A stretch of DNA of 64,000 nucleotides from positions 31,183 to 95,182 of the forward strand of contig JAZQHB010000008.1 in assembly GCA_045540355.1 (NCBI GenBank), in the 5' to 3' direction. The notes beneath the pieces were generated by a model, which saw only the letters and a program-made list of their open reading frames with translations, searched no databases and was not told where the DNA came from. Origin of the DNA: Acutalibacteraceae bacterium. Its GTDB lineage: Bacteria; Bacillota; Clostridia; Oscillospirales; Acutalibacteraceae. Every line of letters starts with the position of its first letter. Position 1 is the first letter of the stretch. This document shows positions 1 through 64,000 of the stretch, one piece after another. The position numbers were made by a program, and so were the translations under genes.

Positions 1-729
1 ACCTTTTGAAATCGGTTCCGGTGTGCCGTCCTCTGAAACAATCATAGTAAGGGCTGTATTGATTTCATCAGCAATCCTTTTCTGTACTTCTTTACTCTCT
101 CCTGCAATGTTCTGCATTGTGGTCCAAGGCACCAAACGCTTTTCAACAAGTTCCTGCAATTCGGGAATAAGGGAAAGTAACTTCAAATAACGATGCACAT
201 TCATTTTGGTATAACCAAAATCGTGTGCCAACTGTTCAACGACACTAAACTCTTTACTTTTCTTTGTATTCACACCGTCAATACCGTGTTCCATTTGGAT
301 AGTCTGTTTATGGTATTCCATAGCTCTCGCCCAGTCCATAGGTGACATATTACGGTTATTGATGTTTGAAAAAATCAATTTACGGCGTACTATTACTTCT
401 TCGTCGGGCATTTCCACCACTACGGCGGGTACTGTCTTCCAACCCAAAGAACGAACTGCTCTCGTTCTTCTGTGTCCGGCAGATAATTCATATCTTCCGT
501 CGGGTTTCTGATATACTTCTACTACACCGAAGAAACCTTCGTTTTTAATGGTTTCTGCTAATCGGTCAATATCTTCCATATTGAAGATTTCCGCATTATC
601 GGGATTTTCGTCAATCAAATTCAAGTCCAAGTCAATCGTAGGACGGGAATTAGCCTGTGTAACCGCTTTTTTCTGAATACTCTTTAACATATCCGCATTG
701 GGGGATTTGTTTGGATTAAATTTAGCCAT
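1..729 (-). CDS. parB: ParB/Spo0J-family partition protein (C-terminus cut by window edge)
   Basis: Own minus-strand translation from ATG 729: MAKFNPNKSPNADMLKSIQ...EGFFGVVEVYQKPDGRYELSAGHRRTRAVRSLGW (ParB-box GHRR). Start overlaps the parA stop. Absent from the ORF track because there is no stop in the window. Confidence 0.85.
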   Translation of the reverse strand, partial: MAKFNPNKSPNADMLKSIQKKAVTQANSRPTIDLDLNLIDENPDNAEIFNMEDIDRLAETIKNEGFFGVVEVYQKPDGRYELSAGHRRTRAVRSLGWKTVPAVVVEMPDEEVIVRRKLIFSNINNRNMSPMDWARAMEYHKQTIQMEHGIDGVNTKKSKEFSVVEQLAHDFGYTKMNVHRYLKLLSLIPELQELVEKRLVPWTTMQNIAGESKEVQKRIADEINTALTMIVSEDGTPEPISKG

Positions 730-1519
730 TCTTTCGCATCTCCTTCATCATAATTTTCTTTTCAATCTCTCTTGATAAATCTTCATACTGGGTAACAATC
801 GGATTATTTCCCGTATAATAGGGAAGCGGTGTACCAGTAAATCGTGCCTGCTCTACAACACTTCCTGCCTTAATACTGTGAGAAAACACCATATCTTCCA
901 TATTTTCTCTTGCAGATGCCAAAATCATTTTCTGCACGGCTCTCTGATGAATAACATTATTAAAGAGAATACCTAAAATTTCAAGGTGGGTGTTAAGTCC
1001 CTGCTCTCTAATCTGCGAAATATGGTCCATAAGGTAATTAAAACCTGCCAAACTGTCTGTATCAGCCATTGCAGGAACGATAACGAAGTCTGATGCAATC
1101 AAAGCCGATAACGCCACACCGTTTAAATGGGGCGGTAAGTCGAAAAAGCAATAATCAAACTCACTTTCCAACGGCTCTAATGCTTTTGAAACGGCTTTGT
1201 AATCGTCCAACTCCATAGTATCAATATCTAATGCAGAAGGAACAACATACAATTCTCTTTCATCAAGACCGCCGGGCGTATCTTTATATACTCTCTCGAT
1301 TACATCTCTTATAGGTACATTATCTTCGATCACATCTTTAAGACTATGCCCTTTTCGGTTCGGAGTGTATGTAAGCAGATATTCCGTTGCAGTTGTTTGG
1401 CTATCACAATCTACAATCAGTATTTTTCTATTTCGTTTTTCAAAAGTGGCTGATAAATTCACAACGGAAGTTGTTTTACCCGTACCACCCTTGCGGTTAA
1501 AAAAAGCTATCTTTTTCAT
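722..1519 (-). CDS. parA: ParA/Soj-type partition ATPase
   Basis: Deviant Walker A FFNRKGGTGKTT at the N-terminus; 265 aa; immediately upstream of parB. Confidence 0.93.
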   Translation of the reverse strand: MKKIAFFNRKGGTGKTTSVVNLSATFEKRNRKILIVDCDSQTTATEYLLTYTPNRKGHSLKDVIEDNVPIRDVIERVYKDTPGGLDERELYVVPSALDIDTMELDDYKAVSKALEPLESEFDYCFFDLPPHLNGVALSALIASDFVIVPAMADTDSLAGFNYLMDHISQIREQGLNTHLEILGILFNNVIHQRAVQKMILASARENMEDMVFSHSIKAGSVVEQARFTGTPLPYYTGNNPIVTQYEDLSREIEKKIMMKEMRKNG

Positions 1520-1759
1520 AAGTTACCTTTCTTAATTCAAAAACTTACTATTTGCTACGGTATTAGTATAATGTAAAAAACTTGAAAATGCAAATAATTA
1601 CAGAAATGTATGAATTTTTTATAAAATACTACTTATTTTGTAACTTTCAGTATTTGCGATACCATAAGCACTCTTTATTTTGCTAAAAATTTGCTTTTCT
1701 TTTGCGATAAATGTATAATATACATATATTTAATTTTAATTAAGGAGGCAAAAAAAGAA

Positions 1760-2725
1760 ATGAGCAAATTAAGATTTAAGGTAGGTATTGATGTAGGTAA
1801 CTACGACACAAAGACACAGCATACCAGCACACCCAGTTCCTATAAGAGTTACGAGAAGAGAAACTTGATGCTGGACGAATATGTGTATTACAACGGAATG
1901 TACTACTCTCCCACGAATGAAAGAAACAATCAGCAGGTAGATAAGACCAAGGATAATTACTGCTTGATTATTTCTCTTTTTGCAATCGCCAAGGAGATTT
2001 TATTCCAGTTAAGACAGAAATACCCTCACGCAACCGACGCAGAGTTGCAGAACTACATCGAACAGATTGAAGAATTAAGCATTGGTGTTGGTCTTCCCGC
2101 CGGATATTTTTCACAGTTAGCAGAAAGCACAAGAAATCTGTATCTGAAAGAATGGGAAAACGGATTTGAATTTGAATACTGCGGATTTACATTCAGTCAC
2201 AGATTAGTGACTTGTGCCGTATTACCGCAGGATTTTACCGCAGTAGCTTGGAATGATAATGTTTCAATCATTAAGGATTTCTCAAAATACATTATTATCG
2301 GTATCGGTGGCGGTACAGCTGATGCTATCCCCGTGGAGAACGGAACTCCGCAGGTAAATAACTGCATCAGCATCGCAAAGGGAACAACCGTTATGTTTTC
2401 AGAGATTATTAAGACAATCCAGCACGAAACAGCAAAAACAATGGAATATTCTACCGTAGAAGCAGTTTTATTAGGAAAACCCACCATTGTCGATGATGCA
2501 AGAAAGGCTCGTATCAAGAAACTGGCAGAAGAATTTGCCGATAAGCTGGTAGACGATTTTATGCACAACGGATTAAACTTCTCCGACAATCCCGTTGTAT
2601 TCATCGGTGGCGGTGCATTACTTATGAGAAAGGCATTGGAAAAGAACCCGAACTTTGTAAAGGTTGAATTTGTGGAAGATGTCAACGCAAACGCGAAGTA
2701 TTTTGCCGTTTTCTGCTCACAGTAA
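1760..2725 (+). CDS. parM: ParM/StbA actin-like plasmid segregation ATPase
   Basis: Actin-fold motifs GIDVGNYDTK, IGIGGGTAD and VFIGGGALL. Start moved to ATG 1760, which lies behind AAGGAGG. Confidence 0.85.
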   Translation: MSKLRFKVGIDVGNYDTKTQHTSTPSSYKSYEKRNLMLDEYVYYNGMYYSPTNERNNQQVDKTKDNYCLIISLFAIAKEILFQLRQKYPHATDAELQNYIEQIEELSIGVGLPAGYFSQLAESTRNLYLKEWENGFEFEYCGFTFSHRLVTCAVLPQDFTAVAWNDNVSIIKDFSKYIIIGIGGGTADAIPVENGTPQVNNCISIAKGTTVMFSEIIKTIQHETAKTMEYSTVEAVLLGKPTIVDDARKARIKKLAEEFADKLVDDFMHNGLNFSDNPVVFIGGGALLMRKALEKNPNFVKVEFVEDVNANAKYFAVFCSQ

Positions 2726-2740
2726 GGCAGGTGGTAATCT

Positions 2741-3235
2741 ATGAGTGAAAAGGTAAGAATACAATTAGGCTACGATCCCACGGACGAAACAACGCAAAGG
2801 GCGGTTATTATGCTTGAAAGTGCTATGCGAAGTAAATCACAGCTGGTAGCCCTTGCCTTATGCGAATTTGCTGATAAATACGGTTTTCGGATTGATAATA
2901 CAGAAGAAATCAAGACCGTTATTAAAAATTATGACTATTTAAGCAGGGCAATGGATATGGCGGTGCCGACAGAAAGAGTTTTGGCACCCTCTACTCCTAC
3001 TCCGACTTATCAGAGGACAGAAAAACCGAAGAAACCGGAAAGACAGACTGAAAAAGCAAAAAGTAACAAAATGTTACTTTATGAAGAACCGTCTGCAAAG
3101 GAAGAGGTTGCAGAGGAAATTCCCGCATCTGACACTCCCAAAGCTGTTGATTTAGGTTTGGAAGAAGACATTGTGGTATCAGAAAAGGCAATGATGTCAA
3201 TGAATAATGTACTTGCAATGTTCTCGCAAGGGTAA
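2741..3235 (+). CDS. Putative ParR-like adaptor (ribbon-helix-helix-like N-terminus, low-complexity tail)
   Basis: Lies directly downstream of parM, as in type II par loci. The N-terminus VRIQLGYDP...AVIMLESAM is compatible with an RHH fold. No sequence motif proves this. Confidence 0.4.
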   Translation: MSEKVRIQLGYDPTDETTQRAVIMLESAMRSKSQLVALALCEFADKYGFRIDNTEEIKTVIKNYDYLSRAMDMAVPTERVLAPSTPTPTYQRTEKPKKPERQTEKAKSNKMLLYEEPSAKEEVAEEIPASDTPKAVDLGLEEDIVVSEKAMMSMNNVLAMFSQG

Positions 3236-3267
3236 AAAATTACGATTTTTAATATTTACAACTTTTA

Positions 3268-3311
3268 AAAAGTATACTATACTGTTATTCATAAAGGTAT
3301 AGTATACTTTT
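3268..3311. promoter_or_regulatory. Perfect 15-bp inverted repeat (AAAAGTATACTATAC-N14-GTATAGTATACTTTT) followed by a T-run
   Basis: Read directly from the sequence. It lies between the par locus and the first T4SS-operon gene and contains TATACT -10-like boxes, so it could be a terminator for parM/R, an operator, or both. Confidence 0.55.
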
Positions 3312-3355
3312 ATTTTAGTTCAGCCTAAAATATTTACCTTGAAAGGAGTAAAATT

Positions 3356-3850
3356 ATGAAAAACTTACAACTGAATAAGAAAAGACAGTATTTTGCGATG
3401 TTCGCACTTATGCTTATGTTTGCAATGACTATCACAAGCGTTCTCCCGGCGACAATTACGCCTGCTTATGCAACAGACGGAACAGTTCAAACGCAGGAGG
3501 GAAAAAATGATGATATTCCCGATACAAGCGGGACGGCAGGAAACAACGCAGGAAACAACGCAGGAATAAACAGCGGTGTCACAGGTGGCGATTATTCAAT
3601 GGACGCATTAGCAGGGAAAGCAGAAACCACACTTGACGGTTGGAAAGGTAGCATAGTTCGTATCTGTTTTGCTGTTTTTCCGATAGCCTTAATTATATGT
3701 TTAGCAGTTCTCTTCTTCACTCACGACGAAAGAAAGATTGCAACAACCGTAAAAATCTGCATTACCATTTGTATTGTAGCATTGATTATTCTTCTCGTAG
3801 AAAGAGATGTTGTTGAAAATATTATCAGAAATTTAGCAAACGAAATATAA
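3356..3850 (+). CDS. Exported membrane protein with signal peptide and two C-terminal TM helices (VirB2/TrbC-like topology only)
   Basis: SD GAAAGGAG. Signal-like N-terminus, (AGNN)n low-complexity stretch, then two hydrophobic helices. First gene of the T4SS cluster. Confidence 0.55.
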   Translation: MKNLQLNKKRQYFAMFALMLMFAMTITSVLPATITPAYATDGTVQTQEGKNDDIPDTSGTAGNNAGNNAGINSGVTGGDYSMDALAGKAETTLDGWKGSIVRICFAVFPIALIICLAVLFFTHDERKIATTVKICITICIVALIILLVERDVVENIIRNLANEI

Positions 3851-3860
3851 AAGAAAACAA

Positions 3861-3883
3861 CAGCCCCGAACACTTCGGGGCTG
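3861..3883 (+). terminator. GC-rich hairpin (CAGCCCCGAA..TTCGGGGCTG) with a weak U-tract; possible attenuator
   Basis: Seen in sequence between 3356..3850 and the VirB6-like gene. Confidence 0.4.
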
Positions 3884-3907
3884 TCTTGCTAATAGGGGGC
3901 AATTTAT

Positions 3908-6103
3908 ATGAACTCAACTTACGAACCTATATTAAATAAAAAGCAAACCCGCATACTGACTTTTTTAGTATGTGTTATATTGCTCGCTGTCACTATCCTG
4001 CCTTCGTATGCGGTTGATTTCGGAAACATTGGCGATATGATTACAGAAGAGGCAGAAGGAATATTTGAATATGCGGTAGACGGGTTAGAAAATGTTAAAG
4101 GATATGTTACCGATGCAATACTGGTCGGTGCATTGGAAACACTGATAATGGGTATTGATTTTGCAGGAGAACTTTTTGTGAAATTACTCACTACTTCTTT
4201 TTCTCCCTCTCTTAATCCTTTACTGAATATTGAAAAAGGATTATCTTTTTCTACGCCTATTGCAGACGACGCATATTATGAAGGTGCAACCATAGATAAT
4301 TCATTTACAATTATGGCTATTTGGGAATTTGCTTTTATGTTCGGAATTATTACTTGCACACTCCTTATGTTCTTCTATCTCTTTATGTGTTTGGTAGGTC
4401 AGCAGGAACAAATCAGAGATACGCCGTTTATGTTACTGGTAAAATATGCGGTATCTCTTGCTCTGATTTATTTTTCAAAGTATTTTATTACGGGATTTAT
4501 TGACTTTTTTTATGATATGTGGACTACTCTCGTCTTTACAAAAGACATATCAACGCCCGAAACATATACGGCGTTTTTACCGATATGGTGGGAAAATGGT
4601 GATTTCCGAAACGGAGATTTAGTTGCTTTTGGAGTAAAAATAGTAACAGAAAAAGCCGGGACGGCAGGGGTTGTAGGTTCCATTTTAGCGATGCCTTTTA
4701 CTGGCGGTGCAAGTGGAAGTGTTGCGATTGGAATTATTTTAGTTATTATAATTTTCGCACTTTATTTCGGCTGGAAAATCATCAAGGAATTTATGAAGCT
4801 GTTTCTTGAAGTTGTTGAAAGATATTTTGTAGTGTTTATTCTTTTAGCGTTTTTCCCTGCCGTAGCATCTACTTTTGTATCAAACAATTCAAAGAAAATC
4901 TTTTATGCCTATATAAAAATGTTGTATTCGCAGGGTTTCTTGTTGCTCGTCAATACAATTTTTATGGTTATTTTCTTCAAAATCCTTTTAGTAGGTGGTT
5001 GGAGTGCCGGACTGATCAATTACATCGGTGCTTTGGCTTTCCTTCGCATCTGCCAAAGAATAGATGCTTATATGGCACAGTTAGGTATCAACATCGTACA
5101 GACTGGTGGCGGTCTTATGAGTGCTTGCGGAAGCGTATTCGGTGGTGCATTGGCTGGAATGAGTGCTTTGCGTGGTGCTGACAGAACAAGAAAAAATGTT
5201 GGCACAGCACTTATGAATAAGGGCATATCCACGGGCAGTTATAAAGATTACAATACAGGTCTTAATTTGAAAAAAACTGGTAGTGATATGGTAATAGGTT
5301 TAGGTAGTAACTCCTCCGCATCACAACAGTTACAAAATGTAAGCAATTTTGAACAAATGGTTTTGGCAAATGGAGGTTTCAAGCAAGGACAAGTAATGCA
5401 ATTTTCTCCTAATCGTAGTCTTAACGATAATTTAAGAGATCATCATTTACCTAGCACTTACGGAGATAAGTTACAGAAAGAATTAGGTAATGCTAAAATA
5501 ACCGGAATGACTGTCGAAAAAGACGGTGGAGGTATAATGTCCGTAAATTATACAGATGCCGACGGAAAAGAAGGAAAAGCAGTTATTTATAACGGAGAAG
5601 TTATTGCCAACAAAAATGAGGTTAATGAGCAAAGCGTGGCACAATCCTACAACAACGATATTCATAACCAAAATACCGCTTTATCAGAAAAAATATCAAA
5701 AGCCGGTATGGATAATGCAAAAAAAAGCGAAAACAGTTCAGCTACAAATTTCATAGCAGACCATTCTGTAAGCGACGGTCAAGTAGAAAAAGTAAATATA
5801 AGCGGACGCGATGCTTTTTATGTTCAAGGTATGGGTATAGAAATGAGCAGTCAAGAAGGGAATATCCATTCATACGGCACTGTATATTATCCCACCACTG
5901 AAAATCCCGAATTGCTTAACAATGTAGGAAAGGACAAAAACTGGGGATTAAGCGACGACAAACAATATATTTTTGAAGTTCGAGGTAAAGAATACACAAA
6001 TAATAGTTTTGAAAACGAGGTTACACATCAAAAAGATAGTAACAAGTATGAAAGTCAACCTAGAAGTGGGAAAAATAAACCTAGACATAACGGCAGGAAA
6101 TAG
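3908..6103 (+). CDS. VirB6/TrbL/TcpH-like polytopic T4SS membrane protein
   Basis: 731 aa with many hydrophobic helices across roughly aa 20-420, then a long soluble C-terminal part. Position is upstream of the hydrolase gene in the T4SS gene cluster; virB4 lies about 13 kb further on. Confidence 0.6.
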   Translation: MNSTYEPILNKKQTRILTFLVCVILLAVTILPSYAVDFGNIGDMITEEAEGIFEYAVDGLENVKGYVTDAILVGALETLIMGIDFAGELFVKLLTTSFSPSLNPLLNIEKGLSFSTPIADDAYYEGATIDNSFTIMAIWEFAFMFGIITCTLLMFFYLFMCLVGQQEQIRDTPFMLLVKYAVSLALIYFSKYFITGFIDFFYDMWTTLVFTKDISTPETYTAFLPIWWENGDFRNGDLVAFGVKIVTEKAGTAGVVGSILAMPFTGGASGSVAIGIILVIIIFALYFGWKIIKEFMKLFLEVVERYFVVFILLAFFPAVASTFVSNNSKKIFYAYIKMLYSQGFLLLVNTIFMVIFFKILLVGGWSAGLINYIGALAFLRICQRIDAYMAQLGINIVQTGGGLMSACGSVFGGALAGMSALRGADRTRKNVGTALMNKGISTGSYKDYNTGLNLKKTGSDMVIGLGSNSSASQQLQNVSNFEQMVLANGGFKQGQVMQFSPNRSLNDNLRDHHLPSTYGDKLQKELGNAKITGMTVEKDGGGIMSVNYTDADGKEGKAVIYNGEVIANKNEVNEQSVAQSYNNDIHNQNTALSEKISKAGMDNAKKSENSSATNFIADHSVSDGQVEKVNISGRDAFYVQGMGIEMSSQEGNIHSYGTVYYPTTENPELLNNVGKDKNWGLSDDKQYIFEVRGKEYTNNSFENEVTHQKDSNKYESQPRSGKNKPRHNGRK

Positions 6104-6126
6104 AACAAAAAGGCAGGTGATATACT

Positions 6127-8544
6127 ATGAGCAATGGCTATGACGATGATAGCAATAAACAGCAAAGCATAACAAAAGATGCAAGCGATGTTTACGAAAA
6201 CACCAAAAATGCTTACGACACAGCCAACAAAATAAAAGACAAAATCGAAAATTATAGAAATAATCACCCTAAAAATAACGATACCAGTCCACAAGGAAAA
6301 GACATCTCACAGTCACAAGGGCAAAACACCGCCCCGAAAGGTAATGAGATAGGAAAACCACCCACAAATCAGCCTGCTACTGCCCCACAAGGTACTCCCG
6401 TAAATGCAGGACCAACGGGAAATGCCATAGGTTCGGGTGCAAGCGGTACTGTCGCAAGTGGAACTGGTGGCACTGTCGCAAGTGGGGCAACTGGTGCTAC
6501 TGCAACTGGTGCTACTGCAACCGGGGCTACCGCAACCGGGGCTACTGCAACTGGCGTAGGGGCTACCGCAGGAACTGCCGTTGTTGCAGGTGCCCCGACA
6601 GCGGGCGTAGGTACGATTGTTGTACTTGCAATCGCAGGAACCGTAGCAGTTGCTACCGCAGGATTAGCCGTTGCAAAAAAAATGATGAACGAAGCTGATG
6701 AAATGGTAGATAGAAAACCGGGCAAAGGAATAGGCGGTTTTGGCGGTCTACTAATAGTCTTTGTCGGCGTAATTTTATTTACTGCTCTCACACTATTCAC
6801 TCCGGCTATCGGTTTTGCCGGATTGGTTCACGATGTAAAAGACGGCGTAGAAACATTTTTCGTAGGATATACGGAAAAGGCAGAGTTCTTCTGCGAATTA
6901 TTCGATGAAGAAGAATACGATATTGAATTACACCGAGAAGTAAACAGTCAAATCGGTGTAGATGCTCAAAATGTGGAAGTTTATAAGGCTATCATTGATA
7001 AAGCAATCAACAAATCTTTTTCATACTATATGTGGAATGTGCTACTGGAACCCGAAAAGGTTATTTTAACCATATTCGACAAAATCGGTATTTCTCGTTA
7101 CAGTAGCGAAGCAACCATAGCCTACTACTTAAATCAGCCTTATCCGTATTCTTTGATTAAAAGTGACGGCACTTATTATACAATCGGCGATTATCTGACA
7201 GATGCTATTCCCGAAGAAGACTTAAATAATGACTTAAATTATGCGGAAATTCTCGCGGTATACTGCCAAAATGAAGAAAACATTTACACTTCTATCTCCT
7301 ACAACGATTTCTACAATTTCATCGTGCAGGAGTATAACAGTAATTTCCTTTATGAATTGGAATTAAGCGATACTCCGCAATGGTATTACATAGATGCAGA
7401 AGGCGTTATGGTACTTTGCGATGATGAAGAAGAGGCAAAAGCTGGTGCAGAAGAAGCCGAAGCGGAACGGGAAGAAGCCGAAGAAGCCGAAGAAGAGGAA
7501 GAAGATGATGATGAAGACAGTGATGAAGACAGTGATGATGAAGAGGAAGAAGAAAGCGAAATTGACAGCTGGGGATATTTTTTTGAAGTTACCGTAATGC
7601 CTTACGGATTGAATGAGTTATACCATATTGCAGATGTAGATATGGACGCAATTAACTACGCTACTCTCTCCATTACGAACAGAGATATGCTCGATGAAAA
7701 CGAAAAATGGTTAAGGGCATATTTGGGCGGTCAAGTGGATTTAGGTCCGTCGTATGCAGACGAAAGAACCTACCGAAGTGTATGTTACAACTGCTATACC
7801 AACCAAGGCGAAAAAGCAACCGGACGAAGCCTTAACTCTTACCTCGACAACTCCGTAACAAATAATTTTATTGCTGGTCTTCTGCCCGAATACAGCGGGG
7901 GAAGCTACGACGATTACGATAAAATAGAGATTGATTTCGATGTCAACGAAGCGTATATTATAAATATGCCTTGCTATATCAATCAAGGCTCTTACAAACA
8001 ACCAAGAGGCGACGGCTCTTATACTATTGCAAAGAAAGGTTGTATAGATTGCTGTTATGCTATGTGTGCAATGTATTACAACGGATATAGCGATGCAAGT
8101 ATTTATATGCCACAAATATCAAAATCTACTTCCACTGGCGGTTATGTTTCGGGACAAACTTTTCAAAGTAATATTTTCCCCGGAGATAACAATATGAATG
8201 TTTCCCGCATTGACAAAGGAAAGCTAGATAATAATGATGTATCTGTTATATTAAACAATATTAGTAATGGTTATCCTGTAATTATAGAAATTGTTGGCTA
8301 CTGGGAAGACGATAGTGGCGTTGTTCTTCACAAATCGTCTAACACTCATTTTATCGTGTTAATAGGATATACTTCCGATAAGTTCATTGTTTTCGATCCG
8401 GGAAGCACTACAACAACACAATACGGAATACCTTATGATGCGTTAGATAATGTTAGGTGGGGTTCCTATCGTACTACTACTCCTACCGACAGCAACTTTG
8501 TTCCCTCTTGGGCGAACCACCCGGACAATCCATTTGGAAAATAG
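6127..8544 (+). CDS. T4SS-associated cell-wall hydrolase candidate with C-terminal papain-fold (C39-like/CHAP-like) cysteine peptidase domain
   Basis: C-terminal Cys...His...Asp pattern (KKGCIDCCYAMCAMYY ... THFIVLIGY ... VFDPG). N-terminal (GATAT)n low complexity, one TM helix and an E/D-rich run. Confidence 0.6.
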   Translation: MSNGYDDDSNKQQSITKDASDVYENTKNAYDTANKIKDKIENYRNNHPKNNDTSPQGKDISQSQGQNTAPKGNEIGKPPTNQPATAPQGTPVNAGPTGNAIGSGASGTVASGTGGTVASGATGATATGATATGATATGATATGVGATAGTAVVAGAPTAGVGTIVVLAIAGTVAVATAGLAVAKKMMNEADEMVDRKPGKGIGGFGGLLIVFVGVILFTALTLFTPAIGFAGLVHDVKDGVETFFVGYTEKAEFFCELFDEEEYDIELHREVNSQIGVDAQNVEVYKAIIDKAINKSFSYYMWNVLLEPEKVILTIFDKIGISRYSSEATIAYYLNQPYPYSLIKSDGTYYTIGDYLTDAIPEEDLNNDLNYAEILAVYCQNEENIYTSISYNDFYNFIVQEYNSNFLYELELSDTPQWYYIDAEGVMVLCDDEEEAKAGAEEAEAEREEAEEAEEEEEDDDEDSDEDSDDEEEEESEIDSWGYFFEVTVMPYGLNELYHIADVDMDAINYATLSITNRDMLDENEKWLRAYLGGQVDLGPSYADERTYRSVCYNCYTNQGEKATGRSLNSYLDNSVTNNFIAGLLPEYSGGSYDDYDKIEIDFDVNEAYIINMPCYINQGSYKQPRGDGSYTIAKKGCIDCCYAMCAMYYNGYSDASIYMPQISKSTSTGGYVSGQTFQSNIFPGDNNMNVSRIDKGKLDNNDVSVILNNISNGYPVIIEIVGYWEDDSGVVLHKSSNTHFIVLIGYTSDKFIVFDPGSTTTTQYGIPYDALDNVRWGSYRTTTPTDSNFVPSWANHPDNPFGK
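6484..6558 (+). repeat. About 5 copies of a 15-bp in-frame tandem repeat (ACTGCAACTGGTGCT-like) encoding (GATAT)n
   Basis: Read directly from the sequence inside CDS 6127..8544. Confidence 0.8.
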
Positions 8545-8592
8545 AAAGGAAAATAACGATGTCAAAATAGAAAGGAAAATAACGATGTCAAA
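8541..8592 (+). repeat. Perfect 26-bp tandem duplication (ATAGAAAGGAAAATAACGATGTCAAA x2) covering SD plus start codon
   Basis: Units 8541-8566 and 8567-8592 are identical. Copy 1 gives ATG TCA AAA TAG (MSK-stop). Copy 2 starts the real ORF. Confidence 0.95.
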
Positions 8593-9289
8593 AAAGAAAC
8601 TTATATTATTTATCTGCGTTGCAGTAACAATTCTTGCGATTGTAGTTACTGCTGGGCTAATGATAATATCTCCTGCCCTTTTTTCTTCTGCCAAAGAGGA
8701 TACAACAAATAATGATAAACCGCAAATTGCAGAAAATATAGAGGGATTGGAACTGATTGGCAGTGAAGAAGAACAAAAAGATACGGAAATCATATTAGAA
8801 ACTTCTGAAAATGAAGGTAATTCCGAATATAACATACCGCCCACAAGCACCGATTACAATGTATGGGACGAATTAGGATTGCCCGATCCGACAGCGGGTA
8901 TGGAAAATATAGACGAAAGCGATGTTGGTAATTTTGAGGGACCTATTGAAGTTGAAGAAAACGAAGAATTAACCGAAAGCATCTTCTACTTGGATAATCC
9001 CGCATATTTAAGCGGAGAAACCAACCTTGGAACCAACGGCTTTTACAACCTATATGAATGTATCGAAGACTACTTCGATTACTACTTTCCTAACGAACCG
9101 AAGGAATATGAAGGTGCAGTAATCGAAGGTTCTTATGAAGATAAGGGAGATTATAGGTCTTTTCGCTTGGAAGTTTATAAAGAAGACGGCACTACTTGGC
9201 TGATAGAGTGCGATTATGTCGTATCAATGAATTATTATGAGTTCTTCTGCGATGATATTAACCCTCGTCCGAAGACTGGGGAAGATTAA
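8585..9289 (+). CDS. N-terminally membrane-anchored acidic protein (T4SS cluster)
   Basis: Start moved to ATG 8585 (MSKKKLILFICVAVTILAIVV...) behind GAAAGGAAAA. One TM helix, then an acidic extracytoplasmic part. Confidence 0.7.
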   Translation: MSKKKLILFICVAVTILAIVVTAGLMIISPALFSSAKEDTTNNDKPQIAENIEGLELIGSEEEQKDTEIILETSENEGNSEYNIPPTSTDYNVWDELGLPDPTAGMENIDESDVGNFEGPIEVEENEELTESIFYLDNPAYLSGETNLGTNGFYNLYECIEDYFDYYFPNEPKEYEGAVIEGSYEDKGDYRSFRLEVYKEDGTTWLIECDYVVSMNYYEFFCDDINPRPKTGED

Positions 9290-9297
9290 AAGAATTA

Positions 9298-9329
9298 AAG
9301 CAACCTACGGAGTGTGGGTTGCTTTTTTA
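9298..9329 (+). terminator. Intrinsic terminator (AAAGCAACC..GGTTGCTTTTTT)
   Basis: Hairpin plus T-run directly after the stop at 9289. Confidence 0.75.
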
Positions 9330-9355
9330 TTGCGATATTTTTCTCTGTATCAAAC

Positions 9356-9482
9356 TTGCAATTTCTAAAAAGATGCGTTATAATACAAACATAAAAGGTG
9401 CTACCCGTTCAGTAACGGTTCGCCTAAATTGTTATTTACTAAAAAAGCAACCGACAACTTTGCGAGAGGCGGTTGTTTTTTT
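9356..9482 (+). ncRNA. Promoter (TTGCAA-N17-TATAAT) plus about 90-nt terminated transcript; sRNA candidate
   Basis: -35 at 9356-9361, -10 at 9379-9384. Internal hairpin CCGTT..AACGG. Terminator GCAACCGACAAC..GGCGGTTGTTTTTTT. No SD-preceded ORF. Confidence 0.4.
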
Positions 9483-9638
9483 AGTGGTTATGTATCTTTT
9501 CGGCTTTGCAAGATACTGATAATCGTAACAACGGTACCGACGATTGTTACTGCGGTACTGAATATTGTCACTACAATACTCACTACACCGATTATTGTTT
9601 CTAACACTAAAATCTGACCTTTCAACTATACTCTTCAT
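9432..9638 (-). CDS. Small basic Cys/Tyr-rich ORF (68 aa), doubtful
   Basis: Strong SD AGGGGGAG 6 nt before ATG 9638. However, the 3' end reads through the bidirectional terminator at 9446-9482. Confidence 0.3.
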   Translation of the reverse strand: MKSIVERSDFSVRNNNRCSEYCSDNIQYRSNNRRYRCYDYQYLAKPKRYITTKKTTASRKVVGCFFSK

Positions 9639-9754
9639 ACCAACTCCCCCTTTCAAAAAAAATGGAAGTCCGATAAAAAGGCTAAAAGGCGAACCGCCAC
9701 CGTTTAGGTAGCACCCTGTAATTATTTTAGCATAAAAATACTGCAAATGCAAAA

Positions 9755-10309
9755 TTATAGCCGTTTATGTGAAAAAGAAATAACGCTTTTGGGAAGAAGC
9801 ATCGCAGGTGTGGGATATTTCCTTGCAATACGGTCTGCCGTATACATATATTTGTTACGCTCAAAAGGTAATACACTCTGTTTTATCATTTCTTTTCTTA
9901 CATACTCCGCAAATTCGTGCGTGGTAGAACACATACGCAGATGCTCTACTCTTCCGGTATCAGCATCAGCAAGGATAATTCTGCATACATATCCTTCATT
10001 TTGGGGTAGAGGCTTAAAATCTATGGAAAAATCTAACCCTTCCTGCATCTTGATATGGAAAGAACAATCCATTACGGGCATATTGCCGATTTCAAAGAGA
10101 AACTGCACGAAATCATCAATCATAGCCAAATGCACTGTAATATCCCGACTAAATTCTCTAATTTCATCAGCAGAGGGGGTTTTCAAATAAAACATAAAGG
10201 CAAATCCGGTCAGAGAAGAATAAAGAATATCTACTCTATCCTGCCCTTTCTTTAAGAAATCATAACATTTCCCTGCGGTTATTTGTATCAATTCAAAATT
10301 ATTATCCAT
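9755..10309 (-). CDS. Hypothetical protein (184 aa)
   Basis: SD AGGAGAAG. Start overlaps the upstream stop. No motif recognised. Confidence 0.65.
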   Translation of the reverse strand: MDNNFELIQITAGKCYDFLKKGQDRVDILYSSLTGFAFMFYLKTPSADEIREFSRDITVHLAMIDDFVQFLFEIGNMPVMDCSFHIKMQEGLDFSIDFKPLPQNEGYVCRIILADADTGRVEHLRMCSTTHEFAEYVRKEMIKQSVLPFERNKYMYTADRIARKYPTPAMLLPKSVISFSHKRL

Positions 10310-10778
10310 TGTTCTTTCTTCTCCTTATCCAGTAATTGCCGATACTTCCGTCGGTGCTATCCCATATATCGAATATCTTATATTTATTGTCTTCATCTAA
10401 TCGAATAGCAACAAGATGATGCCCGCCGATTTTAGCAACTATATCGCAGGAAACCATAGCACCCGTTACGGAATTGATATACAATCCGTTTAAAAGATTG
10501 CAAAATTCTTTGCCCGTATACTTTGTATTATCATACTGCCGAGGTTGTTTTTGCATCTCAAAACCTAAACTTTCAAGGTATTTTCCATAGCACTTCTTAT
10601 CATTCGGCATTTCCTTATATTTGTGAGATAAAATAACTAAATCATCAAGAACTTCGTCCCACGACTTGCCCGAAGCAAGGGAAATTGCTCGGAGTACACA
10701 GTCACTTGACCGCTTATCTTTGGGATTTTCGTTGTGATATGTGAAACAAGATGTATTTTTCGGTATTTTCTTAATCAT
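10302..10778 (-). CDS. Papain-fold (C39/BtrH-like) cysteine peptidase-like protein
   Basis: Candidate Cys-His-Asp triad (SSDCVLRAISLA ... GGHHLVAI ... FDIWDS); SD AAAGGAG. Confidence 0.5.
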   Translation of the reverse strand: MIKKIPKNTSCFTYHNENPKDKRSSDCVLRAISLASGKSWDEVLDDLVILSHKYKEMPNDKKCYGKYLESLGFEMQKQPRQYDNTKYTGKEFCNLLNGLYINSVTGAMVSCDIVAKIGGHHLVAIRLDEDNKYKIFDIWDSTDGSIGNYWIRRRKNNG

Positions 10779-10791
10779 ACGGCACTCCTTT

Positions 10792-11181
10792 CTAATCTAT
10801 AAAATCAAGGGCGTGATGTACCACTACACACTGACCGACAACAGTAAAAATCCACTTCTGATAAGTTGATGAATTTTCAGCTTCAACAAAAAACTCGCCG
10901 TCTTTAATTCCGTCGTAGGATAAATACCTTGTTGCTCTGTCTTCTGTATAATCATATTCCCTTGCAGACCAGTCGGGCATTGTCTTACGGTATTCACTCA
11001 TAGACGAATATATGGTATTGTTTACTTCATTTCCCAACTTTCCAACCGGATAGCGTACCGTCTTATATTCAAATACCGTAAGCCCCAGCGCATCACACAC
11101 TTTAACAAAATCTAAAAGAGTAAGTTTTTCATTTTTTTCAAATTCTTCCACTATAAACTTTTCGTATAATTCATTTTTCAT
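10792..11181 (-). CDS. Hypothetical protein (129 aa)
   Basis: ORF in the sortase operon; no motif recognised. Confidence 0.6.
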   Translation of the reverse strand: MKNELYEKFIVEEFEKNEKLTLLDFVKVCDALGLTVFEYKTVRYPVGKLGNEVNNTIYSSMSEYRKTMPDWSAREYDYTEDRATRYLSYDGIKDGEFFVEAENSSTYQKWIFTVVGQCVVVHHALDFID

Positions 11182-11188
11182 ACTGCCA

Positions 11189-11419
11189 TTATTCCTCTCC
11201 TACGATTTCTCTGATTTCTTCAATGATATTATCCAAATCAGAATATGTAGCACCAAATTCTTGACCGTCAAAAGCATTATCTCTCTTTTTTATCACTTCC
11301 CTTACTTTGATGCACTTATCAAGTGTGGTTCTTGCAACCTTAATCGCCTCAATAAACTTACTTGGATTATCATTAAAACCTTTTTCCAACAATATTGTTA
11401 ATGCTTCCTTTTCGCACAT
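11189..11419 (-). CDS. Hypothetical small protein (76 aa)
   Basis: Start moved to the ATG with proper spacing from AGGAG. Confidence 0.55.
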   Translation of the reverse strand: MCEKEALTILLEKGFNDNPSKFIEAIKVARTTLDKCIKVREVIKKRDNAFDGQEFGATYSDLDNIIEEIREIVGEE

Positions 11420-11430
11420 ACACATCACTC

Positions 11431-12357
11431 CTATCTTAATTTCATCGGCAACAACGGATTTTCATTTTCCGTTGCAGAAGAAACAATATCTTCGTACTCT
11501 TCTCCAACTTCCAACCGCCTAGCCATAACCACCATTCTGTTTGTACCGCTACCGTGTAATTCTACCGAACAGCTGGATAAAGTAATATAGGCATCATCAA
11601 TGGTATTTTCGATTGGTACATTTATCCAACTTCTGCGAGATACTTCGCCCATATACCACTCGTAGTCCTGCATAGCAACAAATTCTGTATTATCAAAGTA
11701 AATGAATGTATCTGTATCAGAAGTATCAACTAAATAGTAAGCAAAAATCAACCACTGGCTTGTACCCTCTTCGGTAATGATTTCAACAATCGGGTGTTCT
11801 TTGTAATATTCTATATCACGGTAGTTATTCAAATCTCCGAACACATCAAATCCGTTCAGACGGATATTGTGACCGTATATGATGCTGTTACCACTGTCAC
11901 GGGATAAATCACTGCCGATTGACAGAAACGGTACTCCGTGACTGTTATGCTCTTTATTAAGGTCACGATTAAGATAATACCCTTCATCAGCTGGCGTATA
12001 CATAATCGGGTGGTTCAATACGCTATCATTGATACGAATAAAGCCAACTACATCTTCGTTATAGTCCATATAAGTCTGTAAAAGGCTCATATCACTATCA
12101 TTTACGGTGCAATACTGCGTCGGCTCATATCCGTCTTCATACAAAACGCCGTCCTGCAAGCCCGTATTCGCCCCATTTAGACCGTTTTCTTCGTTTGATG
12201 CGGATTTTATCGACCTAACAGCTGAAATCCCGCAAATCGTCAAAATAAGAACGCCTACGCCTATCACAACACCGATGCGTCGCAACGGTTTACTTTCCAG
12301 TTCGTCACTTTCATCGTATTCAAAATTAAAATCATCTTCGTCCATATAATTTTTCAT
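11431..12357 (-). CDS. srtB: Sortase, class B-like
   Basis: N-terminal TM anchor; catalytic His (IIYGHNI), Cys (ITLSSCS) and Arg (NRMVVMARR). The VGFIRINDSVLNHPIMY...YYL block is typical of class B. Confidence 0.8.
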   Translation of the reverse strand: MKNYMDEDDFNFEYDESDELESKPLRRIGVVIGVGVLILTICGISAVRSIKSASNEENGLNGANTGLQDGVLYEDGYEPTQYCTVNDSDMSLLQTYMDYNEDVVGFIRINDSVLNHPIMYTPADEGYYLNRDLNKEHNSHGVPFLSIGSDLSRDSGNSIIYGHNIRLNGFDVFGDLNNYRDIEYYKEHPIVEIITEEGTSQWLIFAYYLVDTSDTDTFIYFDNTEFVAMQDYEWYMGEVSRRSWINVPIENTIDDAYITLSSCSVELHGSGTNRMVVMARRLEVGEEYEDIVSSATENENPLLPMKLR

Positions 12358-12431
12358 ACATTTTCTCCCTTCATTGGTTCGTATAAGTATATTATACTTT
12401 ATTCGTCTGCAAAAGGCAAAAAAACAGACAG

Positions 12432-12532
12432 TTGCAGGTTAGAAATTATTGTGTTAGAATAAAATTATAAAATTTATCAACAATATGGACTAACAATATA
12501 GAGATTTTCCGTAGGGAATTTCTCTTTTTTTC
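12432..12532 (+). promoter_or_regulatory. Promoter-leader-terminator module, copy G
   Basis: TTGCAG-N17-TAGAAT, then GGACTAACAATATAGAGATTTTCCGTAGGGAATTTCTCTTTTTTT. Same core as the copies at 37.7, 40.9, 44.5 and 63.2 kb. Confidence 0.6.
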
Positions 12533-12618
12533 AAATAGGGGTATGTCCCGAAAATAATCGGGGTATTCCACTATCCCCGTCGATATAGATAACAACACAA
12601 AGAAAGGAAAAGAAAAAT

Positions 12619-13176
12619 ATGAAAATATTTGAAAATGACAACTGGGAAAAATTATCCCTCAATAATGAAGTAGTACAGTACGGATATTACTATCCGTATA
12701 GAAATCCGGACGGAAGCGTAAACCCTAATTTCTACAAGGATCGTATTAGTGGTTATATTTTAGATGTAAAAGAAAAGAAGGAAAAAGCACTTAACTATTT
12801 TTACAATGTACTTAATACCGAGATTTGTAAAAATGTTACAATCTGCGTAGTTCCGTCGCATACCGCTTCTTCAACTAATCAATCTGGCATTTCCATACTG
12901 GCAAGAAGACTTGCAAATGATGAAAGGGTGGATAAAGTAGATTATCTTTTAAGAAGTAAATCTATTAACAAATTAGCGTCCGGTGGCGACAGAGATTTAT
13001 CTATTCACTTGGAAAGCATCAGACCAAACGAAGAAATGAGTATTTCGGGCGATGTTGTTCTTTTAGTTGACGATGTTACTACTTCCGGTGCATCTTTGCA
13101 GGCGTGCAAAGAAATTCTATTAAAGAATGGTGCTGAAAGAGTTGCAATGCTCGCATTGGGAAAATCTATCAGATAA
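12619..13176 (+). CDS. Type I phosphoribosyltransferase-fold protein (ComF-like)
   Basis: PRPP-binding loop VVLLVDDVTTSGASL near the C-terminus; 185 aa; no N-terminal zinc finger. Confidence 0.7.
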   Translation: MKIFENDNWEKLSLNNEVVQYGYYYPYRNPDGSVNPNFYKDRISGYILDVKEKKEKALNYFYNVLNTEICKNVTICVVPSHTASSTNQSGISILARRLANDERVDKVDYLLRSKSINKLASGGDRDLSIHLESIRPNEEMSISGDVVLLVDDVTTSGASLQACKEILLKNGAERVAMLALGKSIR

Positions 13177-13188
13177 GGAGGTGTTTTT

Positions 13189-13869
13189 ATGGATATAAAA
13201 AGTTGCACAATTAAAGACACTAACTATCCTAAAAAGCTACTCTCCCTATCTTCTCCACCGAAGACACTGTACTATATTGGCGATATAAATATAACAGCCA
13301 AAGATATTGTCGCAGTAATAGGAAAGAGAGAAGCAAACGAAAAATCACTAACCTTATCCGAAAAAATCGGAAATGAGTTGGCAAAAAAAGATTTCATAGT
13401 TTTGAATGGATTAGCAATCGGCTGTGATACAAAAGCTATTGAAGGTGCTTTATTAGACAATGGTAAAGTAATTGCTGTTATGCCCTGTGGTCTTGATGAA
13501 ATATATCCTAAATCAAACCGTATGCTGGCAGAAAAAATCATAAAAAGCGGAGGGTGTATCATAAGCGAATATCCTTGCGGTTCAAAGCCTCAAAAGTATA
13601 CCTTCGTGGAAAGGGACAGATTGCAGGCAGGACTTGCTGATAAGGTAATCGTAATAGATGCAGAAATCAAAGGTGGAACGATGCACACGGTAAACTATGC
13701 ACTCAAATTAAGAAAAGAAATTGGGTGTATTATGGAAGATAATGCGGTATCTCCCGCAGGTAACGAATATTTATGCAAATCACAAAATTGTGATGCTTTA
13801 AACAATATTCATAGCGTTTTGACTTTCGTAAAAAAACCCGTATATAATCAGCTTTCACTATTCAGCTAG
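13189..13869 (+). CDS. dprA: DprA/Smf-like DNA-processing protein (Rossmann/SLOG domain only)
   Basis: VAVIGKREAN...LNGLAIGCDTKAIEGAL...VMPCGLDEIYPKSN...ERDRLQAGLAD...GGTMHTV matches the DprA core. Confidence 0.8.
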   Translation: MDIKSCTIKDTNYPKKLLSLSSPPKTLYYIGDINITAKDIVAVIGKREANEKSLTLSEKIGNELAKKDFIVLNGLAIGCDTKAIEGALLDNGKVIAVMPCGLDEIYPKSNRMLAEKIIKSGGCIISEYPCGSKPQKYTFVERDRLQAGLADKVIVIDAEIKGGTMHTVNYALKLRKEIGCIMEDNAVSPAGNEYLCKSQNCDALNNIHSVLTFVKKPVYNQLSLFS

Positions 13870-13884
13870 AATTAAATCAACATA

Positions 13885-13916
13885 AAAGAGGTTCGTATAA
13901 ACGAACCTCTTTTTTA
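13885..13916 (+). terminator. Intrinsic terminator (AAAGAGGTTCG..CGAACCTCTTTTTT)
   Basis: Seen in sequence after the dprA stop. Confidence 0.8.
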
Positions 13917-13920
13917 TTAC

Positions 13921-13956
13921 AAAAAAAACAGAAGCGGGCTTTTTACACCCACTTCC
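13921..13956 (-). terminator. Intrinsic terminator for the minus-strand lipoprotein gene
   Basis: GAAGTGGG..CCCGCTTC hairpin followed by T8 on the minus strand. Confidence 0.65.
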
Positions 13957-13979
13957 GTTTCTTTACGATTTTTCGTTGT

Positions 13980-15038
13980 CTATTCGGAAACTTCCTCGTA
14001 GGAAGCGATAGCAACCATTTTGTAGATTGTAGAAATATCTTCTTCGCTTACATCTTTGAGTGCATCAGCATACGCATAGTAAGTAACACTTGCACGATAG
14101 CCTAATGCCTCTCCTTTGCCCTCATATACAGCCCAGTAAGTCGATAAATACGCTTCACAATCGAAAGTTGCATTACGACATACAACTCCGTTTGCATCGG
14201 TGTAAGCATCGCCTTTCCAAGATGCACCGGACACGCGGTAAATCGCGGGATCAAGTCCTAAAAGAGTAAGAATATCACTCTGATAACCGTCCCAAGTAGG
14301 TGTAGGGGAAGTCTGCGGTACATATACCGTCTTAAATCCCTCAATCTGCCAACTGTCTACATAAGCATCACTTGCAGTAAATATACCGTCGATAGGATAA
14401 CCACTTCTCCAAGAAGGTTCTGACTGACCGCTACTTACTAATTCTCCGCTGATTGTATCGTCTTTTTCATCAACATTGTTGTAATAAGAGATTGTCTTAA
14501 CCTGCGGAATGTAGGGTGCGGTTGTTCTTGCACCATACTCCACTCTTTCTGTAACGGTTGTGGTGATAGGCACAAGGTCAGACCAGTTAAAGATGTCACC
14601 CTTTAAGGTGTACTTCTTTCCGGTGGCATCAGAAATCCACTCGATAGAAGTTTCAGCATCTTTCTTATCTTCTACTTCTACATCAACAGTATGTGCTACT
14701 ACTGACATAATTTCCGAAGTCTGATATTCAGCATTTCCGGTGTACTTATACTTTACGCCGTCCACTTCAATCATTTCGGGAATTTCAAATCTCAATCCGT
14801 CTTCCGTTTCGGAATAGAACTGATATTCCATTGTAATAATATTCGCTTCTTCATCAGAAGCATCTTCGCCAGCTTCGCTTGTCTGTTCGCTACCGCCTTC
14901 GATATTATCTTCGCCTGTTACTCCCGCAGACGCATCTTCCGTTGCAGGAGTTTTATTACAACCAGTAATCAAAGTGGCAAGCATCATACTTGACAGCAAA
15001 ATCACGCCTAATTTTTTAGCAATGTATTTCTTTTTCAT
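13980..15038 (-). CDS. Lipoprotein, function unknown
   Basis: Signal peptide with lipobox LITGC; acidic N-terminal linker. Confidence 0.75.
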   Translation of the reverse strand: MKKKYIAKKLGVILLSSMMLATLITGCNKTPATEDASAGVTGEDNIEGGSEQTSEAGEDASDEEANIITMEYQFYSETEDGLRFEIPEMIEVDGVKYKYTGNAEYQTSEIMSVVAHTVDVEVEDKKDAETSIEWISDATGKKYTLKGDIFNWSDLVPITTTVTERVEYGARTTAPYIPQVKTISYYNNVDEKDDTISGELVSSGQSEPSWRSGYPIDGIFTASDAYVDSWQIEGFKTVYVPQTSPTPTWDGYQSDILTLLGLDPAIYRVSGASWKGDAYTDANGVVCRNATFDCEAYLSTYWAVYEGKGEALGYRASVTYYAYADALKDVSEEDISTIYKMVAIASYEEVSE

Positions 15039-15056
15039 ATTATGTCTGCCCCTTTC

Positions 15057-17783
15057 TTACTCTTCTTCATTCTTTGTTTCTTCAACAGCTTCAACAGCTT
15101 TACCCAAAGTATCTTCAATATTGACTGTTTCCGATGTGGCATTTTTTAACTGTTTTTTCTTGCGAAGATATAGTAAAATCACGCCACCAACACTTACAAT
15201 ACCAACAGTACCGATAATAGCATAAATCATCAAGCCATTGGTTTCTTTTTCAACAGCATCTTCCGTCGCTAATACTACGGAATATCCCTCTTCGCCACTG
15301 TCTTCTGTCTGCCAGTTATTTCTTCTCCAAGTGTTTTCGTCGAAGGAAATTCTTAATAAACCGTAACGGGCAGGAGTGTCGGGTTTGTCGGGTGTCGGAG
15401 TTTTAGGAACCGGACCGTCGTTATAAAATACCTTTGAGTATGTAACACTTTCATCGGTTGAATTATTTGGCAATGTAGCTGTGAAAGTAAATTCTTCATC
15501 AGACATTGTATATCCCGCAGGTGCAGAGATTTCTACAATTTTGTAATCAACACCGAAGGGTAAATCCAAACCAAAGTTTACTTTACCGTCAGATGCAGAA
15601 GTACCAGTTGCGATAACATCGCCTGCATTAACAATAACGGTGCCTTCATAATTCACAATATCGCTTTCAGCACTTAATTCAAACTTCGCACCAGCAAGGT
15701 TGTAAGAAGTACCAGTAATCTTCTTGGTTACATCTACAACAACATCTTGCTTATCATTAAGGATTGACTGTGTGATTTCGATAATAGGTGTGCTATCATC
15801 AACAAATTCTACACTGAACTCAATCGGAGTATCGTCCAAAATATAACCAACGGGGGCTACGGTTTCAATCATCTTGTAATTACCAAGAGGTAAATCTTCC
15901 AAAACGCCTTTGCCGTCTGCACCAGTTACGATTGTTCCAACCAAGTCGCCGTCAGAATAATACTTTGTTCTTTCGCCGTTAGCATCTAACTGCATATCGT
16001 GAGTAAGAATATCGCCTACGGCATATACTTCAAATTCTGCACCAACCAAACCTTTTTCTTCCCATACAAACTTTCCGTTTTCAAAAGCTGTAAGAGTAGG
16101 TCCAGTCTTTGTAAGTTCTACTCTACCCATTGCAGGAGTGTTCTGATATTCTACGGGGATAAACATTTCTCCCGTCGTTTCGTCTTTTTCAAAAGTTGCA
16201 CTACTTCCTACTACTACCGTGGGATAATTGGTATCAAGAATATAGTTGGGAGGTGCTGATACTTCTTCAATACGATATTCGCCTAATTCAAGAGGCTGGG
16301 GAAGAATTAAGTAACCTTCGCTGTCAGTCTTGAATGTAGTATGTTCTGTTACAGTAGGATATGTGGTGTACTGTACCACATATTGATTATTGGTAATATC
16401 AAAAATCTTAAACTCGATATTTTCCAAAAGGATAGACTTACCAGTTGTGCTATCCATTTTTGTAATCTTTAATTTCGCTTCAATCTCTTCGTTGATAATA
16501 ATTCTCCAAGTTTGAGGCTCTGTGGGCTTATGTTCGGTAACGGTTACTTCAAAAGGTTCACACTCGAAATATCCGTCGGGTACATCAACTTCTCGAATAA
16601 CATAAGTACCATAAGGCAACGGTGCTGATTTCGCATAACCAGTTGCGTCAGTATACATTACTGTACTTCCGTCTTGTGCAAGGGGTACTGCATTTGCACC
16701 CTCGAAATTATAGGTTCCGTCTGCGTTTAAGGTAAGTCTTGATTTCAAATATGCGGAAAAACCGGAAACCAAAGGAACGGCATCGGTATCTTCTCCGTCA
16801 AAACCTGCCTTTATAATCTGAAAAGGCTGTTTTTTAACCTGCTCTCTTGAAGTGATTACGGGATTATCAACAACTACTTCAACTTCTCCGGTCACAATAT
16901 CTACTGTACTGCCCGGAACCGCTGTGATATTTACATTATATTCTGTGGGATCAATCATATAACCAACAGAAGGTGTGATTTCTTTCACATAATAGGAACC
17001 GGGAGGCAGATTACTAAAACCACATACACCACTTGCATCAGTAGTAGCTTGCATAATTAGCGAACCAGCAGGAGCTAACACTGTCTGCCCTGTGTCGTCA
17101 CGGGGATCCAAAATATCTGCTCTTGCATAAAGTCCATATACTGCACCCTGCAACTTTGCATCGCCCTGTGCAAGGGCGGTTTCACTGTCAATCTTTACGA
17201 TTTTTATATCATATACGCCACCGGGAGTTGTTTCTCCTTCGCCAAACATCGCAATTATCTGCAAATTGGGACCGCCAGTGCAACATATAGCAGTACCCGT
17301 ATAATCGGACATTGCGCACTCTTGAATAAAAGCATAAATACCACTATCAACCATTTGTTGAGGTGTGATACCTGCAATACTTCCAGTAAAAGCATAACCT
17401 AACGCAATATGCGTACAAAGGTAACGGTATTCATCATTATCACCAAAATACTTTTGGGTAATGTCGTTGACACCGCCATAGCCATTACAGAAAATCTTAA
17501 TCAATAAAGGATTTTCAGCAGAAGTAATAGTAAAACTTTCGTAAGTACCATTTGGCAAACCGGATTTCAACGGTTCGATACAATATGCGATTTCTCCGTT
17601 AATTGTATATCGTTGAGTTCGATATGTACTTCCGGGGAAATAGGTACTGTACTGAATTTCTGCATCACTACGGTTTACTTCCGCTGTGTCTGCATAAGTA
17701 GGCAAAACACTGCCTGCCACAATTCCTAACATCATCACAAAGGATAAGCAGGACAACCAAAACTTTTTCGTTTTCTGTTTCAT
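15057..17783 (-). CDS. Large surface adhesin with a possible N-terminal thioester domain, at least 6 Cna-B/SpaA-type repeats and a C-terminal TM anchor
   Basis: Signal peptide. Repeated G.Y...E...P.GY motifs (GSYYVKEITPSVGY, GTYVIREVDVPDGY, GEYRIEEVSAPPNY, GNYKMIETVAPVGY, DYKIVEISAPAGY). AYCIEP fits the [YF]C[ILV][DE] thioester Cys motif. No LPXTG. Confidence 0.75.
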   Translation of the reverse strand: MKQKTKKFWLSCLSFVMMLGIVAGSVLPTYADTAEVNRSDAEIQYSTYFPGSTYRTQRYTINGEIAYCIEPLKSGLPNGTYESFTITSAENPLLIKIFCNGYGGVNDITQKYFGDNDEYRYLCTHIALGYAFTGSIAGITPQQMVDSGIYAFIQECAMSDYTGTAICCTGGPNLQIIAMFGEGETTPGGVYDIKIVKIDSETALAQGDAKLQGAVYGLYARADILDPRDDTGQTVLAPAGSLIMQATTDASGVCGFSNLPPGSYYVKEITPSVGYMIDPTEYNVNITAVPGSTVDIVTGEVEVVVDNPVITSREQVKKQPFQIIKAGFDGEDTDAVPLVSGFSAYLKSRLTLNADGTYNFEGANAVPLAQDGSTVMYTDATGYAKSAPLPYGTYVIREVDVPDGYFECEPFEVTVTEHKPTEPQTWRIIINEEIEAKLKITKMDSTTGKSILLENIEFKIFDITNNQYVVQYTTYPTVTEHTTFKTDSEGYLILPQPLELGEYRIEEVSAPPNYILDTNYPTVVVGSSATFEKDETTGEMFIPVEYQNTPAMGRVELTKTGPTLTAFENGKFVWEEKGLVGAEFEVYAVGDILTHDMQLDANGERTKYYSDGDLVGTIVTGADGKGVLEDLPLGNYKMIETVAPVGYILDDTPIEFSVEFVDDSTPIIEITQSILNDKQDVVVDVTKKITGTSYNLAGAKFELSAESDIVNYEGTVIVNAGDVIATGTSASDGKVNFGLDLPFGVDYKIVEISAPAGYTMSDEEFTFTATLPNNSTDESVTYSKVFYNDGPVPKTPTPDKPDTPARYGLLRISFDENTWRRNNWQTEDSGEEGYSVVLATEDAVEKETNGLMIYAIIGTVGIVSVGGVILLYLRKKKQLKNATSETVNIEDTLGKAVEAVEETKNEEE

Positions 17784-17955
17784 TTTTTTCTCCTCTCAAA
17801 TATTATGTCACCACGAAAAATCGTAACTTTTTGGGTTAATGTATACTTTACAACTATTTTTTGCCATTTGCAAGGGTATTTTTGTATATTATTCTTTTTC
17901 ATACATTATTTTTTGCTTTTTAGTAGTTTTTTATTGGTATCTTGTGTTTTTACAT

Positions 17956-17987
17956 AAAAAAAAGAACTCCGAAGAGTTCTTTTTTTA
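17956..17987. terminator. Bidirectional terminator (A-run, AAGAACTC-CGAA-GAGTTCTT, T-run)
   Basis: Seen in sequence just past the stop of 17988..19034. Confidence 0.8.
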
Positions 17988-19034
17988 TTACCACTCCCAC
18001 CCTACAAAACTATCGGGGTATGTCGTGTAAACTATCAACACATTATAGTAACTGTTAATATTGCCCGATGTAACAACACAAGTAGCTGACACCATAGAAT
18101 GTGAAGTAGCATTTGCGCTGTAATACAACATATTAGCATTATGGCTAGGGGAATTATAGTAATTCGTGTAATATGTGTTAGCATCTCCATAGCCCAACAC
18201 ATAAGTCAAATTCTCTGCACTGCCGGGCATACCAGCGTGGCTTAACTGCCCGCTTTGTGCGATTGCCTTAATTCGGTCTTTGGCTTCCTGCTCTTTCGCA
18301 GAGTTCCAAGTCAATGCAGGAACACCATTGGCTGTTCTGTGTCCGTTTACCAAATCCAACATACCGGGTTCCAAGTACACCGAATAGGTGGTTTCTGCCG
18401 TTGCAGTGGAACCGCCCGTGCCTGCATCGGGTGTTGCAGGAGTTGTGGGAGTTGTTGTTTCGGGAGTGGAAGGAGTTGTGGGTGCAGGTGTAGGCTGAAC
18501 CACTACCTTTTCATTTCCCAAGTAATTGTTTGATACATAAGCAACTTCGCCGTTGTAAGAAATCTCGTACCAGCCCGTGCTTGCCTTGCCCGTTACCGCT
18601 ACTTCTTGATTGGTGGTTAAGCTACCCACTCTGTCGTATTCGGTGCCGGGACCTTTACGGACATTCACGGAACGCTGTGCATACATAGTTGCCGACATCG
18701 GCTCTACCGTGTAAGCAGGTTCTTCGGAAACTTCCTCGGAAGGTGTTTCTGATGTTTCAGAAGATGTTTCTTCCGAAACTTCTTCATTTACTTCTTCTTT
18801 CACTTCCTCGGAAACTTCTTCGCTGACCGCTTCCGATGTTTCCACTGATGTTTCTTCGCTGACTGCTTCCGAAACTTCTTCACTGATTTCTTCCGTTGTT
18901 TCTTCCGAAACGATTTCACTGGTTACTACTTCGTCTTTGTCTTTATCCTTGCAACCGGAACAACCGGAGAGGGTAGACATCAACATTACGGTCACTAAAC
19001 CGTACACTAACATTTTTGCATACTTTTTCTTCAT
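17988..19034 (-). CDS. Lipoprotein with acidic SEE/V repeats, SH3b-like domain and C-terminal CAP/SCP (YkwD-like) domain
   Basis: Lipobox LSGCSGC. SH3b-like VNVRKGPGTEYDRVGSL...GWYEISYNGEVAYV. CAP-like LVNGHRTANGVPALTWN...SHAG. Start moved to ATG 19034. Confidence 0.75.
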   Translation of the reverse strand: MKKKYAKMLVYGLVTVMLMSTLSGCSGCKDKDKDEVVTSEIVSEETTEEISEEVSEAVSEETSVETSEAVSEEVSEEVKEEVNEEVSEETSSETSETPSEEVSEEPAYTVEPMSATMYAQRSVNVRKGPGTEYDRVGSLTTNQEVAVTGKASTGWYEISYNGEVAYVSNNYLGNEKVVVQPTPAPTTPSTPETTTPTTPATPDAGTGGSTATAETTYSVYLEPGMLDLVNGHRTANGVPALTWNSAKEQEAKDRIKAIAQSGQLSHAGMPGSAENLTYVLGYGDANTYYTNYYNSPSHNANMLYYSANATSHSMVSATCVVTSGNINSYYNVLIVYTTYPDSFVGWEW

Positions 19035-19171
19035 AATAATCTCTCCTTTCAAGTTGAAAATTTGTTAGTCAAAAGTTTTTGTTGTTTGTTATGTACTCAT
19101 TATTACACATTTAGCAGTAAAAAGCAAATATTTACGATTTCGCACCCTTTTATTCGCAGAGGACAATCACG

Positions 19172-19196
19172 ATAAAGTAACAAATTGTTATTTTAT
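19172..19196. promoter_or_regulatory. Dispersed palindrome O1 (ATAAAGTAACAAATTGTTATTTTAT)
   Basis: One of six near-identical copies; lies in the divergent intergenic region upstream of prgI-virB4. Confidence 0.6.
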
Positions 19197-19322
19197 GTAT
19201 GATTATTGCATTATATACATTTTTCAAAAAATTACGATTTTAGATTGTTTTCATTTTTGTTTTCTGTATAATATACAAATATAAATGTAAAGTTTACAAA
19301 AAATAAAAAGAAGGGAGAATAT

Positions 19323-19715
19323 ATGCGTAGGGAACGAATAACGCCAAACAATGTAATACAAATCAACCGAATATTTGGTTTCAAAAAACGAAACCTTATT
19401 GAAGGTGTGGTATGGGCGGTAATTGCCGGACTGATAATCAACGCAATTCCATTCGTTGTGAAAGTAAAATGGATAGTTATTATCTGCGTAGGCATTGCCT
19501 TAATTATAGCAAATGCTTTCGGCATCAATGGCTATCCCGTATCAGCAACGGTCTTAAACTGGCTCAAATACCGCTACTATCTTAATCAATTTTCTTATAG
19601 GAGGTTAAACAAAGATGTTGGAGAATACAAAAAAATCACAGACGAAAAAAACAGGATTAGAACAATTACGGCAACTCGTTCAATCCAAAACATCAGAAAA
19701 TTCTTCGGACAGTAA
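19323..19715 (+). CDS. PrgI/TcpE/VirB3-like small T4SS membrane protein
   Basis: 130 aa, two hydrophobic helices, immediately upstream of (and overlapping) virB4. Confidence 0.6.
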   Translation: MRRERITPNNVIQINRIFGFKKRNLIEGVVWAVIAGLIINAIPFVVKVKWIVIICVGIALIIANAFGINGYPVSATVLNWLKYRYYLNQFSYRRLNKDVGEYKKITDEKNRIRTITATRSIQNIRKFFGQ

Positions 19716-22251
19716 AGTAAGTGTTCTCGGCAATGTCTTTGGGAAACTCAATAAGAAAGAGGAACAGCAACTCCACTTCGCCCAAGATATGATTGATGTA
19801 GAGGATATTGTAGCAGGACTTATTTTTACCAAAAGCGGTTCCGTGGTTAAAATCCTTGAAGTCCTACCACTTAACTTTACGGAAAAAGACGATTTTACAA
19901 AAGATATGATTGCAGATGCGTTTGGTTACGGATTAAAGCGTGGACCAAAAAACGCCCACATTAAAGTAATGCGTTCTCAATCCGACATCTCTCCTTTTAT
20001 CCGAAATGTCAGAGATGCTATGGCTGATGAAACCGACGAGAATTTAAGATTGCGTGTAGAAGATTATTTAAAGCACACACAACATCTGCAAGAGAGAAAT
20101 ACCCGTAAAAACCGTTTCTTCTATATCTTTGAATATGAAGGCGATGAAAACGGAAAGAAAAGTGCTGACTGGGACGAAGTATATACAAATATGAGGCAGA
20201 TTACCTACTCGGTTGCTACTGCCTTGCAATCGACTGGAAACTATGTTATTGACTACGCCTTAACGGGCGACAACATTTCCATTGCAGAAATATTGTACTC
20301 ACACTTCAATCCGAAGACTTCAAAAAAAGAACCGTTCAGCGAAAGACAGCGTAAGGTTATTGAAGCAATCAATTACATCAACCGGACAGAAGGCACTAAC
20401 ATATCGGCACCGTTGGAGGATTACTTGGCACCGAGAGGCTTACGCTTTGGCAAATGGGATTATGCGGTAATGGACGGTATGTATCACACTTACCTTTCCT
20501 TGTCAGACGAAAGTTTCCCGAAAGTAAGCTATGCAGGATTATTCACACAAAACCTTATGGAAGGCTTGGACGACTGCGATTTAGATATTTATTACAAGGA
20601 AAAGCCCCGCGAGATGTCGTTACGATTACTGGAAAGAACGGGAACCATATCGCGAGGCGTTGCACTCAATTATATCGGCGACAATCAGAAGCAGGAAAAT
20701 TTGCACAGCACATCAAGTAATGCGGAATACATAAGGGCAAGAATGAAAGACGGCGAAGAAGAACTGTATGATGTTTCCATTATTTTAACGATGCGTGCAA
20801 ATACACTGACAGAGTTAAGGGAAATGAAAAAGACCTACTTGCGTAATAAAAGGTCTGACAACTGTTCTTTTGAAAGTTGCTTTATGAAGACGCAGGAATA
20901 TTGGAAAATGGTTACTCCCACAATGAGTATCAATCAGCAGATATTTAGGGAAAACGCCCGCAATATGACAAACGACGGACTGGCAAATCTTTATTGCTTT
21001 AACTCTTACGAGATGTTTGATCCTGCGGGTGCTTGTATGGGTAAGACCGTAAAAGAAGACACACTCTTCTCTCTTAATAACTTCGATACCGCTAAATTCC
21101 CGAACCCGCATATATTCATAGCAGGTACTTCGGGTGCAGGTAAAACCTTTACGGAACTGATGCTGACAAGCCGTATGCGTATGCACGGTAGCCGTATTGT
21201 ATATATCTTACCGTTGAAAGGACACGAATATAAAGATGCCGTTCTTTCAATCGGTGGCGAATTTATATCTCTTCGCCCCGGCGGTAACAACTGTATTAAC
21301 ATTATGGAAATCAGACCGGAAGGCAGTGCAAAACTGGACGGATTAGACGATGCGGAAATCGCGGAAGAATTGGCAAAGATGCCTTCACTGCTCTCCAAGA
21401 AGATAACCAGTATCATCACTTGGTTACGATTACTTGTCGGCGAAGAAGACAGATTAACCGTAGAAGAAGTCGGAGAAATAAATGCTCTCTTGCAGGAGTT
21501 ATACGGAAACTTTGGCATCACGGAAGACAACAACTCCATTTGGCAGAACAAACAGAAAGGCATCTTAAAGCGTATGCCTATCATCGAAGATATGTATAAC
21601 GCAATGCTATCTAATGAACTGCTCTCCCGCCGTACTCCCGTCTTAAAGACTTGGGTATTCGGTAACTGCAAGAATATGAACCAGCAGACAAATGTTGATA
21701 TGACAAAGAAAGCGATTGCTTTCGATATTAACGAAGATTACATCGGCGAAGAATTACTCCCTGCATTTATGTATATCGCTTTCGATGCGGGATATGACAT
21801 CTGCAAGGAAGACGAATACGAAACCTGCGTAATCGCACTGGACGAAATTTGGAAGCTGTTGCAAATCTCTGCTTGTGCAAAACAGATTGACAAAATGATT
21901 AGAATACTTCGTGCGTATGGTGCGTCGGCAATTACTGCCACACAGGATATTGATAAGTGCCTTGAAAATGAGTTTGGTAAATCCATTCTCCAAAACTCGG
22001 CAATCAAGATATTCCTTAATGTCACCAAAGAAGAAATGGAGGTATTGGAAAAATCCGTTACCTTTACAGAAGAAAACAAACAAAATCTTCTCAACGCACC
22101 GAAGGGTATCGGCTTCGTAACCTACAAGTCGGAAAAAGTATTTGTTCGATTTATTGCGTCAGAATACGAAGAAGAACTCTACACTACCGACATCAATAAG
22201 AAGCGTGAGTTAAGACAACGGCGTATGAATAAGCGTACCGCATACGCATAA
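19615..22251 (+). CDS. virB4: VirB4-family T4SS ATPase
   Basis: 878 aa. Walker A FIAGTSGAGKTF; Walker B-like VIALDEIW. SD AGGAGG 10 nt before ATG 19615. Confidence 0.9.
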   Translation: MLENTKKSQTKKTGLEQLRQLVQSKTSENSSDSKVSVLGNVFGKLNKKEEQQLHFAQDMIDVEDIVAGLIFTKSGSVVKILEVLPLNFTEKDDFTKDMIADAFGYGLKRGPKNAHIKVMRSQSDISPFIRNVRDAMADETDENLRLRVEDYLKHTQHLQERNTRKNRFFYIFEYEGDENGKKSADWDEVYTNMRQITYSVATALQSTGNYVIDYALTGDNISIAEILYSHFNPKTSKKEPFSERQRKVIEAINYINRTEGTNISAPLEDYLAPRGLRFGKWDYAVMDGMYHTYLSLSDESFPKVSYAGLFTQNLMEGLDDCDLDIYYKEKPREMSLRLLERTGTISRGVALNYIGDNQKQENLHSTSSNAEYIRARMKDGEEELYDVSIILTMRANTLTELREMKKTYLRNKRSDNCSFESCFMKTQEYWKMVTPTMSINQQIFRENARNMTNDGLANLYCFNSYEMFDPAGACMGKTVKEDTLFSLNNFDTAKFPNPHIFIAGTSGAGKTFTELMLTSRMRMHGSRIVYILPLKGHEYKDAVLSIGGEFISLRPGGNNCINIMEIRPEGSAKLDGLDDAEIAEELAKMPSLLSKKITSIITWLRLLVGEEDRLTVEEVGEINALLQELYGNFGITEDNNSIWQNKQKGILKRMPIIEDMYNAMLSNELLSRRTPVLKTWVFGNCKNMNQQTNVDMTKKAIAFDINEDYIGEELLPAFMYIAFDAGYDICKEDEYETCVIALDEIWKLLQISACAKQIDKMIRILRAYGASAITATQDIDKCLENEFGKSILQNSAIKIFLNVTKEEMEVLEKSVTFTEENKQNLLNAPKGIGFVTYKSEKVFVRFIASEYEEELYTTDINKKRELRQRRMNKRTAYA

Positions 22252-22269
22252 ATACTCTTTATTATTACA

Positions 22270-22416
22270 TAAACACTCTATAAGTAGACAAAAGCACTTA
22301 ATAAGTCTTACTTAACACTCATTCACAAGTAATAAGCACTCATTAAATGCAATTATCTACTCTTATATCAACTTAAAACACTACTTACATAACCGTAAGC
22401 ACTACTTGAAAGGAGT
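22270..22416 (+). repeat. Seven tandem 21-bp phased repeats (core tAAgCACTcaTT)
   Basis: CACT cores at 22274, 22295, 22316, 22337, (TACT 22358), 22379 and 22400, an exact 21-bp register running into the SD of 22422. Confidence 0.85.
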
Positions 22417-22421
22417 TCTAT

Positions 22422-23036
22422 ATGAGTAAAATTATCAAAGGACAGCTTGAAGAAACAGTAACCGTAGAAAAAGCCGTATATAAGTACGGTTGCATACTGG
22501 CAGAGCAGATTGCAGATTTTATCCCGCCCTTAAAGAAGTTTGAAAGCAAGGAAAATCCGCATATTTCCATTATCAACCACCTTATTTCGGTAAGACATAT
22601 TGATATGCACGAAGGAATACTCTACCCGAAACAGAAGTTAGAGTACCAGCAGTCAATGGTCGACAGCCTATGGGTAATGCTTGACTACCTTAAATATGTG
22701 GAAGATGCACCACACCCGTCTAATATGCTGGCACGGTCACTTATTGCGGAACACCCTTGTACTCTCACATTTATCCCTACACCAAAACCTATGATAAAAA
22801 CCCTCTGCATCTATGATAAAACGCAGATTACTGATGTTTTATTCGAGCAGGAACGCTATAAAACGCAGGATTTTGGCGACGATGATGAAGGTAATCTCCT
22901 TTACTTAATCGTAGTAAAATCCGAAGCTGTATTAGATGCCCTTGGGGACTTGGATATTATCCTTCCACACAAAATAGCCTTTATGGAACAAGAAGGAAAT
23001 TGCCGTCCAAATATTCGCTATTTTAGCCCCTCATAA
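22422..23036 (+). CDS. Hypothetical protein (204 aa)
   Basis: SD GAAAGGAG; no motif recognised. Confidence 0.65.
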   Translation: MSKIIKGQLEETVTVEKAVYKYGCILAEQIADFIPPLKKFESKENPHISIINHLISVRHIDMHEGILYPKQKLEYQQSMVDSLWVMLDYLKYVEDAPHPSNMLARSLIAEHPCTLTFIPTPKPMIKTLCIYDKTQITDVLFEQERYKTQDFGDDDEGNLLYLIVVKSEAVLDALGDLDIILPHKIAFMEQEGNCRPNIRYFSPS

Positions 23037-23042
23037 TAAGGC

Positions 23043-23143
23043 AAATCGTAAGTTTTTCAAGCGTTCAAAACCTTACGAAACGGCTATTTTTCAAAAAATC
23101 AAAATCGAAAGTTTTTCAAAGCAAAAAACAGCGGTTTTTCATA
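23043..23143 (+). repeat. Four direct copies of an AAAnCGnnnGTTTTTCA motif
   Basis: AAATCGTAAGTTTTTCAA (23043), AAACGGCTATTTTTCAA (23078), AAATCGAAAGTTTTTCAA (23102), AAACAGCGGTTTTTCAT (23127). Confidence 0.6.
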
Positions 23144-23323
23144 GCTTTTCAGACTTTGCAAGCAACCGAGGTAAGAGATAAGGGTGGAAAGAAACCCTAT
23201 CAACTTACCAAAATCACAACCCGACAGGGCAACCAAGAACGAAACGGCAAAAAGGCAGGAAGAAAAGCTATGAAAAGACAGAAAACGACGACAATAAAGA
23301 GCCGTCGAAATAGGAGAAAAAAA

Positions 23324-24475
23324 ATGAGCAATACAGAAAAAAACTACCGCAAAGGCTATCGCGAAAAGCTGATACGCCTATCGCTTGCGTGTGGGGCGGT
23401 TCCCTTCAAATCGCTAAATCTCGTAATACCAAACATTGTCAGCTTGCAACACCGCTTGCGGGAAATGGTGCAGAATAACGAATTTAAAGTATACCACGAC
23501 GAAGATATATGGACGGTTGCTATTACTCCCGAAGTGTATGAGAAAATAAAGAACGACGAGAAGTTAAAAGAGCAGTTCGGAGAAGAACTGTTAAAGCACT
23601 ACGAGATGTATGGAAAAAAAGATTATGAAAAGGCTTGCTACTACACCAAGTTTACAAAACAGAAAGCAAGGCGTGTAATGAGAAACAACGAGGCACTACT
23701 GTTTATGCACGGGTGCGATATCACTTGCTTGCCGGGAGAGAAAAAGAGCGACTTACTCTTTTACAGTATTCAGCGCGAGAACCGCTACTACACTTCAAGG
23801 GAATTAAAACGCAATACCAACCTCGATGTGCTGGTAGAGGAAGAAAAAGAGAAACAGCTGGTACACGGTACCCGCATCAACGGAATGTTAAGTATCGGGA
23901 ACGAAACCTATACAGTAATCAATGTAGAGAAAACCTTGTATCAGTTCAGTGCCATAGGAGAACGAAGAACAAGACAGTATATCACGGAATTGTGTTATGA
24001 AAATAATATGCCTGCATTAAGCGGTTGCATCTTTTTGTATAAAGACAACTCCGTAATCAACAAGATAATGCGTCCTTCCACCGCCTATGAAATCAAATAC
24101 TCGCAGGCGATAATGAAAGCCTACGACGAAGACAATATGCTTGCCATTCCGCTGACACCGGACGGACAGAAAATGTTGAAATTGATGAAACAGCCGAATT
24201 GGAAAGAACATCTGCTATCTTCTGCCCTATCGGAAGAACAAAGGAAGTTAAACAAAGAAACTGTTGATTGTGACGGACGCGATACAGACGGGTATCACTT
24301 AATGTTTTGTATTGCCGACATTGCCAAGCTGAAACGATTTCTGTTCAGTGCAGAAGTAATGACCGACCATAAATTCTATATCTACTGTTTCAAGCATCAA
24401 CGCAGTTTATTAAAAACGGTTGCCAAAGGGAATGTTTATCTGCGAAGCATAGACATTGACGATATGGTAGATTAA
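23324..24475 (+). CDS. Hypothetical protein (383 aa) between VirB4 and the coupling protein
   Basis: Start moved to ATG 23324 behind TAGGAG. The upstream part of the tracked ORF is Lys/Arg low complexity over the repeat region. No motif recognised. Confidence 0.6.
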   Translation: MSNTEKNYRKGYREKLIRLSLACGAVPFKSLNLVIPNIVSLQHRLREMVQNNEFKVYHDEDIWTVAITPEVYEKIKNDEKLKEQFGEELLKHYEMYGKKDYEKACYYTKFTKQKARRVMRNNEALLFMHGCDITCLPGEKKSDLLFYSIQRENRYYTSRELKRNTNLDVLVEEEKEKQLVHGTRINGMLSIGNETYTVINVEKTLYQFSAIGERRTRQYITELCYENNMPALSGCIFLYKDNSVINKIMRPSTAYEIKYSQAIMKAYDEDNMLAIPLTPDGQKMLKLMKQPNWKEHLLSSALSEEQRKLNKETVDCDGRDTDGYHLMFCIADIAKLKRFLFSAEVMTDHKFYIYCFKHQRSLLKTVAKGNVYLRSIDIDDMVD

Positions 24476-24488
24476 GAAAGGAGAAATA

Positions 24489-26735
24489 ATGGGACTTAAA
24501 GATTTCTTCAACAAAGCAACAACCGACGAACCAAAAGAGATAGATAATGTTACTCCGTTAAACGAATTGTATGATGATTTAAAAGAACACCAAAAAGCCG
24601 TAATTTTCTATATTGTGGCAAGTGTAATTGTGGGTACCTTCCTGTCGGGACTGTTATACCAGTATATCATCACAATCTTCAATGAAGAACCGATTTACAT
24701 TCTCGCATCGTTCCGTTACGGAATTTCAAAGTCAACTATACTAACGCTTGTGATTATATTCCTGCTGATAGGTGGCGGGTTTAAGGCATACAGGTCGTTG
24801 CAGAGGAGTTATGTAAAAAACTACAAAGACAATTACTTAAAGAGTAAAAGTGAAACCTATGGCGGTTCCCACTTTCAGACGGAAGAAGAATTAAAAGAGA
24901 ATTTTGATTATTTCGATAATATTGAAGATACCAACGGAGAAGTATTCGGTATGGACGAATATGACAAAATTCTCACTTTCAAATACCCGCCGGGAATGAA
25001 CCATAATAAGATTTATTTCGGTGCCCCCGGAAGTGGTAAATCAGCCTGCGTTATTAAGACTGACCTTTACCAAGCGATGTTGCGTGGGGAAAGCGTTGTA
25101 CTTACAGACAGTAAGGGTGCGATATATGCAGAAACCAGTGCGGTTGCACGAAAGCTGGGATATAAGGTTAGGGTATTCAACTTAAAGCCCAAGGAGTTTA
25201 AAAACTGTGACGGCTACAATATGTTTAAGTCTATCCAGCCCGGCGACGATGATATTGATGCAAAAGCTGATGTTATAGCCAACCTTATTATCAAAAACAC
25301 CAGTACACCAAGAGAAGAAGGCGATTACTGGGGCAAGAACGAATTTAACTTACTGAAATGTGTGATTATGTATGTATCTACCAACGCATCGTACATTCAG
25401 ACTAATCAAAATAACTTGCCCGGAATGTTTAATTTTATATCCTCCAAATCCGCAAAAGATATGAAAGGTATATTTACTCTTATTCCGAAAGATAACCCGA
25501 TAAGACAGTGTTATGACATTTTCGCGGAAGCTGATGAAAAGAACCAAGGACAGATTATTAACGGTGCTGGTATCAGATTAAGCAAATTAACAAATGTATA
25601 TTTACAGCAGGCACTCTCCCACGATGAAATTGATCCGGTGGAACCTATGAAGCGTAAGTGCATCTATTATGTTATTATTTCCGATACGGACGACAGTTAT
25701 AAATTCTTGTCTGCACTCTTCTTCTCTACGCTTTTTAATGAACAGTGTGATTATTCTGATAAATTAAGCGGAGAAGCGAAAAGAAAGCAGTTGCCGATTA
25801 ACTATCTTTTGGACGAATATTATGCTACGGGTGGTATTTACGCCCTGCCGATTAAGATTTCTACTCTCCGAAGTCGTAAAATTGGACTTACTATTATCTT
25901 GCAGGATAAAGGACAGCTTACCTCGATGTATGAGGAAGGTGAAGTATCAACCATTCTTAACTGCTGTACGATTAAGGGACTGTTATCTACAAACGACTTG
26001 GTAACAGCGGAGTATTTCTCGGAACTGTTAGGTTCGCAGACGATTGTTGTTCAGAACGATAGAGTATATGAAAGCAGTGCCGATATTATCCACGCTAGAA
26101 ATACCGTGCAGAAGACATTTGGCGAAGGCGAAAGACCGCTGATGTACCCGTCAGACTTAATGAACGGTAAGTTATCAAGGGACGAATTGATTTATGTAAT
26201 TGCTGGTATGCCTCCGGTCAAACTCCGAAAGTATTTCTCTGAAAAAGGTGGCGTTTCAATCCACCCTCTTGAAATTCAAGGAGAAGAATTAGGAAGAAAG
26301 ATGCCACACAGACACCGCCCACGCTGGCGAAAGATTTTAGAGGACGGAATTGCAGTTCCCGAAGAAAAAGAGAAAAAAGCAGAACCTACTACTACTGCTA
26401 CTCCACCGCTTACGGCAAATAAACCAAGACCTGCCACTCCTACTCCCGTGCAGACGACTAAAAAGACCGAAACGACTGATAATACTGGAAAGGCTGGAAC
26501 TGTGGGAGAGAAGAGAAATAAATATACGCAAAGTTCTCCCGTAAATAATCCTACGGCACAAAAAGTAGAAACACCGTCTGCAAAGAATAATCCTGCACCC
26601 ACGCCTGCCACTCCTACTCCGCAGGCAAACACAAAACCGCAGGAACGGAACAAGAAATCAGAAACGGACGAAGATGCTATCCCGAAAAGAAAGACCGTTT
26701 GGAAAGAAGAAAAGATTGACGAAGACTTGTTCTAA
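24489..26735 (+). CDS. virD4: VirD4/TraG/TcpA-type type IV coupling protein
   Basis: Two N-terminal TM helices; Walker A FGAPGSGKSACV; Walker B-like YLLDEY; Pro/Thr-rich C-terminal tail. Confidence 0.9.
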   Translation: MGLKDFFNKATTDEPKEIDNVTPLNELYDDLKEHQKAVIFYIVASVIVGTFLSGLLYQYIITIFNEEPIYILASFRYGISKSTILTLVIIFLLIGGGFKAYRSLQRSYVKNYKDNYLKSKSETYGGSHFQTEEELKENFDYFDNIEDTNGEVFGMDEYDKILTFKYPPGMNHNKIYFGAPGSGKSACVIKTDLYQAMLRGESVVLTDSKGAIYAETSAVARKLGYKVRVFNLKPKEFKNCDGYNMFKSIQPGDDDIDAKADVIANLIIKNTSTPREEGDYWGKNEFNLLKCVIMYVSTNASYIQTNQNNLPGMFNFISSKSAKDMKGIFTLIPKDNPIRQCYDIFAEADEKNQGQIINGAGIRLSKLTNVYLQQALSHDEIDPVEPMKRKCIYYVIISDTDDSYKFLSALFFSTLFNEQCDYSDKLSGEAKRKQLPINYLLDEYYATGGIYALPIKISTLRSRKIGLTIILQDKGQLTSMYEEGEVSTILNCCTIKGLLSTNDLVTAEYFSELLGSQTIVVQNDRVYESSADIIHARNTVQKTFGEGERPLMYPSDLMNGKLSRDELIYVIAGMPPVKLRKYFSEKGGVSIHPLEIQGEELGRKMPHRHRPRWRKILEDGIAVPEEKEKKAEPTTTATPPLTANKPRPATPTPVQTTKKTETTDNTGKAGTVGEKRNKYTQSSPVNNPTAQKVETPSAKNNPAPTPATPTPQANTKPQERNKKSETDEDAIPKRKTVWKEEKIDEDLF

Positions 26736-26739
26736 TAAT

Positions 26740-26888
26740 TTGCAATCAGATATAAAATATGCTAATATAATCCTATGAACAAGATATATTCTTATTATAC
26801 TCTTGTTTCATACTTACCTTGATGCTTATAAGAAGTAAGCATTTCCTTTCTACACCTACAAGGATTGCCAACCTTGTAGGTGTTTTTT
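26740..26888 (+). ncRNA. Promoter (TTGCAA-N17-TAATAT) plus about 115-nt three-hairpin terminated transcript; sRNA candidate
   Basis: Hairpins ATGAACAAGA..TCTTGTTTCAT and ATGCTTA..TAAGCAT. Terminator ACACCTACAAGG..CCTTGTAGGTGTTTTTT. No SD-preceded ORF. Confidence 0.4.
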
Positions 26889-26894
26889 ATTCCC

Positions 26895-26919
26895 ATAAAG
26901 TAACAATTTGTTATTTTAT
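26895..26919. promoter_or_regulatory. Dispersed palindrome O2 (ATAAAGTAACAATTTGTTATTTTAT)
   Basis: Seen in sequence. Confidence 0.6.
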
Positions 26920-26981
26920 GTCCTATGCCATATCTCTTATATGTGGGTATAAGACACCACAAAATATCTTTTACTCTATCC

Positions 26982-27006
26982 ATAAAGTAACAAATTGTTA
27001 TTTTAT
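26982..27006. promoter_or_regulatory. Dispersed palindrome O3 (identical to O1)
   Basis: Seen in sequence, 87 bp from O2. Confidence 0.6.
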
Positions 27007-27052
27007 TAAATAAGTGCATTAAGTAAATTTTATTATCTCTTTCACATCTCAT

Positions 27053-27084
27053 AAAAAAAGAGCAGGTATCAACCCTGCTCTTTT
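27053..27084. terminator. Bidirectional terminator (AGAGCAGG..CCTGCTCT flanked by A- and T-runs)
   Basis: Directly past the rnhA stop. Confidence 0.75.
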
Positions 27085-27085
27085 A

Positions 27086-27511
27086 CTATCTCATTTCATA
27101 GCCCAAATCCGAAATTAAGAAACCGTTAGTAGCTTCACTTGCCAAAACATCACATCTTTCATTGTAATAGTTTCCGGCGTGTCCCTTTACCCAAGTAAAT
27201 CTTACATTTCTTTTTTGAATGACGGACCGGAGTTCATTAACAAGATCAAGATTGGAAGATGCGTTCATAGAACCGGACACTACGCCGATTGCATACTTGC
27301 TGTCACTGATGATGTGTAACGGTTTCTTGTGTGGTGCATTTTCCATAGCGGATAAAAAAGCCATAAGTTCCATTCGATTATTGGTTGTCGAAATATAACC
27401 CTGCGAAAATTCTTCCACATTGTCACCGTCAATAATTACAACACCATAACCACCGCAACCCGACGGATTACCCAAACAGCAACCGTCAGTATATATTGTT
27501 ACTTCATTCAT
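27086..27511 (-). CDS. rnhA: Ribonuclease HI
   Basis: IYTDGCCLGNP...GGYGVV...TNNRMELMA...SDSKY...WVKGHAGN..NERCDVLA. Start moved to ATG 27511 behind GAGAGGAGAG. Confidence 0.9.
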   Translation of the reverse strand: MNEVTIYTDGCCLGNPSGCGGYGVVIIDGDNVEEFSQGYISTTNNRMELMAFLSAMENAPHKKPLHIISDSKYAIGVVSGSMNASSNLDLVNELRSVIQKRNVRFTWVKGHAGNYYNERCDVLASEATNGFLISDLGYEMR

Positions 27512-27759
27512 ACTGCTACTCTCCTCTCTCATAATTAGGCATACTGAATACCTTACGATAATTATACGACATTGAACGCTTAAATTACAAATTTTTACCA
27601 AAATACAATGAAATTACGGTATTATACTTTTTCAAAAACTTACCATTTGTGTATTGTATTCTTTTATCATTCAGTGTAAAATGTAAACATTACGGAAACC
27701 GTAAAATAAGAGGGTAGTTTTTAGTTACTTTAAAATTTGCGAATAGGAGGTATAACGCA

Positions 27760-29109
27760 ATGGCAAAAAAATTAAGCGACGACATTGAGATTATGTCAAA
27801 AGAAGAAGTCCTTGAAAATCTCGATGCAGAAGCAACACCGAATGTAGTGGCAGAAGGCTACATACCGACAGAAGATGTGGAAGCCGAAATGGAATATCGT
27901 GACACACACCCTGTTGAAGCAGAAGGCGATGAACCCGCCGAAGAAGAAATCGTCGTAGGCAACGATCCGCTTCCGGAAGATTATGTCCCGGAAGATTTAG
28001 GTCCTGTCGAAACAATCGACGAAACAAGCAACTTGGAAAGTGCAATGGACGAATTATCGGAAGAAGACCGAAAGATTATGGAAGCATTACTTTCCAAAAC
28101 CCAGTTCTATTCAAGAAAGAACTTAAAAGCAAAGCAGTCGATACATAGGGAAATGTTCCGTTCCGAGCATATCGTAACAGCATCTCCCGACGACAAGGTG
28201 GAAACCGAGAGTACAAAGTTAATGGAAGACTTTACAATGTTAAATGCTTCCGCACAGAGCAAGCGTATCTTGGAAGGAAAGATTACGGGTTGCCACCCTG
28301 CAAATCCCGACAATCCTTTATCAACCACCCTTGCGGAAGTAAAGTTTGGAAACGGCACTTGTAAGGTTTTAATTCCCGACTATTTGCTTTTCGATTATGA
28401 AATTGGAAAATACCGCAACACTCCCGAACAGGCAAATGTGGCAGTGGCGGTTCGTGATATGATTGGCTTAACCGTAAGATTTACGGTTACACAGCTTGAC
28501 AGAGCAACCAAGACTGCATACGCAGACAGATTACAGGCATTAGACACCGACGGCTATTTTAACTATGTAAAACCTACCAAAGACGGCAAGCCCCGTATTA
28601 CCGCAGGTATGATTGCACAGGGTAGAGTAGTAAGAAGAAATAAGAAAACCGTAACAATCTGTGCATTAGGTGCAGAAAGAACATTAAGAGCCAACGCTGA
28701 TGAAAACGAAATCTGCTGGAATTATTGCGATGATTTCAGAGATATGTTTAAGGTAGATCAGATTGTAAATGTAAAAATCCTCGAAGTAAAAACGAAGGAA
28801 GTTACAAAATACAACAATAACTACACTTTGGTTAAGCCCAAGTTCAGCTTAAAGCAGACCACAGTTAATCCTACGGATAAGTATTTCGACGACTTTGTAG
28901 AAAACGGTCACTATACCTGCGTAGTTACCTCATTGGCATCTACTGGTGTCTTTGTTCGCTTACCCGATATTGACGGTATGGACTGTTTGGTTGCATATCC
29001 GAAATTCGGAGAAATGCCGATGCCCGGACAGGCAAGAGTTATTAAGATTACAGAGAAAGAAATTGATGCCAACGGCAGAAAGAAAATCTTTGGAACCTTC
29101 GTGCAGTAA
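27760..29109 (+). CDS. S1-like RNA-binding domain protein with acidic N-terminal region
   Basis: Three OB/S1-like segments (ILEGKITGC..., MIAQGRVVRR..., GHYTCVVTSLASTGVFVRLPDIDGMDCLV). Confidence 0.55.
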   Translation: MAKKLSDDIEIMSKEEVLENLDAEATPNVVAEGYIPTEDVEAEMEYRDTHPVEAEGDEPAEEEIVVGNDPLPEDYVPEDLGPVETIDETSNLESAMDELSEEDRKIMEALLSKTQFYSRKNLKAKQSIHREMFRSEHIVTASPDDKVETESTKLMEDFTMLNASAQSKRILEGKITGCHPANPDNPLSTTLAEVKFGNGTCKVLIPDYLLFDYEIGKYRNTPEQANVAVAVRDMIGLTVRFTVTQLDRATKTAYADRLQALDTDGYFNYVKPTKDGKPRITAGMIAQGRVVRRNKKTVTICALGAERTLRANADENEICWNYCDDFRDMFKVDQIVNVKILEVKTKEVTKYNNNYTLVKPKFSLKQTTVNPTDKYFDDFVENGHYTCVVTSLASTGVFVRLPDIDGMDCLVAYPKFGEMPMPGQARVIKITEKEIDANGRKKIFGTFVQ

Positions 29110-29113
29110 AAAT

Positions 29114-29232
29114 TTGTATTTTTGTGTAAAAGATGTTATAATACAAACATAAAGTAAATCATTACTTTAATCCTTTCTTTTTTGTGTTATAGATAAATGA
29201 AAAGCAGGCAAGAGATATCTTGTCTGTTTTTT
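29114..29232 (+). ncRNA. Promoter (TTGTAT-N17-TATAAT) plus about 85-nt terminated transcript; sRNA candidate
   Basis: The start TATAATACAAACATAAA is shared with the 9379 unit. Terminator CAGGCAAGA..TCTTGTCTGTTTTTT. Confidence 0.4.
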
Positions 29233-29247
29233 GTTTTATAAGAATAT

Positions 29248-29436
29248 TTGCAATTTTCTTCATTAAGTGCTATGATAAGGTCAAGAACTGGCGGGAGTTC
29301 TTTTCGGTATATTGGCAAATGCCAGTGTGCCTCCTTTCTTAAAGTTGAGAAACTTTATTTTGACAGCAAAAAGTTGTTGTTTGTTACAGTTACAATAAGA
29401 CCAAACCTTTCCCGCAGGATTGGTCTTCTTTTTTTA
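29248..29436 (+). promoter_or_regulatory. Promoter-leader-terminator module, copy H (ORF-less)
   Basis: TTGCAA-N17-TATGAT. Contains GACAGCAAAAAG. Terminator AAGACCAA..TTGGTCTTCTTTTTTT. Confidence 0.5.
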
Positions 29437-29458
29437 AAATAACAATTTGTTACTTTAT
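29436..29458. promoter_or_regulatory. Dispersed palindrome O4 (AAAATAACAATTTGTTACTTTAT, inverted orientation)
   Basis: Seen in sequence between modules H and I. Confidence 0.6.
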
Positions 29459-29469
29459 GAAGTAAAAAT

Positions 29470-29602
29470 TTGCAATCACGAATAAAAGGTGCTATACTAA
29501 ATTTAGCCTTACGGGAGGGCACCTTTCTAGTGACAACAAAAAATTATGTTACAGTCTTTAAGATAGAAAAAACCAAGACATTCCCGTTGTCTTGGTTTTT
29601 TT
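29470..29602 (+). promoter_or_regulatory. Promoter-leader-terminator module, copy I
   Basis: TTGCAA-N17-TATACT. Contains GTGACAACAAAAAA. Terminator AACCAAGACA..TGTCTTGGTTTTTTT. Paralogous to H. Confidence 0.5.
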
Positions 29603-29663
29603 AGTTCTTTTTTGCTTTTATTGTTAATGTATATTATACTGTATTAAAGGAGGCAAAGAAGGA

Positions 29664-30695
29664 ATGAAACAGTTTATTCTTAAAATCATTATAGCAATAC
29701 TGTTAAGTATCTCTGTGATACTGGTAATTTCACTTATAGACTTGGGAACCATAGAAATACCTTTGGCAGTAAATAATTTAAGAGATAAAGTATCAGATTT
29801 CGTTGTTGAGAAAACGGAAGGGTTTATTGATACCATAAAAGAAGATATCAGTGCAGAAGGAAATAAACCAGCGGAGGTTATACTCGAAACAGAAGAAGCA
29901 TCAGAACTGGAAATACACTTCATAGATGTCGGGCAGGGTGATGCGACTTTAATAATATGTGGTGACGATGCAATGCTGATAGACGCAGGATATTGGGAAT
30001 ATGGCGAAAGCGTGGAAGCGTATGTTGATTACCAGCTGGAAGACAACCACTTGGATTATGTAATAGCAACCCACCCGGACGCAGACCATATCGGCGGTTT
30101 ATCAGAAATATTCGGAAGCGAAAGTTTAACCTGCGATAAGATATTTGTTTCGGGCTACGATAGAGATACCGGAACGATGTATTATGTAGAAGAAGCAATG
30201 AGGGAAAAAGGGTATGTATCAGAGGTTCCCAGCGTCGGCGATACTTACACACTGGGAGAAGCCACCTTTACAATCATTGGTCCGATGCAGATGTATGAGG
30301 AGTGTAATGATAATTCTATCTGTATTATGTTAGAATACGGTTCCACGAAATATCTGTTTTGCGGAGATGCAGAAGAGATTGCAGAAGCAGATATGATTGC
30401 TTCCGGTTACGATTTGGATTGCGATGTTTTAAAAGTGTCGCATCACGGTTCCAAGACATCTACCACGACAAACTTTGTGGCTTCCACCAGTCCTGTTTAT
30501 GCAGTAATCAGCGTAGGCGAAGCAAATGAATACTTCCACCCGCACGCCACGGTACTGAATGTGTTGAGAAATTATGGAATAAATGTATTCAGAACCGACG
30601 AGCAGGGATCCGTCGTTTGTACCAGTAACGGTGAAGAAATTAAATGGAATTGTATGCCAAGCACCAGCTGGCAGGCAGGAGAGGGGGCAAACTAA
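29664..30695 (+). CDS. Membrane-anchored ComEC/Rec2-type metallo-beta-lactamase-fold protein
   Basis: N-terminal TM helix; HFIDVGQGDA; THPDADHIGG; KVSHHGS. Confidence 0.85.
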   Translation: MKQFILKIIIAILLSISVILVISLIDLGTIEIPLAVNNLRDKVSDFVVEKTEGFIDTIKEDISAEGNKPAEVILETEEASELEIHFIDVGQGDATLIICGDDAMLIDAGYWEYGESVEAYVDYQLEDNHLDYVIATHPDADHIGGLSEIFGSESLTCDKIFVSGYDRDTGTMYYVEEAMREKGYVSEVPSVGDTYTLGEATFTIIGPMQMYEECNDNSICIMLEYGSTKYLFCGDAEEIAEADMIASGYDLDCDVLKVSHHGSKTSTTTNFVASTSPVYAVISVGEANEYFHPHATVLNVLRNYGINVFRTDEQGSVVCTSNGEEIKWNCMPSTSWQAGEGAN

Positions 30696-30904
30696 TGGCA
30701 AAATGGAACGCAAGCGTATCAGTAATGATTTCGATTGATTACTACGACGGCGAAATAGAAGCTGACACAAAAGAAGAAGCAGAACAGATAGCGAAAGACA
30801 AAGCACTGGAAGACATTGATTATAATAACTGTTCCTGCGACAGTGAACCGATTGTATGCGTATGGGCTGATGATGAAGAAGGAGATGAAGAAAATGAAAA
30901 TTAA
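30695..30904 (+). CDS. Small acidic protein (69 aa)
   Basis: TAATG stop/start overlap with the previous gene; SD GAGGGGG. Confidence 0.55.
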   Translation: MAKWNASVSVMISIDYYDGEIEADTKEEAEQIAKDKALEDIDYNNCSCDSEPIVCVWADDEEGDEENEN

Positions 30905-31514
30905 CGATTTATTAAAAAATGAAATATCTATTAAGGACGACGAAGGCTTAATTGTTTTTGATTTCAGCTGTTATTTCCCTTATTCAAATTGGGAAGTATT
31001 ATCTTTTAACTTTACTCTTGGAGAAGAAAAGCTGGAAGATAAAAAAATAAATCACCGCTACCCAAATCATAACTACCAAACTATTACAAGAAAGTATGGC
31101 AGGAAATTAAGCAAAGTAGGTTATCCGTATGTTGTGAAGCTAAACGACCAAGAACAGCCTATGCTTCTTTGTGTCAATGTAGGATTATTGGATAACTGCG
31201 TAACTCTTGTTTTTCCGATACAAACTTCATTAACAAAAGACCGCCCGGTATGTAAATTAGTTATGCGGTACGACTTTGAAAATGATGGATTTTACTTAAA
31301 GACTTACAGTATAGATGAAGATTTAGGCGTGGGATTGAAACCTAAATTATGGTATAGCAATGAAGAAGACAGACAAGAATGTAAGTGGGGTATGGAATTT
31401 TCACAGGTTTTAAAATCCCCAAAAAGAGTAGAAGATAGCTTCACACTTTTATACGAAGATATTATCACACCGTCACCGCTTCCATTATCATCAAATATGC
31501 CAACAGTTTCATAA
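30894..31514 (+). CDS. Hypothetical protein (206 aa)
   Basis: Start moved to ATG 30894 behind GAAGGAG. Confidence 0.6.
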   Translation: MKINDLLKNEISIKDDEGLIVFDFSCYFPYSNWEVLSFNFTLGEEKLEDKKINHRYPNHNYQTITRKYGRKLSKVGYPYVVKLNDQEQPMLLCVNVGLLDNCVTLVFPIQTSLTKDRPVCKLVMRYDFENDGFYLKTYSIDEDLGVGLKPKLWYSNEEDRQECKWGMEFSQVLKSPKRVEDSFTLLYEDIITPSPLPLSSNMPTVS

Positions 31515-31655
31515 ATAACATTACATAAAAACAAAACAAGGTTTTCACACTTTGTTATAGCCTTATTTAGGCACTTAAAAAAGCAAAGGGTAGTCAGAAC
31601 TACCCTAAACCGACAAAAACAGCTAAAAATCGAAAATACGCGGTCAAAATATAAT

Positions 31656-31678
31656 AAAATAACAAATTGTTACTTTAA
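31656..31678. promoter_or_regulatory. Dispersed palindrome O5 (AAAATAACAAATTGTTACTTTAA)
   Basis: Seen in sequence, abutting a TATAAT box (31650-31655), upstream of recG. Confidence 0.6.
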
Positions 31679-31696
31679 GTTACTTTAATTATGACG

Positions 31697-31726
31697 GAAG
31701 AGAATAATTTTCTCTTCTGTTTTTTT
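31697..31726 (+). terminator. Hairpin GAAGAGAA..TTCTCTTC plus T-run upstream of the recG promoter
   Basis: Seen in sequence; would end a short transcript starting near O5. Confidence 0.55.
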
Positions 31727-31801
31727 GCCTTTTCCCCTTATTTTTGGTATAATTATAATAGAACAAGTGTAACACCCACGCAAAAAAAGAGGAATAAAGA
31801 A

Positions 31802-33784
31802 ATGGGAGAAATTATTACTACACCGAAGAAAAAGAGTATATTGGAAAAGAAGGGAATTTGTACCACCGAGGATTTATTAAACTTCCTGCCAAGAACCTAC
31901 AAGGATTACAGCAGGGAATTTACGGAAGTATCAATCCATTTATCGGGTTCAACCGGGTGCTTTCTTGGCGAGCCTTCCGATTTGCGGAGAAAATATAATA
32001 ATAAGCGTTCCGTAATCTCTTTTAAATTGCGTTCTGCAAATAATTATTACATTCACTGCACAATTATCGGGCAGGATTTTATGTATAATGTATTGGATAA
32101 TATGATGAACCATAAAGAGATTGCTGTATTCGGAACCATTACTCATTCCGAGGAATATGGTTTTTCTATTATGCAACCGGAACTGGTTACTTACTACGGT
32201 ACCCACAAAAAACATTTAGGGATTAAACCCGTTTATACGAAATTCAGTGGAATATCAGAAGACGGTATGAAGGAACTGATTGATACAGCCCTTGCAGAAT
32301 ATGATGAAAAAGATATGGCTGATAAGGAAATGTTGGAAAAATACGGACTTTTTAAAGTACCGACTACCAAAGAGGCATATCGCACACTGCATAAACCTAC
32401 CTCAATAAATGTCGCAGATGCAAAATACCGATTAAAGATAAATAAACTGTTGCATTTTGCTTTAACCTTGGAAGAGAATACAAGGAAAGAGGCGAAAGGT
32501 ACCCATATTATTCTGAACAATTTAACGATTGTGGCAGACATCATCAATAATTTACCCTACAAACTGACCGCCGATCAGAATAAATACTTAAAGGAAATGA
32601 TAAATAATATAAACGCCGGGAAGAGAGTATCGGCACTTTTGCAGGGTGATGTAAGCTGTGGCAAAACAATGGTTGCTATTCTTATGCTGTTTGCTATGGC
32701 AGAAAATGGCTATCAAGGAGTGCTTATGGCACCCACTTCCATATTAGCGGAACAGCATTACGAGGAAATAAAGAGATATGCTGATAAATACGGAGTAGAG
32801 GTAGCATATCTTAACGGCACCGTATCAACAAAGGAAAAGAAACGGATTTTGGAAGGATTATCTTCTGCAAAGGTAAAGATTGTTGTAGGAACCCAGTCTT
32901 TGGCTTCCACGAAAATCACCTACGGGCATTTGGGTATGGTTATTATTGATGAAGAACACCGTTTTGGCGTAGAGCAGAGAGATGTATTATTATCCCACGC
33001 ACAGGAAGGCGTGAACACGCTGGTAATGAGTGCGACACCGATGCCCCGAACCCTTGCAGGTGCCGTTCACGGAAATAATACCGAAATTTATGATATTAAA
33101 ACAATGCCTGCGGAGAGAATACCCGTGCAGACAGCAATCAATAACAACGATAAAGTTATTATGAATTTTATCGAAGACCAGCTGATAGAAGGCAGGCAGG
33201 CGTATGTGGTATGTCCCTTAATCGAACACGAAGAAGAGAAGCAGGGAATGGAAAATGTAAGAAGCGTGCAGGAAACCGTCGAACTTTACAAGGATCGCTT
33301 TGAGCCGTTCTATCCGGTGGCAGTATTAAACGGAAAAATGAAGGAAGCGGAAGTCGATGAAATTATTAAAGACTTTAAGGAAAACAAAACTTCCATTCTG
33401 ATTTCAACTACCGTAATCGAAGTAGGCGTAAATAATCCTAACGCTTCCGTAATCGTAATTTCAAATGCAGAACGCTTTGGATTAGCAACGATGCACCAGC
33501 TTCGCGGTAGAGTAGGGCGTGGTTCCCATAAATCTTACTGTATCTTACAATCTGCCGATAAGGAAAATGAAAGATTAAAGACTATGGTAAATTGCCGGGA
33601 CGGCTTTACTATTGCACAGGAAGATTTGAAACTCCGCGGTGCAGGAGATATAATCGGTGTTAAGCAGTCCGGCGTATCAGAGTACATTGACTTAATACAG
33701 GAAGAACCTAAACTGTATGAAACCTGCTGTAAAATGGCAGTAGAAATTTTAAACAATAAAAAAGGACTTGGTTTCTTAAATTAA
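31802..33784 (+). CDS. recG: RecG-like ATP-dependent DNA helicase
   Basis: GDVSCGKTMVA (motif I), IIDEEHRFG (II), MSATPMPRT, TTVIEVGVNNPNAS, HQLRGRVGRG. Start moved to ATG 31802. Confidence 0.9.
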   Translation: MGEIITTPKKKSILEKKGICTTEDLLNFLPRTYKDYSREFTEVSIHLSGSTGCFLGEPSDLRRKYNNKRSVISFKLRSANNYYIHCTIIGQDFMYNVLDNMMNHKEIAVFGTITHSEEYGFSIMQPELVTYYGTHKKHLGIKPVYTKFSGISEDGMKELIDTALAEYDEKDMADKEMLEKYGLFKVPTTKEAYRTLHKPTSINVADAKYRLKINKLLHFALTLEENTRKEAKGTHIILNNLTIVADIINNLPYKLTADQNKYLKEMINNINAGKRVSALLQGDVSCGKTMVAILMLFAMAENGYQGVLMAPTSILAEQHYEEIKRYADKYGVEVAYLNGTVSTKEKKRILEGLSSAKVKIVVGTQSLASTKITYGHLGMVIIDEEHRFGVEQRDVLLSHAQEGVNTLVMSATPMPRTLAGAVHGNNTEIYDIKTMPAERIPVQTAINNNDKVIMNFIEDQLIEGRQAYVVCPLIEHEEEKQGMENVRSVQETVELYKDRFEPFYPVAVLNGKMKEAEVDEIIKDFKENKTSILISTTVIEVGVNNPNASVIVISNAERFGLATMHQLRGRVGRGSHKSYCILQSADKENERLKTMVNCRDGFTIAQEDLKLRGAGDIIGVKQSGVSEYIDLIQEEPKLYETCCKMAVEILNNKKGLGFLN

Positions 33785-33811
33785 GGGTTGCAATTTTTGC
33801 AATCCTTTTTT
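33785..33811 (+). terminator. Intrinsic terminator (GGGTTGCA..TGCAATCCTTTTTT)
   Basis: Directly after the recG stop. Confidence 0.7.
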
Positions 33812-33903
33812 ATAATGCGAATATAATCTATCCGTTATGAATACACTAATGGTATAGAAAAAAAGAAAAAGGTACTCCTTGCAGGAGGGGAACGACGACG
33901 AAT

Positions 33904-33952
33904 ATATTGTTGTTGTTTATATAATTTAATATATCTATATAAACAACAATAT
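33904..33952. repeat. AT-rich imperfect inverted repeat (ATATTGTTGTTGTTTATATA / TATATAAACAACAATAT)
   Basis: Seen in sequence just upstream of the iterons; possible unwinding or hairpin element. Confidence 0.6.
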
Positions 33953-34019
33953 TAAAATTCATATTATAATTCCGAAACCCACAAACCCAGTATTTTCTAG
34001 GGCTTGCGGGTTTTTTTGA

Positions 34020-34800
34020 CGGAAAAAATCGGTAAAAGATACGGAGTAGCGTGGTAAAAGATGCGGAGTAGTGCGGTAAAAGATACAGAGTAATTCGGTA
34101 AAATTTGGCAGGATTAAATACGGAGTAGTGCGGTAAAAGATACGGAGTAATTCGGTAAAAGATACGGAGTAGCGCGGTAAAAGATACGGAACAATTCGGT
34201 AAAATAGACGATTTAGCGGAAAAAAACAGTAAAAACAGCAATTAAAAAATAAGTGCTGAAATCGTAAGATTTTGAAAAGAATGTAAAAAAAGGGTAAAGG
34301 TACGGAAAAAATCGGTAAAAGATACAGAGAAAAACAGTAAAAGATACGGAATAATTCGGTAAAAATAGGGTTTATTACGGAGTAATTCGGTAAAAAACGC
34401 AGGAAAAACACCATATGATTACCCAAAAACTACATAAAAATAAAAAAAAGAGATAGAAAAAGCCTTACTTACGGAGAAATTCAGTAAAAGATGCGGAGTA
34501 ATTCGGTAAATATATGATTTATAACGGAGAAAATCGGTAAACATAATGTAGAAATATTCCTTGAAAAAAGTAAAGTTAATGAGCCAAAGTATTGTATTAC
34601 CGAAAATATCCGCTATAAAATCGTAAGTTTTTGAAAAAATCAATATTTAGTGTTTTTATAATTTCAACACATACAAAATAAGAAAAATCCCCCACCTTTT
34701 TAACGGAAAAAAACAGTAAAATAGTAATTGACAAGGTATAATAGTAAGCCTTATAATAAAATTGTTTTTAACGGAAAAAAACAGTAAAAAGCAAATGAGG
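34020..34800 (+). repeat. Iteron array (at least 15 copies of CGGTAAAAGATACGGAGTAnnn, 22-bp phase); putative theta-type oriV
   Basis: GGTAAAAG cores at 34031, 34053, 34075, 34097, 34132, 34154, 34176, 34198, 34314, 34336, 34358, 34389, 34483, 34505 and 34536. Degenerate copies flank the rep promoter. Confidence 0.85.
34700..34790 (+). promoter_or_regulatory. rep promoter (TTGACA-N17-TATAAT) bracketed by a direct repeat TTAACGGAAAAAAACAGTAAAA
   Basis: Seen in sequence; the arrangement is typical of Rep autoregulation. Confidence 0.6.
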
Positions 34801-34811
34801 GGATTACAAAA

Positions 34812-36032
34812 GTGGAAGAAAACAAAAAAAATGAGGAAGATACTTCTTTGGCGATTTATGTTGAAAAAGAAGATATAGTTGCAAAAATATGCAATGTTAT
34901 ATTAAAAGCAAAATATAAAACAACGCTATTGGAACAAAAAGTTTTACTTATGTCGCTTGCCCGTATCAGTAATTATAAAATAGAAAAAGGAACCGGGGCA
35001 TTAGTATCTACGCTTGATGTTGCTGATATAAAAAATTGTATCGGAAGAAAAGGAAACTCATTATATGATGAATTGGAAGAAGTAGCCGATAATATGACAG
35101 ACCGCAAAATTGCATTTTCGGATCCCGAAAAAAAAGAGTTTGATTATATGTCGCTTATCATTCGTGCAACTTGTAAAAACGGTAAATTTAAGATTTATTA
35201 TAATCCGTATTTAAGAAATTACATATTAGACATCACTACTAACTATACACCACTTATGGAAAAGATAACAATGTCTTTTAATAGCCTTCATTCGTCCCTG
35301 CTTTATCAAGCATTAAAGCAAAAAGCATATACACCGGGCGAAAAGATTGATAAAACAAGTTTTGAAATAAGAACTTATGAGTTCGAGTACAATCTTGCGG
35401 AACTTTTACTGGACCTTGGATTAGTTGATGCAAATGCAGAAGAGGTAAAAAATATACTTAATAAATCAAAGACACCGGACTACGAAAAAGCTGTGGCAGT
35501 TGCAAAAGAAAAAAAATATAAAGCGTGGTATGATTTTGAAAGATATTCACTTCGTCCGGCAATTAAAGAAATCAATGAAAAAACAGATTTGCGGGTATCA
35601 TACGAAACCATAAAAAGAGGTAGAGGGGGAAAAATAACCGCATTATTATTTACAGTAGATGTAATACCTACGATAAGAACCGATTTACTCTCAAAAAAAG
35701 AGGAAGAAGTAATCACGATAACCGAAGACCAAAAAGACGAATACATAGACTGGTTATCAGACCTTATCGAAACGCCGTTAAAAGTGAAAGACCTGCGTAC
35801 TATCGCAGAAGAGGCAGGATATTCGCAGGAGAAAGCAGAAAAAGCCTACGCCATATTAAAATCCACTCCGCAGGTTGATAATGTGGTAGGATTTATGATT
35901 TCGGCGATCCGTAACAATTATTCCAGTTCCGGCGGGCAAAGCAATAAGGAAAGCAAAAAGAGCGCAAACGATAACATAATGAAGCAAGATTATGATATTG
36001 AAGCAATCGAAAAGGATATTTTGGCAAATTAG
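34812..36032 (+). CDS. rep: Plasmid replication initiator (Rep_3/RepB-like)
   Basis: Immediately downstream of the iterons. N-terminal KAKYKTTLLEQKVLLMSLARI resembles initiator winged-helix proteins. GTG start behind GAGGGG. Confidence 0.7.
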   Translation: MEENKKNEEDTSLAIYVEKEDIVAKICNVILKAKYKTTLLEQKVLLMSLARISNYKIEKGTGALVSTLDVADIKNCIGRKGNSLYDELEEVADNMTDRKIAFSDPEKKEFDYMSLIIRATCKNGKFKIYYNPYLRNYILDITTNYTPLMEKITMSFNSLHSSLLYQALKQKAYTPGEKIDKTSFEIRTYEFEYNLAELLLDLGLVDANAEEVKNILNKSKTPDYEKAVAVAKEKKYKAWYDFERYSLRPAIKEINEKTDLRVSYETIKRGRGGKITALLFTVDVIPTIRTDLLSKKEEEVITITEDQKDEYIDWLSDLIETPLKVKDLRTIAEEAGYSQEKAEKAYAILKSTPQVDNVVGFMISAIRNNYSSSGGQSNKESKKSANDNIMKQDYDIEAIEKDILAN

Positions 36033-36054
36033 AGAATAAAATATAGTTTCAGTA

Positions 36055-36087
36055 AAGAGGTACCGTAAGTGTGCCTCTTTTTTTACT
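36055..36087 (+). terminator. Intrinsic terminator after rep
   Basis: AGAGGTAC..GTGCCTCT plus T7. Confidence 0.7.
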
Positions 36088-36126
36088 GGTATTTTATGGG
36101 GTAAAACAATAATTTTAAAATAATAC

Positions 36127-36237
36127 TTGAAAAGTCAAAAAGTATATACTACAATATAAACATATTATTCCTTTTAGGAAATCAACAAATTTGGGCTGAC
36201 AAAAAGAGAAATCTAGCGATAGGTTTCTCTTTTTTTA
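36127..36237 (+). promoter_or_regulatory. Promoter-leader-terminator module, copy F
   Basis: TTGAAA-N17-TACAAT; CTGACAAAAAG; hairpin AGAGAAA..TTTCTCT plus T7. Confidence 0.55.
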
Positions 36238-36298
36238 TGTCGTAATTAACCTTAAAAACTGTAACAAACAAAATATAAAAGAAAGGTAAGGTAAGATT

Positions 36299-36880
36299 AT
36301 GGAAGAAAGGAAGGTACAGTTAGCAGATGTATCGGATTTGATTGATGTGGCATATCAGCAAATATCCGATGCGACAAAAAAACTCACTCCGGGGCTTCTT
36401 GATAAGCAAATGGCTTTTGCATTAAGCAAGAAACATATCGGCTGTGAGTACACCGTTAAGGAACTGAATGAGAGAAAACCGAAGGAACGGTACTCGTTTT
36501 ATTCTTTTACGGAAGTAAAAATTGCTTTGCAGGAGTTTTTTGGGGACACCTACAATTTAAAGCGTATAGCGAAGCAGTCAGTGATGCTTGATGAAGGCGA
36601 TAAGTTTTCAGAGAGTATTGATTGCGGTATGAAACTGGGGGAATTTTACGATACCCTAAACAACACCGTAACAGAAACCTCAATTTTAGAGGTAACAATG
36701 AAAGTAAGACCGTGGGGAAACCCAAACAGCACCACGGGATTGCCTTTCAATATTGTGGGTTTTCGATTACAGGCTGACGAAGAAGGTCAGTGGGTAAGAG
36801 AAATTGAACCTGCAAAAGAAATAAAGGAAGAGGAATGGGCTGAATGGAAACAAATGAATATTTTTCAGTTCATACGCTAG
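36299..36880 (+). CDS. Hypothetical protein (193 aa)
   Basis: First ORF after module F; no motif recognised. Confidence 0.65.
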   Translation: MEERKVQLADVSDLIDVAYQQISDATKKLTPGLLDKQMAFALSKKHIGCEYTVKELNERKPKERYSFYSFTEVKIALQEFFGDTYNLKRIAKQSVMLDEGDKFSESIDCGMKLGEFYDTLNNTVTETSILEVTMKVRPWGNPNSTTGLPFNIVGFRLQADEEGQWVREIEPAKEIKEEEWAEWKQMNIFQFIR

Positions 36881-36890
36881 GAGGTGTTTT

Positions 36891-37136
36891 ATGGATTATG
36901 TAATTATATCCAAGAAAGAACGCCTGCTGATGCGTGAAACCCTTGGACTTATGGCGTGGACGCATAACAGAAAAGTGCGTTACGCCCCAAAAAACCATAG
37001 CCTTGGTACCGATGCGGATTTTAAGCATTTGGTAGAGATAGGTTATGCAAAAAAGGAACCTTCCGGCGGTTATTCATTAACTGCCGAAGGTGTTTCTTTT
37101 GTAGAAACAGATATTAGAGCAAAAGTAATATTATAA
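36891..37136 (+). CDS. Hypothetical protein (81 aa)
   Basis: SD TAGGAGG. Confidence 0.6.
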   Translation: MDYVIISKKERLLMRETLGLMAWTHNRKVRYAPKNHSLGTDADFKHLVEIGYAKKEPSGGYSLTAEGVSFVETDIRAKVIL

Positions 37137-37150
37137 TTTGGAGGAAGAAA

Positions 37151-37585
37151 ATGAATAAAGTAATTGAAAATTTATTTGAAAAAAAGAAAGAGCAGGAAAC
37201 ACAATTAAAAATTTTACAAAAAGAGATGTCTTCTATTGAACAAATGTTGTTTGAAGAAATGACAAAAGAAACCAAACTTTACGAAAGTGTCGTAAAAAAC
37301 AATATGGCAGACATAATTTCAATAATACAAAAAAATGGGCTGGAATTTACTAATTATAGAACCGATAATGTTGTATCTATTGAAGTTTCAAGAAACAGCT
37401 ATAAGGCTCATATATTCATAAAGGACGGTACAGTAGTTACGGATTTAACAACATCTGATGTTTATAATAATGACGGATATTCAAAAGATATACTGTCAAG
37501 AACTCAAATAATGGTTAATAGTGATATTATTCCTTATTGTGAAAAAAACAAATTAAAATATGATAAAAACAACATTGATAATTGA
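37151..37585 (+). CDS. Hypothetical protein (144 aa), coiled-coil-like N-terminus
   Basis: SD GGAGGAAG. Confidence 0.6.
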   Translation: MNKVIENLFEKKKEQETQLKILQKEMSSIEQMLFEEMTKETKLYESVVKNNMADIISIIQKNGLEFTNYRTDNVVSIEVSRNSYKAHIFIKDGTVVTDLTTSDVYNNDGYSKDILSRTQIMVNSDIIPYCEKNKLKYDKNNIDN

Positions 37586-37588
37586 CAG

Positions 37589-37622
37589 TAAAAGGGCATA
37601 CCTCACGGTGTGCCTTTTTTAT
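37589..37622 (+). terminator. Intrinsic terminator
   Basis: AAAGGGCATA..TGTGCCTTTTTT. Confidence 0.7.
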
Positions 37623-37636
37623 TGAGAAAATAGTGC

Positions 37637-37748
37637 TTGCAATTTTCTCAATAATATTGTAAAGTATACTTGTAACATTACAACGACAAAAAAAGGCTAA
37701 TAGACGGAAGAAACTCCATAGGGGGTATCTTCCCTTTTTTTGTTGTCA
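37637..37748 (+). promoter_or_regulatory. Promoter-leader-terminator module, copy D
   Basis: TTGCAA-N17-TAAAGT, ATACTTGTAACAT, CGACAAAAAAAGGCTAATAGACGGAAGAAACTCCATAGGGGGTATCTTCCCTTTTTTTGTTGTC. Confidence 0.65.
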
Positions 37749-37756
37749 AAACTAAA

Positions 37757-37874
37757 TAGCAAGCACCGAACCCGTATAAAACGATGGTGTAGGGGAGGCT
37801 TGTAAGTAACAAAAAACTTATCACATTAAGAAAGGAGCCGTAAAAAAAGAAGAGTACGGCAAAGGTAAGAACTT
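37757..37874 (+). promoter_or_regulatory. Conserved structured 5' UTR element, copy 1
   Basis: Blocks CAAGCACCGAACC, GGTGTAGGGGAGGCTTGTAAG and GTACGGCAAAGGTAAGAA are identical to 62779-62873, with divergent loops between them. Confidence 0.55.
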
Positions 37875-38195
37875 ATGAAAAAAATGAAAATGTTGGTATT
37901 GACATTGATATTGGCACTGTGCGTAGTGCCGATGCTGGGTAGTGTAACAGCGGAAGCCTTCGCAGAACCCGCTGACATACGCTATTCGCCCGGTTATTGT
38001 CCTGTGTGGGACAGTACCGATTTCTCCTCCGAGCCTATCGGGGAGATCAGTGGTATCAATACCACATTTCTACTGTTAGAAACGGTAGATACATACTATG
38101 CACTCGTCCGGACGGCTGACGGAACAGAAGGCTATGTGCCTTTGGATTTCTGCCAGCTGACAACCCCGCTTGAACCTGCGGTTGCCGGACTGTAA
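37875..38195 (+). CDS. Small secreted SH3b-like protein
   Basis: Signal peptide MKKMKMLVLTLILALCVVPMLGSVTAEA. YYALVRTADGTEGYVPLDF resembles a bacterial SH3 domain. Confidence 0.55.
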   Translation: MKKMKMLVLTLILALCVVPMLGSVTAEAFAEPADIRYSPGYCPVWDSTDFSSEPIGEISGINTTFLLLETVDTYYALVRTADGTEGYVPLDFCQLTTPLEPAVAGL

Positions 38196-38338
38196 AAATA
38201 ACAACGAGAATGGGGCGGGCGAATGTCTGTCCCTTTCTTGATTTTGGGGCTACTCCCTCAAAGTTTAACTGTTGGGAGTGGCTACCCTTGCAGTTGATTG
38301 TTTTTGCAAAGCCAAACACAGCAACGGAGGAAAACCCT

Positions 38339-38683
38339 ATGAAGATTACAAAAAAAATGAAAGGTGCGGAAAGCACCAAAACACTTCTTCTTGGAAGAGA
38401 GGAAGTAAAAGTGAAAGATGCGGATATGGATAATATATTGGCATCGGTATTCGGAACACCCGACATCAGTTTAAGCACGGAAGCCAGTATTGAATATTTG
38501 CTTGCCCGTAACAATCTGATGCAGGGTTTAAGAATTTTTCTTGGTAATCCTTTCATTACGCAGAATATTCTTTCTGCAAATGAAGAAGGGATAACCATAG
38601 ATGCAAAGAAAATAAACAAAGAAACCGCTGATACTATCGTGCGGTATGCTTTGTTTGGAACACAGTGGGAAGATGCCGTATAG
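38339..38683 (+). CDS. Hypothetical protein (114 aa)
   Basis: Start moved to ATG 38339 behind ACGGAGGAAAA. Confidence 0.55.
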   Translation: MKITKKMKGAESTKTLLLGREEVKVKDADMDNILASVFGTPDISLSTEASIEYLLARNNLMQGLRIFLGNPFITQNILSANEEGITIDAKKINKETADTIVRYALFGTQWEDAV

Positions 38684-38722
38684 CGTCTTCCTTTTATTGT
38701 AAAAAAGAGAGGAGGGGTATTT

Positions 38723-39058
38723 ATGAAGAATACCAAAATCAACTATCTCTATCGTGATGCAGATAATTATAAGATGCACAACGAAGTGGTAGTGGAAGGG
38801 CAGTTCACGCCCAAAATGAAGGAAACTATAAAAAATGCTCTTGATTGTGGAGAGTATTTTATTCCTTCGCAGGTGGGTTTACCCGAAAAGCGTTTCGATG
38901 ATTGTACCGATGCAGACCACTGTTATTTTGAATTAGATGTAGACAATGATTTTGTCGAAACTGATGAAGAACCAACAGTGGAACTCACAGCAGAAGAATT
39001 GACAAATGCCTTTGCAAATGTCCCTTACTGGGACTGTGACAAGGAAGGGGGATTATAG
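38723..39058 (+). CDS. Hypothetical protein (111 aa)
   Basis: SD GAGGAGGGG. Confidence 0.6.
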   Translation: MKNTKINYLYRDADNYKMHNEVVVEGQFTPKMKETIKNALDCGEYFIPSQVGLPEKRFDDCTDADHCYFELDVDNDFVETDEEPTVELTAEELTNAFANVPYWDCDKEGGL

Positions 39059-39060
39059 AT

Positions 39061-39258
39061 ATGACCGGAAAAGAATGGTTATTGAAAAATCCTGCCCTTA
39101 TGGAAGGCATTGCAGAAGCAATCGTTTGCGGAGAAAAGCAGTATTTTGCTCCGGTACCGCAGGAGTACGCTGATGAAATCGTTGACATTCTTATAAATGT
39201 CGAAGAAGTCGTAAATATTGAGAAAACCACAGAAGGATTATGGATTTATTTCCGTTAA
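39061..39258 (+). CDS. Hypothetical small protein (65 aa)
   Basis: SD GAAGGGGG; tightly coupled to the previous gene. Confidence 0.55.
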   Translation: MTGKEWLLKNPALMEGIAEAIVCGEKQYFAPVPQEYADEIVDILINVEEVVNIEKTTEGLWIYFR

Positions 39259-39288
39259 TTCTTCTGCAAAGAAGGGAGAAGGTTGATT

Positions 39289-39762
39289 ATGAAAACATCG
39301 ACAAGAGAGCGTATCGTTCTAAATGCTCTTGCAAGTAATAACCTTAATGAAATGGAAAATGTATATATTATGTGTTCTTCCTATCCGGTTAAGGGTATTG
39401 ATAGACTACGGAGAGAAATCCTGCGTAGAAGAGGAGAGGGTATGCTTTTTGTGATCCTTAACACGCAGGAAGCAAAGAAGTGGGTAGAAAAAAATATGTA
39501 TGAAGCAGACCTTTGCTTACTTCCTTTGGAAAGAGCAGTGAATACAGGGCTTTTGATACCCATTGATAAAGGATATTATGTAGTAAAAGAAACCGTTACT
39601 AATCAATGTACTTGGGTAATTGAAGAAGTACGGAAACTGACTGCCGAAGAAATGGCAGAAAATAATCTGTACTTACCGTATCGGTTTACTGCCCGTATAA
39701 AAGAATGTCCCGATGATTACGAAGGGGCAAGAGAAATTAGTGCAGGTTTTGATTTGCACTGA
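39289..39762 (+). CDS. Hypothetical protein (157 aa)
   Basis: SD GGGAGAAGG; start moved to ATG 39289. Confidence 0.6.
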   Translation: MKTSTRERIVLNALASNNLNEMENVYIMCSSYPVKGIDRLRREILRRRGEGMLFVILNTQEAKKWVEKNMYEADLCLLPLERAVNTGLLIPIDKGYYVVKETVTNQCTWVIEEVRKLTAEEMAENNLYLPYRFTARIKECPDDYEGAREISAGFDLH

Positions 39763-39836
39763 TAAAGATATGTAGTATAATAGGGAGGAGGACGAAAGTT
39801 CTCTTTCCTTTTTATTTAAGAGAGGAGATATTTTAT

Positions 39837-40538
39837 ATGAACATTGAAAAAGCGAGAGCTGTTGCAAAGAATTTTCTTTGGCTGGATATGGAACGGCACC
39901 CGAAATTTCCGTTTGTAGTAACGCACCCGGTCTTTGAAAGTTCTTATATGATGAACAGCAATAAAGAATGTTTCGATGCGTTTGAAGATGAAGAAAAATT
40001 CAGAGAGCATCGAAAGAACTATGAAAAGCAGATAGATAAGGTCACTGATTTTTCAGAATTTCTTTCTTGGCTTATTCGTAAAGCGTATATTCTTACCTTT
40101 TTGAAATTTGCAGAGGACGAAGGTGCAATCACAACCCAAGAAGCCTGCAAATATTTGGTAGAAAATTGGTGTCGTATCGAAAACATCGGCACTGATGTCA
40201 ATGTTTCAAAAGCGAGAATACGCAAATGGCTGTTGCAGATTGACCGTGAAGAGATGCTGGAAGAGAATGAATACAAAAGATACTGTTATCTTTCTGACGA
40301 GGTAACGCTGTATCGTGGTGTCCGGTCTGACAGTAAAGAAGCAATCTACGGATTTTCGTGGACGGCAAGCAAATCTACGGCAGAGTTCTTTGCTACTCGC
40401 TGGGGCGATGAAGGAACTGTTTATGAAGCTAAAATCAAGAGAGAAGATATTTTCTTTACGGAATATGGCAGAAATGAACAGGAATATATCGTAGATTATA
40501 AGAAATTATATGATGCAAAAGAAATAAAAGAAATATAG
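39837..40538 (+). CDS. ADP-ribosyltransferase-like protein (R-S-E type)
   Basis: C-terminal TLYRGV (Arg), GFSWTAS (S-x-T) and NEQEYIV (E-x-E) occur in the canonical order. Confidence 0.5.
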   Translation: MNIEKARAVAKNFLWLDMERHPKFPFVVTHPVFESSYMMNSNKECFDAFEDEEKFREHRKNYEKQIDKVTDFSEFLSWLIRKAYILTFLKFAEDEGAITTQEACKYLVENWCRIENIGTDVNVSKARIRKWLLQIDREEMLEENEYKRYCYLSDEVTLYRGVRSDSKEAIYGFSWTASKSTAEFFATRWGDEGTVYEAKIKREDIFFTEYGRNEQEYIVDYKKLYDAKEIKEI

Positions 40539-40548
40539 GAGGTATCAA

Positions 40549-40845
40549 ATGTACGACTGGATTATATGGTACGGAGAACCGCAGACTTGCTTTATGAGAA
40601 GCGGTTATAAGTACCCGACAGAAGACAAAGCAAAGTTTGAAGGCGAAGACTTTGCAAGAAGAACAGCAGGAAGTTTTATGGGACAGCCCGAACCTTATCC
40701 TAATAACCGCGTTGAAGTTATAAAGTTAAAAGACGATGATGTGGCGGTATATCTGATGAAAAAGTATGGATTGGAAGATAGTTATGTAGCGTCCTTGACA
40801 GAAATTTCAGAAGAACGGGTTGCACAACTTCGTAAAAAGATGTAA
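40549..40845 (+). CDS. Hypothetical protein (98 aa)
   Basis: SD TAGGAGG. Confidence 0.6.
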   Translation: MYDWIIWYGEPQTCFMRSGYKYPTEDKAKFEGEDFARRTAGSFMGQPEPYPNNRVEVIKLKDDDVAVYLMKKYGLEDSYVASLTEISEERVAQLRKKM

Positions 40846-40850
40846 TTATA

Positions 40851-40881
40851 ATCCACTCTCTTAATGAGGGTGGATTTTTTT
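40851..40881 (+). terminator. Intrinsic terminator (ATCCACTCTC-TTAAT-GAGGGTGGAT plus T7)
   Basis: Seen in sequence. Confidence 0.8.
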
Positions 40882-40885
40882 ATTG

Positions 40886-41000
40886 CTTGCAAAACAGTGT
40901 ATATTATACTATAATAACCTTGTAACATATTTTTGACAACAAAAAAAGACTAACAATGAGGAAGAACTCCGTAGGGGTATCTTCCTTTTTTTTGTTGTCA
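40886..41000 (+). promoter_or_regulatory. Promoter-leader-terminator module, copy A
   Basis: TTGCAA-N17-TATAAT, AACCTTGTAACAT, GACAACAAAAAAAGACTAACAATGAGGAAGAACTCCGTAGGGGTATCTTCCTTTTTTTTGTTGTC. Confidence 0.7.
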
Positions 41001-41029
41001 CAATCACAAAAAAGAGAGGAGTGTTCAAT

Positions 41030-41998
41030 ATGAACCGTAAAGAAATTGAAATGGAATTGATGAAACACGATAGTACCGTTTTATCTTTTCCGAACCGAGG
41101 ACCGTGGGGTTCGTCACAGTACAGAGGAAATTGCAGTGGCTACATTCACGCTTTCTTGATATGGAAATACCGTGTTGAGAAAATGGCTGAATTATTCAGC
41201 GGTAGCGGGACGGGATATGATGTTTGCAAAGATATGGGAATTTCATATGTCGGTGCCGACTTAAATCCTACTCCCGTGCGTCCGGGAGTATTGAATGTAA
41301 ATGCAATTACAGATGATGTTCCCGAAGAGTTTATGGACGCGGATATGCTGTTTATGCACCCGCCTTATTCAAACATCTGCAATATCAGTTGGGCGGGCAA
41401 GCATTACGCTGATCCTACGGGAGAACTTGCAAGGGCAGATTTAGGGAATATGAACTGGGAACAGTTTATGTCTACCTTAAACGCTATCGTAATGAAATAC
41501 TATTCCGCTATGATGAATGGCGGTAAAATGAGTATTTTAATGGGCGATGTGCGAAGAAAACCCATTGGCTTTAAGAGTATGTTTGCTGATATTGTCAAAC
41601 CCGGGCAGTTAGAGCAGGTAATTATTAAATTACAGCACAATACTGTGTCCGGCAGAGAGAACATCTCATACGGGGCAAGGAATTTCGTACCTATCGAACA
41701 CGAATACCTTATGGTACTCAAAAAGATTGCACCCTATCTGATTGATTTTTCACTGCCTACAAAGCACGAAATTGACATCAGAGATAGTAAGAGTGCAACT
41801 TGGAGAGATGTGGTTTATGCAGTAATGCAGAAGATAGGTCACGATGCACCACTGGAAGCAATCTATGCAGAAGTCGAAGGACATAGCAAATGTGCTACAA
41901 ACTCTGAATGGAAAGCAAAAATCAGACAGACACTCCAACAAAGCGATAAGTTCGTCAATGTTTCATACGGTGTATGGGCGTTGGCAAAGGTAGCGTAA
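41030..41998 (+). CDS. Orphan DNA methyltransferase (amino-MTase type) with C-terminal winged-helix-like domain
   Basis: Motif I ELFSGSGTG; motif IV-like MHPPY. The C-terminal ...ATWRDVVYAVMQKIG...EWKAKIRQTLQ...YGVWAL resembles Mrr-N-type wHTH. No adjacent endonuclease. Confidence 0.7.
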   Translation: MNRKEIEMELMKHDSTVLSFPNRGPWGSSQYRGNCSGYIHAFLIWKYRVEKMAELFSGSGTGYDVCKDMGISYVGADLNPTPVRPGVLNVNAITDDVPEEFMDADMLFMHPPYSNICNISWAGKHYADPTGELARADLGNMNWEQFMSTLNAIVMKYYSAMMNGGKMSILMGDVRRKPIGFKSMFADIVKPGQLEQVIIKLQHNTVSGRENISYGARNFVPIEHEYLMVLKKIAPYLIDFSLPTKHEIDIRDSKSATWRDVVYAVMQKIGHDAPLEAIYAEVEGHSKCATNSEWKAKIRQTLQQSDKFVNVSYGVWALAKVA

Positions 41999-42016
41999 GG
42001 AAGGAGGGCAAAGCTG

Positions 42017-42361
42017 ATGAAGAGAGCAGACATCGAAGAACGCTTAAAAGATAAGCGTTTTTCAAATTGGAAAGAAGCAGGTAGTATATTACTGCTTGAT
42101 TTAGTAACCAAAGATATTATTGAAATATCCAAAGGCTACGGCGACAATCTTTTACCCGAAGATTACGAGGCTGGGTACGACGCATACTTGAATATTGAAG
42201 TGTGGGAGTACGATAGTCCGGGATTTACGGAAAAGGACGGAGGAATGATTATGTATAAGTCGGAGGTGTGTGATTTAGCCGAAAATTTATACGGTGCAGT
42301 AGAGAGGGCGGTTGCAGAAGTCGGAATTAAGGACTTTATGGCAATCGCTTTATATGATTAG
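42017..42361 (+). CDS. Small acidic protein (114 aa)
   Basis: SD GGAAGGAGGG. Confidence 0.6.
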   Translation: MKRADIEERLKDKRFSNWKEAGSILLLDLVTKDIIEISKGYGDNLLPEDYEAGYDAYLNIEVWEYDSPGFTEKDGGMIMYKSEVCDLAENLYGAVERAVAEVGIKDFMAIALYD

Positions 42362-42371
42362 GAGGAAAGAA

Positions 42372-42875
42372 ATGAAGAAAACATTATTTATTGTGACTTC
42401 TGTTATTTTTACAGAATATGCAGAAGTAGGACTTGAAGCAGTGAATGTAAAACCTTTTGCTACAAGGGACGAAGCTAATGATTTTGTGCTTAATACACTT
42501 GCAAAAAATTGGGTGGAAAAAAATAAAGGTACCATAGAAGAAAATGGTGGCTTGCCCGAAGATTTCTACAACGATATTGAAGAAATGGAAGACTTCCTTA
42601 TCCGCTTGGAAGAAAACGGGTACCACTCGTTTACTTTTGATATTAAGGAAGAAGAAATTGACTTTTCAGAAGTATACTTCGCCGAAAAGTGCTGGCACAA
42701 GGACGATATTGCGTCTGAAATTATTGGTGCCGGATATGAAGCTACCGAAGAAAATATCAACGAAGTGCTTAATACGATGCAGGCGAAAGGTTATATGTCA
42801 GTTCTGCTCGATTGCACCGATGCGGAATGGGATATTATTGACCGTGCCGTAGAAGAAACATTGGGAGGTAAATAA
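42372..42875 (+). CDS. Acidic protein (167 aa)
   Basis: Start moved to ATG 42372 behind TAGGAGGAAAG. Confidence 0.6.
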   Translation: MKKTLFIVTSVIFTEYAEVGLEAVNVKPFATRDEANDFVLNTLAKNWVEKNKGTIEENGGLPEDFYNDIEEMEDFLIRLEENGYHSFTFDIKEEEIDFSEVYFAEKCWHKDDIASEIIGAGYEATEENINEVLNTMQAKGYMSVLLDCTDAEWDIIDRAVEETLGGK

Positions 42876-42878
42876 GAT

Positions 42879-43271
42879 ATGAGAGAAATACTATTTAAAG
42901 CAAAGCGAATTGATAATGGAGAATGGGTGGAAGGCTATTATGTTAAAACAGGAGAAGCAAGTTACATAGTAGTTCCATATTCACAAGCAGATATTTCGGG
43001 AGCAGAAGGTAGTACCATTGAAGTAGATGCAAACACCATCTGTCAATTTACAGGACTTACAGACAAGAACGGCAACAAGATTTGGGAGAATGATATTGTG
43101 ATAGGAAGAGAAGGGTATTGCGGAAATTCAAAACTTCCCACAAGGGAAATCAAGTTTAAAGTTGAATATTTCCATTGTTGCTATCGGTGGTTAGATAATT
43201 CAGATATGTATGAATTTGAAGTGATTGGCAATATCATTGATAACCCGGAATTGATGAAGGAGGGAAAGTAA
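42879..43271 (+). CDS. YopX-family protein
   Basis: ILFKAKRIDNGEWVEGYYV...ICQFTGLTDKNGNKIWENDIV is the typical YopX signature. Confidence 0.8.
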   Translation: MREILFKAKRIDNGEWVEGYYVKTGEASYIVVPYSQADISGAEGSTIEVDANTICQFTGLTDKNGNKIWENDIVIGREGYCGNSKLPTREIKFKVEYFHCCYRWLDNSDMYEFEVIGNIIDNPELMKEGK

Positions 43272-43273
43272 TT

Positions 43274-43651
43274 ATGGAACACAAACAGATTATTTACGGG
43301 GAGTATGTACTTACTCCCTGCCAAAATGCGTTCAATGAGAAAACATCGTATTGGCTTTCAAAGAAAGACCACACGATTGCAGTCTATGCGTTTACGCCTA
43401 TGGACGCAAAGGATTTGAAAGAAATGACGACTGATGAAAGTATGCAGTCGTACATTAGCCACTTTGAAGAAAAAGCAGGTGCCAAGACAAAGAATGAAAT
43501 TATCAGTATGCTTCGTGAGATGCAGAAGGAAACGGCTAAATGCGTAGGCTTTATTGCAGGTACCGTTTCACAGCTTTGGGTAATCCGGGAATTGCTTGGA
43601 ACCAGTATCGAAAAACTTGGTGGCGAAAGTATTGAGATAAGAATTGAATAA
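43274..43651 (+). CDS. Hypothetical protein (125 aa)
   Basis: SD GAAGGAGGGAAAG. Confidence 0.6.
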   Translation: MEHKQIIYGEYVLTPCQNAFNEKTSYWLSKKDHTIAVYAFTPMDAKDLKEMTTDESMQSYISHFEEKAGAKTKNEIISMLREMQKETAKCVGFIAGTVSQLWVIRELLGTSIEKLGGESIEIRIE

Positions 43652-43664
43652 GGAGGGTGCAGAG

Positions 43665-43946
43665 ATGTATTTATTGGAAGCAGAAGTGTACTTCTTGGAA
43701 GTGGAAAAAAGCAGAACCTTTAAGGTATATGCTCACACTCTCGAAGATGTAAAAACAATGAAAATTTCGGAACTTATCTTAAAGGCAGGTTCCGAATTAG
43801 GTATTTCAAAAAGCGATGCAGTCGTTTTCTGTTCTTATACGCTCAATGGAGAATATGTAGACAGCGACGAATACTTCGTTGAATATACCGAGGAAAAAAC
43901 AATGTGGGAGGGCAACGCTTATGGTAGGTCAAATGTCGCTGTTTGA
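43665..43946 (+). CDS. Hypothetical protein (93 aa)
   Basis: Start moved to ATG 43665 behind AAGGAGGG. Confidence 0.55.
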   Translation: MYLLEAEVYFLEVEKSRTFKVYAHTLEDVKTMKISELILKAGSELGISKSDAVVFCSYTLNGEYVDSDEYFVEYTEEKTMWEGNAYGRSNVAV

Positions 43947-44295
43947 GTTACTTACTCCTGCAAAAGAAGGTTGCCTTGTTACCTTTGACGAAGACATCAA
44001 CGAAATTTGTCGTAGATTATCTTCATTTGCTGAAAAGCAAGGTATAAGTACGGGCAAAACAGAATTTTCCATTTGGGATCACGCCAAAGAATACGGGTAC
44101 CGATTGGATTACACTCTGAATGTAACAAAAGAGGTCTTAACAGACCTCTTTTTTGCAGAGTTACAGGAGATTGTAGATTTTGCAAAAACTAAAAACATCG
44201 AACTCTCGCCTATGACATCATTGTTTTGGCGGGACGGAACAGCGTCTATGTATGTGTTTAGCACATATTTAGACAGCAGAAAGAAACGGAGGTAG
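43921..44295 (+). CDS. Hypothetical protein (124 aa)
   Basis: Start moved to ATG 43921 behind GGGAGGG; 26-nt overlap with the previous ORF. Confidence 0.55.
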   Translation: MVGQMSLFELLTPAKEGCLVTFDEDINEICRRLSSFAEKQGISTGKTEFSIWDHAKEYGYRLDYTLNVTKEVLTDLFFAELQEIVDFAKTKNIELSPMTSLFWRDGTASMYVFSTYLDSRKKRR

Positions 44296-44300
44296 AGTTT

Positions 44301-44453
44301 ATGAGTAAGATAGAACTCACAGAGAAGGAATTAAAAGAACGGGAAAAGGCTATAAAGTCTGACAAAACCAAATATTTCTATGATGAAAATGGAAATGAAT
44401 ATTGGTGGAGTAAAGACGATTACAAAAAGCACTACACCCGTGACGAAGGATAA
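44301..44453 (+). CDS. Small ORF (50 aa), not in the ORF track
   Basis: Own translation MSKIELTEKELKEREKAIKSDKTKYFYDENGNEYWWSKDDYKKHYTRDEG; SD ACGGAGG. Confidence 0.45.
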   Translation: MSKIELTEKELKEREKAIKSDKTKYFYDENGNEYWWSKDDYKKHYTRDEG

Positions 44454-44499
44454 TTGTATCAAGAAGGGAGTGGCTACGGTCACTCTCTTTTTTTATAGC

Positions 44500-44608
44500 T
44501 TGAATATTTCGTGAAACTATATTATAATAGCCTTGTAACGGCAAATAACAAAAAATTGACTAACAAAGAGGAAGAAATCCTACGGGGTATCTTCCTTTTT
44601 TGCTGTCA
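44500..44608 (+). promoter_or_regulatory. Promoter-leader-terminator module, copy C
   Basis: TTGAAT-N17-TATAAT, AGCCTTGTAAC, TTGACTAACAAAGAGGAAGAAATCCTACGGGGTATCTTCCTTTTTTGCTGTC. Confidence 0.65.
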
Positions 44609-44637
44609 AAATCAAAAAAGAAAGGGGGTACTTTATT

Positions 44638-45249
44638 ATGGGTAAAGTATCTAAAAAAGCAGTGTTCCTTGCTTACAAAAAAGGAAAAATTTTAATCAAA
44701 AGCATTAACGGAATTATGTTTGCGTGTATCGGCAATTACAGACTGGAGTTTGATAAAAAAGATGCAGATATGACATTATTTGATTATGTGCGTAAACACG
44801 ATGCACAGAAATTAACCGATTTAATGTACGAGGCAATCAGTAATTATATCGAAACGGGTGAGTTTACAGAAGGACTTTTCGACTTATTGTGTCCTTACGG
44901 AGAGTTAAGTATCACAAAAGAAATGATTGCAGAGGCTTATCAGACCGGATTTATCCGTATTGCAGAGGAAGACGAAGAAATTGTTGCTGTAATAGGAAAT
45001 AGTACAATTTTCCTTACAGGCGATAATGAAGGAAAGATGTCGGCAGAAGATTACCTCAAATGTTTCACAGCGGAAGAGATTATTGTGGAAATCGACAAAA
45101 TACTTCGGGACTATCCTTTTATGAGTAATGAGGAAGATTATATCTATTTCTCTAATTCTTGGATCGTAATGGAGGAAGCTATAAGTAATTACCTTGCGGA
45201 AAACTCCCAGTTGAAAAAAACTGGTAATGGCGTGGTAATCGAAGAATAA
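44638..45249 (+). CDS. Hypothetical protein (203 aa)
   Basis: SD AAAGGGGG. Confidence 0.65.
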   Translation: MGKVSKKAVFLAYKKGKILIKSINGIMFACIGNYRLEFDKKDADMTLFDYVRKHDAQKLTDLMYEAISNYIETGEFTEGLFDLLCPYGELSITKEMIAEAYQTGFIRIAEEDEEIVAVIGNSTIFLTGDNEGKMSAEDYLKCFTAEEIIVEIDKILRDYPFMSNEEDYIYFSNSWIVMEEAISNYLAENSQLKKTGNGVVIEE

Positions 45250-45256
45250 CAAATAA

Positions 45257-45303
45257 CAAAAAACCTTTTGCAAAGCCGACGGGCAATGCAGAAGGTTTTT
45301 TTA
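45257..45303. terminator. Bidirectional terminator between convergent genes
   Basis: A-run, AACCTTTTGC..GCAGAAGGTT, T-run. Confidence 0.75.
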
Positions 45304-45322
45304 TTTAAAACATAAACATTTC

Positions 45323-45703
45323 TTATTTCTTCGGATAAAAGAATATCCGCAGGTGGTAATTTTTCTCCATATCCGTTATTAAAATCTTGATATTCACATT
45401 TTCGCCTTCGCAATATGCAATATAATGATACCCGCCGTCTTCATCGGCATTTTCAAGGTCAAACTTTTGGGCGAACTTGGGAATATCTTGATAGCCACCG
45501 GGCAAAATCACATCAGCCATAAAATCACTGAAAGCCTGCATTTCGCCGGAAATTTCTTGGTTTCCGTTAGTACCTGCAACCACAAACCATTTATTATACC
45601 ATTTCCCTTTGATATAATCCAAACGGTTGTAAGCGTACATATCCCAGTCTACCATTTCAAATTCGCAATCTTTTAAAATTTTAAATTTCTCCGACATCAT
45701 CAT
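45323..45703 (-). CDS. Hypothetical protein (126 aa)
   Basis: Start moved to the ATGATGATG cluster, which overlaps the upstream stop. Confidence 0.55.
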   Translation of the reverse strand: MMMSEKFKILKDCEFEMVDWDMYAYNRLDYIKGKWYNKWFVVAGTNGNQEISGEMQAFSDFMADVILPGGYQDIPKFAQKFDLENADEDGGYHYIAYCEGENVNIKILITDMEKNYHLRIFFYPKK

Positions 45704-46079
45704 CGTCCTCACAATCTGCATAAATTTTAATACATAAAGTATCACTTAATCTTTTTAACCGACGCACTTCGTTTACTAATTCTTTTGCATCATTAACCTG
45801 CTGTTTTGAATAGCGAGGTTTTAGGGAAATTGGATTTAGGGGCATTACTTTACCGTTTTCAGTTTTTCTCACAATCTCCTTTGCTTTCAAATATTCTTCT
45901 CTCGGTGCAGTGCCGTCTTCCATATACAATTCCACAAGATAATTTACTTCATCATAAAGAATTTCCAAATCACTGCGGTCTTCTTTATCCAGTTCATCGG
46001 TTTCCTCGATCAGTTCCTCTAACCGTGCTGACCGGACGCTTTTTAGGTATTTTTTTGCTTCTTCGTCAATAAAACGCAT
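45681..46079 (-). CDS. Hypothetical protein (132 aa), acidic C-terminus
   Basis: SD GAAAGGAG. Confidence 0.6.
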   Translation of the reverse strand: MRFIDEEAKKYLKSVRSARLEELIEETDELDKEDRSDLEILYDEVNYLVELYMEDGTAPREEYLKAKEIVRKTENGKVMPLNPISLKPRYSKQQVNDAKELVNEVRRLKRLSDTLCIKIYADCEDDDDVGEI

Positions 46080-46091
46080 TTCTACTCCTTT

Positions 46092-46412
46092 CTACGAAAC
46101 GAAAGAGTTTTCGTCCAGCTTCGCGATGTGTTCCAGTAATAAATATAATTCAGAATAATCTTTGGGAACTTTTTTCATAAAGTTGCGGGCTTCTTTATGT
46201 ACGGATAAGGGGCAGGTAATATAAATTTCAGTACCGATTTCCGCACATTCATCATTTCTGCTTTCTGCATAATTCATTGCTTTGGTAGCACTGGCAACTA
46301 ATTCAGATAAAAAGTCCTTAATGTAAATGCGTCCGTTATAAGAAGGAAGGACGCTGTTGATTTCCTTAATCAGTTCGTAATTACATTTCACATTGATACG
46401 AGCATATTTCAT
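46092..46412 (-). CDS. Hypothetical protein (106 aa)
   Basis: SD AAAGGAGAAA. Confidence 0.6.
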   Translation of the reverse strand: MKYARINVKCNYELIKEINSVLPSYNGRIYIKDFLSELVASATKAMNYAESRNDECAEIGTEIYITCPLSVHKEARNFMKKVPKDYSELYLLLEHIAKLDENSFVS

Positions 46413-46813
46413 TATCGTTTCTCCTTTAACAATTTTCTTATATAAGCCTCTAACTTTTCCGCATCTTCGATAGAGAAAATCTCCGTAACATTTTCTATAT
46501 CTTCATCAGACAAGTCCGTTATCTCATAATCCCAAATCTCTTCAAGCGGATTAACGGGTTTTAATTTGCAACCCACAACGGTTCCTCTGATTTCCTGTAC
46601 GGGAATAGCAAGACGGGGGTTGAATAAAATGAAATTGGTTTCCAAGTCCTTAAAGCAAGCTTCATCATCATACAAGAAACAGACAGTATCATATAAAATA
46701 AAGTGTCTTATGTCCCCGTCGGGAATAAACGGGCGACCACTATCAGCCATATATTTTTCATTTGTTTCTTTTATTTCAGTGGGCTTGCCCGGTTCTTTAA
46801 CCAGTATTCTCAT
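46412..46813 (-). CDS. Hypothetical protein, DUF3846-like by eye
   Basis: N-terminal RILVKEPGKPTEIKE... and the overall size resemble the family seen on conjugative elements. Unverified. Confidence 0.5.
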   Translation of the reverse strand: MRILVKEPGKPTEIKETNEKYMADSGRPFIPDGDIRHFILYDTVCFLYDDEACFKDLETNFILFNPRLAIPVQEIRGTVVGCKLKPVNPLEEIWDYEITDLSDEDIENVTEIFSIEDAEKLEAYIRKLLKEKR

Positions 46814-46907
46814 AATCATTCTCCTTTGGCTTTGTATTTATGTATATTATACTTTGACGACATAAAGAAATCAAATTTTTAGGAATACAAGTGCAGAAGT
46901 TAAAAAT

Positions 46908-46936
46908 TTGCATAAAAAAGTATACTATCGTATAAT
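46908..46936 (+). promoter_or_regulatory. Promoter TTGCAT-N17-TATAAT for the helicase operon
   Basis: Seen in sequence. Confidence 0.6.
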
Positions 46937-46962
46937 ATAAGCAACTGACAAACAACAATTTT

Positions 46963-46986
46963 ATAAAGTAACAAATTGTTACTTTT
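46963..46986. promoter_or_regulatory. Dispersed palindrome O6 (ATAAAGTAACAAATTGTTACTTTT, best-symmetric copy)
   Basis: Located in the 5' UTR between the promoter and ATG 47012. Confidence 0.65.
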
Positions 46987-47011
46987 CAGCATTAAGAAAG
47001 GAAAAAATATT

Positions 47012-49216
47012 ATGGCAGAAGCCTTGGAGTGCGTATACGAAAAAACCATATATCAGCGTGAACAAAACGATGTAACCATAGCTTTGTATCACACTACTGG
47101 AAAAAGCGTAATTGTGACTGGTTCGATGCTTCCGATTGCAAAGAAAGTAAAGTATGTATTTTACGGAGAATGGGTAAATCACCCGAAATACGGCAAGCAG
47201 TTTAAAATGACGGAAGGATATGATACTGCAAAACCCTCGACAAAAGAGAGTATCAAGGAATACTTGGCAAGCGGTACCATAAGAGGCATCGGACAGAAGA
47301 CCGCAGAACGCATTGTTGAAATGTTCGGCGATGAAACATTAGATGTTATGGAAAAGGATATTTTCCGTCTTTTAAAAGTAAAAGGGCTTACAAAGAATAA
47401 GATTGAAAAAATCAAAACTTCATTCGATGAAAATTTTGCTGGCAGGGAAACCATTGTGTTATTAGGGAAAAAAGGTATCTCTCCAAAGATTGCAAGTAAG
47501 GTCTATCAGAAGTTTAAAGATAAGGCAGTTAAGATTATTGAGGAACAGCCTTACCGTTTATGTATGGTACCGGGAATTACATTTCCCGTTGCAGACAGCC
47601 TTGGACCGCAGACGGAAGCCTATGAATTAAATTATGACCGTTTTTTTATCTGTGCAAATTATGTACTGGCAGAGAATGAAAATAATGGAATGAAAGATTA
47701 TATCGGAAATCGCACCGCAGGAAGTTTATCAATGACGGTGCAGGATTTCGGCAATGCAATGTTATCTCTTCTGCGAATGAAGAGTATAACTGGGGCGAAA
47801 GTTTGTGAATATACCATTAAGGCTATCAAAAACGGACACTTAAAAATGCTTACCGATAATGGCGTGCAGTATATTTATCGTCCCGGTGTTTATCGTATTG
47901 AAAAAAGACTGGCAGAAAATATTGCAAGACTGACAAGAAAAGAATTGTCAACAGCAGTTGAGAATATTGATGCCTATATTGCAAAAGCAGAGAATGAATT
48001 AAAAATTTCTCTATCAGAAGAACAGAGGCAGGCGGTTCTTAATGCGTTCCAAAATAATTTATCTTTGATTATTGGACCGCCGGGAACCGGAAAGACCACT
48101 GTAATACAGGTTATTGTTTATATTTTTAAGGAATTAAACGATAAACCGCAGATTACTTTGCTGGCACCCACTGGTAGAGCCTCAAAGAGAATTACGGAAA
48201 CAACGAATATGGACGCATACACCATTCACAGCTGTTTAGGTCTTCACACAGAGCAGATTAACGATGTGAATGACGAAGAAGAGTTTAAGATTGAAGAAGG
48301 TCTTATTGTTGTAGACGAAATGAGTATGCTTGATACAAGAGTAGCTTATCAGCTGTTTGCAAGCATTAGAAAAAGATGCAAAATTATTTTATGTGGCGAC
48401 GATGATCAGTTACAGAGCGTAGGTGCGGGTGCAGTATTAAGAGATATGATTACTTCGGGAGTATTGCCCGTTACCACATTAAAGAATATCTATCGGCAGG
48501 ACGCACAGAGTTTGGTGTATCGTAATTCCCATAATATCCGCGAAGGTAAATTTGAGTTAGAGTATGGCGACGACTTTATGATGTATGAAACCGATGATAC
48601 TGCGGATATGGAAGAACAAATGATTGCGATGTATTTGCAGAAAATCAAAGAATACGGTATGGAGAATGTAATGCTGTTATCGCCTTTCAAGGAACACGAT
48701 GCAGGCGTTTACAATTTGAACTCCCGTATTCAGAAGGCGTTAAATCCCGACGACAAGAAAGAATATCAAGGAAATGGCAAGACTTTCCGCACGGGAGATT
48801 TGGTAATGCAGTTAAAGAACAACGAAACGCAGGCAAATGGCGATATTGGCGTGGTAACTGCCATTCATAAAAGGGACGGCGAACAGATTGTATGTGTAAA
48901 GTTTGAAAAAGCCCGCAGGGATTACTTTGATGAAGAAGCCGGGGAAGAATTAAACTTGGCATACGCCTATACCGTACATAAAGCACAAGGTAGTGAAGCA
49001 AAGTGTGTTATTACTTGTATGCACGATATGCACTCGGTAATGCGGAAGCGTAATATCTTTTATACTGCTGTTACAAGAGCAAAGCAGGAAGTAATTGTAT
49101 TCGGACAGAAGAGAGCCGTAGTAAAGGCAATTCAGACTGCCGATAAATCAAAGCGTAATACCGGACTGAAACAGATGTTAAAGCAAGAGTGTGGCTGTTG
49201 GAGTGAAATAAATTAA
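47012..49216 (+). CDS. recD2: RecD2/TraA-family SF1B DNA helicase
   Basis: HhH segment RGIGQKTAERIV; Walker A IIGPPGTGKTT; VVDEMSMLD; C-terminal YAYTVHKAQGSE. Start moved to ATG 47012. Confidence 0.88.
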   Translation: MAEALECVYEKTIYQREQNDVTIALYHTTGKSVIVTGSMLPIAKKVKYVFYGEWVNHPKYGKQFKMTEGYDTAKPSTKESIKEYLASGTIRGIGQKTAERIVEMFGDETLDVMEKDIFRLLKVKGLTKNKIEKIKTSFDENFAGRETIVLLGKKGISPKIASKVYQKFKDKAVKIIEEQPYRLCMVPGITFPVADSLGPQTEAYELNYDRFFICANYVLAENENNGMKDYIGNRTAGSLSMTVQDFGNAMLSLLRMKSITGAKVCEYTIKAIKNGHLKMLTDNGVQYIYRPGVYRIEKRLAENIARLTRKELSTAVENIDAYIAKAENELKISLSEEQRQAVLNAFQNNLSLIIGPPGTGKTTVIQVIVYIFKELNDKPQITLLAPTGRASKRITETTNMDAYTIHSCLGLHTEQINDVNDEEEFKIEEGLIVVDEMSMLDTRVAYQLFASIRKRCKIILCGDDDQLQSVGAGAVLRDMITSGVLPVTTLKNIYRQDAQSLVYRNSHNIREGKFELEYGDDFMMYETDDTADMEEQMIAMYLQKIKEYGMENVMLLSPFKEHDAGVYNLNSRIQKALNPDDKKEYQGNGKTFRTGDLVMQLKNNETQANGDIGVVTAIHKRDGEQIVCVKFEKARRDYFDEEAGEELNLAYAYTVHKAQGSEAKCVITCMHDMHSVMRKRNIFYTAVTRAKQEVIVFGQKRAVVKAIQTADKSKRNTGLKQMLKQECGCWSEIN

Positions 49217-49246
49217 GATTTGTCGGAATGACAGAAAGGAAAAAGA

Positions 49247-49513
49247 GTGAGTTTACTTGATAGAATAGCAAATTATTTTAAAGAATGGGACGGAATAGAA
49301 AAAAACGCTCCCAAAATGGAATTAAGCATACAGGACCTTAGATACATTGCAGATATGAATGTAGAGCGTTGCAGATTGATTAGACAGTTAAATGATGCAA
49401 ATTTCAAAATAGAAAATATGAAATTGCTTTTGGAAAAATCAGCAGAAGAAATCGAAAATCTATATGGTAAAGATACGGATTTGTCAAAAGAAATAAGAGA
49501 TTTTATTAGTTAG
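49247..49513 (+). CDS. Hypothetical coiled-coil protein (88 aa)
   Basis: GTG start behind GAAAGGAAAAAG. Confidence 0.5.
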   Translation: MSLLDRIANYFKEWDGIEKNAPKMELSIQDLRYIADMNVERCRLIRQLNDANFKIENMKLLLEKSAEEIENLYGKDTDLSKEIRDFIS

Positions 49514-49544
49514 ACAAAATTGAAGTTTGTAGAGGTATGGGATT

Positions 49545-49733
49545 ATGATTGTTGTAAAAATACACGACAAGCGTTGCATAAACAAATATCGGGCAGAGTT
49601 TTTTGAAACAGACGAAGTAACAAGTGAAGTTATTGAATTTGTTAAAAATAACGAAAAAGTATTTAGAATAATGCTATTCGATAAAACGCTTGATCGAGAA
49701 GAGTTTTTAAGTCAGTTCACCCAAACAGTTTAA
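49545..49733 (+). CDS. Hypothetical small protein (62 aa)
   Basis: ORF with a weak SD. Confidence 0.45.
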   Translation: MIVVKIHDKRCINKYRAEFFETDEVTSEVIEFVKNNEKVFRIMLFDKTLDREEFLSQFTQTV

Positions 49734-49788
49734 ATAAAAGCAAAGGGAAGTTTCAGTTATAATTTTGAACAATTATTAAAAGGAGATT

Positions 49789-49989
49789 ATGATGAATAAA
49801 GCATTTAAAATTACCTTTATAGGAATATTGATTACTTTTTTAACTGCACCATTATCAGCAAAAGCATTGATGCAGGAAATGATATGCTATAAGGACGGAA
49901 ATGAGGATATTGCGGTAAAAACACGGTATGAAGTAATTAAGGATTTTTGCCACGGTATTCGATACGAAAAAATACAAGTAAAACCCTAA
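49789..49989 (+). CDS. Small secreted protein (66 aa)
   Basis: Signal-like N-terminus; SD AAAGGAG. Confidence 0.55.
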   Translation: MMNKAFKITFIGILITFLTAPLSAKALMQEMICYKDGNEDIAVKTRYEVIKDFCHGIRYEKIQVKP

Positions 49990-50006
49990 AAAGGAGAGAA
50001 TATAGA

Positions 50007-50168
50007 ATGTGGGGGCGAATTATTTTTTTAATAGTTTGGCTTTTTTTCTTAATTATCATTGGTCCTTTTATAAAAAATGAAAAAGTTATAAAAGGAGTAA
50101 ATATTGCAACATTCATTATTGGTATAGGATTTATGGTATGGCTTGGTATAGATGTTACAAATATATGA
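50007..50168 (+). CDS. Small two-TM membrane protein (53 aa)
   Basis: SD AAAGGAGAG; MWGRIIFLIVWLFFLIIIGPF... Confidence 0.55.
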   Translation: MWGRIIFLIVWLFFLIIIGPFIKNEKVIKGVNIATFIIGIGFMVWLGIDVTNI

Positions 50169-50180
50169 GAGGGAAGAAAA

Positions 50181-50357
50181 ATGGAATTTGAAATACTGGG
50201 ATATGAAATACCTATTTTAGTGATTGTATTATTTTTTCTTAAAATAGCAGGTAAATTCATTAAAAATGCAAAAATTATGATAATATTAAGTATCGGTGCA
50301 ATTATTGTAGGGCTATTAGTTGGAATATGGCTCGGAATAAATATTCCCGGCATTTAA
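50181..50357 (+). CDS. Small two-TM membrane protein (58 aa), not in the ORF track
   Basis: Own translation MEFEILGYEIPILVIVLFFLKIAGKFIKNAKIMIILSIGAIIVGLLVGIWLGINIPGI; SD GAGAGGGAAG. Confidence 0.5.
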   Translation: MEFEILGYEIPILVIVLFFLKIAGKFIKNAKIMIILSIGAIIVGLLVGIWLGINIPGI

Positions 50358-50373
50358 GAGAGGAGAACAGATT

Positions 50374-50547
50374 ATGCAGACGATTATTATACCCGACAAC
50401 AATCCGAATATGGTACCCGCGACGATTGCAATTATCGGCGGTGTATTCTTCGTGGTTATGGTTATCCGTATCATTTTAACGATCAAGAGAAAAAAGAAGT
50501 TGGAAAGTTTACTGGTTCAGTTGAAGCAGGCAAGAGATAACGAATAA
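50374..50547 (+). CDS. Small single-TM membrane protein (57 aa), not in the ORF track
   Basis: Own translation MQTIIIPDNNPNMVPATIAIIGGVFFVVMVIRIILTIKRKKKLESLLVQLKQARDNE; SD GAGAGGAG. Confidence 0.5.
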   Translation: MQTIIIPDNNPNMVPATIAIIGGVFFVVMVIRIILTIKRKKKLESLLVQLKQARDNE

Positions 50548-50569
50548 GAGAAAGGGGCAAGGAGAAGTA

Positions 50570-52054
50570 ATGAAAAAAAAGGCAGTATTCTTTGCTGTAT
50601 TATCAATGACTTTGGCAATGTTATTGTCCGGCTGTCGTGATATACAGATTTTTGAGAAAGTAGAGGAGTTGCAGAAAATCGAATTAACAGAAGACCAAAT
50701 TGCACAAAATGTCTACTATGTGAAGGAAGGTACCCGATTTACGCAAGTTTATTTACCGCAGGGTAATGCAACAAGCCGTTCTACAAAAATTAACACCGGA
50801 CGCATTGTATATTTCTATGATGATGAATTTATGATGCCCGAACACTATAAGGGAGAACTGATTGCCTACGCATCAGCGGAAGCAAATTTAAGTTCCGTTA
50901 CTTTGGAGAGATTTGAAGACATCGGATATTCTTTCGGTATTTACGGTGGAAGCGTACAGAGTGACGGTTATTATCATTTTTCCGTAAAATCAAACACTAT
51001 TGAGGGTTCCGAAGCAAGAGAATTGTTTTCTAAAACGGAAAGCGACGAAATTCGTATCGTAACCGTTGGTGGCGTAGATGTAGCAAAGCTGGTAGACAGC
51101 GGAAGTGGAATTATCACGAAGTTAGAGCAGGACCAACCTTATGTTGTGGAATTTTATGCAGGAACTTATTTTTACCGTGCTTCATTCGTGGCAGATACGC
51201 ATTTTATGAGAGCCTTTGAGGTATATAACTACGGCAGTGAATACATAAGCGATACTACTCACGGTTATATGTGTTTTAATACGCCCGAAAGTTTAAAAAG
51301 CGGTTACTATAATGTAAACGGTACGGGACTTATGGTATACCACGCCTACGAAAAGGGAGAAACCGTTGAAAATGAGGATATGAATGAAGGGTACTATGCT
51401 AACATTGGCGAAGTAATTGCATCTTATTCCCAGCAATATAGCATCAATGTTCCGCAGGCAACAAAGGATATGGTTATTGAGGTCGTATATGGAAATATTA
51501 CAGATCCCGTAGACCAAAATATTGAAGTAGGCGGTTACTTACAGGCACCCGACGGCACCGGATATGATATGGAAGTACTTCCGGGCAAAAAAACAATGAC
51601 AATTACACTGGCAATGGCACAAGCTGGCGAATGGACGCTTAATATCAGTCCGAAGTCACTGGAAATAATTGAAATCAATGTAATCGGCGACGAAACCTTT
51701 GAAGATACCACTTTGTATGAGCAAGAGTTTGTTGTTAAGGAAGATGCACAGTATCAGCTATTCTACGCTGATATTACTGGCGATTTAGATGCAAAAATTC
51801 AAGCCTCTGTTGTGGCAGATAACGGCATTACTTACAACTTCCTTATTGGAACCTATAAAGATGCAGACGGATTTAAGCGGAATTATATTTATATAAAAGT
51901 ACCTTATTTAAAGGCTGGCACCTATACGGTTAAGATTTATTACTATAAATCAACGACGGGCATCGAAAATGTGCAGTTAGTACCGTATGATGCAAACAGT
52001 AGTGATATTTTCTTCTTGGAAGAAGAGGAAAGGTTGGAACTGTTCAGTGAGTAA
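50570..52054 (+). CDS. Lipoprotein, function unknown (494 aa)
   Basis: Lipobox LLSGC; SD AAGGAGAAG. Confidence 0.75.
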   Translation: MKKKAVFFAVLSMTLAMLLSGCRDIQIFEKVEELQKIELTEDQIAQNVYYVKEGTRFTQVYLPQGNATSRSTKINTGRIVYFYDDEFMMPEHYKGELIAYASAEANLSSVTLERFEDIGYSFGIYGGSVQSDGYYHFSVKSNTIEGSEARELFSKTESDEIRIVTVGGVDVAKLVDSGSGIITKLEQDQPYVVEFYAGTYFYRASFVADTHFMRAFEVYNYGSEYISDTTHGYMCFNTPESLKSGYYNVNGTGLMVYHAYEKGETVENEDMNEGYYANIGEVIASYSQQYSINVPQATKDMVIEVVYGNITDPVDQNIEVGGYLQAPDGTGYDMEVLPGKKTMTITLAMAQAGEWTLNISPKSLEIIEINVIGDETFEDTTLYEQEFVVKEDAQYQLFYADITGDLDAKIQASVVADNGITYNFLIGTYKDADGFKRNYIYIKVPYLKAGTYTVKIYYYKSTTGIENVQLVPYDANSSDIFFLEEEERLELFSE

Positions 52055-52076
52055 GAGTGAAATTATAGTAGAAGCT

Positions 52077-52241
52077 ATGGTGGAAGAAATAGAGGCGTTC
52101 CTTGTAAAAAACAAGGGAACCTCTATGGGTTCTTCCTTGAATGAAAAGCTAAAAAACATTGATAAAACAGACTTTGGAAGCATCGAAAAGCTGTATGAGG
52201 AGATACACGAAGATGCGAATATAGAAAAAAAGGAGGATTAG
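52077..52241 (+). CDS. Possible small acidic ORF (54 aa)
   Basis: In-frame ATG after the stop of the lipoprotein gene; weak SD. Confidence 0.3.
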   Translation: MVEEIEAFLVKNKGTSMGSSLNEKLKNIDKTDFGSIEKLYEEIHEDANIEKKED

Positions 52242-52247
52242 GGCAAT

Positions 52248-52730
52248 ATGGAATTTATTATGATTATGGGATTGTCTATTATTATGGCACCGTTTGTAAA
52301 AGTTGGAATAGACCATTTAAAAGAAAAGAACTTTGGGGAAATCATACTTACGGTATTAGGATTTACTTCTTGTTGTGTTTCGATTGTTGTTCTATTCAAC
52401 TGGATAGTTACGAGGTTTAAAAATATTAAGTATGATTTAATGAGTGAAGTGGGAGATATACCGTCTGTTGGATTTCCACCGATAATTTTTTGGATTAGTT
52501 TTGCAGTTATGCTTATTTGTATTGGTATTAAATTGCTGGTTATATGGAAAACGCAGGAGAATGTTATCACAGAAGGTATGCGTGGAAGTGAAAAAGTGAA
52601 AACCTGCATTATGTTGGAAACAACCGATAAAGAAGGGAGATTAAGCGATGAACAAAAAGCAGAAAAAGACAATACTGGTTGTAGGGGCAGTTCTGCTTGC
52701 TGTTGTGATGATAGTAACCGTATTGGGTAA
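52248..52730 (+). CDS. Membrane protein (160 aa)
   Basis: SD AAGGAGGA; four hydrophobic segments; 83-nt overlap with the next ORF. Confidence 0.55.
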   Translation: MEFIMIMGLSIIMAPFVKVGIDHLKEKNFGEIILTVLGFTSCCVSIVVLFNWIVTRFKNIKYDLMSEVGDIPSVGFPPIIFWISFAVMLICIGIKLLVIWKTQENVITEGMRGSEKVKTCIMLETTDKEGRLSDEQKAEKDNTGCRGSSACCCDDSNRIG

Positions 52731-54081
52731 GGTTGAACAAAAACCAAAAGTGGATAGTTCTCTATTTAAAGAAGTAACGGATATTCCCGGCTGTGAATTT
52801 GCCGTAAACCGAAACGCAAGTGATACAGCAACGACGGTAATGGAAATTTCAAAAACCATTAACTTCTTGGACTATGAAACCTATCGTTTCTGTAATGGCG
52901 AGGACTTATATCTGTTATTCAATATGAACCGATACATAGTAGCTGTAAAAAAGGGCACTTCCTTTCATTTGTCAGAAACCGATCCTGCGGTAGCATTTGA
53001 GAATAATTCCTTGCAGGGAATATGGTTTGAAGTTGCAGAAGACGCAAAATTGAAGAAAAAAGGAAATACGGCAAGTATTGATGTAACAGCACAGGTCGTA
53101 ATCACAAATACGCTGTATAATGACTTTAATGGAACACTGATTACCATAGAAGAAGACGGCGAGGAATGGACGATGTTTGCGGGCTTTGTTCACGCAGAAG
53201 ACGAAGAAAGTATTGCTATGGTGGAATATATCGGCAGTACATTCCAAGCATCAGAAATGACGCAGGTGGCACAAGCTGACTTCGAGGTAAATATCGAAGA
53301 AGGAATAAAGACAGAGGAGCCGTCTGCAAATGAAGATGTTTCCGAGGAAATTTCGGAACCGATAAGCGAAGAGGAAAGCGTCAGCGAAACGGTATCAGAG
53401 GAACAGTCGGAAGTCACATCAGAAGAAATTTCGGAACCTTTATCAGAGGAAAAAGCAGAGGAAGAAAGCGAAAAACCGTCTGAACCTGCAAGCGAGCCGG
53501 AAGAAAAGGAAGAGATTGATGCAGAAGAAAGTGAAACACTGACAGCATCTTCTACCCAGCGAGAAGTAGAAGATAATGTCAATACGGCGTATTCTTCCAC
53601 CGTTTATTCAATGTTACCCGTAGGCAGTATCGGATATATGGATATATTAAATGAAGACATCGGGAAAACGGAACCTGCATATATTAAGGTACTGGAAATC
53701 CACGATGAAGCAGAAACGCAGAAGCTAATTGCAGAATACGAAGCACAGACGGGAAATAAGATATATTCCACTATGGAAATCCCCGCAGGGTGCCACATCG
53801 AGGCAGTAAGCTACGATGTTCGCTACACAAGTGAAAATTGGTCGTATGTAGACATCAAATTATGCAGTTTAAGTGGCGAAGAATTAAGATACAGAGGTAT
53901 GCCGTATTCTTCCAAGACTTATGACATACATAAGCCACTCAATGAGAATAACGACTGGGTGCAAGGTTATGTATCGTTTTATATTGTACCGGACGGCTGT
54001 ACGGAATATGCTTTAAGATGTTCGGGTATTATCAATAATGACGAAACAAGACCAGCTTGGTTCTATGTGAATACAAGGTAA
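52648..54081 (+). CDS. Membrane-anchored protein with an acidic SEE-repeat linker (477 aa)
   Basis: SD AAGGGAG; N-terminal TM helix; central (S/E/P)-rich repeats. Confidence 0.7.
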   Translation: MNKKQKKTILVVGAVLLAVVMIVTVLGKVEQKPKVDSSLFKEVTDIPGCEFAVNRNASDTATTVMEISKTINFLDYETYRFCNGEDLYLLFNMNRYIVAVKKGTSFHLSETDPAVAFENNSLQGIWFEVAEDAKLKKKGNTASIDVTAQVVITNTLYNDFNGTLITIEEDGEEWTMFAGFVHAEDEESIAMVEYIGSTFQASEMTQVAQADFEVNIEEGIKTEEPSANEDVSEEISEPISEEESVSETVSEEQSEVTSEEISEPLSEEKAEEESEKPSEPASEPEEKEEIDAEESETLTASSTQREVEDNVNTAYSSTVYSMLPVGSIGYMDILNEDIGKTEPAYIKVLEIHDEAETQKLIAEYEAQTGNKIYSTMEIPAGCHIEAVSYDVRYTSENWSYVDIKLCSLSGEELRYRGMPYSSKTYDIHKPLNENNDWVQGYVSFYIVPDGCTEYALRCSGIINNDETRPAWFYVNTR

Positions 54082-54084
54082 AAT

Positions 54085-54122
54085 AAAAAATTACCGTAGG
54101 CGAAGGCTTACGGTAATTTTTT
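54085..54122 (+). terminator. Intrinsic terminator (AATTACCGTA..TACGGTAATTTTTT)
   Basis: Seen in sequence. Confidence 0.8.
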
Positions 54123-54196
54123 GACTTTATATATGTGAAAAAGTATAATATACATAGAAAGGAAAAGGAAAAGAAACGCGGGCTTGTTTCTTTTTA
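54121..54196 (+). promoter_or_regulatory. Promoter (TTGACT-N17-TATAAT) plus short leader hairpin AAGAAAC..GTTTCTT-TTTT (same architecture, different sequence)
   Basis: Seen in sequence upstream of 54227. Confidence 0.5.
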
Positions 54197-54226
54197 TAAG
54201 CGAAGAAGAGGGTAAGGAGAACTGAT

Positions 54227-56224
54227 ATGAATTATACGGAAATTTTAAACAAATGGGGCGAATACATAAATTATAACCGAGAGCAGAAAACATTTAATCT
54301 GATGAATAATGATTACCGTTTTCATAAGATTGGAGAAACCATTGAAAGAATTTTGCAGGAATATGACGGTACGGGTATGCTTGCGGTTATTTATGCAAGA
54401 TTACACTTTGAAAGAGTAATGAGTGAGGGAAAAATATCCGTCTTGGATATATTGGAAAATCCCGACTGCATCAGAAAAGAGAGAGAAATGTATGAGTGCT
54501 TAAACTCTACGGTGGCTACCGATGCAGAGAAAAAATTTATCAGCAAATTAAACAGTCTGTATTCACAAGTGACGCAGGGAAAACTCATTGGCGAGGGCGA
54601 AGATAACCGAAAGGAAATTATGAACTCGCTGGATAGTGTAATGACGGATATTGCCAAATGCAATACTGACCTTTTCTTAAAGGGAGAGGAAGTCGGAAAA
54701 ATCGAAAATATCAGCACCAAACTGCATATTTTTAACAACCTTGCAGAGTGCCTACTTACGATTGAAAAATCTGCGGACGGTATGTATTATTGCTTTATTT
54801 CAGCAGAAAAAACCGCAGATTGTTATTTTTCATTCTTTATTAAGAATAATGGCAATATTATTTCTGTAAATGATAGAGCAAATGAGCAATTTATCGGACA
54901 GCACTCCGTATTAAGAAACGGAAGGTGGACGGAACAGAAAGCCGACGGTATTTTTCCGTATGATTATATTTTTAATTATTCCGGTCACGATTATAAGGGC
55001 TATGCTACCAAATATGAAATTGATGAAAATGCAGTAGATATGTATAATCTCGGAATTGAAGTTTTTATGCCGATTATTATTGCGATGCTGTTGCTGGTAT
55101 TTAAGTTCTCTGATAAGGAATTAGACCTGCCTATGAAGCATATAGACAGTTTTCTTCCTGCGAATATCGAAAAGATAGAAAATCACGCACTTATGCCTAT
55201 CGGAAAAAGCGAATTGGCAGTAAAGCAGGCAGAAATCAACATTTCATACAGTAATGAGGAAATTATAAGCGGTACTCCCGCAGAAGAATTTGAAAATAAA
55301 GACAATCACTGGGACGAGCGAGGAGTTTTCGAGAATAAAAATCAGTATATGATTGATTTATGGGGCGAGGGGTTTGTCTATGATCCCGGCAATTTATTTC
55401 AGAAAAGCAATGTTACTTATTTAATTGATAAAGAAAAGGAAGAAAATAAGGACAAAGAACTTTCCTACATACCGGAATTTGTGGGTACCGAAAAAAAGAT
55501 GCGTATGCAGGTATATACCGATGCACGAAAGCAGTTAGCCGATTATATGCGTCAGAAAATATATGAGGAGTGGGATAATTTTGGAAGAACAAACGCGGTA
55601 AAAGAATGGTACTCAAAAGCCCTTGTAGAAAATAAGGATTATTTATTACGGCTTATGTATGAAACTTATGCAGGAATAAGAAGTAAAGAGGGTGTAGACA
55701 GTTCTATACTTATTTGCCCCGGTTCCTATTCAAGAACTATTTATCATACGGAACAGTGTGTAATAGGTATTCAATATGATGAAGAACCGGGTGGCTGGGA
55801 AATAAGCAGAAAATACGGATTATTAGGTTGTATTAAAACGCCCAGTTTAAGAGGGTACTATTACGATAGTCTGTTGGACGAAACAAATGGCAAAAAATGT
55901 AATATGTGGTTCGTATTTACTCCGCAAACTTGGGAAAACCTCGAAGAATTAACGGGAAGAGAAGTTCCTAAATGCGTAAAGGGGTGGTTAAGAAACGGAC
56001 ATAGTTCCAGAGGTAATCATTTACTTGACTGTACCGATGCGGTAGATTATGTCGGAACACCGTTTGAACATTATGAGAGCAGAAGAAAATTATACAACAA
56101 TATAAGAGAGGTTGAATATTCTTTTATGTTTGCGTGGGGATTTTCAAAAAGCGGTTGGAAAAAATTTGTAAAAGAGTATGAGAAAACCTATAAGGCAGGA
56201 GAAAACGATAACAAGGAAGAATAA
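54227..56224 (+). CDS. Large hypothetical protein (665 aa) with one central hydrophobic segment
   Basis: SD GGTAAGGAG; no motif recognised. Confidence 0.7.
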   Translation: MNYTEILNKWGEYINYNREQKTFNLMNNDYRFHKIGETIERILQEYDGTGMLAVIYARLHFERVMSEGKISVLDILENPDCIRKEREMYECLNSTVATDAEKKFISKLNSLYSQVTQGKLIGEGEDNRKEIMNSLDSVMTDIAKCNTDLFLKGEEVGKIENISTKLHIFNNLAECLLTIEKSADGMYYCFISAEKTADCYFSFFIKNNGNIISVNDRANEQFIGQHSVLRNGRWTEQKADGIFPYDYIFNYSGHDYKGYATKYEIDENAVDMYNLGIEVFMPIIIAMLLLVFKFSDKELDLPMKHIDSFLPANIEKIENHALMPIGKSELAVKQAEINISYSNEEIISGTPAEEFENKDNHWDERGVFENKNQYMIDLWGEGFVYDPGNLFQKSNVTYLIDKEKEENKDKELSYIPEFVGTEKKMRMQVYTDARKQLADYMRQKIYEEWDNFGRTNAVKEWYSKALVENKDYLLRLMYETYAGIRSKEGVDSSILICPGSYSRTIYHTEQCVIGIQYDEEPGGWEISRKYGLLGCIKTPSLRGYYYDSLLDETNGKKCNMWFVFTPQTWENLEELTGREVPKCVKGWLRNGHSSRGNHLLDCTDAVDYVGTPFEHYESRRKLYNNIREVEYSFMFAWGFSKSGWKKFVKEYEKTYKAGENDNKEE

Positions 56225-56229
56225 AAGAA

Positions 56230-56409
56230 ATGATAGTAAATACAGAAAGAAAATACAGTAATAATTTCCGAAAACATCACAAATTGCCAGTGTTGCGAGG
56301 TTCCGCAAAGCGTAAGTTGCGAGAGGCAATGGGTATAGTTCTTGATGAATGTTATATAATCACACTTAACGCAGGAAAAAATGACAGTATAAATCCTTTT
56401 AATATGTGA
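56230..56409 (+). CDS. Small basic ORF (59 aa), not in the ORF track
   Basis: Own translation MIVNTERKYSNNFRKHHKLPVLRGSAKRKLREAMGIVLDECYIITLNAGKNDSINPFNM; AAGGAAG upstream. Confidence 0.4.
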   Translation: MIVNTERKYSNNFRKHHKLPVLRGSAKRKLREAMGIVLDECYIITLNAGKNDSINPFNM

Positions 56410-56418
56410 GGTCTATAA

Positions 56419-56754
56419 ATGCAAAAATATTCAGAAATTGCACGAAACTTTCTGAAAGATAAAGATAAAAAAGAGCCATATATTGTGCATCGTGGAATAT
56501 ATTGGGGAAATACACAGGATATGGAAGACCTTTTTATTCTTTTTGGAGGTGACCGGAAGAAAGTTTATGAACGAACCAAGTGTATAGGGCATCACGCCCG
56601 CTTTAAATATGTTATGGATAGATTGGATAGAGAAAGTAAGGAAAAAGACGCTATTTTTGAAAAGTGTTATATAAACTATCCGGGTATCATCAATAGACCT
56701 ACAAGATGTTTTGTGTTAAAGGAAGGGGATAAGAGCGATGAACGAAAGCCATAA
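56419..56754 (+). CDS. Hypothetical protein (111 aa)
   Basis: SD GTGAGG. Confidence 0.6.
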   Translation: MQKYSEIARNFLKDKDKKEPYIVHRGIYWGNTQDMEDLFILFGGDRKKVYERTKCIGHHARFKYVMDRLDRESKEKDAIFEKCYINYPGIINRPTRCFVLKEGDKSDERKP

Positions 56755-57025
56755 ATGTAGCGAAAGTGACAGATGCGTATGTTATAAACAGAAGGATAAC
56801 AGTGCAGAAATGACTATGATATTCAACAAAGATATAAAGACCGTAGACATTTCGGCATCTATATTTATAAGCAATGACGAACCGATGTTAGAACCTATGG
56901 AAAATGAATGGGTTAAGCATTCGGCTAAATATGGTTACTGGCAACAAATATCTCCAACACTGGGTATGGAAGATATTACATTTTTATACGAAAAGAGCAG
57001 GGAATTATTTGGAAAGTCGGTGTGA
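56738..57025 (+). CDS. Hypothetical protein (95 aa)
   Basis: SD GGAAGGGG. Confidence 0.55.
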   Translation: MNESHKCSESDRCVCYKQKDNSAEMTMIFNKDIKTVDISASIFISNDEPMLEPMENEWVKHSAKYGYWQQISPTLGMEDITFLYEKSRELFGKSV

Positions 57026-57027
57026 TT

Positions 57028-57423
57028 ATGAGTTTAAAAGCAAAGCATAAATCACTGTCGAACAAAGTAAGAGAGCAGATACATAATAAATACGCAGGAC
57101 ATTGTGCGTATTGTGGCTGTGAGATCACCTGCAAGGAAATGCAGGTGGACCATATAATACCAAAGTATCAAGAAGAAATAAGAGAAATCAATACTGATGC
57201 TATGGAAAACTATATGCCCGCTTGTAGACAGTGTAATTTTTATAAATCCACTTTTTCAGTAGAAGATTTTAGAGAAAGATTAACGACGGTGATGATGAAA
57301 AATCTACAAAAGAACTTTAATTACCGATTGGCTATAAAGTATGGGCTGGTTTCAGAGCATATAAGCCCAGTAAAGTTCTATTTTGAAAAATATAATGAAC
57401 GGAAAGGAGATGCTAAATCTTGA
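57028..57423 (+). CDS. HNH endonuclease
   Basis: CAYCGC...VDHIIPK...NYMPACRQCNFYK (CxxC / DH / N / CxxC). Confidence 0.8.
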   Translation: MSLKAKHKSLSNKVREQIHNKYAGHCAYCGCEITCKEMQVDHIIPKYQEEIREINTDAMENYMPACRQCNFYKSTFSVEDFRERLTTVMMKNLQKNFNYRLAIKYGLVSEHISPVKFYFEKYNERKGDAKS

Positions 57424-57749
57424 CAGAAGTAAATTTAAACACAGAGAAAGCAATGTTGGTAGTAGATATGCCTATCGACTGTATGCACTGCTATTTAAGT
57501 GTTCCCGCCAAGGAAAAACATACAGGACAATTTTGTTTGAAGTGTGTAAAAGAACCAACGCTGATGATTACCAAAGAAGAAGCAAAAGTAAAACCTCACT
57601 GGTGTCCTTTAAAGCCTGTACCGATACCGCAGGTTCATTACTGTACGGACAATGAATTTCAGCGTGGTGCGAAGACTGGGTATAATGCCTGCATCACGGA
57701 AATATTAAAAGAAGAAAAGGAGAAATCAGCAAATGAAAAAGGTTTTTAA
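57420..57749 (+). CDS. Cys-rich (zinc-ribbon-like) small protein
   Basis: CMHC...CLKC...HWCP; TTG start, so the exact start is uncertain. Confidence 0.45.
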   Translation: MTEVNLNTEKAMLVVDMPIDCMHCYLSVPAKEKHTGQFCLKCVKEPTLMITKEEAKVKPHWCPLKPVPIPQVHYCTDNEFQRGAKTGYNACITEILKEEKEKSANEKGF

Positions 57750-58434
57750 GAATATTAAGGTAATTATATTGTTTATGGCACTTATTACAGCAGGGATTGG
57801 GTTAATTCTTTCCGTAATTAAGTACAATAAAATAACGAATTATTATTCGGAAAAAGTAGTTGCAGTAAAAGTTGACGAAATAGAAGAAAGCTATGATTAT
57901 GTTGGTTGGCTGAATATAATAAAGACAGAAACTCACTACAACTATGTTTACGAATATGAGTGGAACGGGGAAATATATAAAATTGAATTAGAAAAATCAG
58001 AAACAAAAAACTTATGGAATATATTAAAAACCATATTTACAGGCACCGGAAATGGCGAAAAATTGGTATGTCACTTAAACCCGAAAACACCTAATGAAGC
58101 TACACTGGAAACAACAAACGAGGTTGCCATATATTCTGTTTGTTTCTTCATCACGCTAATGTGTACTGCTTACACAACTATCTGTGTATTTGAAGAAAAC
58201 GCAAAAATCAGAAAGGGAGAAGATTATATTAAGAAAATGGTATGGACTTGCCCCTGCTGTAAAAGTGAAAATGTTACGGCAAGAGAAGTAAAACACATAA
58301 ACAAATCGTCCCGTGTTATAAATCAAAAAAGGTGGTTGTTCTGCCGTGATTGCGATTATCAAGAAGTAAGGCTTGAAAAGGAAGAAACTTATGATGCGTC
58401 TGATGTAAAGGGGAATAAAAATGAAGAGAATTAA
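57733..58434 (+). CDS. Two-TM membrane protein (DUF3592-like beta-rich loop) with C-terminal zinc ribbon, paralogue 1
   Basis: YYSEKVVAV...YEYEWNGEIYKIE and CPCCKS...CRDCDY. Paralogous to the next gene. Confidence 0.7.
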   Translation: MKKVFKNIKVIILFMALITAGIGLILSVIKYNKITNYYSEKVVAVKVDEIEESYDYVGWLNIIKTETHYNYVYEYEWNGEIYKIELEKSETKNLWNILKTIFTGTGNGEKLVCHLNPKTPNEATLETTNEVAIYSVCFFITLMCTAYTTICVFEENAKIRKGEDYIKKMVWTCPCCKSENVTAREVKHINKSSRVINQKRWLFCRDCDYQEVRLEKEETYDASDVKGNKNEEN

Positions 58435-59314
58435 AAATTTATTTAAACCACAGGTCTTATTACTGTTTTTTGCAACAATCGTTTCCGCTGTACTGGTAGC
58501 AACAAGCTATACAAATTATAAAAAGACCACTGCATATTACAGCGAAAAAGTAGTCGGGGAGATAATCGAAGTAGAAAAAATAAAAGAAAATTATATTTCC
58601 TTCTTCGACACCATAAATACTAAAATTACATATAAGGTTATATATGAGTATGAATGGCAGGGAGAAACCTATCACACCGAAGTAAATAAGGGACTTGGAT
58701 TGTTCTTGAACTATTTTGAGAAGGGGACAAAAGCTATATGCTATATAAATGCAGAAAACCCAAGCGATGCAGTTGTAAATGTATCTGATCCCGTTAAACC
58801 ATTTATTGTATTATTTTTTGCTTTTCTTATGAGTTTCATATTGGTTGCGATATATTGTCTTTTTGACAATGATAAAGAAAGAGAAATAGAAGCGATATGT
58901 ACTTGCCCGTATTGCAAAAGTGAAAAGGTAGGCGTAAAAGATGTCTTAAATGATACCGCTATTACTCCTTATATCCAAAATATAAGAGAAGCAATGAAAA
59001 ACGAAACCGATGTAGATTTGAGAAATCGTGTAGAAGATTATTTAAAATATATTCAACATCTGCAAAAAACTAGAAAAATTTGGGCGTATTGTCAGATATG
59101 CGGTAGGACAAGCAAAGAAAGAGAAGTACCGCTTGAAACTTCTGACGATGAAATAATCAAACTGGCAACAGCTGAATGGAATAATCGGGAGAAAAAATTA
59201 TCTTTTGATGAACTGGAAGCTGTATATCTTGCAAGATACATTAGGAGAAAAGGAAATAAAGCATCAGAGGACGAAGTAGAAGACTTCATTAACTGGTGTC
59301 GAGATAATTTATAA
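58421..59314 (+). CDS. Paralogue 2 of the membrane/zinc-ribbon protein, carrying a VirB4-derived insert
   Basis: YYSEKVVGE...YEYEWQGETYHTE; CPYCKS...[ITPYIQNIREAMKNETDVDLRNRVEDYLKYIQHLQKTRK]...CQICG. Confidence 0.7.
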   Translation: MKRIKNLFKPQVLLLFFATIVSAVLVATSYTNYKKTTAYYSEKVVGEIIEVEKIKENYISFFDTINTKITYKVIYEYEWQGETYHTEVNKGLGLFLNYFEKGTKAICYINAENPSDAVVNVSDPVKPFIVLFFAFLMSFILVAIYCLFDNDKEREIEAICTCPYCKSEKVGVKDVLNDTAITPYIQNIREAMKNETDVDLRNRVEDYLKYIQHLQKTRKIWAYCQICGRTSKEREVPLETSDDEIIKLATAEWNNREKKLSFDELEAVYLARYIRRKGNKASEDEVEDFINWCRDNL

Positions 59315-59318
59315 TAAT

Positions 59319-59355
59319 AATATTCCCTTACGGTAAGTGGGGGAATATTTTTTTA
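59319..59355 (+). terminator. Intrinsic terminator (AATATTCCC..GGGAATATTTTTTT)
   Basis: Seen in sequence. Confidence 0.8.
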
Positions 59356-59511
59356 CAACAATGCTAGTTTTTTGCTATTTAGGAAAGATTAAAGTATAAT
59401 ATACTTATAACATTAAAGAAAGGAAACAGCACTTCTATTGTATCAACACAGACGAAGAATTTAAGGAATACATCGCAAAAGAAGGCATCAAAGCAGTAGA
59501 GGATAATAATA

Positions 59512-60531
59512 ATGAAGACGGAAAAACAGATTGAGATTGAAATAGGTAAAATAGGAACGGAACTGATGCAGGAATATGAGGAATGTGACTGTATCAGCGT
59601 TGATGTCGCCACTTTGGAAGAAAAAGTACCCGTAGAATTTTTCAATGAGAAATCGGTTTTGATTGTACCTATCATAAAAAGCGGAGTTCTTGAATTAAGA
59701 AACAGCGATGTAGAAAATGATGAAATATTAAGCGATTTTGAATATTTATACAATACTGACCGCTCGGTGTTTCGTTCTGTTCTTAAAGAAGGCTGGTCGC
59801 TAAAAAAAGATGATTTAACCAAACGAATTTTAGATCAGATTTATAAGAACAGAATTATACGGTTGTTTTTTGATGCAGAAATGGAAGGAGAAGAGATAAA
59901 ACTTCATTTGGCACAGATTACAAGCTACCCTATTTATAACGAAATTGTTGTCGCTTCGGGAATTGACAAATATGAACATCGCTGGGAATATTCAGCCACT
60001 ATCATATCACCATTAAGGGTAGTGAATGGAGAATATGAGGTACAGTTAGCGGAATTTAAAGATGCGACCACAACAGTTTATGAACGGCAGAAGAGAAATG
60101 AAAAAGAAATCAAGCGATATATGGAAACTTTATTATCCGCAGAAAAATTAGATACTTACCCTATGGAAACATTTTTGAAAATTATGGGTTATCTTAATTT
60201 TATTATGGAACACCCGGAGTTGAAAGAACTGGGAGAACCCAAAAAGCGTAGCCGGACACGCGGTAATAAAAAGACATCAGAACCAACGCAGAAGAAATCC
60301 GAAGAAAAGGCGAAAATGCGTGAAATATCACTGAATGGAATTTTAATGCGTACAAGTAACCAAAAGGTTGCAAATACTATGAGAAGCAGGCAAATTCATC
60401 GTGTGGCTACCTGCTGGGGCGTAAGGGGACATTTTAGGCACTATAAGAAGACCGGAAAGGTGGTTTATATTGAACCTTATGAAAAAGGAAAAGATGCAGG
60501 TAAGAGAATAAAGAAACATTACAAATTATAG
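59512..60531 (+). CDS. Hypothetical protein (339 aa) with a basic C-terminus
   Basis: SD AGAGGATAA. The promoter TTGCTA-N17-TATAAT at 59366-59400 is followed by ATACTTATAACAT. Confidence 0.65.
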   Translation: MKTEKQIEIEIGKIGTELMQEYEECDCISVDVATLEEKVPVEFFNEKSVLIVPIIKSGVLELRNSDVENDEILSDFEYLYNTDRSVFRSVLKEGWSLKKDDLTKRILDQIYKNRIIRLFFDAEMEGEEIKLHLAQITSYPIYNEIVVASGIDKYEHRWEYSATIISPLRVVNGEYEVQLAEFKDATTTVYERQKRNEKEIKRYMETLLSAEKLDTYPMETFLKIMGYLNFIMEHPELKELGEPKKRSRTRGNKKTSEPTQKKSEEKAKMREISLNGILMRTSNQKVANTMRSRQIHRVATCWGVRGHFRHYKKTGKVVYIEPYEKGKDAGKRIKKHYKL

Positions 60532-60550
60532 GAATAGGAGAAAATTAAGT

Positions 60551-61120
60551 ATGGGAAGAGTAAGTTTGTATGATGAAAAAGCAAAGAGTGAAAGAGTATT
60601 TTGGATAAGGTCAATCGCAATTATATTCGTAATTGTGTGCATTGTTAATATTGTAGTTTTGAATTTTTGGGAAAGTAACATTACAGCCACAGTAACGGAT
60701 AAAGAAATGACAAATAATCACAATTTCATCTACATTACAACTGCCGACGGAGAAGAAAAAGTGCTGGATAATAAAAATATACTTTTCCGTTTTAAGTTTA
60801 ACAGTGCAGAAATATATGGAGATTTAGAGGTAGGAAGCACCTATGAATTTTCCATTATCGGTATGAGAAGTCAGTTTCTTGGAATGTATGAAAATATCGT
60901 CGGTTACACACTGGTAGAAGATGCAAAAAATGCTTCGGATAATACTGATATGATTGAAGAGATGAATGAGAAAAAAGAGCAGGGATATGCTGTTGCTATG
61001 AGTATCAATGGCGGTATTCTTGACGCAGAAGAAAATTTCTTATTTACGAAAGAAGTTTTGGAAGAATATAGCATTAAGGTGGATTATGAGAATAAAATCA
61101 TAATTTTGACAGAGAAGTAA
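60551..61120 (+). CDS. Membrane-anchored protein (189 aa)
   Basis: SD TAGGAGAAAA; one N-terminal TM helix. Confidence 0.65.
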   Translation: MGRVSLYDEKAKSERVFWIRSIAIIFVIVCIVNIVVLNFWESNITATVTDKEMTNNHNFIYITTADGEEKVLDNKNILFRFKFNSAEIYGDLEVGSTYEFSIIGMRSQFLGMYENIVGYTLVEDAKNASDNTDMIEEMNEKKEQGYAVAMSINGGILDAEENFLFTKEVLEEYSIKVDYENKIIILTEK

Positions 61121-61132
61121 GGAGGAGATAAA

Positions 61133-61465
61133 ATGCAATTACCGTGTTTACCTTTAATTCAAGAGAGATTTTGGAATGAAATCAAAGATAAATTATCAGA
61201 ACAGGAAAAACATTGTCCGGAAATTGATATGGTAATGTTTCCGCAAACTTGGGGCAGTACAGCATTGGGATTTCGTGGAATAGGCGGGCAGGCAATGACG
61301 AGTGCCTACACAGTTGTAGTAAGAGATAATACAAGCGGTTGGGTTGCTGTCTTCTTTGGAGAAAGTTTAGCTTATGCGCTTAACAATCCAAATCAAAAAT
61401 TCTACGAGGATATACAGAAGGGGAAAATGGAAGCAGTAATTAAAAGCTGTCTATATTTGAGGTAA
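61133..61465 (+). CDS. Hypothetical protein (110 aa)
   Basis: SD TAAGGAGGAG. Confidence 0.6.
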   Translation: MQLPCLPLIQERFWNEIKDKLSEQEKHCPEIDMVMFPQTWGSTALGFRGIGGQAMTSAYTVVVRDNTSGWVAVFFGESLAYALNNPNQKFYEDIQKGKMEAVIKSCLYLR

Positions 61466-61470
61466 TACAT

Positions 61471-62160
61471 ATGTGGAATAAAAGTATTAAAATTAGAGAA
61501 AACGCAGTTGTATTTAAGCAGTACGATGCAGAAGACGGTCACTTTGTAAAATCCTGCGTATTTCCTTCGGAGTTATATCCGTTAAATACCAGTAAGAATA
61601 ATCCGATAAGGACTTTTTATAATGAAAATACTGTGGAAATTACTGATGAAAAAGTAAAGAAAATTATCGACAAGGTGGTATATCGCGTTGGTGGGTGCTA
61701 CCAAAATTCTTTTGAGTTATTAAAACTTCTGCAAGAAGCTGGTATTGAAGGCGTGAAGGCTTTTGCAGGGTGGGCGTGCATCACAAACACCCAGTTACCC
61801 ATACATCATTCGTGGCTGGTACTAAATGACAACAGCATTATTGACCTTGCAGACGAAGTAGATGCAATTATGGAGATTGAAAAAAACAAGGATAATCTGA
61901 CAGGGGAAGAAGTTATTGAGAGAATGTTGGAATATCGTAAAAGCGTAATGGATAAAACGAACACGGAACGCATACAGCACATAGGGAAATGTTCCAAAGG
62001 AATGTATTATATCGGCTGTGAATGTGAACCGTATGATGCAAAACAGTTGTATCAGAACCTTATTGCAAGATACCCGAACCACGAAGCACAAAGGAATGTA
62101 AACAGTGCTACTGGACGCAATCGGACACAGCAGGCGATGATAGATGCAGGATTGATATAG
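61471..62160 (+). CDS. Hypothetical protein (229 aa); possible Cys-His-Asp hydrolase fold
   Basis: GGCYQNS ... IHHSWLVLND ... D read by eye only. Confidence 0.55.
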   Translation: MWNKSIKIRENAVVFKQYDAEDGHFVKSCVFPSELYPLNTSKNNPIRTFYNENTVEITDEKVKKIIDKVVYRVGGCYQNSFELLKLLQEAGIEGVKAFAGWACITNTQLPIHHSWLVLNDNSIIDLADEVDAIMEIEKNKDNLTGEEVIERMLEYRKSVMDKTNTERIQHIGKCSKGMYYIGCECEPYDAKQLYQNLIARYPNHEAQRNVNSATGRNRTQQAMIDAGLI

Positions 62161-62169
62161 GAGAGATAT

Positions 62170-62439
62170 ATGGAAGAACAAAGATTTGATATTGATACGG
62201 TGAAGACCGGACAGAAGATTGCACAATTACGGGAACAGAAGAATATTCCCGTACATCAGCTGTCAAAATTATTGGGTATTTGCGGTGGTGCAATTTATAA
62301 ATGGGAAAGAGGAACAGCTATGCCACGCATAGACAACTTTGTTGCATTATGCAGTATATTAGATGTAGCCCCGGCAGATATATGTGTTTTTTACAATGAA
62401 GAAGGTGCGGAAAAATTCCGACAGCTATGCAGAAAATAG
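62170..62439 (+). CDS. XRE-family helix-turn-helix regulator
   Basis: QKIAQLREQKNIPVHQLSKLLGICGGAIYKWERG is a classic HTH_3 pattern. Confidence 0.8.
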   Translation: MEEQRFDIDTVKTGQKIAQLREQKNIPVHQLSKLLGICGGAIYKWERGTAMPRIDNFVALCSILDVAPADICVFYNEEGAEKFRQLCRK

Positions 62440-62468
62440 GGAACCGACGGAAAATAAAAAAAATACAC

Positions 62469-62600
62469 TTGCACTTACCAAAAAATTATAGTATATTATA
62501 TTTATTAAAAAATAACGACAAAATATGCTAACAAATAGAGAGAAGAACTATACGGGGATATTCCGTAAAAGTGACTTCTCTTTTTTGGTTTTGTTGTTGC
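62469..62600 (+). promoter_or_regulatory. Promoter-leader-terminator module, copy E
   Basis: TTGCAC-N17-TATATT; CGACAAAATATGCTAACAAATAG; hairpin AGAGAAG..CTTCTCT plus TTTTTGGTTTTGTTGTTG. Confidence 0.55.
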
Positions 62601-62766
62601 CCTGCCTTTCTACACATTAGAGAGGTAGGGACGGTTACACCGCACAGACGAAGTTGAGGCAAAGTGCCTCCTTCAAGTGCCTTTGTGTAACCCAAATAGA
62701 ACATAGATTATCAAGAGAAGGAACCATTGGTAAATGCCGACGGGTAGAACCAAAGCGGTTCCTTCT
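62600..62766 (+). ncRNA. Highly structured ORF-less RNA segment (three long hairpins)
   Basis: 12-bp stem 62600-62611/62619-62630. 8-bp stem GGTTACAC/GTGTAACC (62633/62685) enclosing GAGGCA-AAG-TGCCTC. 10-bp stem AGAAGGAACC/GGTTCCTTCT (62716/62757). Confidence 0.45.
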
Positions 62767-62778
62767 ACAATTTAATAA

Positions 62779-62876
62779 CAAGCACCGAACCTAATAAGTA
62801 GGTGTAGGGGAGGCTTGTAAGAACACAATAAAAAGAAAGGACCGCACCACGACGGGTACGGCAAAGGTAAGAAAAA
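62779..62876 (+). promoter_or_regulatory. Conserved structured 5' UTR element, copy 2
   Basis: Same three identical blocks as 37760-37871, ending at the start codon. Confidence 0.55.
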
Positions 62877-63104
62877 ATGTGGGTGTGTAAAAAATATCCC
62901 GATATTGACGAATATGAACTCGATGAACTCAACTGCCCGGTATCAAGGTGCAGAAATTGTCCTTATGGAGAGTTTCAAGTTCAAGAAGACGACAGTGAAA
63001 ACGAATACGACAACGATGTTGCGTATTTTTATAGTAGTGACAACTACGAAGCCACCGAAGAAGATTTGGAGTATATTGCGTGGCTAGAAGAATACAATGA
63101 GTAA
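62877..63104 (+). CDS. Small Cys-cluster protein with an acidic tail (75 aa)
   Basis: CPVSRCRNCPYG followed by D/E/Y-rich sequence. Confidence 0.55.
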   Translation: MWVCKKYPDIDEYELDELNCPVSRCRNCPYGEFQVQEDDSENEYDNDVAYFYSSDNYEATEEDLEYIAWLEEYNE

Positions 63105-63194
63105 CGAGAAAATTTTAAAACATAAAACATTAAAGTCCCTTTCAGTATAGTCGACGGGCTACACTGGGGGATTTTTTTGTTTGCAAAATAGTAA

Positions 63195-63306
63195 TTGCAC
63201 TTTTAAGTAAATTATACTATAATAACCTTGTAACATATTTTTGACAACAAAAGACTAACAATGAGGAAGAACTCCGTAGGGGTATCTTCCTTTTTTTTGT
63301 TGTCAC
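63195..63306 (+). promoter_or_regulatory. Promoter-leader-terminator module, copy B (near-identical to A)
   Basis: 63211-63306 matches 40902-41000, differing only by a 3-nt A-run length difference. Confidence 0.7.
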
Positions 63307-63335
63307 GAACACTATTTTAAGAAAGGGGGTTGCCT

Positions 63336-63551
63336 ATGAGTGCAATCGTATTTAGAGAAATGTTCCTCGGAGAACGCATCAACTACTGTGCTGGTTTGCA
63401 GAAGTTTTTGTGGTTTGAGCAGAGAAACGACGGTTCGGGGTGCAGTATTATGCACTCATTCAAGACCGAGGAAGAGGTCAAAGAACACATCAAAACTGTC
63501 AAGGAAGCCGAAGAAGAAAAACGGCTGAAGAATGCTTGGTGGCACAATTAA
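63336..63551 (+). CDS. Hypothetical small protein (71 aa)
   Basis: Start moved to ATG 63336 behind AAAGGGGG. Confidence 0.55.
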   Translation: MSAIVFREMFLGERINYCAGLQKFLWFEQRNDGSGCSIMHSFKTEEEVKEHIKTVKEAEEEKRLKNAWWHN

Positions 63552-63570
63552 GAAACGGAGGAAAAAAAGA

Positions 63571-64000
63571 ATGGAAAAGTTTTGCGACAGATGCGGTGTA
63601 TCATTGGCAGGCAAAGCCCACATTATGAGTATGGTAAATGAAGATGATATCTGTTTATCGTGCAAAGATGTGGAACAGCAGTTACCTATCTATGAGCAGG
63701 CAAGAGCCGTTGAGTTCAGAGAGGTAAAGGCAGGCAATTATAATTACGAAGGACTGGGCTTTGAAAAGCCCGACACTTCAAAGCGTTGCAATGTGACAAT
63801 TATTATTACAGAAGGAAAACTCCATATCGCATACGATTACGGAGAGCCGAAAGTAATGGATTTGTCGCCGGAATGGTTAATGGTACTCCGTAATCTCCGT
63901 CACAACGGAAGTATCGAGGTAAAGGATTTGCGTGGTGGTGCAGAAGACTTGTCTGTAAGCATTAAGCCTACCGCAGAAGCCGATACCGTTGATGCCTTGA
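63571..64000 (+). CDS. Zinc-ribbon-like protein, 3' end outside the window
   Basis: Own translation MEKFCDRCGVSLAGKAHIMSMVNEDDICLSCKDVEQQ...; SD ACGGAGGAAAA; no stop before 64000. Confidence 0.55.
   Translation, partial: MEKFCDRCGVSLAGKAHIMSMVNEDDICLSCKDVEQQLPIYEQARAVEFREVKAGNYNYEGLGFEKPDTSKRCNVTIIITEGKLHIAYDYGEPKVMDLSPEWLMVLRNLRHNGSIEVKDLRGGAEDLSVSIKPTAEADTVDAL

Follow-up and report, generated by a model that had tools for sequence, protein, structure and literature searches.

The window, a stretch of 64,000 nucleotides, is part of a circular plasmid of 105,037 bp, the contig ends of which overlap by 141 bp. The plasmid is conjugative and comes from a gut Lachnospiraceae bacterium. It carries type IV secretion genes (a VirB4-like protein and the coupling protein) and encodes ParM, a sortase and a pilin-like adhesin; visual inspection of the translations also identified parAB. 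Its DNA-metabolism set comprises YqaJ, SSB, a primase-like protein, a RecG-like helicase, RecD2 and an HNH protein. Reading the translations by eye added NrdDG and topoisomerase III, and an AAA_5 protein and a VWA protein (the latter recognised by eye) are present as well. A Rep3-type replication initiator (34812..36032, plus strand; Rep3_N 7.6e-17, Rep3_C 2.7e-15) and, beside its gene, 22-bp iterons (33997-34790) lie immediately upstream of 19 tightly packed plus-strand ORFs of 50-325 aa at 36299-45249. A sequence-only reading had described this array and its position directly after the replication region, and both descriptions were confirmed; nearly all ORFs have a Shine-Dalgarno sequence.

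Two start codons were revised (43644 to 43665 and 43879 to about 43921), and the starts of the fifth and thirteenth ORFs are probably 38339 and 42372. A contig of a Lachnospiraceae MAG (L001), which represents a related plasmid, was used for synteny and dN/dS. Syntenic orthologues with 75-96% amino-acid identity were found there for 15 of the 19 ORFs, and dN/dS across these 15 comparable genes ranges from 0.06 to 0.31. Thus, the array ORFs are real genes, and judged by these ratios all 15 comparable ones are under purifying selection. The other four (o3, o10, o17 and o19, numbered by their order) are missing or replaced in L001; sister plasmids differ by gains and losses of array genes. Terminators sit between the array operons, and a bidirectional terminator hairpin (45258..45301) marks the end of the array.

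All genes given in the following are on the plus strand. The first, o1 (36299..36880, 193 aa), is the most constrained array gene (dN/dS 0.06 against L001), and Pfam and PHROG searches with its product returned no match. It is followed by o2 (36891..37136; 81 aa, basic, pI 9.3, dN/dS 0.31) and o3 (37151..37585, 144 aa). By sequence reading, o4 (37875..38195; 106 aa, dN/dS 0.16) has an N-terminal signal-peptide-like segment and is probably a secreted protein. Next come o5 (38339..38683, 114 aa), the acidic o6 (38723..39058; 111 aa, pI 4.19) and o7 (39061..39258; 65 aa, pI 4.26), and o8 (39289..39762, 157 aa). An ART-like protein of 233 aa (39837..40538) precedes o10 (40549..40845, 98 aa), which is absent from L001, so that the ART-like gene does not require it as a partner. 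Downstream of the orphan DNA methyltransferase gene (41021..41998) lie o12 (42017..42361; 114 aa, acidic, pI 4.34), the most acidic product o13 (42372..42875; 167 aa, pI 4.16), a YopX-family protein (42879..43271, 130 aa), o15 (43274..43651, 125 aa), o16 (43665..43946; 93 aa with the revised start, acidic), o17 (43921..44295, about 124 aa), o18 (44301..44453; 50 aa, dN/dS 0.10) and o19 (44638..45249; 203 aa, acidic, pI 4.52), in whose place L001 has other genes. For 15 of the 19 proteins a functional lead is lacking, hence 'accessory' is used below as a description and not as a mechanism.

Five promoter and hairpin heads were located within the array region, all on the plus strand. Operon 1 is headed by a degenerate module (36127..36247; TTGAAA-17-TACAAT and a leader hairpin, RNA fold z = -4.0). 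Canonical promoter and leader-hairpin modules head operon 2 (37640..37755), the methyltransferase operon (40887..41007) and o19 (44500..44617), and a short-variant promoter and hairpin unit (39753..39809) is found before the ART-like gene. Of the four module-headed operons proposed earlier, the promoter-headed organisation stands, their number being four or five. Eleven module copies are distributed around the plasmid, including the regions upstream of ssb, yqaJ and the recD2-like gene, and three further copies occur in L001 at orthologous places. The positions of the -35 box, the -10 box, CTTGTA and the hairpin are invariant, and the folding z-scores of the hairpins are about -4. Both promoter boxes are upstream of the hairpin and outside it, and the fold of the single-stranded DNA pairs the leader only. 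An assignment to Frpo-like or ssi-type single-stranded DNA promoters was rejected, the modules being conventional double-stranded promoters with a leader hairpin behind them. The operons are predicted to share one conserved σ70 promoter and, behind it, a leader folding into a terminator-like hairpin, at which read-through or antitermination would be the likely mechanism. Since the same module heads each of them, joint activation of ssb, yqaJ, the recD2-like gene and the methyltransferase operon is probable.

The orphan character of the methyltransferase was upheld. Using PADLOC on 23 proteins at 36.3-46.8 kb, only methyltransferase models were obtained and no nuclease or defence models, a result which applies to recognisable nucleases only; across 80 homologous methyltransferase loci, no nuclease-like conserved neighbour was found. 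The protein matches PADLOC MTase_II (4.1e-16), its profile matches PDB 2zie, a putative modification methylase (1.9e-09), and PF01555 is matched at 3.5e-05 (24.3 bits, below the gathering cut-off of 26.7). Among 36 family members, 28 match PF01555, the best at 4.7e-11. Motif I (FSGSGTG) is present. Motif IV is HPPY and not (D/N/S)PPY, its His and Tyr being invariant in 36 homologues, and the order of the motifs is permuted relative to PF01555, with motif I (GSGTG) followed by the invariant HPPY and a C-terminal winged helix. The family comprises 798 representative clusters (invariant residues G61, D80, H113, Y116, K203, Q205 and E228) and occurs in 902 PLSDB plasmids, 792 of which (88%) are typed as conjugative. 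Its neighbours in other Firmicutes elements include SSB (15 loci), primase-like proteins (13), ArdC-like proteins (12) and Dam (12). By sequence comparison, the methyltransferase is the one conserved backbone gene of the array, and its family is typical of conjugative plasmids. Family and context suggest that the DNA of the plasmid itself is the most likely substrate of the enzyme, and that this methylation would protect it from restriction in new hosts.

The reported excess of acidic proteins is real: a pI below 4.6 was calculated for 8 of the 19 products, compared to ~7% of chromosomal ORFs of 120-330 aa. For the automatic ORF set, which contains 16 array genes, 6 of 16 are acidic compared to 11% of the other small plasmid ORFs (Mann-Whitney p = 0.003, with a background that includes some spurious ORFs). 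The upstream acidic ORF at 30695 exists as well (69 aa). Net charges are -16 (o6), -12 (o12), -25 (o13) and -16 (o19) at pI values of 4.16-4.52, although acidity alone is not diagnostic of a DNA mimic. No Pfam, PHROG or PDB sequence matches were obtained for the acidic ORFs, including ArdA (PF07275) and Ocr (PF08684). Outside this plasmid, o13 was detected in one other of the family's 400 genomes, and only at an E-value of 4e-4; it is lineage-restricted.

The array had been assigned to a plasmid leading region, i.e., it would enter the recipient first, with the incoming single strand as the template for its transcription, and carry anti-restriction or anti-defence functions. Uniform orientation, the orphan methyltransferase and the large number of small proteins that are unknown or acidic are consistent with this, and in other Firmicutes elements the methyltransferase family adjoins ArdC and SSB. 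In the leading regions of F and IncI1, the genes as a rule point towards oriT. The same polarity is given for leading genes in PMC11541004, and the array would comply with it if the minus strand were transferred and oriT lay a short way to the right of 45.25 kb. Leading-region anti-defence islands (Samuel et al. 2024, PMC11541004) resemble the array in their co-oriented small genes, an orphan methyltransferase, many uncharacterised proteins and a conjugative plasmid as carrier. Unlike these islands, the array has no recognisable oriT or relaxase anchor. A search of all ORFs of 100 aa or more across the 105-kb plasmid returned no relaxase family, the HUH or three-histidine motif is absent from the plasmid, and the proposed mapping of oriT detected none anywhere on the 105-kb circle; for a 383-aa protein in the 'relaxase slot', the AF2 model was unusable (pLDDT 39). 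Taking the only candidate oriT noted so far, at 22.27-22.42 kb, the array would enter after ~82 kb or be on the non-template strand. All 19 ORFs are on the plus strand, yet so are 81 of the 100 plasmid ORFs of at least 100 aa. With the eleven module copies around the circle, both orientation and heading modules are plasmid-wide traits. The ssb and primase genes are 41-54 kb distant from the array, and its promoters are not embedded in single-stranded DNA hairpins of the Frpo or ssi type. Families of ArdA, ArdC, KlcA and Acr were not found on the plasmid, and the array has no PsiB homologue; in a comparison with known anti-defence clusters (ssb, psiB, ardA), only the methyltransferase was present in the array. 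The suggested anti-defence organisation finds partial support, from the methyltransferase alone, whereas the small proteins match no known anti-defence family, and the probable secretion of o4 misfits an intracellular anti-defence role. Furthermore, the IncC homologue of the methyltransferase lies on the relaxase side. Taken together, we regard a classical leading region as quite improbable.

The YopX assignment was verified, as PF09643 is matched at 1.3e-13 and above the gathering score (51.5 bits, cut-off 22.4), with residues 8-127 aligned to profile positions 4-128 of 128; phrog_8684 is matched at 4e-31. For the ART-like protein (phrog_4776, 1.9e-20; no Pfam match), an ADP-ribosyltransferase-like nature is plausible from its R-S-E motifs, but the fold matches in the PDB are not significant. 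A helical N-terminal domain is followed by a C-terminal R-S-ExE beta domain, and the motifs YRG (R160), SWT (S174) and EQE (E214, E216) are invariant, in an alignment of only six close sequences. The AF2 model (pLDDT 80) gave Tpt1/KptA, CNFy, PARP and ParT, which belong to the ART superfamily, as top PDB matches (E 0.12-2, TM about 0.2-0.3), and in BFVD a Gordonia phage protein was matched at 7.3e-10. Judging from motifs and modelled fold, the protein probably uses NAD+ to modify a target in the host or in a competitor.

Both YopX and the ART-like protein have PHROG matches, and relatives of the latter are encoded by phages of Mycobacterium, Gordonia and Lysinibacillus. The array could be an early or moron-type region of phage origin, a remnant or counterpart of the small-ORF block which follows the replication module of temperate Firmicutes phages, recruited by the plasmid. 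In line with this, the plasmid has phage-like DNA metabolism genes (those for YqaJ, SSB, the primase-like protein, the RecG-like helicase, RecD2, the HNH protein, NrdDG and topoisomerase III), and locus L081 contains 40 co-oriented small genes, with a Lar-like protein and an ART homologue among their products. This derivation is nevertheless unlikely: capsid, terminase and lysis genes are absent from the plasmid, a comparison with 50,697 phage records gave zero nucleotide matches, 17 of the 19 array proteins are without a significant PHROG match, and the methyltransferase family is overwhelmingly plasmid-borne and conjugative.

We favour, with moderate confidence, a fast-turnover accessory gene array on the 105-kb conjugative plasmid, rather than an island defined by the position of oriT. 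The array would be one sector of the plasmid-wide plus-strand operons and part of a DNA-processing and establishment set. Apart from the genes with assigned families, it appears to consist of genes for lineage-restricted small proteins under purifying selection. Alternatively, all genes except the methyltransferase could be passengers unrelated to one another, for instance helpers of replication, a regulator or a secreted factor, collected at a permissive site beside the origin. The products are indeed mixed (a basic 81-aa protein, secreted, acidic and neutral ones), presence and absence vary gene by gene between sister plasmids, and in 59 further methyltransferase loci the other array genes are not linked to the methyltransferase. 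However, purifying selection acts on all 15 comparable genes, the common conserved heading module suggests co-regulation, and chance is unlikely to give the enrichment in acidic proteins; heterogeneous cargo is given a minor, though not negligible, probability.

Two known arrangements share the methyltransferase family with the fast-turnover array favoured here. The first is the IncC / SXT-R391-type block of bet, exo, VWA and adenine methylase genes with many small hypothetical genes (NZ_CP100354.1; methyltransferase 34% identical over 96% of the protein). There, dozens of small unknown genes share one orientation with recombination genes and the genes for an AAA ATPase, a VWA protein and a toprim protein, and YqaJ, AAA_5, VWA (by eye), SSB and the primase-like protein are the counterparts on this plasmid. 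In contrast to IncC, the genes of this set are scattered over the whole plasmid here, each operon has the same promoter-leader module and the host belongs to a different phylum. The IncC methyltransferase block is located ~37 kb downstream of mobH (MobH relaxase), while no relaxase is known here. The second arrangement consists of ArdC-methyltransferase-Dam-primase clusters in conjugative elements of Firmicutes. The Parageobacillus plasmid NZ_CP063416.1 is fully co-oriented and has genes for type IV secretion as well as numerous small hypothetical ones; MOB-suite recognises no relaxase on it. In contrast to this plasmid, ArdC and Dam are absent here, and YopX and small acidic proteins specific to the lineage flank the methyltransferase.

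Polyvalent-protein domains, among them ART-PolyVal and LPD domains, were reportedly defined by Iyer and colleagues in 2017. The ART-like model weakly matches ART-PolyVal and large-polyvalent-protein entries in BFVD, and a single relative of o6 (P0171) carries a fused LPD28 (3.4e-08). The array proteins differ in being small and single-domain, and a Pfam-level ART-PolyVal match is absent. The possible link is based on one fusion and on non-significant fold matches of a modelled structure. The o6 family itself is common in gut Firmicutes elements (104 clusters), where o6-like genes are found within similar arrays of SSB, AAA_5, CobT, YqaJ and RecD2.

Contig JAZQHB010000008.1 (105,037 bp, 38% G+C), part of a draft genome of 3.1 Mb, is a circle because its ends share an overlap of 141 bp; the window covers contig positions 31183-95182. 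The Rep3 initiator (34812-36032) was identified by matches to Rep3_N (7.6e-17) and Rep3_C (2.7e-15), and an array of 22-bp iterons lies ahead of it. Profile matches were obtained for a VirB4-like ATPase, a VirD4-type coupling protein, a C39-like hydrolase, a sortase, a thioester/SpaA adhesin and ParM. Pfam gave YqaJ, an AAA_5 ATPase, a DUF3854/zinc-ribbon primase-like protein and a tyrosine recombinase, encoded at contig positions 102739-103782; ParA, ParB, SSB, NrdDG, topoisomerase III, DprA, a ComF-like protein, RNase H and an HNH protein were assigned by eye from the translations. A VirB6-like protein is also encoded, and the adhesins are sortase-dependent. The closest relatives are Lachnospiraceae metagenome-assembled contigs, and the contig is therefore classed as a megaplasmid of conjugative type from a Lachnospiraceae bacterium of the gut or rumen. 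The large plasmids carried by gut Lachnospiraceae are a poorly understood group. This one is almost wholly unannotated: over 100 of its genes have no known function, a relaxase is not recognisable, and a promoter-leader module is repeated around it.

The 19 tightly packed plus-strand ORFs of 50-325 aa at 36299-45249 were confirmed, nearly all with a good Shine-Dalgarno sequence; start positions were revised to 38339, 42372, 43665 and about 43921. On the sister plasmid (L001, a related Lachnospiraceae contig with a methyltransferase 93% identical), the order of the array is kept. The dN/dS values of 15 orthologous pairs between both plasmids are 0.06-0.31, the same range as found for Rep3 (0.08) and the RecG-like helicase (0.05). 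By this comparison, the ORFs are genuine genes that purifying selection maintains. The third, tenth, seventeenth and nineteenth ORFs lack a counterpart on L001; YopX has diverged and is present there in duplicate, and the region of the nineteenth ORF (44638-45249) is replaced by other genes over about 4 kb. Therefore, whole genes are gained and lost between close relatives, and for annotation the origin-adjacent array should be treated as real and selected, with quick turnover between sister plasmids. With the array as nucleotide query, neither the PLSDB plasmids nor the INPHARED phages were matched, an Rfam scan of the whole window gave no family, and the metagenome scan contained no closer relative with a methyltransferase identity above 68%.

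The proposed division into four module-headed operons is essentially right; three canonical modules and two variants were counted. The operon heads lie on the plus strand at 36127-36247, 37640-37755, 39753-39809, 40887-41007 and 44500-44617, and intrinsic terminators separate the operons. The product of 37875-38195 has a signal-peptide-like N-terminus and is, hence, probably secreted; a 5' UTR element of about 120 nt ahead of this gene is present again at 62779-62876.

The module consists of TTGCAA, 17 nt, TATAAT, then CCTTGTAACA and then GACAACAAAAAAAGACTAACAATGAGGAAGA..TCTTCCTTTTTTTTGTTGTC. Around the plasmid, 11 near-identical copies were found, all on the plus strand, and three more at orthologous sites of L001. 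Seven copies lie at contig positions 5807, 6512 (yqaJ), 8275, 12792 (ssb), 17031, 20225 (recD2-like) and 28258, preceding the genes named, and four at window positions 37734, 40986 (preceding the methyltransferase gene), 44594 and 63291. The sequence CTTGTA after the -10 box is invariant among them. Folded as RNA, the module forms a terminator hairpin, the U-tract of which pairs with an upstream A-tract (z about -4), and the eleven copies look like one attenuation or antitermination regulon. The possibility that the module acts as Frpo, the ssDNA-hairpin promoter of classical leading regions, was dropped: in the ssDNA fold only the leader pairs, and since the -35 and -10 boxes remain outside the hairpin, the module is not a promoter of this type. 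A palindrome, AAAGTAACAAATTGTTACTTT, is found at several operon promoters (26895-27006, 29428, 31648-31676, 46957-46985 and 57821), including those of the recG-like and recD2 operons, and its GTAACA half-site occurs in all leader modules. The palindrome probably serves as operator for a global repressor encoded by the plasmid.

The sequence-only reading had assigned the array to a plasmid leading region, which the present data do not support. Uniform orientation is not a local hallmark, as 81 of the 100 ORFs of at least 100 aa on the plasmid are on the plus strand, and the modules are likewise plasmid-wide. The typical leading-region markers ssb and the primase-like gene are located 41-54 kb away from the array. 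Neither a relaxase nor an oriT was found. Pfam gave no relaxase for any plasmid ORF of at least 100 aa, including a pooled scan of the 45 remaining ORFs; NCBIfam gave none for ten large or unannotated proteins, and regular expressions for HUH and three-histidine motifs gave none among all ORFs of at least 150 aa. For a 383-aa protein encoded between the gene of the 204-aa DUF5697 protein and the coupling protein gene, four relatives were found, all hypothetical, and its AF2 model (pLDDT 39) was unusable; a literature search for DUF5697 returned nothing. The AT-rich stretch that separates virB4 from the DUF5697 gene (22270-22416) contains phased repeats, each about 21 bp long and built around a CACT core.

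In leading genes, the transferred strand is the template (PMC11541004). If oriT were located at 22.27-22.42 kb and the minus strand were transferred, about 82 kb would enter ahead of the array. With the opposite polarity, the array would enter after 14-23 kb and would not be transcribable from the incoming strand. The leading-region assignment could be saved only by an oriT immediately right of 45.25 kb, and nothing marks an oriT there. Orientation and small ORFs alone are insufficient for calling a leading region; on this plasmid, the two traits characterise the entire replicon.

Within the array, the methyltransferase alone (41021-41998, 325 aa) belongs to a conserved conjugative-plasmid toolkit. 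Its score is just below the PF01555 threshold, and a PDB search with the single sequence gave nothing significant. An exhaustive search yielded a family of 798 representative clusters. In an alignment of 36 full-length homologues, the AdoMet motif GSGT, D80-L81, H113-P-P-Y116, K203-x-Q205-x-N207 and E228 show complete or almost complete conservation; PF01555 is matched by 28 of the 36 and the DpnI_C winged helix by 8. The family profile matches the putative modification methylase 2zie (1.9e-09) and, with its C-terminus, forkhead and DpnI winged helices, and the PADLOC type II methyltransferase model is matched with 4.1e-16. The catalytic PPY motif of the family (including P0006-P0155) is preceded by an invariant His where D, N or S is usual, and motif I lies ahead of motif IV; no relevant literature was found for HPPY. 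The protein is accordingly annotated as a predicted DNA methyltransferase with permuted motif order, a family-wide unusual HPPY and a putative DNA-binding winged helix at the C-terminus. Among 23 proteins at 36.3-46.8 kb, PADLOC reported methyltransferase models only and no nuclease or other defence model. The description as an orphan therefore holds as far as recognisable partners are concerned, and a reading of the array as a defence island was dropped.

In PLSDB the family occurs in 902 records, 792 of them typed conjugative and IncC plasmids among them; it is a conjugative-plasmid gene. Over 80 genomic loci, the commonest neighbours are SSB (15), primase-like (13), ArdC-like (12) and Dam (12) genes. 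At other Lachnospiraceae loci, the methyltransferase gene lies within a few kb of SSB, primase-like, AAA_5, YqaJ, RecD2 and RecG-like homologues, and these loci share no other array genes except single matches to the fifth and sixth ORFs and YopX. Thus, the methyltransferase belongs to a conserved DNA-processing and establishment toolkit. On the present plasmid the pieces of this toolkit are dispersed round the circle, each behind the same module, and the small genes around the methyltransferase are lineage-specific filler.

An IncC plasmid carries the gene within a co-oriented block that also contains an AAA ATPase, bet, exo, DUF3150, a VWA protein, a cytosine methylase, a toprim protein and many small hypothetical genes; this block is situated on the relaxase side, about 37 kb downstream of mobH. 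On a Parageobacillus plasmid, the gene has ArdC ahead of it, and Dam and a primase come after it. This relative of the present plasmid was typed non-mobilizable, and the plasmid studied here likewise has no relaxase detectable with Pfam or NCBIfam. A set of SSB, AAA_5 (CobS-like) ATPase, CobT/VWA protein, YqaJ, DUF7768, RecD2 and methyltransferase recurs in co-oriented arrays of Firmicutes elements (gut metagenome contigs L132-L135), is also carried by the present plasmid and, with bet and exo in addition, by IncC plasmids (L085). The set forms a conserved supermodule.

The most interesting features, the plasmid-wide promoter-leader regulon and the missing known relaxase, both lie outside the array itself. 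A speculative and rather improbable reading is that the establishment genes, dispersed over the circle, would be joined into one early regulon by a single plasmid-encoded factor acting through at least 11 promoter and attenuator-leader modules, with transfer by an undescribed kind of relaxase. Its members would be ssb, yqaJ, recD2-like, the orphan methyltransferase, the ART-like gene and dozens of small proteins. If true, such a regulon would do in Gram-positive bacteria what Frpo-driven expression does in leading regions, independently of oriT proximity. Directly 3' of the coupling protein gene, a 449-aa protein is encoded (27760-29109). Its N-terminal third is very acidic, NCBIfam rpsA models (about 1e-6) point to weak S1/OB-like repeats in its C-terminal part, and it might be an ssDNA- or RNA-binding transfer protein. 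ComF-like and DprA-like genes (called by eye) and a ComEC-type metallo-beta-lactamase gene (Lactamase_B, Pfam) are located at 12619-13869 and 29664-30695; such DNA-uptake and processing functions are unusual plasmid cargo.

An anti-defence role had been suggested for the array. Family and context favour it for the methyltransferase, and the ART-like protein may share it; for the acidic proteins no support was obtained. Their excess is real, with a pI below 4.6 for 8 of the 19 products, and the acidic 69-aa ORF at 30695 is also real. In an automatic ORF set, which included 16 of the 19 genes, 6 of 16 were below this pI compared with 11% of other small plasmid ORFs (Mann-Whitney p = 0.003, against a background including some spurious ORFs); the value for chromosomal ORFs of 120-330 aa is about 7%. 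The acidic proteins have no Pfam, PHROG or PDB match, and single-sequence PDB searches with three of them gave nothing significant. For the product of 42372-42875, 400 other genomes of the same family contained no clear homologue (single match, E 4e-4), and it seems essentially restricted to this plasmid lineage. The family of the sixth ORF (38723-39058) comprises at least 104 clusters in gut metagenomes, with one member fused to LPD28, a polyvalent-protein domain; in a widespread element, a gene of this type lies inside a co-oriented array that comprises SSB, an AAA_5 ATPase, a CobT-like protein, an AbiE pair, YqaJ, DUF7768 and RecD2. Should the acidic or ART-like proteins act against defence systems, they would represent new families.

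YopX (42879-43271) is a clean match (1.3e-13). The product of 39837-40538 matches phrog_4776 (1.9e-20, PHROG function unknown), and R160 (YRG), S174 (SWT) and E214-Q-E216 are invariant across its six known sequences. A PDB search with the single sequence gave nothing significant. Using the predicted model (pLDDT 80), nearly all best PDB fold matches belong to the ART superfamily (Tpt1/KptA, the CNFy ART-like domain, a PE-like toxin, PARP, TreTu and ParT), at E-values of 0.12-2. Comparison with viral models gave an uncharacterised Gordonia phage protein (7.3e-10) and weak matches to large polyvalent proteins and ART-PolyVal. The earlier assignment as ADP-ribosyltransferase-like is thus plausible: the R, S and ExE motifs and the predicted fold favour it, and the PDB E-values weigh against it. 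A toxin-antitoxin pair with the neighbouring tenth ORF (40549-40845) was dropped, as the latter is absent from L001, where the ART-like protein is 96% conserved; the ART-like gene is therefore without an obligate antitoxin-like partner. On a 27-kb Logan contig (L081), 40 co-oriented small genes lie within 17 kb; among their products are a 57%-identical homologue of the ART-like protein, a Lar_restr_allev protein and an HD protein, as well as homologues of the window ORFs at 56738 and 60551. The 36-64 kb region thus has a distant, mosaic relative in this contig.

Follow-up and report, generated by a model that had tools for sequence, protein, structure and literature searches.

The Lar family (PF14354; prototype Lar of the E. 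coli Rac prophage) comprises proteins in which two CxxC knuckles surround a variable loop, and its known members are soluble and 60–120 aa long. King and Murray reportedly described restriction alleviation by Rac Lar in 1995; to our knowledge, this activity has been shown only for that protein. The activity expected of a Lar protein is relief from type I restriction or an increase in modification. A second family, the DUF3592 membrane proteins (PF12158), consists of a TM helix, a beta-rich domain and a further TM helix. The literature that we found on DUF3592 describes its function as unclear and does not mention any fusion with a Lar-like ribbon.

In the conjugation system of R388, the N-terminal domain of the VirB4 ATPase (TrwK) forms the VirB4–VirB4 dimer interface, is wrapped by VirB3 (2805 Å2) and binds VirB8 tails (PMC9259494). 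Co-evolving pairs connect TrwK residues 253–255 and 305–312 with VirB3, and residues 24 and 211–213 with the VirB8 tails (PMC9259494). Given these dimer, VirB3 and VirB8-tail contacts, much of the surface of the R388 VirB4 N-terminal domain is interface. T4SSs are also subject to small, fast-evolving inner-membrane proteins that interfere with them in an allele-specific manner, namely F TraS and SXT/R391 Eex (versus TraG/VirB6) and the fertility-inhibition factors. These factors have no sequence in common with their targets, hit VirB6-like or coupling proteins rather than VirB4, and are usually encoded next to the target gene.

Here, we analyzed two tandem genes, par1 and par2, of a conjugative plasmid of a gut bacterium, within a 64,000-nucleotide stretch of DNA (the window). 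Sequence comparison makes it very likely that par2 belongs to a tiny family combining a DUF3592 anchor with a Lar-like ribbon, that it has acquired in frame a 36–37-aa hairpin from the N-terminal domain of a VirB4 of the same clade as the resident one, that the resident VirB4 was not the donor, and that the tract is near-identical in three plasmids.

Architecture of the par1/par2 pair

The features of the gene pair and its downstream region are as follows.

57733..58434, forward strand: par1, 233-aa ORF; DUF3592-type membrane protein whose zinc ribbon is degenerate and truncated; VirB4 insert absent
58249-58260 and 58342-58353, forward strand: par1 knuckles CPCC and CRDC; four Cys present, WNxR motif missing
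58421..59314, forward strand: par2, 297-aa ORF; TM1, DUF3592 beta domain, TM2, interrupted Lar-like ribbon and C-terminal helical tail
58448..58864, forward strand: par2 membrane module, residues ~10-148; TM1, predicted extracytoplasmic beta-rich DUF3592 domain, TM2
58904..59191, forward strand: par2 Lar-like zinc-ribbon domain; CPYC 58904-58915, CQIC 59090-59101 and LATAEWNNR (WNNR 59177-59188)
59319..59349, forward strand: terminator-like hairpin (consensus scan only); 13 pairs and a T run, 5 nt past the par2 stop
59372-59400: promoter-like site (consensus scan only), downstream of the terminator-like hairpin

The start of par2 overlaps the stop of par1 by 14 nt, AAGGGG precedes the par2 ATG, and par2 appears to be the end of a transcription unit. 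The two genes lie at the end of an accessory-gene operon, ~36 kb from VirB4 and ~31 kb from VirD4. The pair belongs to a long array of small accessory genes that all run in the same direction, one of them for an HNH nuclease; upstream lie RecD2/RecG helicases and a methylase-like ORF.

The preliminary description had regarded the pair as tandem paralogues with a TM/beta-domain/TM/zinc-ribbon layout, and BLASTP bears this out (63/188 identities, 34%, E 3e-28). In both proteins, a beta-rich stretch with YYSEKVV...YEYEW lies between two hydrophobic helices and is followed by CxxC...CxxC. The hydrophobic stretches cover residues 7–32 and 118–151 of par2 and ~4–32 and 131–154 of par1. The AF2 model of par2 (mean pLDDT 64) places helices at 10–37 and 126–148, strands at 43–120 and 153–176, helices at 182–193 and 198–215, strands at 217–237, and three C-terminal helices. 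The loop between the knuckles of par1, previously given as 22 aa, is 27 aa long; that of par2 is 58 aa. As the N-terminal tail of par2 carries four K/R and no acidic residues, and the Cys4 ribbon follows the second of two TM helices, the ribbon and its insert likely occupy a cytoplasmic, membrane-proximal site.

The membrane module was assigned with Pfam. DUF3592 matches par2 at residues 66–121 with 29.4 bits (E 1.3e-6), above the gathering score of 25.3; par1 reaches 19.9 bits, under that score, and shares with par2 the arrangement of a beta-rich domain between two TM helices. Going beyond the earlier reading of a "zinc ribbon", profile and structure comparisons support the assignment of the par2 ribbon as a Lar-family (PF14354) domain on a DUF3592 two-helix membrane anchor. 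Intact par2 gave no match to PF14354 at E up to 0.1. After removal of the insert, it matched profile positions 5–57 of 58 with 16.5 bits (E 0.01), which does not reach the gathering score of 28.6; par1 matched the same profile (Lar_restr_allev) with 14.4 bits (E 0.047). A phmmer search of 1.8 billion proteins with par2 retrieved soluble proteins of 73–118 aa (P0012–P0014, E 2e-5 to 2e-4), which score 27–36 bits against PF14354, two of them clearing the cut-off (P0013, 33.3; P0014, 36.5). Profile–profile alignment of the par family with these three proteins by hhalign gave a probability of 99.2% and E 9e-20. In Foldseek, the par2 model matched a phage 'Anti_R_Lar' protein (TM 0.68) and, weakly, giant-virus DUF3592 proteins; nothing significant was found in the PDB.

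Together with the two knuckles around a variable loop, par2 shares with the Lar family 'GVKD' after knuckle 1, 'W-Y-C' before knuckle 2, and LA..WN.R. Thus, par2 has both the Cys4 ribbon and the A..WN.R motif, whereas par1 retains the four Cys and has lost the WNxR part. Unlike the known soluble members, par2 is anchored by DUF3592 and scores below the Pfam cut-off; its additional parts are a foreign hairpin of 36 aa in the loop and a helical tail of ~40 aa. The position of the insert is the inter-knuckle loop, which varies naturally in length across P0012–P0014.

A VirB4 segment within the par2 loop

The preliminary description had noticed that the par2 loop resembles part of the VirB4 encoded in the same window. 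The features concerned are as follows.

19323..19715, forward strand: PrgI/VirB3-like small membrane protein; overlaps the VirB4 start; candidate partner of the VirB4 N-terminal domain
19615..22251, forward strand: VirB4-type T4SS ATPase, 878 aa
19987..20094, forward strand: VirB4 counterpart segment, residues 125-160; N-terminal-domain helices 2 and 3, flanked by two beta strands (local elements of a low-confidence model, pLDDT 34)
24489..26735, forward strand: VirD4-type coupling protein; Pfam T4SS-DNA_transf, E 5e-38
58961..59068, forward strand: VirB4-derived insert, par2 residues 181-216, ITPYIQNIREAMKNETDVDLRNRVEDYLKYIQHLQK; predicted helix-turn-helix hairpin between the zinc knuckles

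The VirB4 gene was identified by its domains and context. PDB 4AG5 (VirB4 of T. pseudethanolicus) aligns with its C-terminal domain (E 1.9e-19 alone, 1.5e-51 with a profile), Walker A GTSGAGKT lies at residues 504–511, and Pfam AAA_10 and P-loop_TraG match as well. It also matches the NCBIfam VirB4-like CD1110 family (E 8e-42); because the NCBIfam VirB4-like scores fall well below their cut-offs, we consider it a divergent member. The gene is encoded together with the PrgI/VirB3-like ORF and VirD4; two proteins of 204 and 439 aa are encoded between VirB4 and VirD4. The PrgI-like protein is homologous to the N-terminal part of a Vescimonas 'PrgI family protein', a VirB4 fusion (E 7e-7), and to ORFs upstream of VirB4 in the L007 locus and pCY186. 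One VirB4 relative, P0010, is 89% identical over the full-length alignment; a homologue search with the N-terminal 350 aa returned none, which we read as a blind spot of the word index since P0010 exists. In phmmer and profile searches of the PDB with VirB4, only the C-terminal ATPase domain aligned, the N-terminal domain being covered by no structure, TrwK included. The AF2 model of residues 1–500, built from three sequences, has pLDDT 34 and is usable for local elements only.

Pairwise alignment, which the preliminary description had proposed as a check, showed a significant local match: BLASTP aligned par2 172–219 with VirB4 116–165 (27/50 identities, E 3e-13), placing a segment of the VirB4 N-terminal domain inside the par2 loop. 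The two peptides had been correctly located at 58961-59077 and 19987-20109, and a recount of the reported ~23 identities over 36 positions gave 23/36 between par2 181–216 and VirB4 125–160. At the DNA level, 80/108 nt are identical across these 36 codons. The 20-mer CGTGTAGAAGATTATTTAAA was found, as described, at 20053 and 59027; it occurs exactly twice, and shuffles expect 0. In an all-versus-all comparison of window ORFs of at least 60 aa, the par2/VirB4 pair scored E 3e-11 and, besides par1/par2 and one repeat pair, was the sole cross-gene local match. The copy itself therefore stands; its length, put at ~40 aa in the preliminary description, is corrected to 36–37 aa (residues 180/181–216). 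The similarity is confined to residues 181–216, in keeping with the earlier statement that the remainder of par2 is unrelated to VirB4.

The edges of the insert are defined by homologues. 'VKDVLND' and 'RKIW', which flank it, are native par2 sequence, as insert-less homologues have them too. Within the insert, the two predicted helices, 182–193 and 198–215, have block-mean pLDDT values of 67–81. An assembly artefact or chimera was ruled out, the insert having been recovered in four independent assemblies. par2 has no N-terminal-domain fold beyond residues 181–216 and no ATPase domain, and is thus not itself a VirB4: set beside R388 TrwK (PMC9259494), it shares by homology two helices of a VirB4 N-terminal domain and lacks the rest of that domain as well as the ATPase. 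The Gram-positive-type N-terminal domain of this plasmid is not alignable with that of TrwK by sequence, so any equivalence of its interfaces with those of R388 is tentative.

A further fragment was found in the L011 locus. P0011 is a stand-alone 206-aa VirB4 N-terminal fragment with the same hairpin, showing that pieces of the VirB4 N-terminal domain occur outside full-length VirB4. It is likely a deletion remnant in which VirB4 residue ~249 is joined to the VirD4 start and, unlike par2, it is soluble and has no anchor.

Origin and spread of the insert

The par family consists of eight 90%-identity clusters, the only database clusters with the DUF3592 plus Lar-ribbon architecture, and all fetched loci are syntenic with the window. 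Lachnospiraceae MAGs are the only taxonomic labels among these relatives. A search with the family alignment added par1 alone, and P0009 (844 aa, 14 tandem repeats) was rejected as a spurious low-complexity match. The insert is carried by 3/8 known alleles and missing in 5/8. Three close par2 homologues (P0004, P0005 and P0008) are without it, with clean boundaries, and par1 lacks it likewise.

Within VirB4, by contrast with the close par2 homologues, the segment is an established part of the protein: it lies ungapped in the N-terminal domain of VirB4s that are only 27–35% identical overall, and its pattern (R..M..ETDEN..L...DYL) is conserved in the VirB4s of Vescimonas pMM35_02, Butyrivibrio pCY186 and MT836123. 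Since the segment is ungapped in distant VirB4s and precisely missing from close par2 homologues, these alignments make the direction of copying clear, from VirB4 to par2. Reading the insert-less alleles as independent deletions is less parsimonious, the segment being foreign to both the Lar and par families; it is further disfavoured by the lack of the segment in par1 and P0008, and the mosaic identity profile of the locus explains the distribution.

The donor had been taken to be the plasmid's own VirB4, and this part of the preliminary description does not hold. The identity of the insert DNA is 74% with the resident VirB4, 71% with that of a sister plasmid also carrying the insert, and 70% with the more distant L011 VirB4, whereas the two sister VirB4 alleles are 81% identical to one another and each only 61% to L011. 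The insert is thus phylogenetically intermediate, which points to a donor allele, either unsampled or ancestral, from within the same VirB4 clade. It matches at least one of the three VirB4s at 31/36 residues. Plasmids that differ from each other at 6/36 compared residues of the VirB4 segment carry almost the same insert, which therefore does not follow the resident allele. This invariance, and a longest exact match of 20 nt, led us to reject ongoing gene conversion from the resident gene. By three-point arithmetic on 108 nt only, the private branch of the insert is ~8.5%, no longer than the private branches of genuine VirB4 genes, and the insert therefore gives no sign of decay.

Comparison of the loci revealed how the insert is distributed among plasmids. 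Its carriers differ by only 3 nt within it. Between the window and the L001 locus, the insert-bearing tract is 93–100% identical and its flanks 69–88%; the locus is a mosaic in which other blocks are also 98–100% identical. Because the tract is almost identical in three diverged plasmids, it has probably spread among them by homologous recombination. At the par locus, genes have been duplicated in tandem and vary in copy number, membrane modules and tails have been exchanged, and P0006 has lost its ribbon, an evolution that resembles that of a conflict gene. Conservation within the family is highest in the Lar-like tail. The plasmid lineage is absent from the JGI metagenome and IMG/VR sets: an exact degenerate DNA pattern spanning both segment copies gave 0 matches in either, and a par2 search of IMG/VR found no related locus. 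In Megablast, no PLSDB plasmid or INPHARED phage matched the locus.

Possible roles of the captured hairpin

The preliminary description had suggested decoy, docking, exclusion and fertility-inhibition roles, all of which are hypothetical. We tentatively favour, at a level short of probable, the reading that the hairpin is a membrane-proximal cytoplasmic mimic of a VirB4 N-terminal-domain surface, which docks or competes at the inner-membrane platform of the T4SS. The hairpin would be positioned on the cytoplasmic side of the membrane, the site at which the N-terminal domain of VirB4 adjoins the PrgI/VirB3-like protein, and would act as an interaction module reproducing a surface of that domain. 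par2 could then dock on, or compete for, a partner such as another VirB4 N-terminal domain, the PrgI/VirB3-like protein or a VirB8-like tail. The likeliest outcome would be that assembly of the T4SS is modulated negatively, whether the machine is the plasmid's own or belongs to a related co-resident plasmid; alternatively, the Lar-like domain might merely be recruited to the machine. Mimicry gains plausibility from the many contacts of the VirB4 N-terminal domain in R388, from the fusion of a PrgI-like protein to the VirB4 N-terminus in Vescimonas pMM35_02 and from the conflict-gene-like evolution of the locus. The stronger proposal, that this membrane-tethered mimic competes for a VirB4 partner, thereby setting or sabotaging T4SS assembly in its own or rival plasmids, and represents a new class of modulator, is conceivable but doubtful.

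Several observations weigh against mimicry. The hairpin is part of the N-terminal-domain fold, between two strands, and its conservation may reflect packing rather than partner binding. Insert and resident VirB4 do not co-vary; the insert sits in a length-tolerant loop and is carried by a minority of the alleles; and 36 kb separate the T4SS genes from the par genes, which close an operon of small accessory genes. With only 3 nt differing among carriers, retention of the insert says little about selection.

The main rival reading is only slightly less likely: the insert may be a neutral or tolerated passenger, a self-folding hairpin that entered the permissive Lar-like loop through a microhomology-mediated copy or template switch and then hitch-hiked on recombination tracts. 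Loop length varies naturally in both the Lar and par families; short imperfect microhomologies are present at both junctions (GAYAY left, ACN-NGN-AAA right); the few differences among carriers indicate a young allele; the remaining five alleles do without the insert; and its failure to track the resident VirB4 and the mosaic nature of the whole locus, with its other near-identical blocks, fit as well. However, the copy comprises precisely one whole secondary-structure unit and is in frame, its private substitutions are not in excess of those in genuine VirB4 genes, and it was kept after transfer into a background 12–30% divergent in DNA. Useless DNA tends to be deleted from bacterial genomes.

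It is unlikely that par1 and par2 are membrane-tethered anti-restriction or establishment factors of the Lar type, with the insert tuning activity through spacing or oligomerisation and with no link to the T4SS. The homology of the ribbon to PF14354, the accessory-gene array with its HNH nuclease, the methylase-like ORF and RecD2/RecG upstream, and the conservation of the Lar-like tail agree with such a role. Yet the name of a Pfam family carries no information on the activity of par2 itself, which at 16.5 versus 28.6 bits is under the cut-off, and membrane anchoring of Lar-like proteins has no known precedent. PADLOC defence models gave 0 matches for par1, par2 and six neighbouring genes, and par1 and par2 matched no PHROG family of known function. 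This role would also leave the VirB4 origin of the inserted piece unexplained.

Entry exclusion, in which par2 of a recipient would recognise an incoming related T4SS through the VirB4-like hairpin and block transfer, is very unlikely. par2 can be likened to TraS, Eex and the fertility-inhibition factors as a small, rapidly evolving cytoplasmic-membrane protein of a conjugative plasmid, and cytoplasmic determinants have a precedent in TraS/Eex and their target TraG (PMC11493245). On the other side, VirB4 is a cytoplasmic ATPase of the donor that is not known to reach the recipient, par2 has no homology to known exclusion proteins, and par1/par2, far from the T4SS genes, do not adjoin a VirB6-like target as exclusion genes usually do. 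A limited literature search found no described exclusion or fertility-inhibition factor built from a captured piece of the machine. Finally, short charged helical sequences can resemble one another, but a chance or convergent likeness of two amphipathic helices, or an assembly chimera, is effectively refuted by the alignment score, the 74% DNA identity, the exact 20-mer, the clean-edged presence/absence polymorphism and the recovery of the same insert in four assemblies.

Regardless of its function, the insert is a clean, datable case in which part of a domain was captured in frame by an unrelated gene of the same plasmid lineage, and the captured segment apparently then spread through recombination. 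The architecture of par2 further indicates that a Lar-type zinc ribbon can form the cytoplasmic domain of a membrane protein. Should the insert be neutral, it would be a curiosity of mosaic plasmid genes. Should the hairpin be functional, no plasmid factor before par2 would have been shown to act on a T4SS with a piece of the VirB4 ATPase itself; helices 2 and 3 of the Gram-positive-type VirB4 N-terminal domain, a region without a structure, would be marked as a protein–protein interface; and a 36-residue peptide on a membrane anchor would provide a handle with which to probe or inhibit assembly of Gram-positive conjugation machines.

Genes and plasmid context

The two tandem genes par1 and par2 lie at the positions initially assigned to them, and they are paralogues, as the preliminary description held (63/188 identities, E = 3e-28). 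The window, part of a contig of ~105 kb, belongs to a conjugative plasmid whose host is an uncultured member of the Lachnospiraceae. Among annotated sequences, it is closest to the megaplasmids of Butyrivibrio proteoclasticus (35% identity, N-domain), Vescimonas and Subdoligranulum; the search of GTDB genomes yielded a single close relative, a Lachnospiraceae MAG obtained from the caecum of a water deer. The relevant features are as follows.

11431-17783: surface-adhesin cluster, thioester/SpaA adhesin (SpaA/thioester-domain protein of 908 aa) and sortase
13189-13869: DprA-like (DNA_processg_A) gene
19323-19715: PrgI/VirB3-like protein
19615-22251: VirB4, 878-aa product
24489-26735: VirD4
34812-36032: Rep3-type initiator
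57733-58434: par1, 233 aa
58421-59314: par2, 297 aa
elsewhere in the window: ParA- and ParM-like partition genes, C39-like peptidase, RecG- and RecD2-like helicases, methylase-like ORF, HNH nuclease

The adhesin/sortase cluster may have mating-adhesion functions. On the minus strand at 33846-34426, two ORFs overlap in different frames and share 46% identity across 86 aa (E = 9e-13). This suggests that the DNA immediately upstream of the gene for the Rep3 initiator contains an internal repeat, which may be iteron-like or associated with the origin.

The product of 19615-22251 was assigned to VirB4 on three grounds: a C-terminal domain similar to PDB 4AG5 (E = 1.9e-19 by itself and 1.5e-51 when a family profile was used), matches to NCBIfam VirB4 models and a Walker A motif. 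An exhaustive representative search identified a relative, P0010, with 89% identity over a full-length alignment. A word-indexed protein search with the VirB4 N-terminal 350 aa returned zero matches despite P0010, so the lack of a match there is not evidence of absence. The PrgI/VirB3-like gene lies directly upstream and overlaps the VirB4 start by ~100 nt; in Vescimonas fastidiosa pMM35_02 (L008:3605-6433), the two are fused into one protein of 942 aa, whose sole annotation is "PrgI family protein". The PLSDB gene table, which has known gaps, omits an intact 894-aa VirB4 ORF of Butyrivibrio proteoclasticus pCY186 (L009:3779-6463); it gives just the final 669 nt of this ORF, under the name "conjugative DNA transfer family protein", beside an IS110 transposase. 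P0011, from a related element on a Logan SRR6824179 contig (L011:1724-2413), is a 206-aa N-terminal fragment of VirB4 that includes the segment shared with par2 and is directly followed by VirD4. As tblastn similarity at this locus continues past the P0011 stop codon to VirB4 residue ~249, the ATPase domain appears to have been lost, together with two genes downstream, through an internal deletion.

A membrane-anchored Lar-like ribbon

par1 and par2 have a common layout: a positively charged tail comes first, followed by a beta-rich stretch between two transmembrane (TM) helices and then by a Cys4 zinc ribbon. The membrane module of par2 belongs to DUF3592 (Pfam, 29.4 bits, cut-off 25.3), a family without known function. 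To place the remainder, par2 residues 150-297 were searched by exhaustive phmmer against 1.8 billion representatives, which retrieved P0012-P0014, three soluble proteins between 73 and 118 aa long. All three belong to the Lar family (PF14354; scores of 27-36 bits, with the cut-off at 28.6). Against this model, par2 without its insert gave a weak but end-to-end match (E = 0.01), and par1 gave E = 0.047. Alignment of the par-family cytoplasmic domains to the three Lar proteins using hhalign reached 99.2% probability (E = 9e-20), and both groups have the motifs CP.C, GVKD, W.YC..CG and LA..WN.R. Foldseek matched a phage "Anti_R_Lar" protein (TM 0.68). We conclude that par2 is Lar-like but divergent, and that it is neither a certified Lar nor a VirB4 family member. 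par2 thus consists of a DUF3592 anchor, a zinc ribbon of Lar-like type and, after it, a helical tail; par1, which lacks the WNxR half, is a truncated version. The Lar-like part is predicted to be cytoplasmic on the basis of the positive-inside rule and the Cys4 ribbon.

The two genes overlap by 14 nt, with a Shine-Dalgarno-like AAGGGG before the par2 ATG. Within 59319-59400, a strong terminator-like hairpin of 13 pairs with a T run lies 5 nt past the par2 stop, and beyond it comes the promoter-like site that scored best in the region (10/12 matches). Thus, par2 appears to close a predicted operon of HNH nuclease, a cysteine-rich 109-aa ORF, par1 and par2. The 109-aa ORF (57420-57749), just upstream of par1, has several C..C pairs; no family match was found for it, and relatives have ORFs of 102-105 aa at this position.

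Origin of the VirB4-derived insert

BLASTP of par2 against the VirB4 product showed a single significant local match (residues 172-219 versus 116-165, 27/50 identities, E = 3e-13). The peptide coordinates first proposed for the match (58961-59077 and 19987-20109) were correct, as were the 23/36 identities, which correspond to par2 residues 181-216 and VirB4 residues 125-160; the exact 20-mer occurs only at 20053 and 59027 (0 expected). When all window ORFs of 60 aa or more were compared with one another by BLASTP, par2/VirB4 was the sole cross-gene local similarity besides par1/par2 and one repeat-containing ORF pair.

VirB4 proteins only 27-35% identical overall keep the segment ungapped and conserved in the N-terminal domain, with the pattern R..M..ETDEN..L...DYL in Vescimonas pMM35_02, Butyrivibrio pCY186 and MT836123. 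The par family is very small: six clusters among 5.8 billion proteins, plus par1 (profile search) and P0008 (representative library). P0002 and P0003 carry the insert, and it is missing with clean edges in P0004 (GVKDVVGDT/NRKIWAYC), P0005 and P0008. Since the segment is conserved across distant VirB4s but polymorphic in the par family, the transfer ran from VirB4 to par2. In both proteins, the segment is predicted locally to be helix-turn-helix (par2 helices 182-193 and 198-215; VirB4 helices 122-135 and 142-164, between two strands, read as local elements only from an N-domain model of pLDDT 34). The insert junctions have short imperfect microhomology only (left GAYAY; right ACN-NGN-AAA, "TRK"), compatible with an illegitimate or template-switch copy.

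The proposal that the plasmid's own VirB4 was the source was not borne out. Over 36 codons (108 nt, a small sample), the insert is intermediate among VirB4 alleles, with 74% nucleotide identity to the resident gene, 71% to the VirB4 on the MAG contig that also holds P0003 (L007) and 70% to the more distant P0011 gene; the window and L007 genes are 81% identical to each other, and the P0011 gene is 61% identical to either. The insert has QNIREA.KNETD and LQK in common with P0011 and RVEDYLK..QHLQ in common with the resident clade, and 5/36 residues match none of the three. Three-point distances from these identities give it a private branch of ~8.5%, no longer than those of real VirB4 genes, again over 108 nt only. 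By these comparisons, the source was an unsampled or ancestral VirB4 allele of the same clade. Ongoing conversion from the resident VirB4 was rejected: the insert is nearly invariant (3 nt differences) among plasmids whose VirB4 segments differ at 6/36 residues, and no exact match is longer than 20 nt.

Mosaicism is general at this locus. When par2 of the window is compared with that of L001, another par2 locus, DNA identity is 69-88% in most blocks but 93-100% over the ribbon and insert. The insert distribution cuts across similarity elsewhere in the gene: P0002 and P0004 have the same C-terminal tail, and P0003 and P0005 a common linker insertion, but each pair differs in the insert. One origin with homologous exchange of the tract explains this distribution. 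par1 is present in the window and at L001/L002 and absent from L003, L004 and L012, and in P0008 the tail resembles that of P0004 but the membrane module is of a third type. In P0006 (L006:3664-4341), the whole ribbon is gone (both knuckles and loop) while the membrane module and C-terminal tail are kept, a further sign of modular gain and loss.

Possible function

In R388, the VirB4 N-domain alone forms a VirB4-VirB4 dimer interface (1734 A2), is wrapped by VirB3 (2805 A2) and also binds VirB8 tails (PMC9259494). However, R388 is a Gram-negative system, and alignments from a PDB sequence search with the window VirB4 stop short of the N-domain. We place this domain at the cytoplasmic membrane face because the PrgI/VirB3-like gene is directly upstream and fused in Vescimonas. 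The hairpin, displayed right after the second TM helix of par2, would occupy the same site. We tentatively favor, at somewhat below even confidence, that it mimics a VirB4 N-domain surface through which par2 would dock on the T4SS inner-membrane platform or compete there; most likely, this would attenuate the assembly of related machines or of the plasmid's own.

The loop receiving the insert is naturally variable in Lar proteins, and the chief rival, only slightly less likely, is a young, tolerated, neutral insertion in a permissive loop. A Lar-type anti-restriction role with no T4SS link is improbable. Entry exclusion is very improbable, as donor VirB4 is cytoplasmic and par1/par2 lie ~36 kb from the T4SS genes, not beside a VirB6-like target.

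The DUF3592 and Lar-like ribbon scaffolds are known families; both their fusion to each other and the captured VirB4 hairpin appear undescribed, and nothing comparable was found in the literature covered, incompletely, on DUF3592, on entry exclusion and on fertility inhibition involving VirB4. There is a modest chance, well below even, that par2 represents a new type of conjugation modulator, made from a piece of its target.
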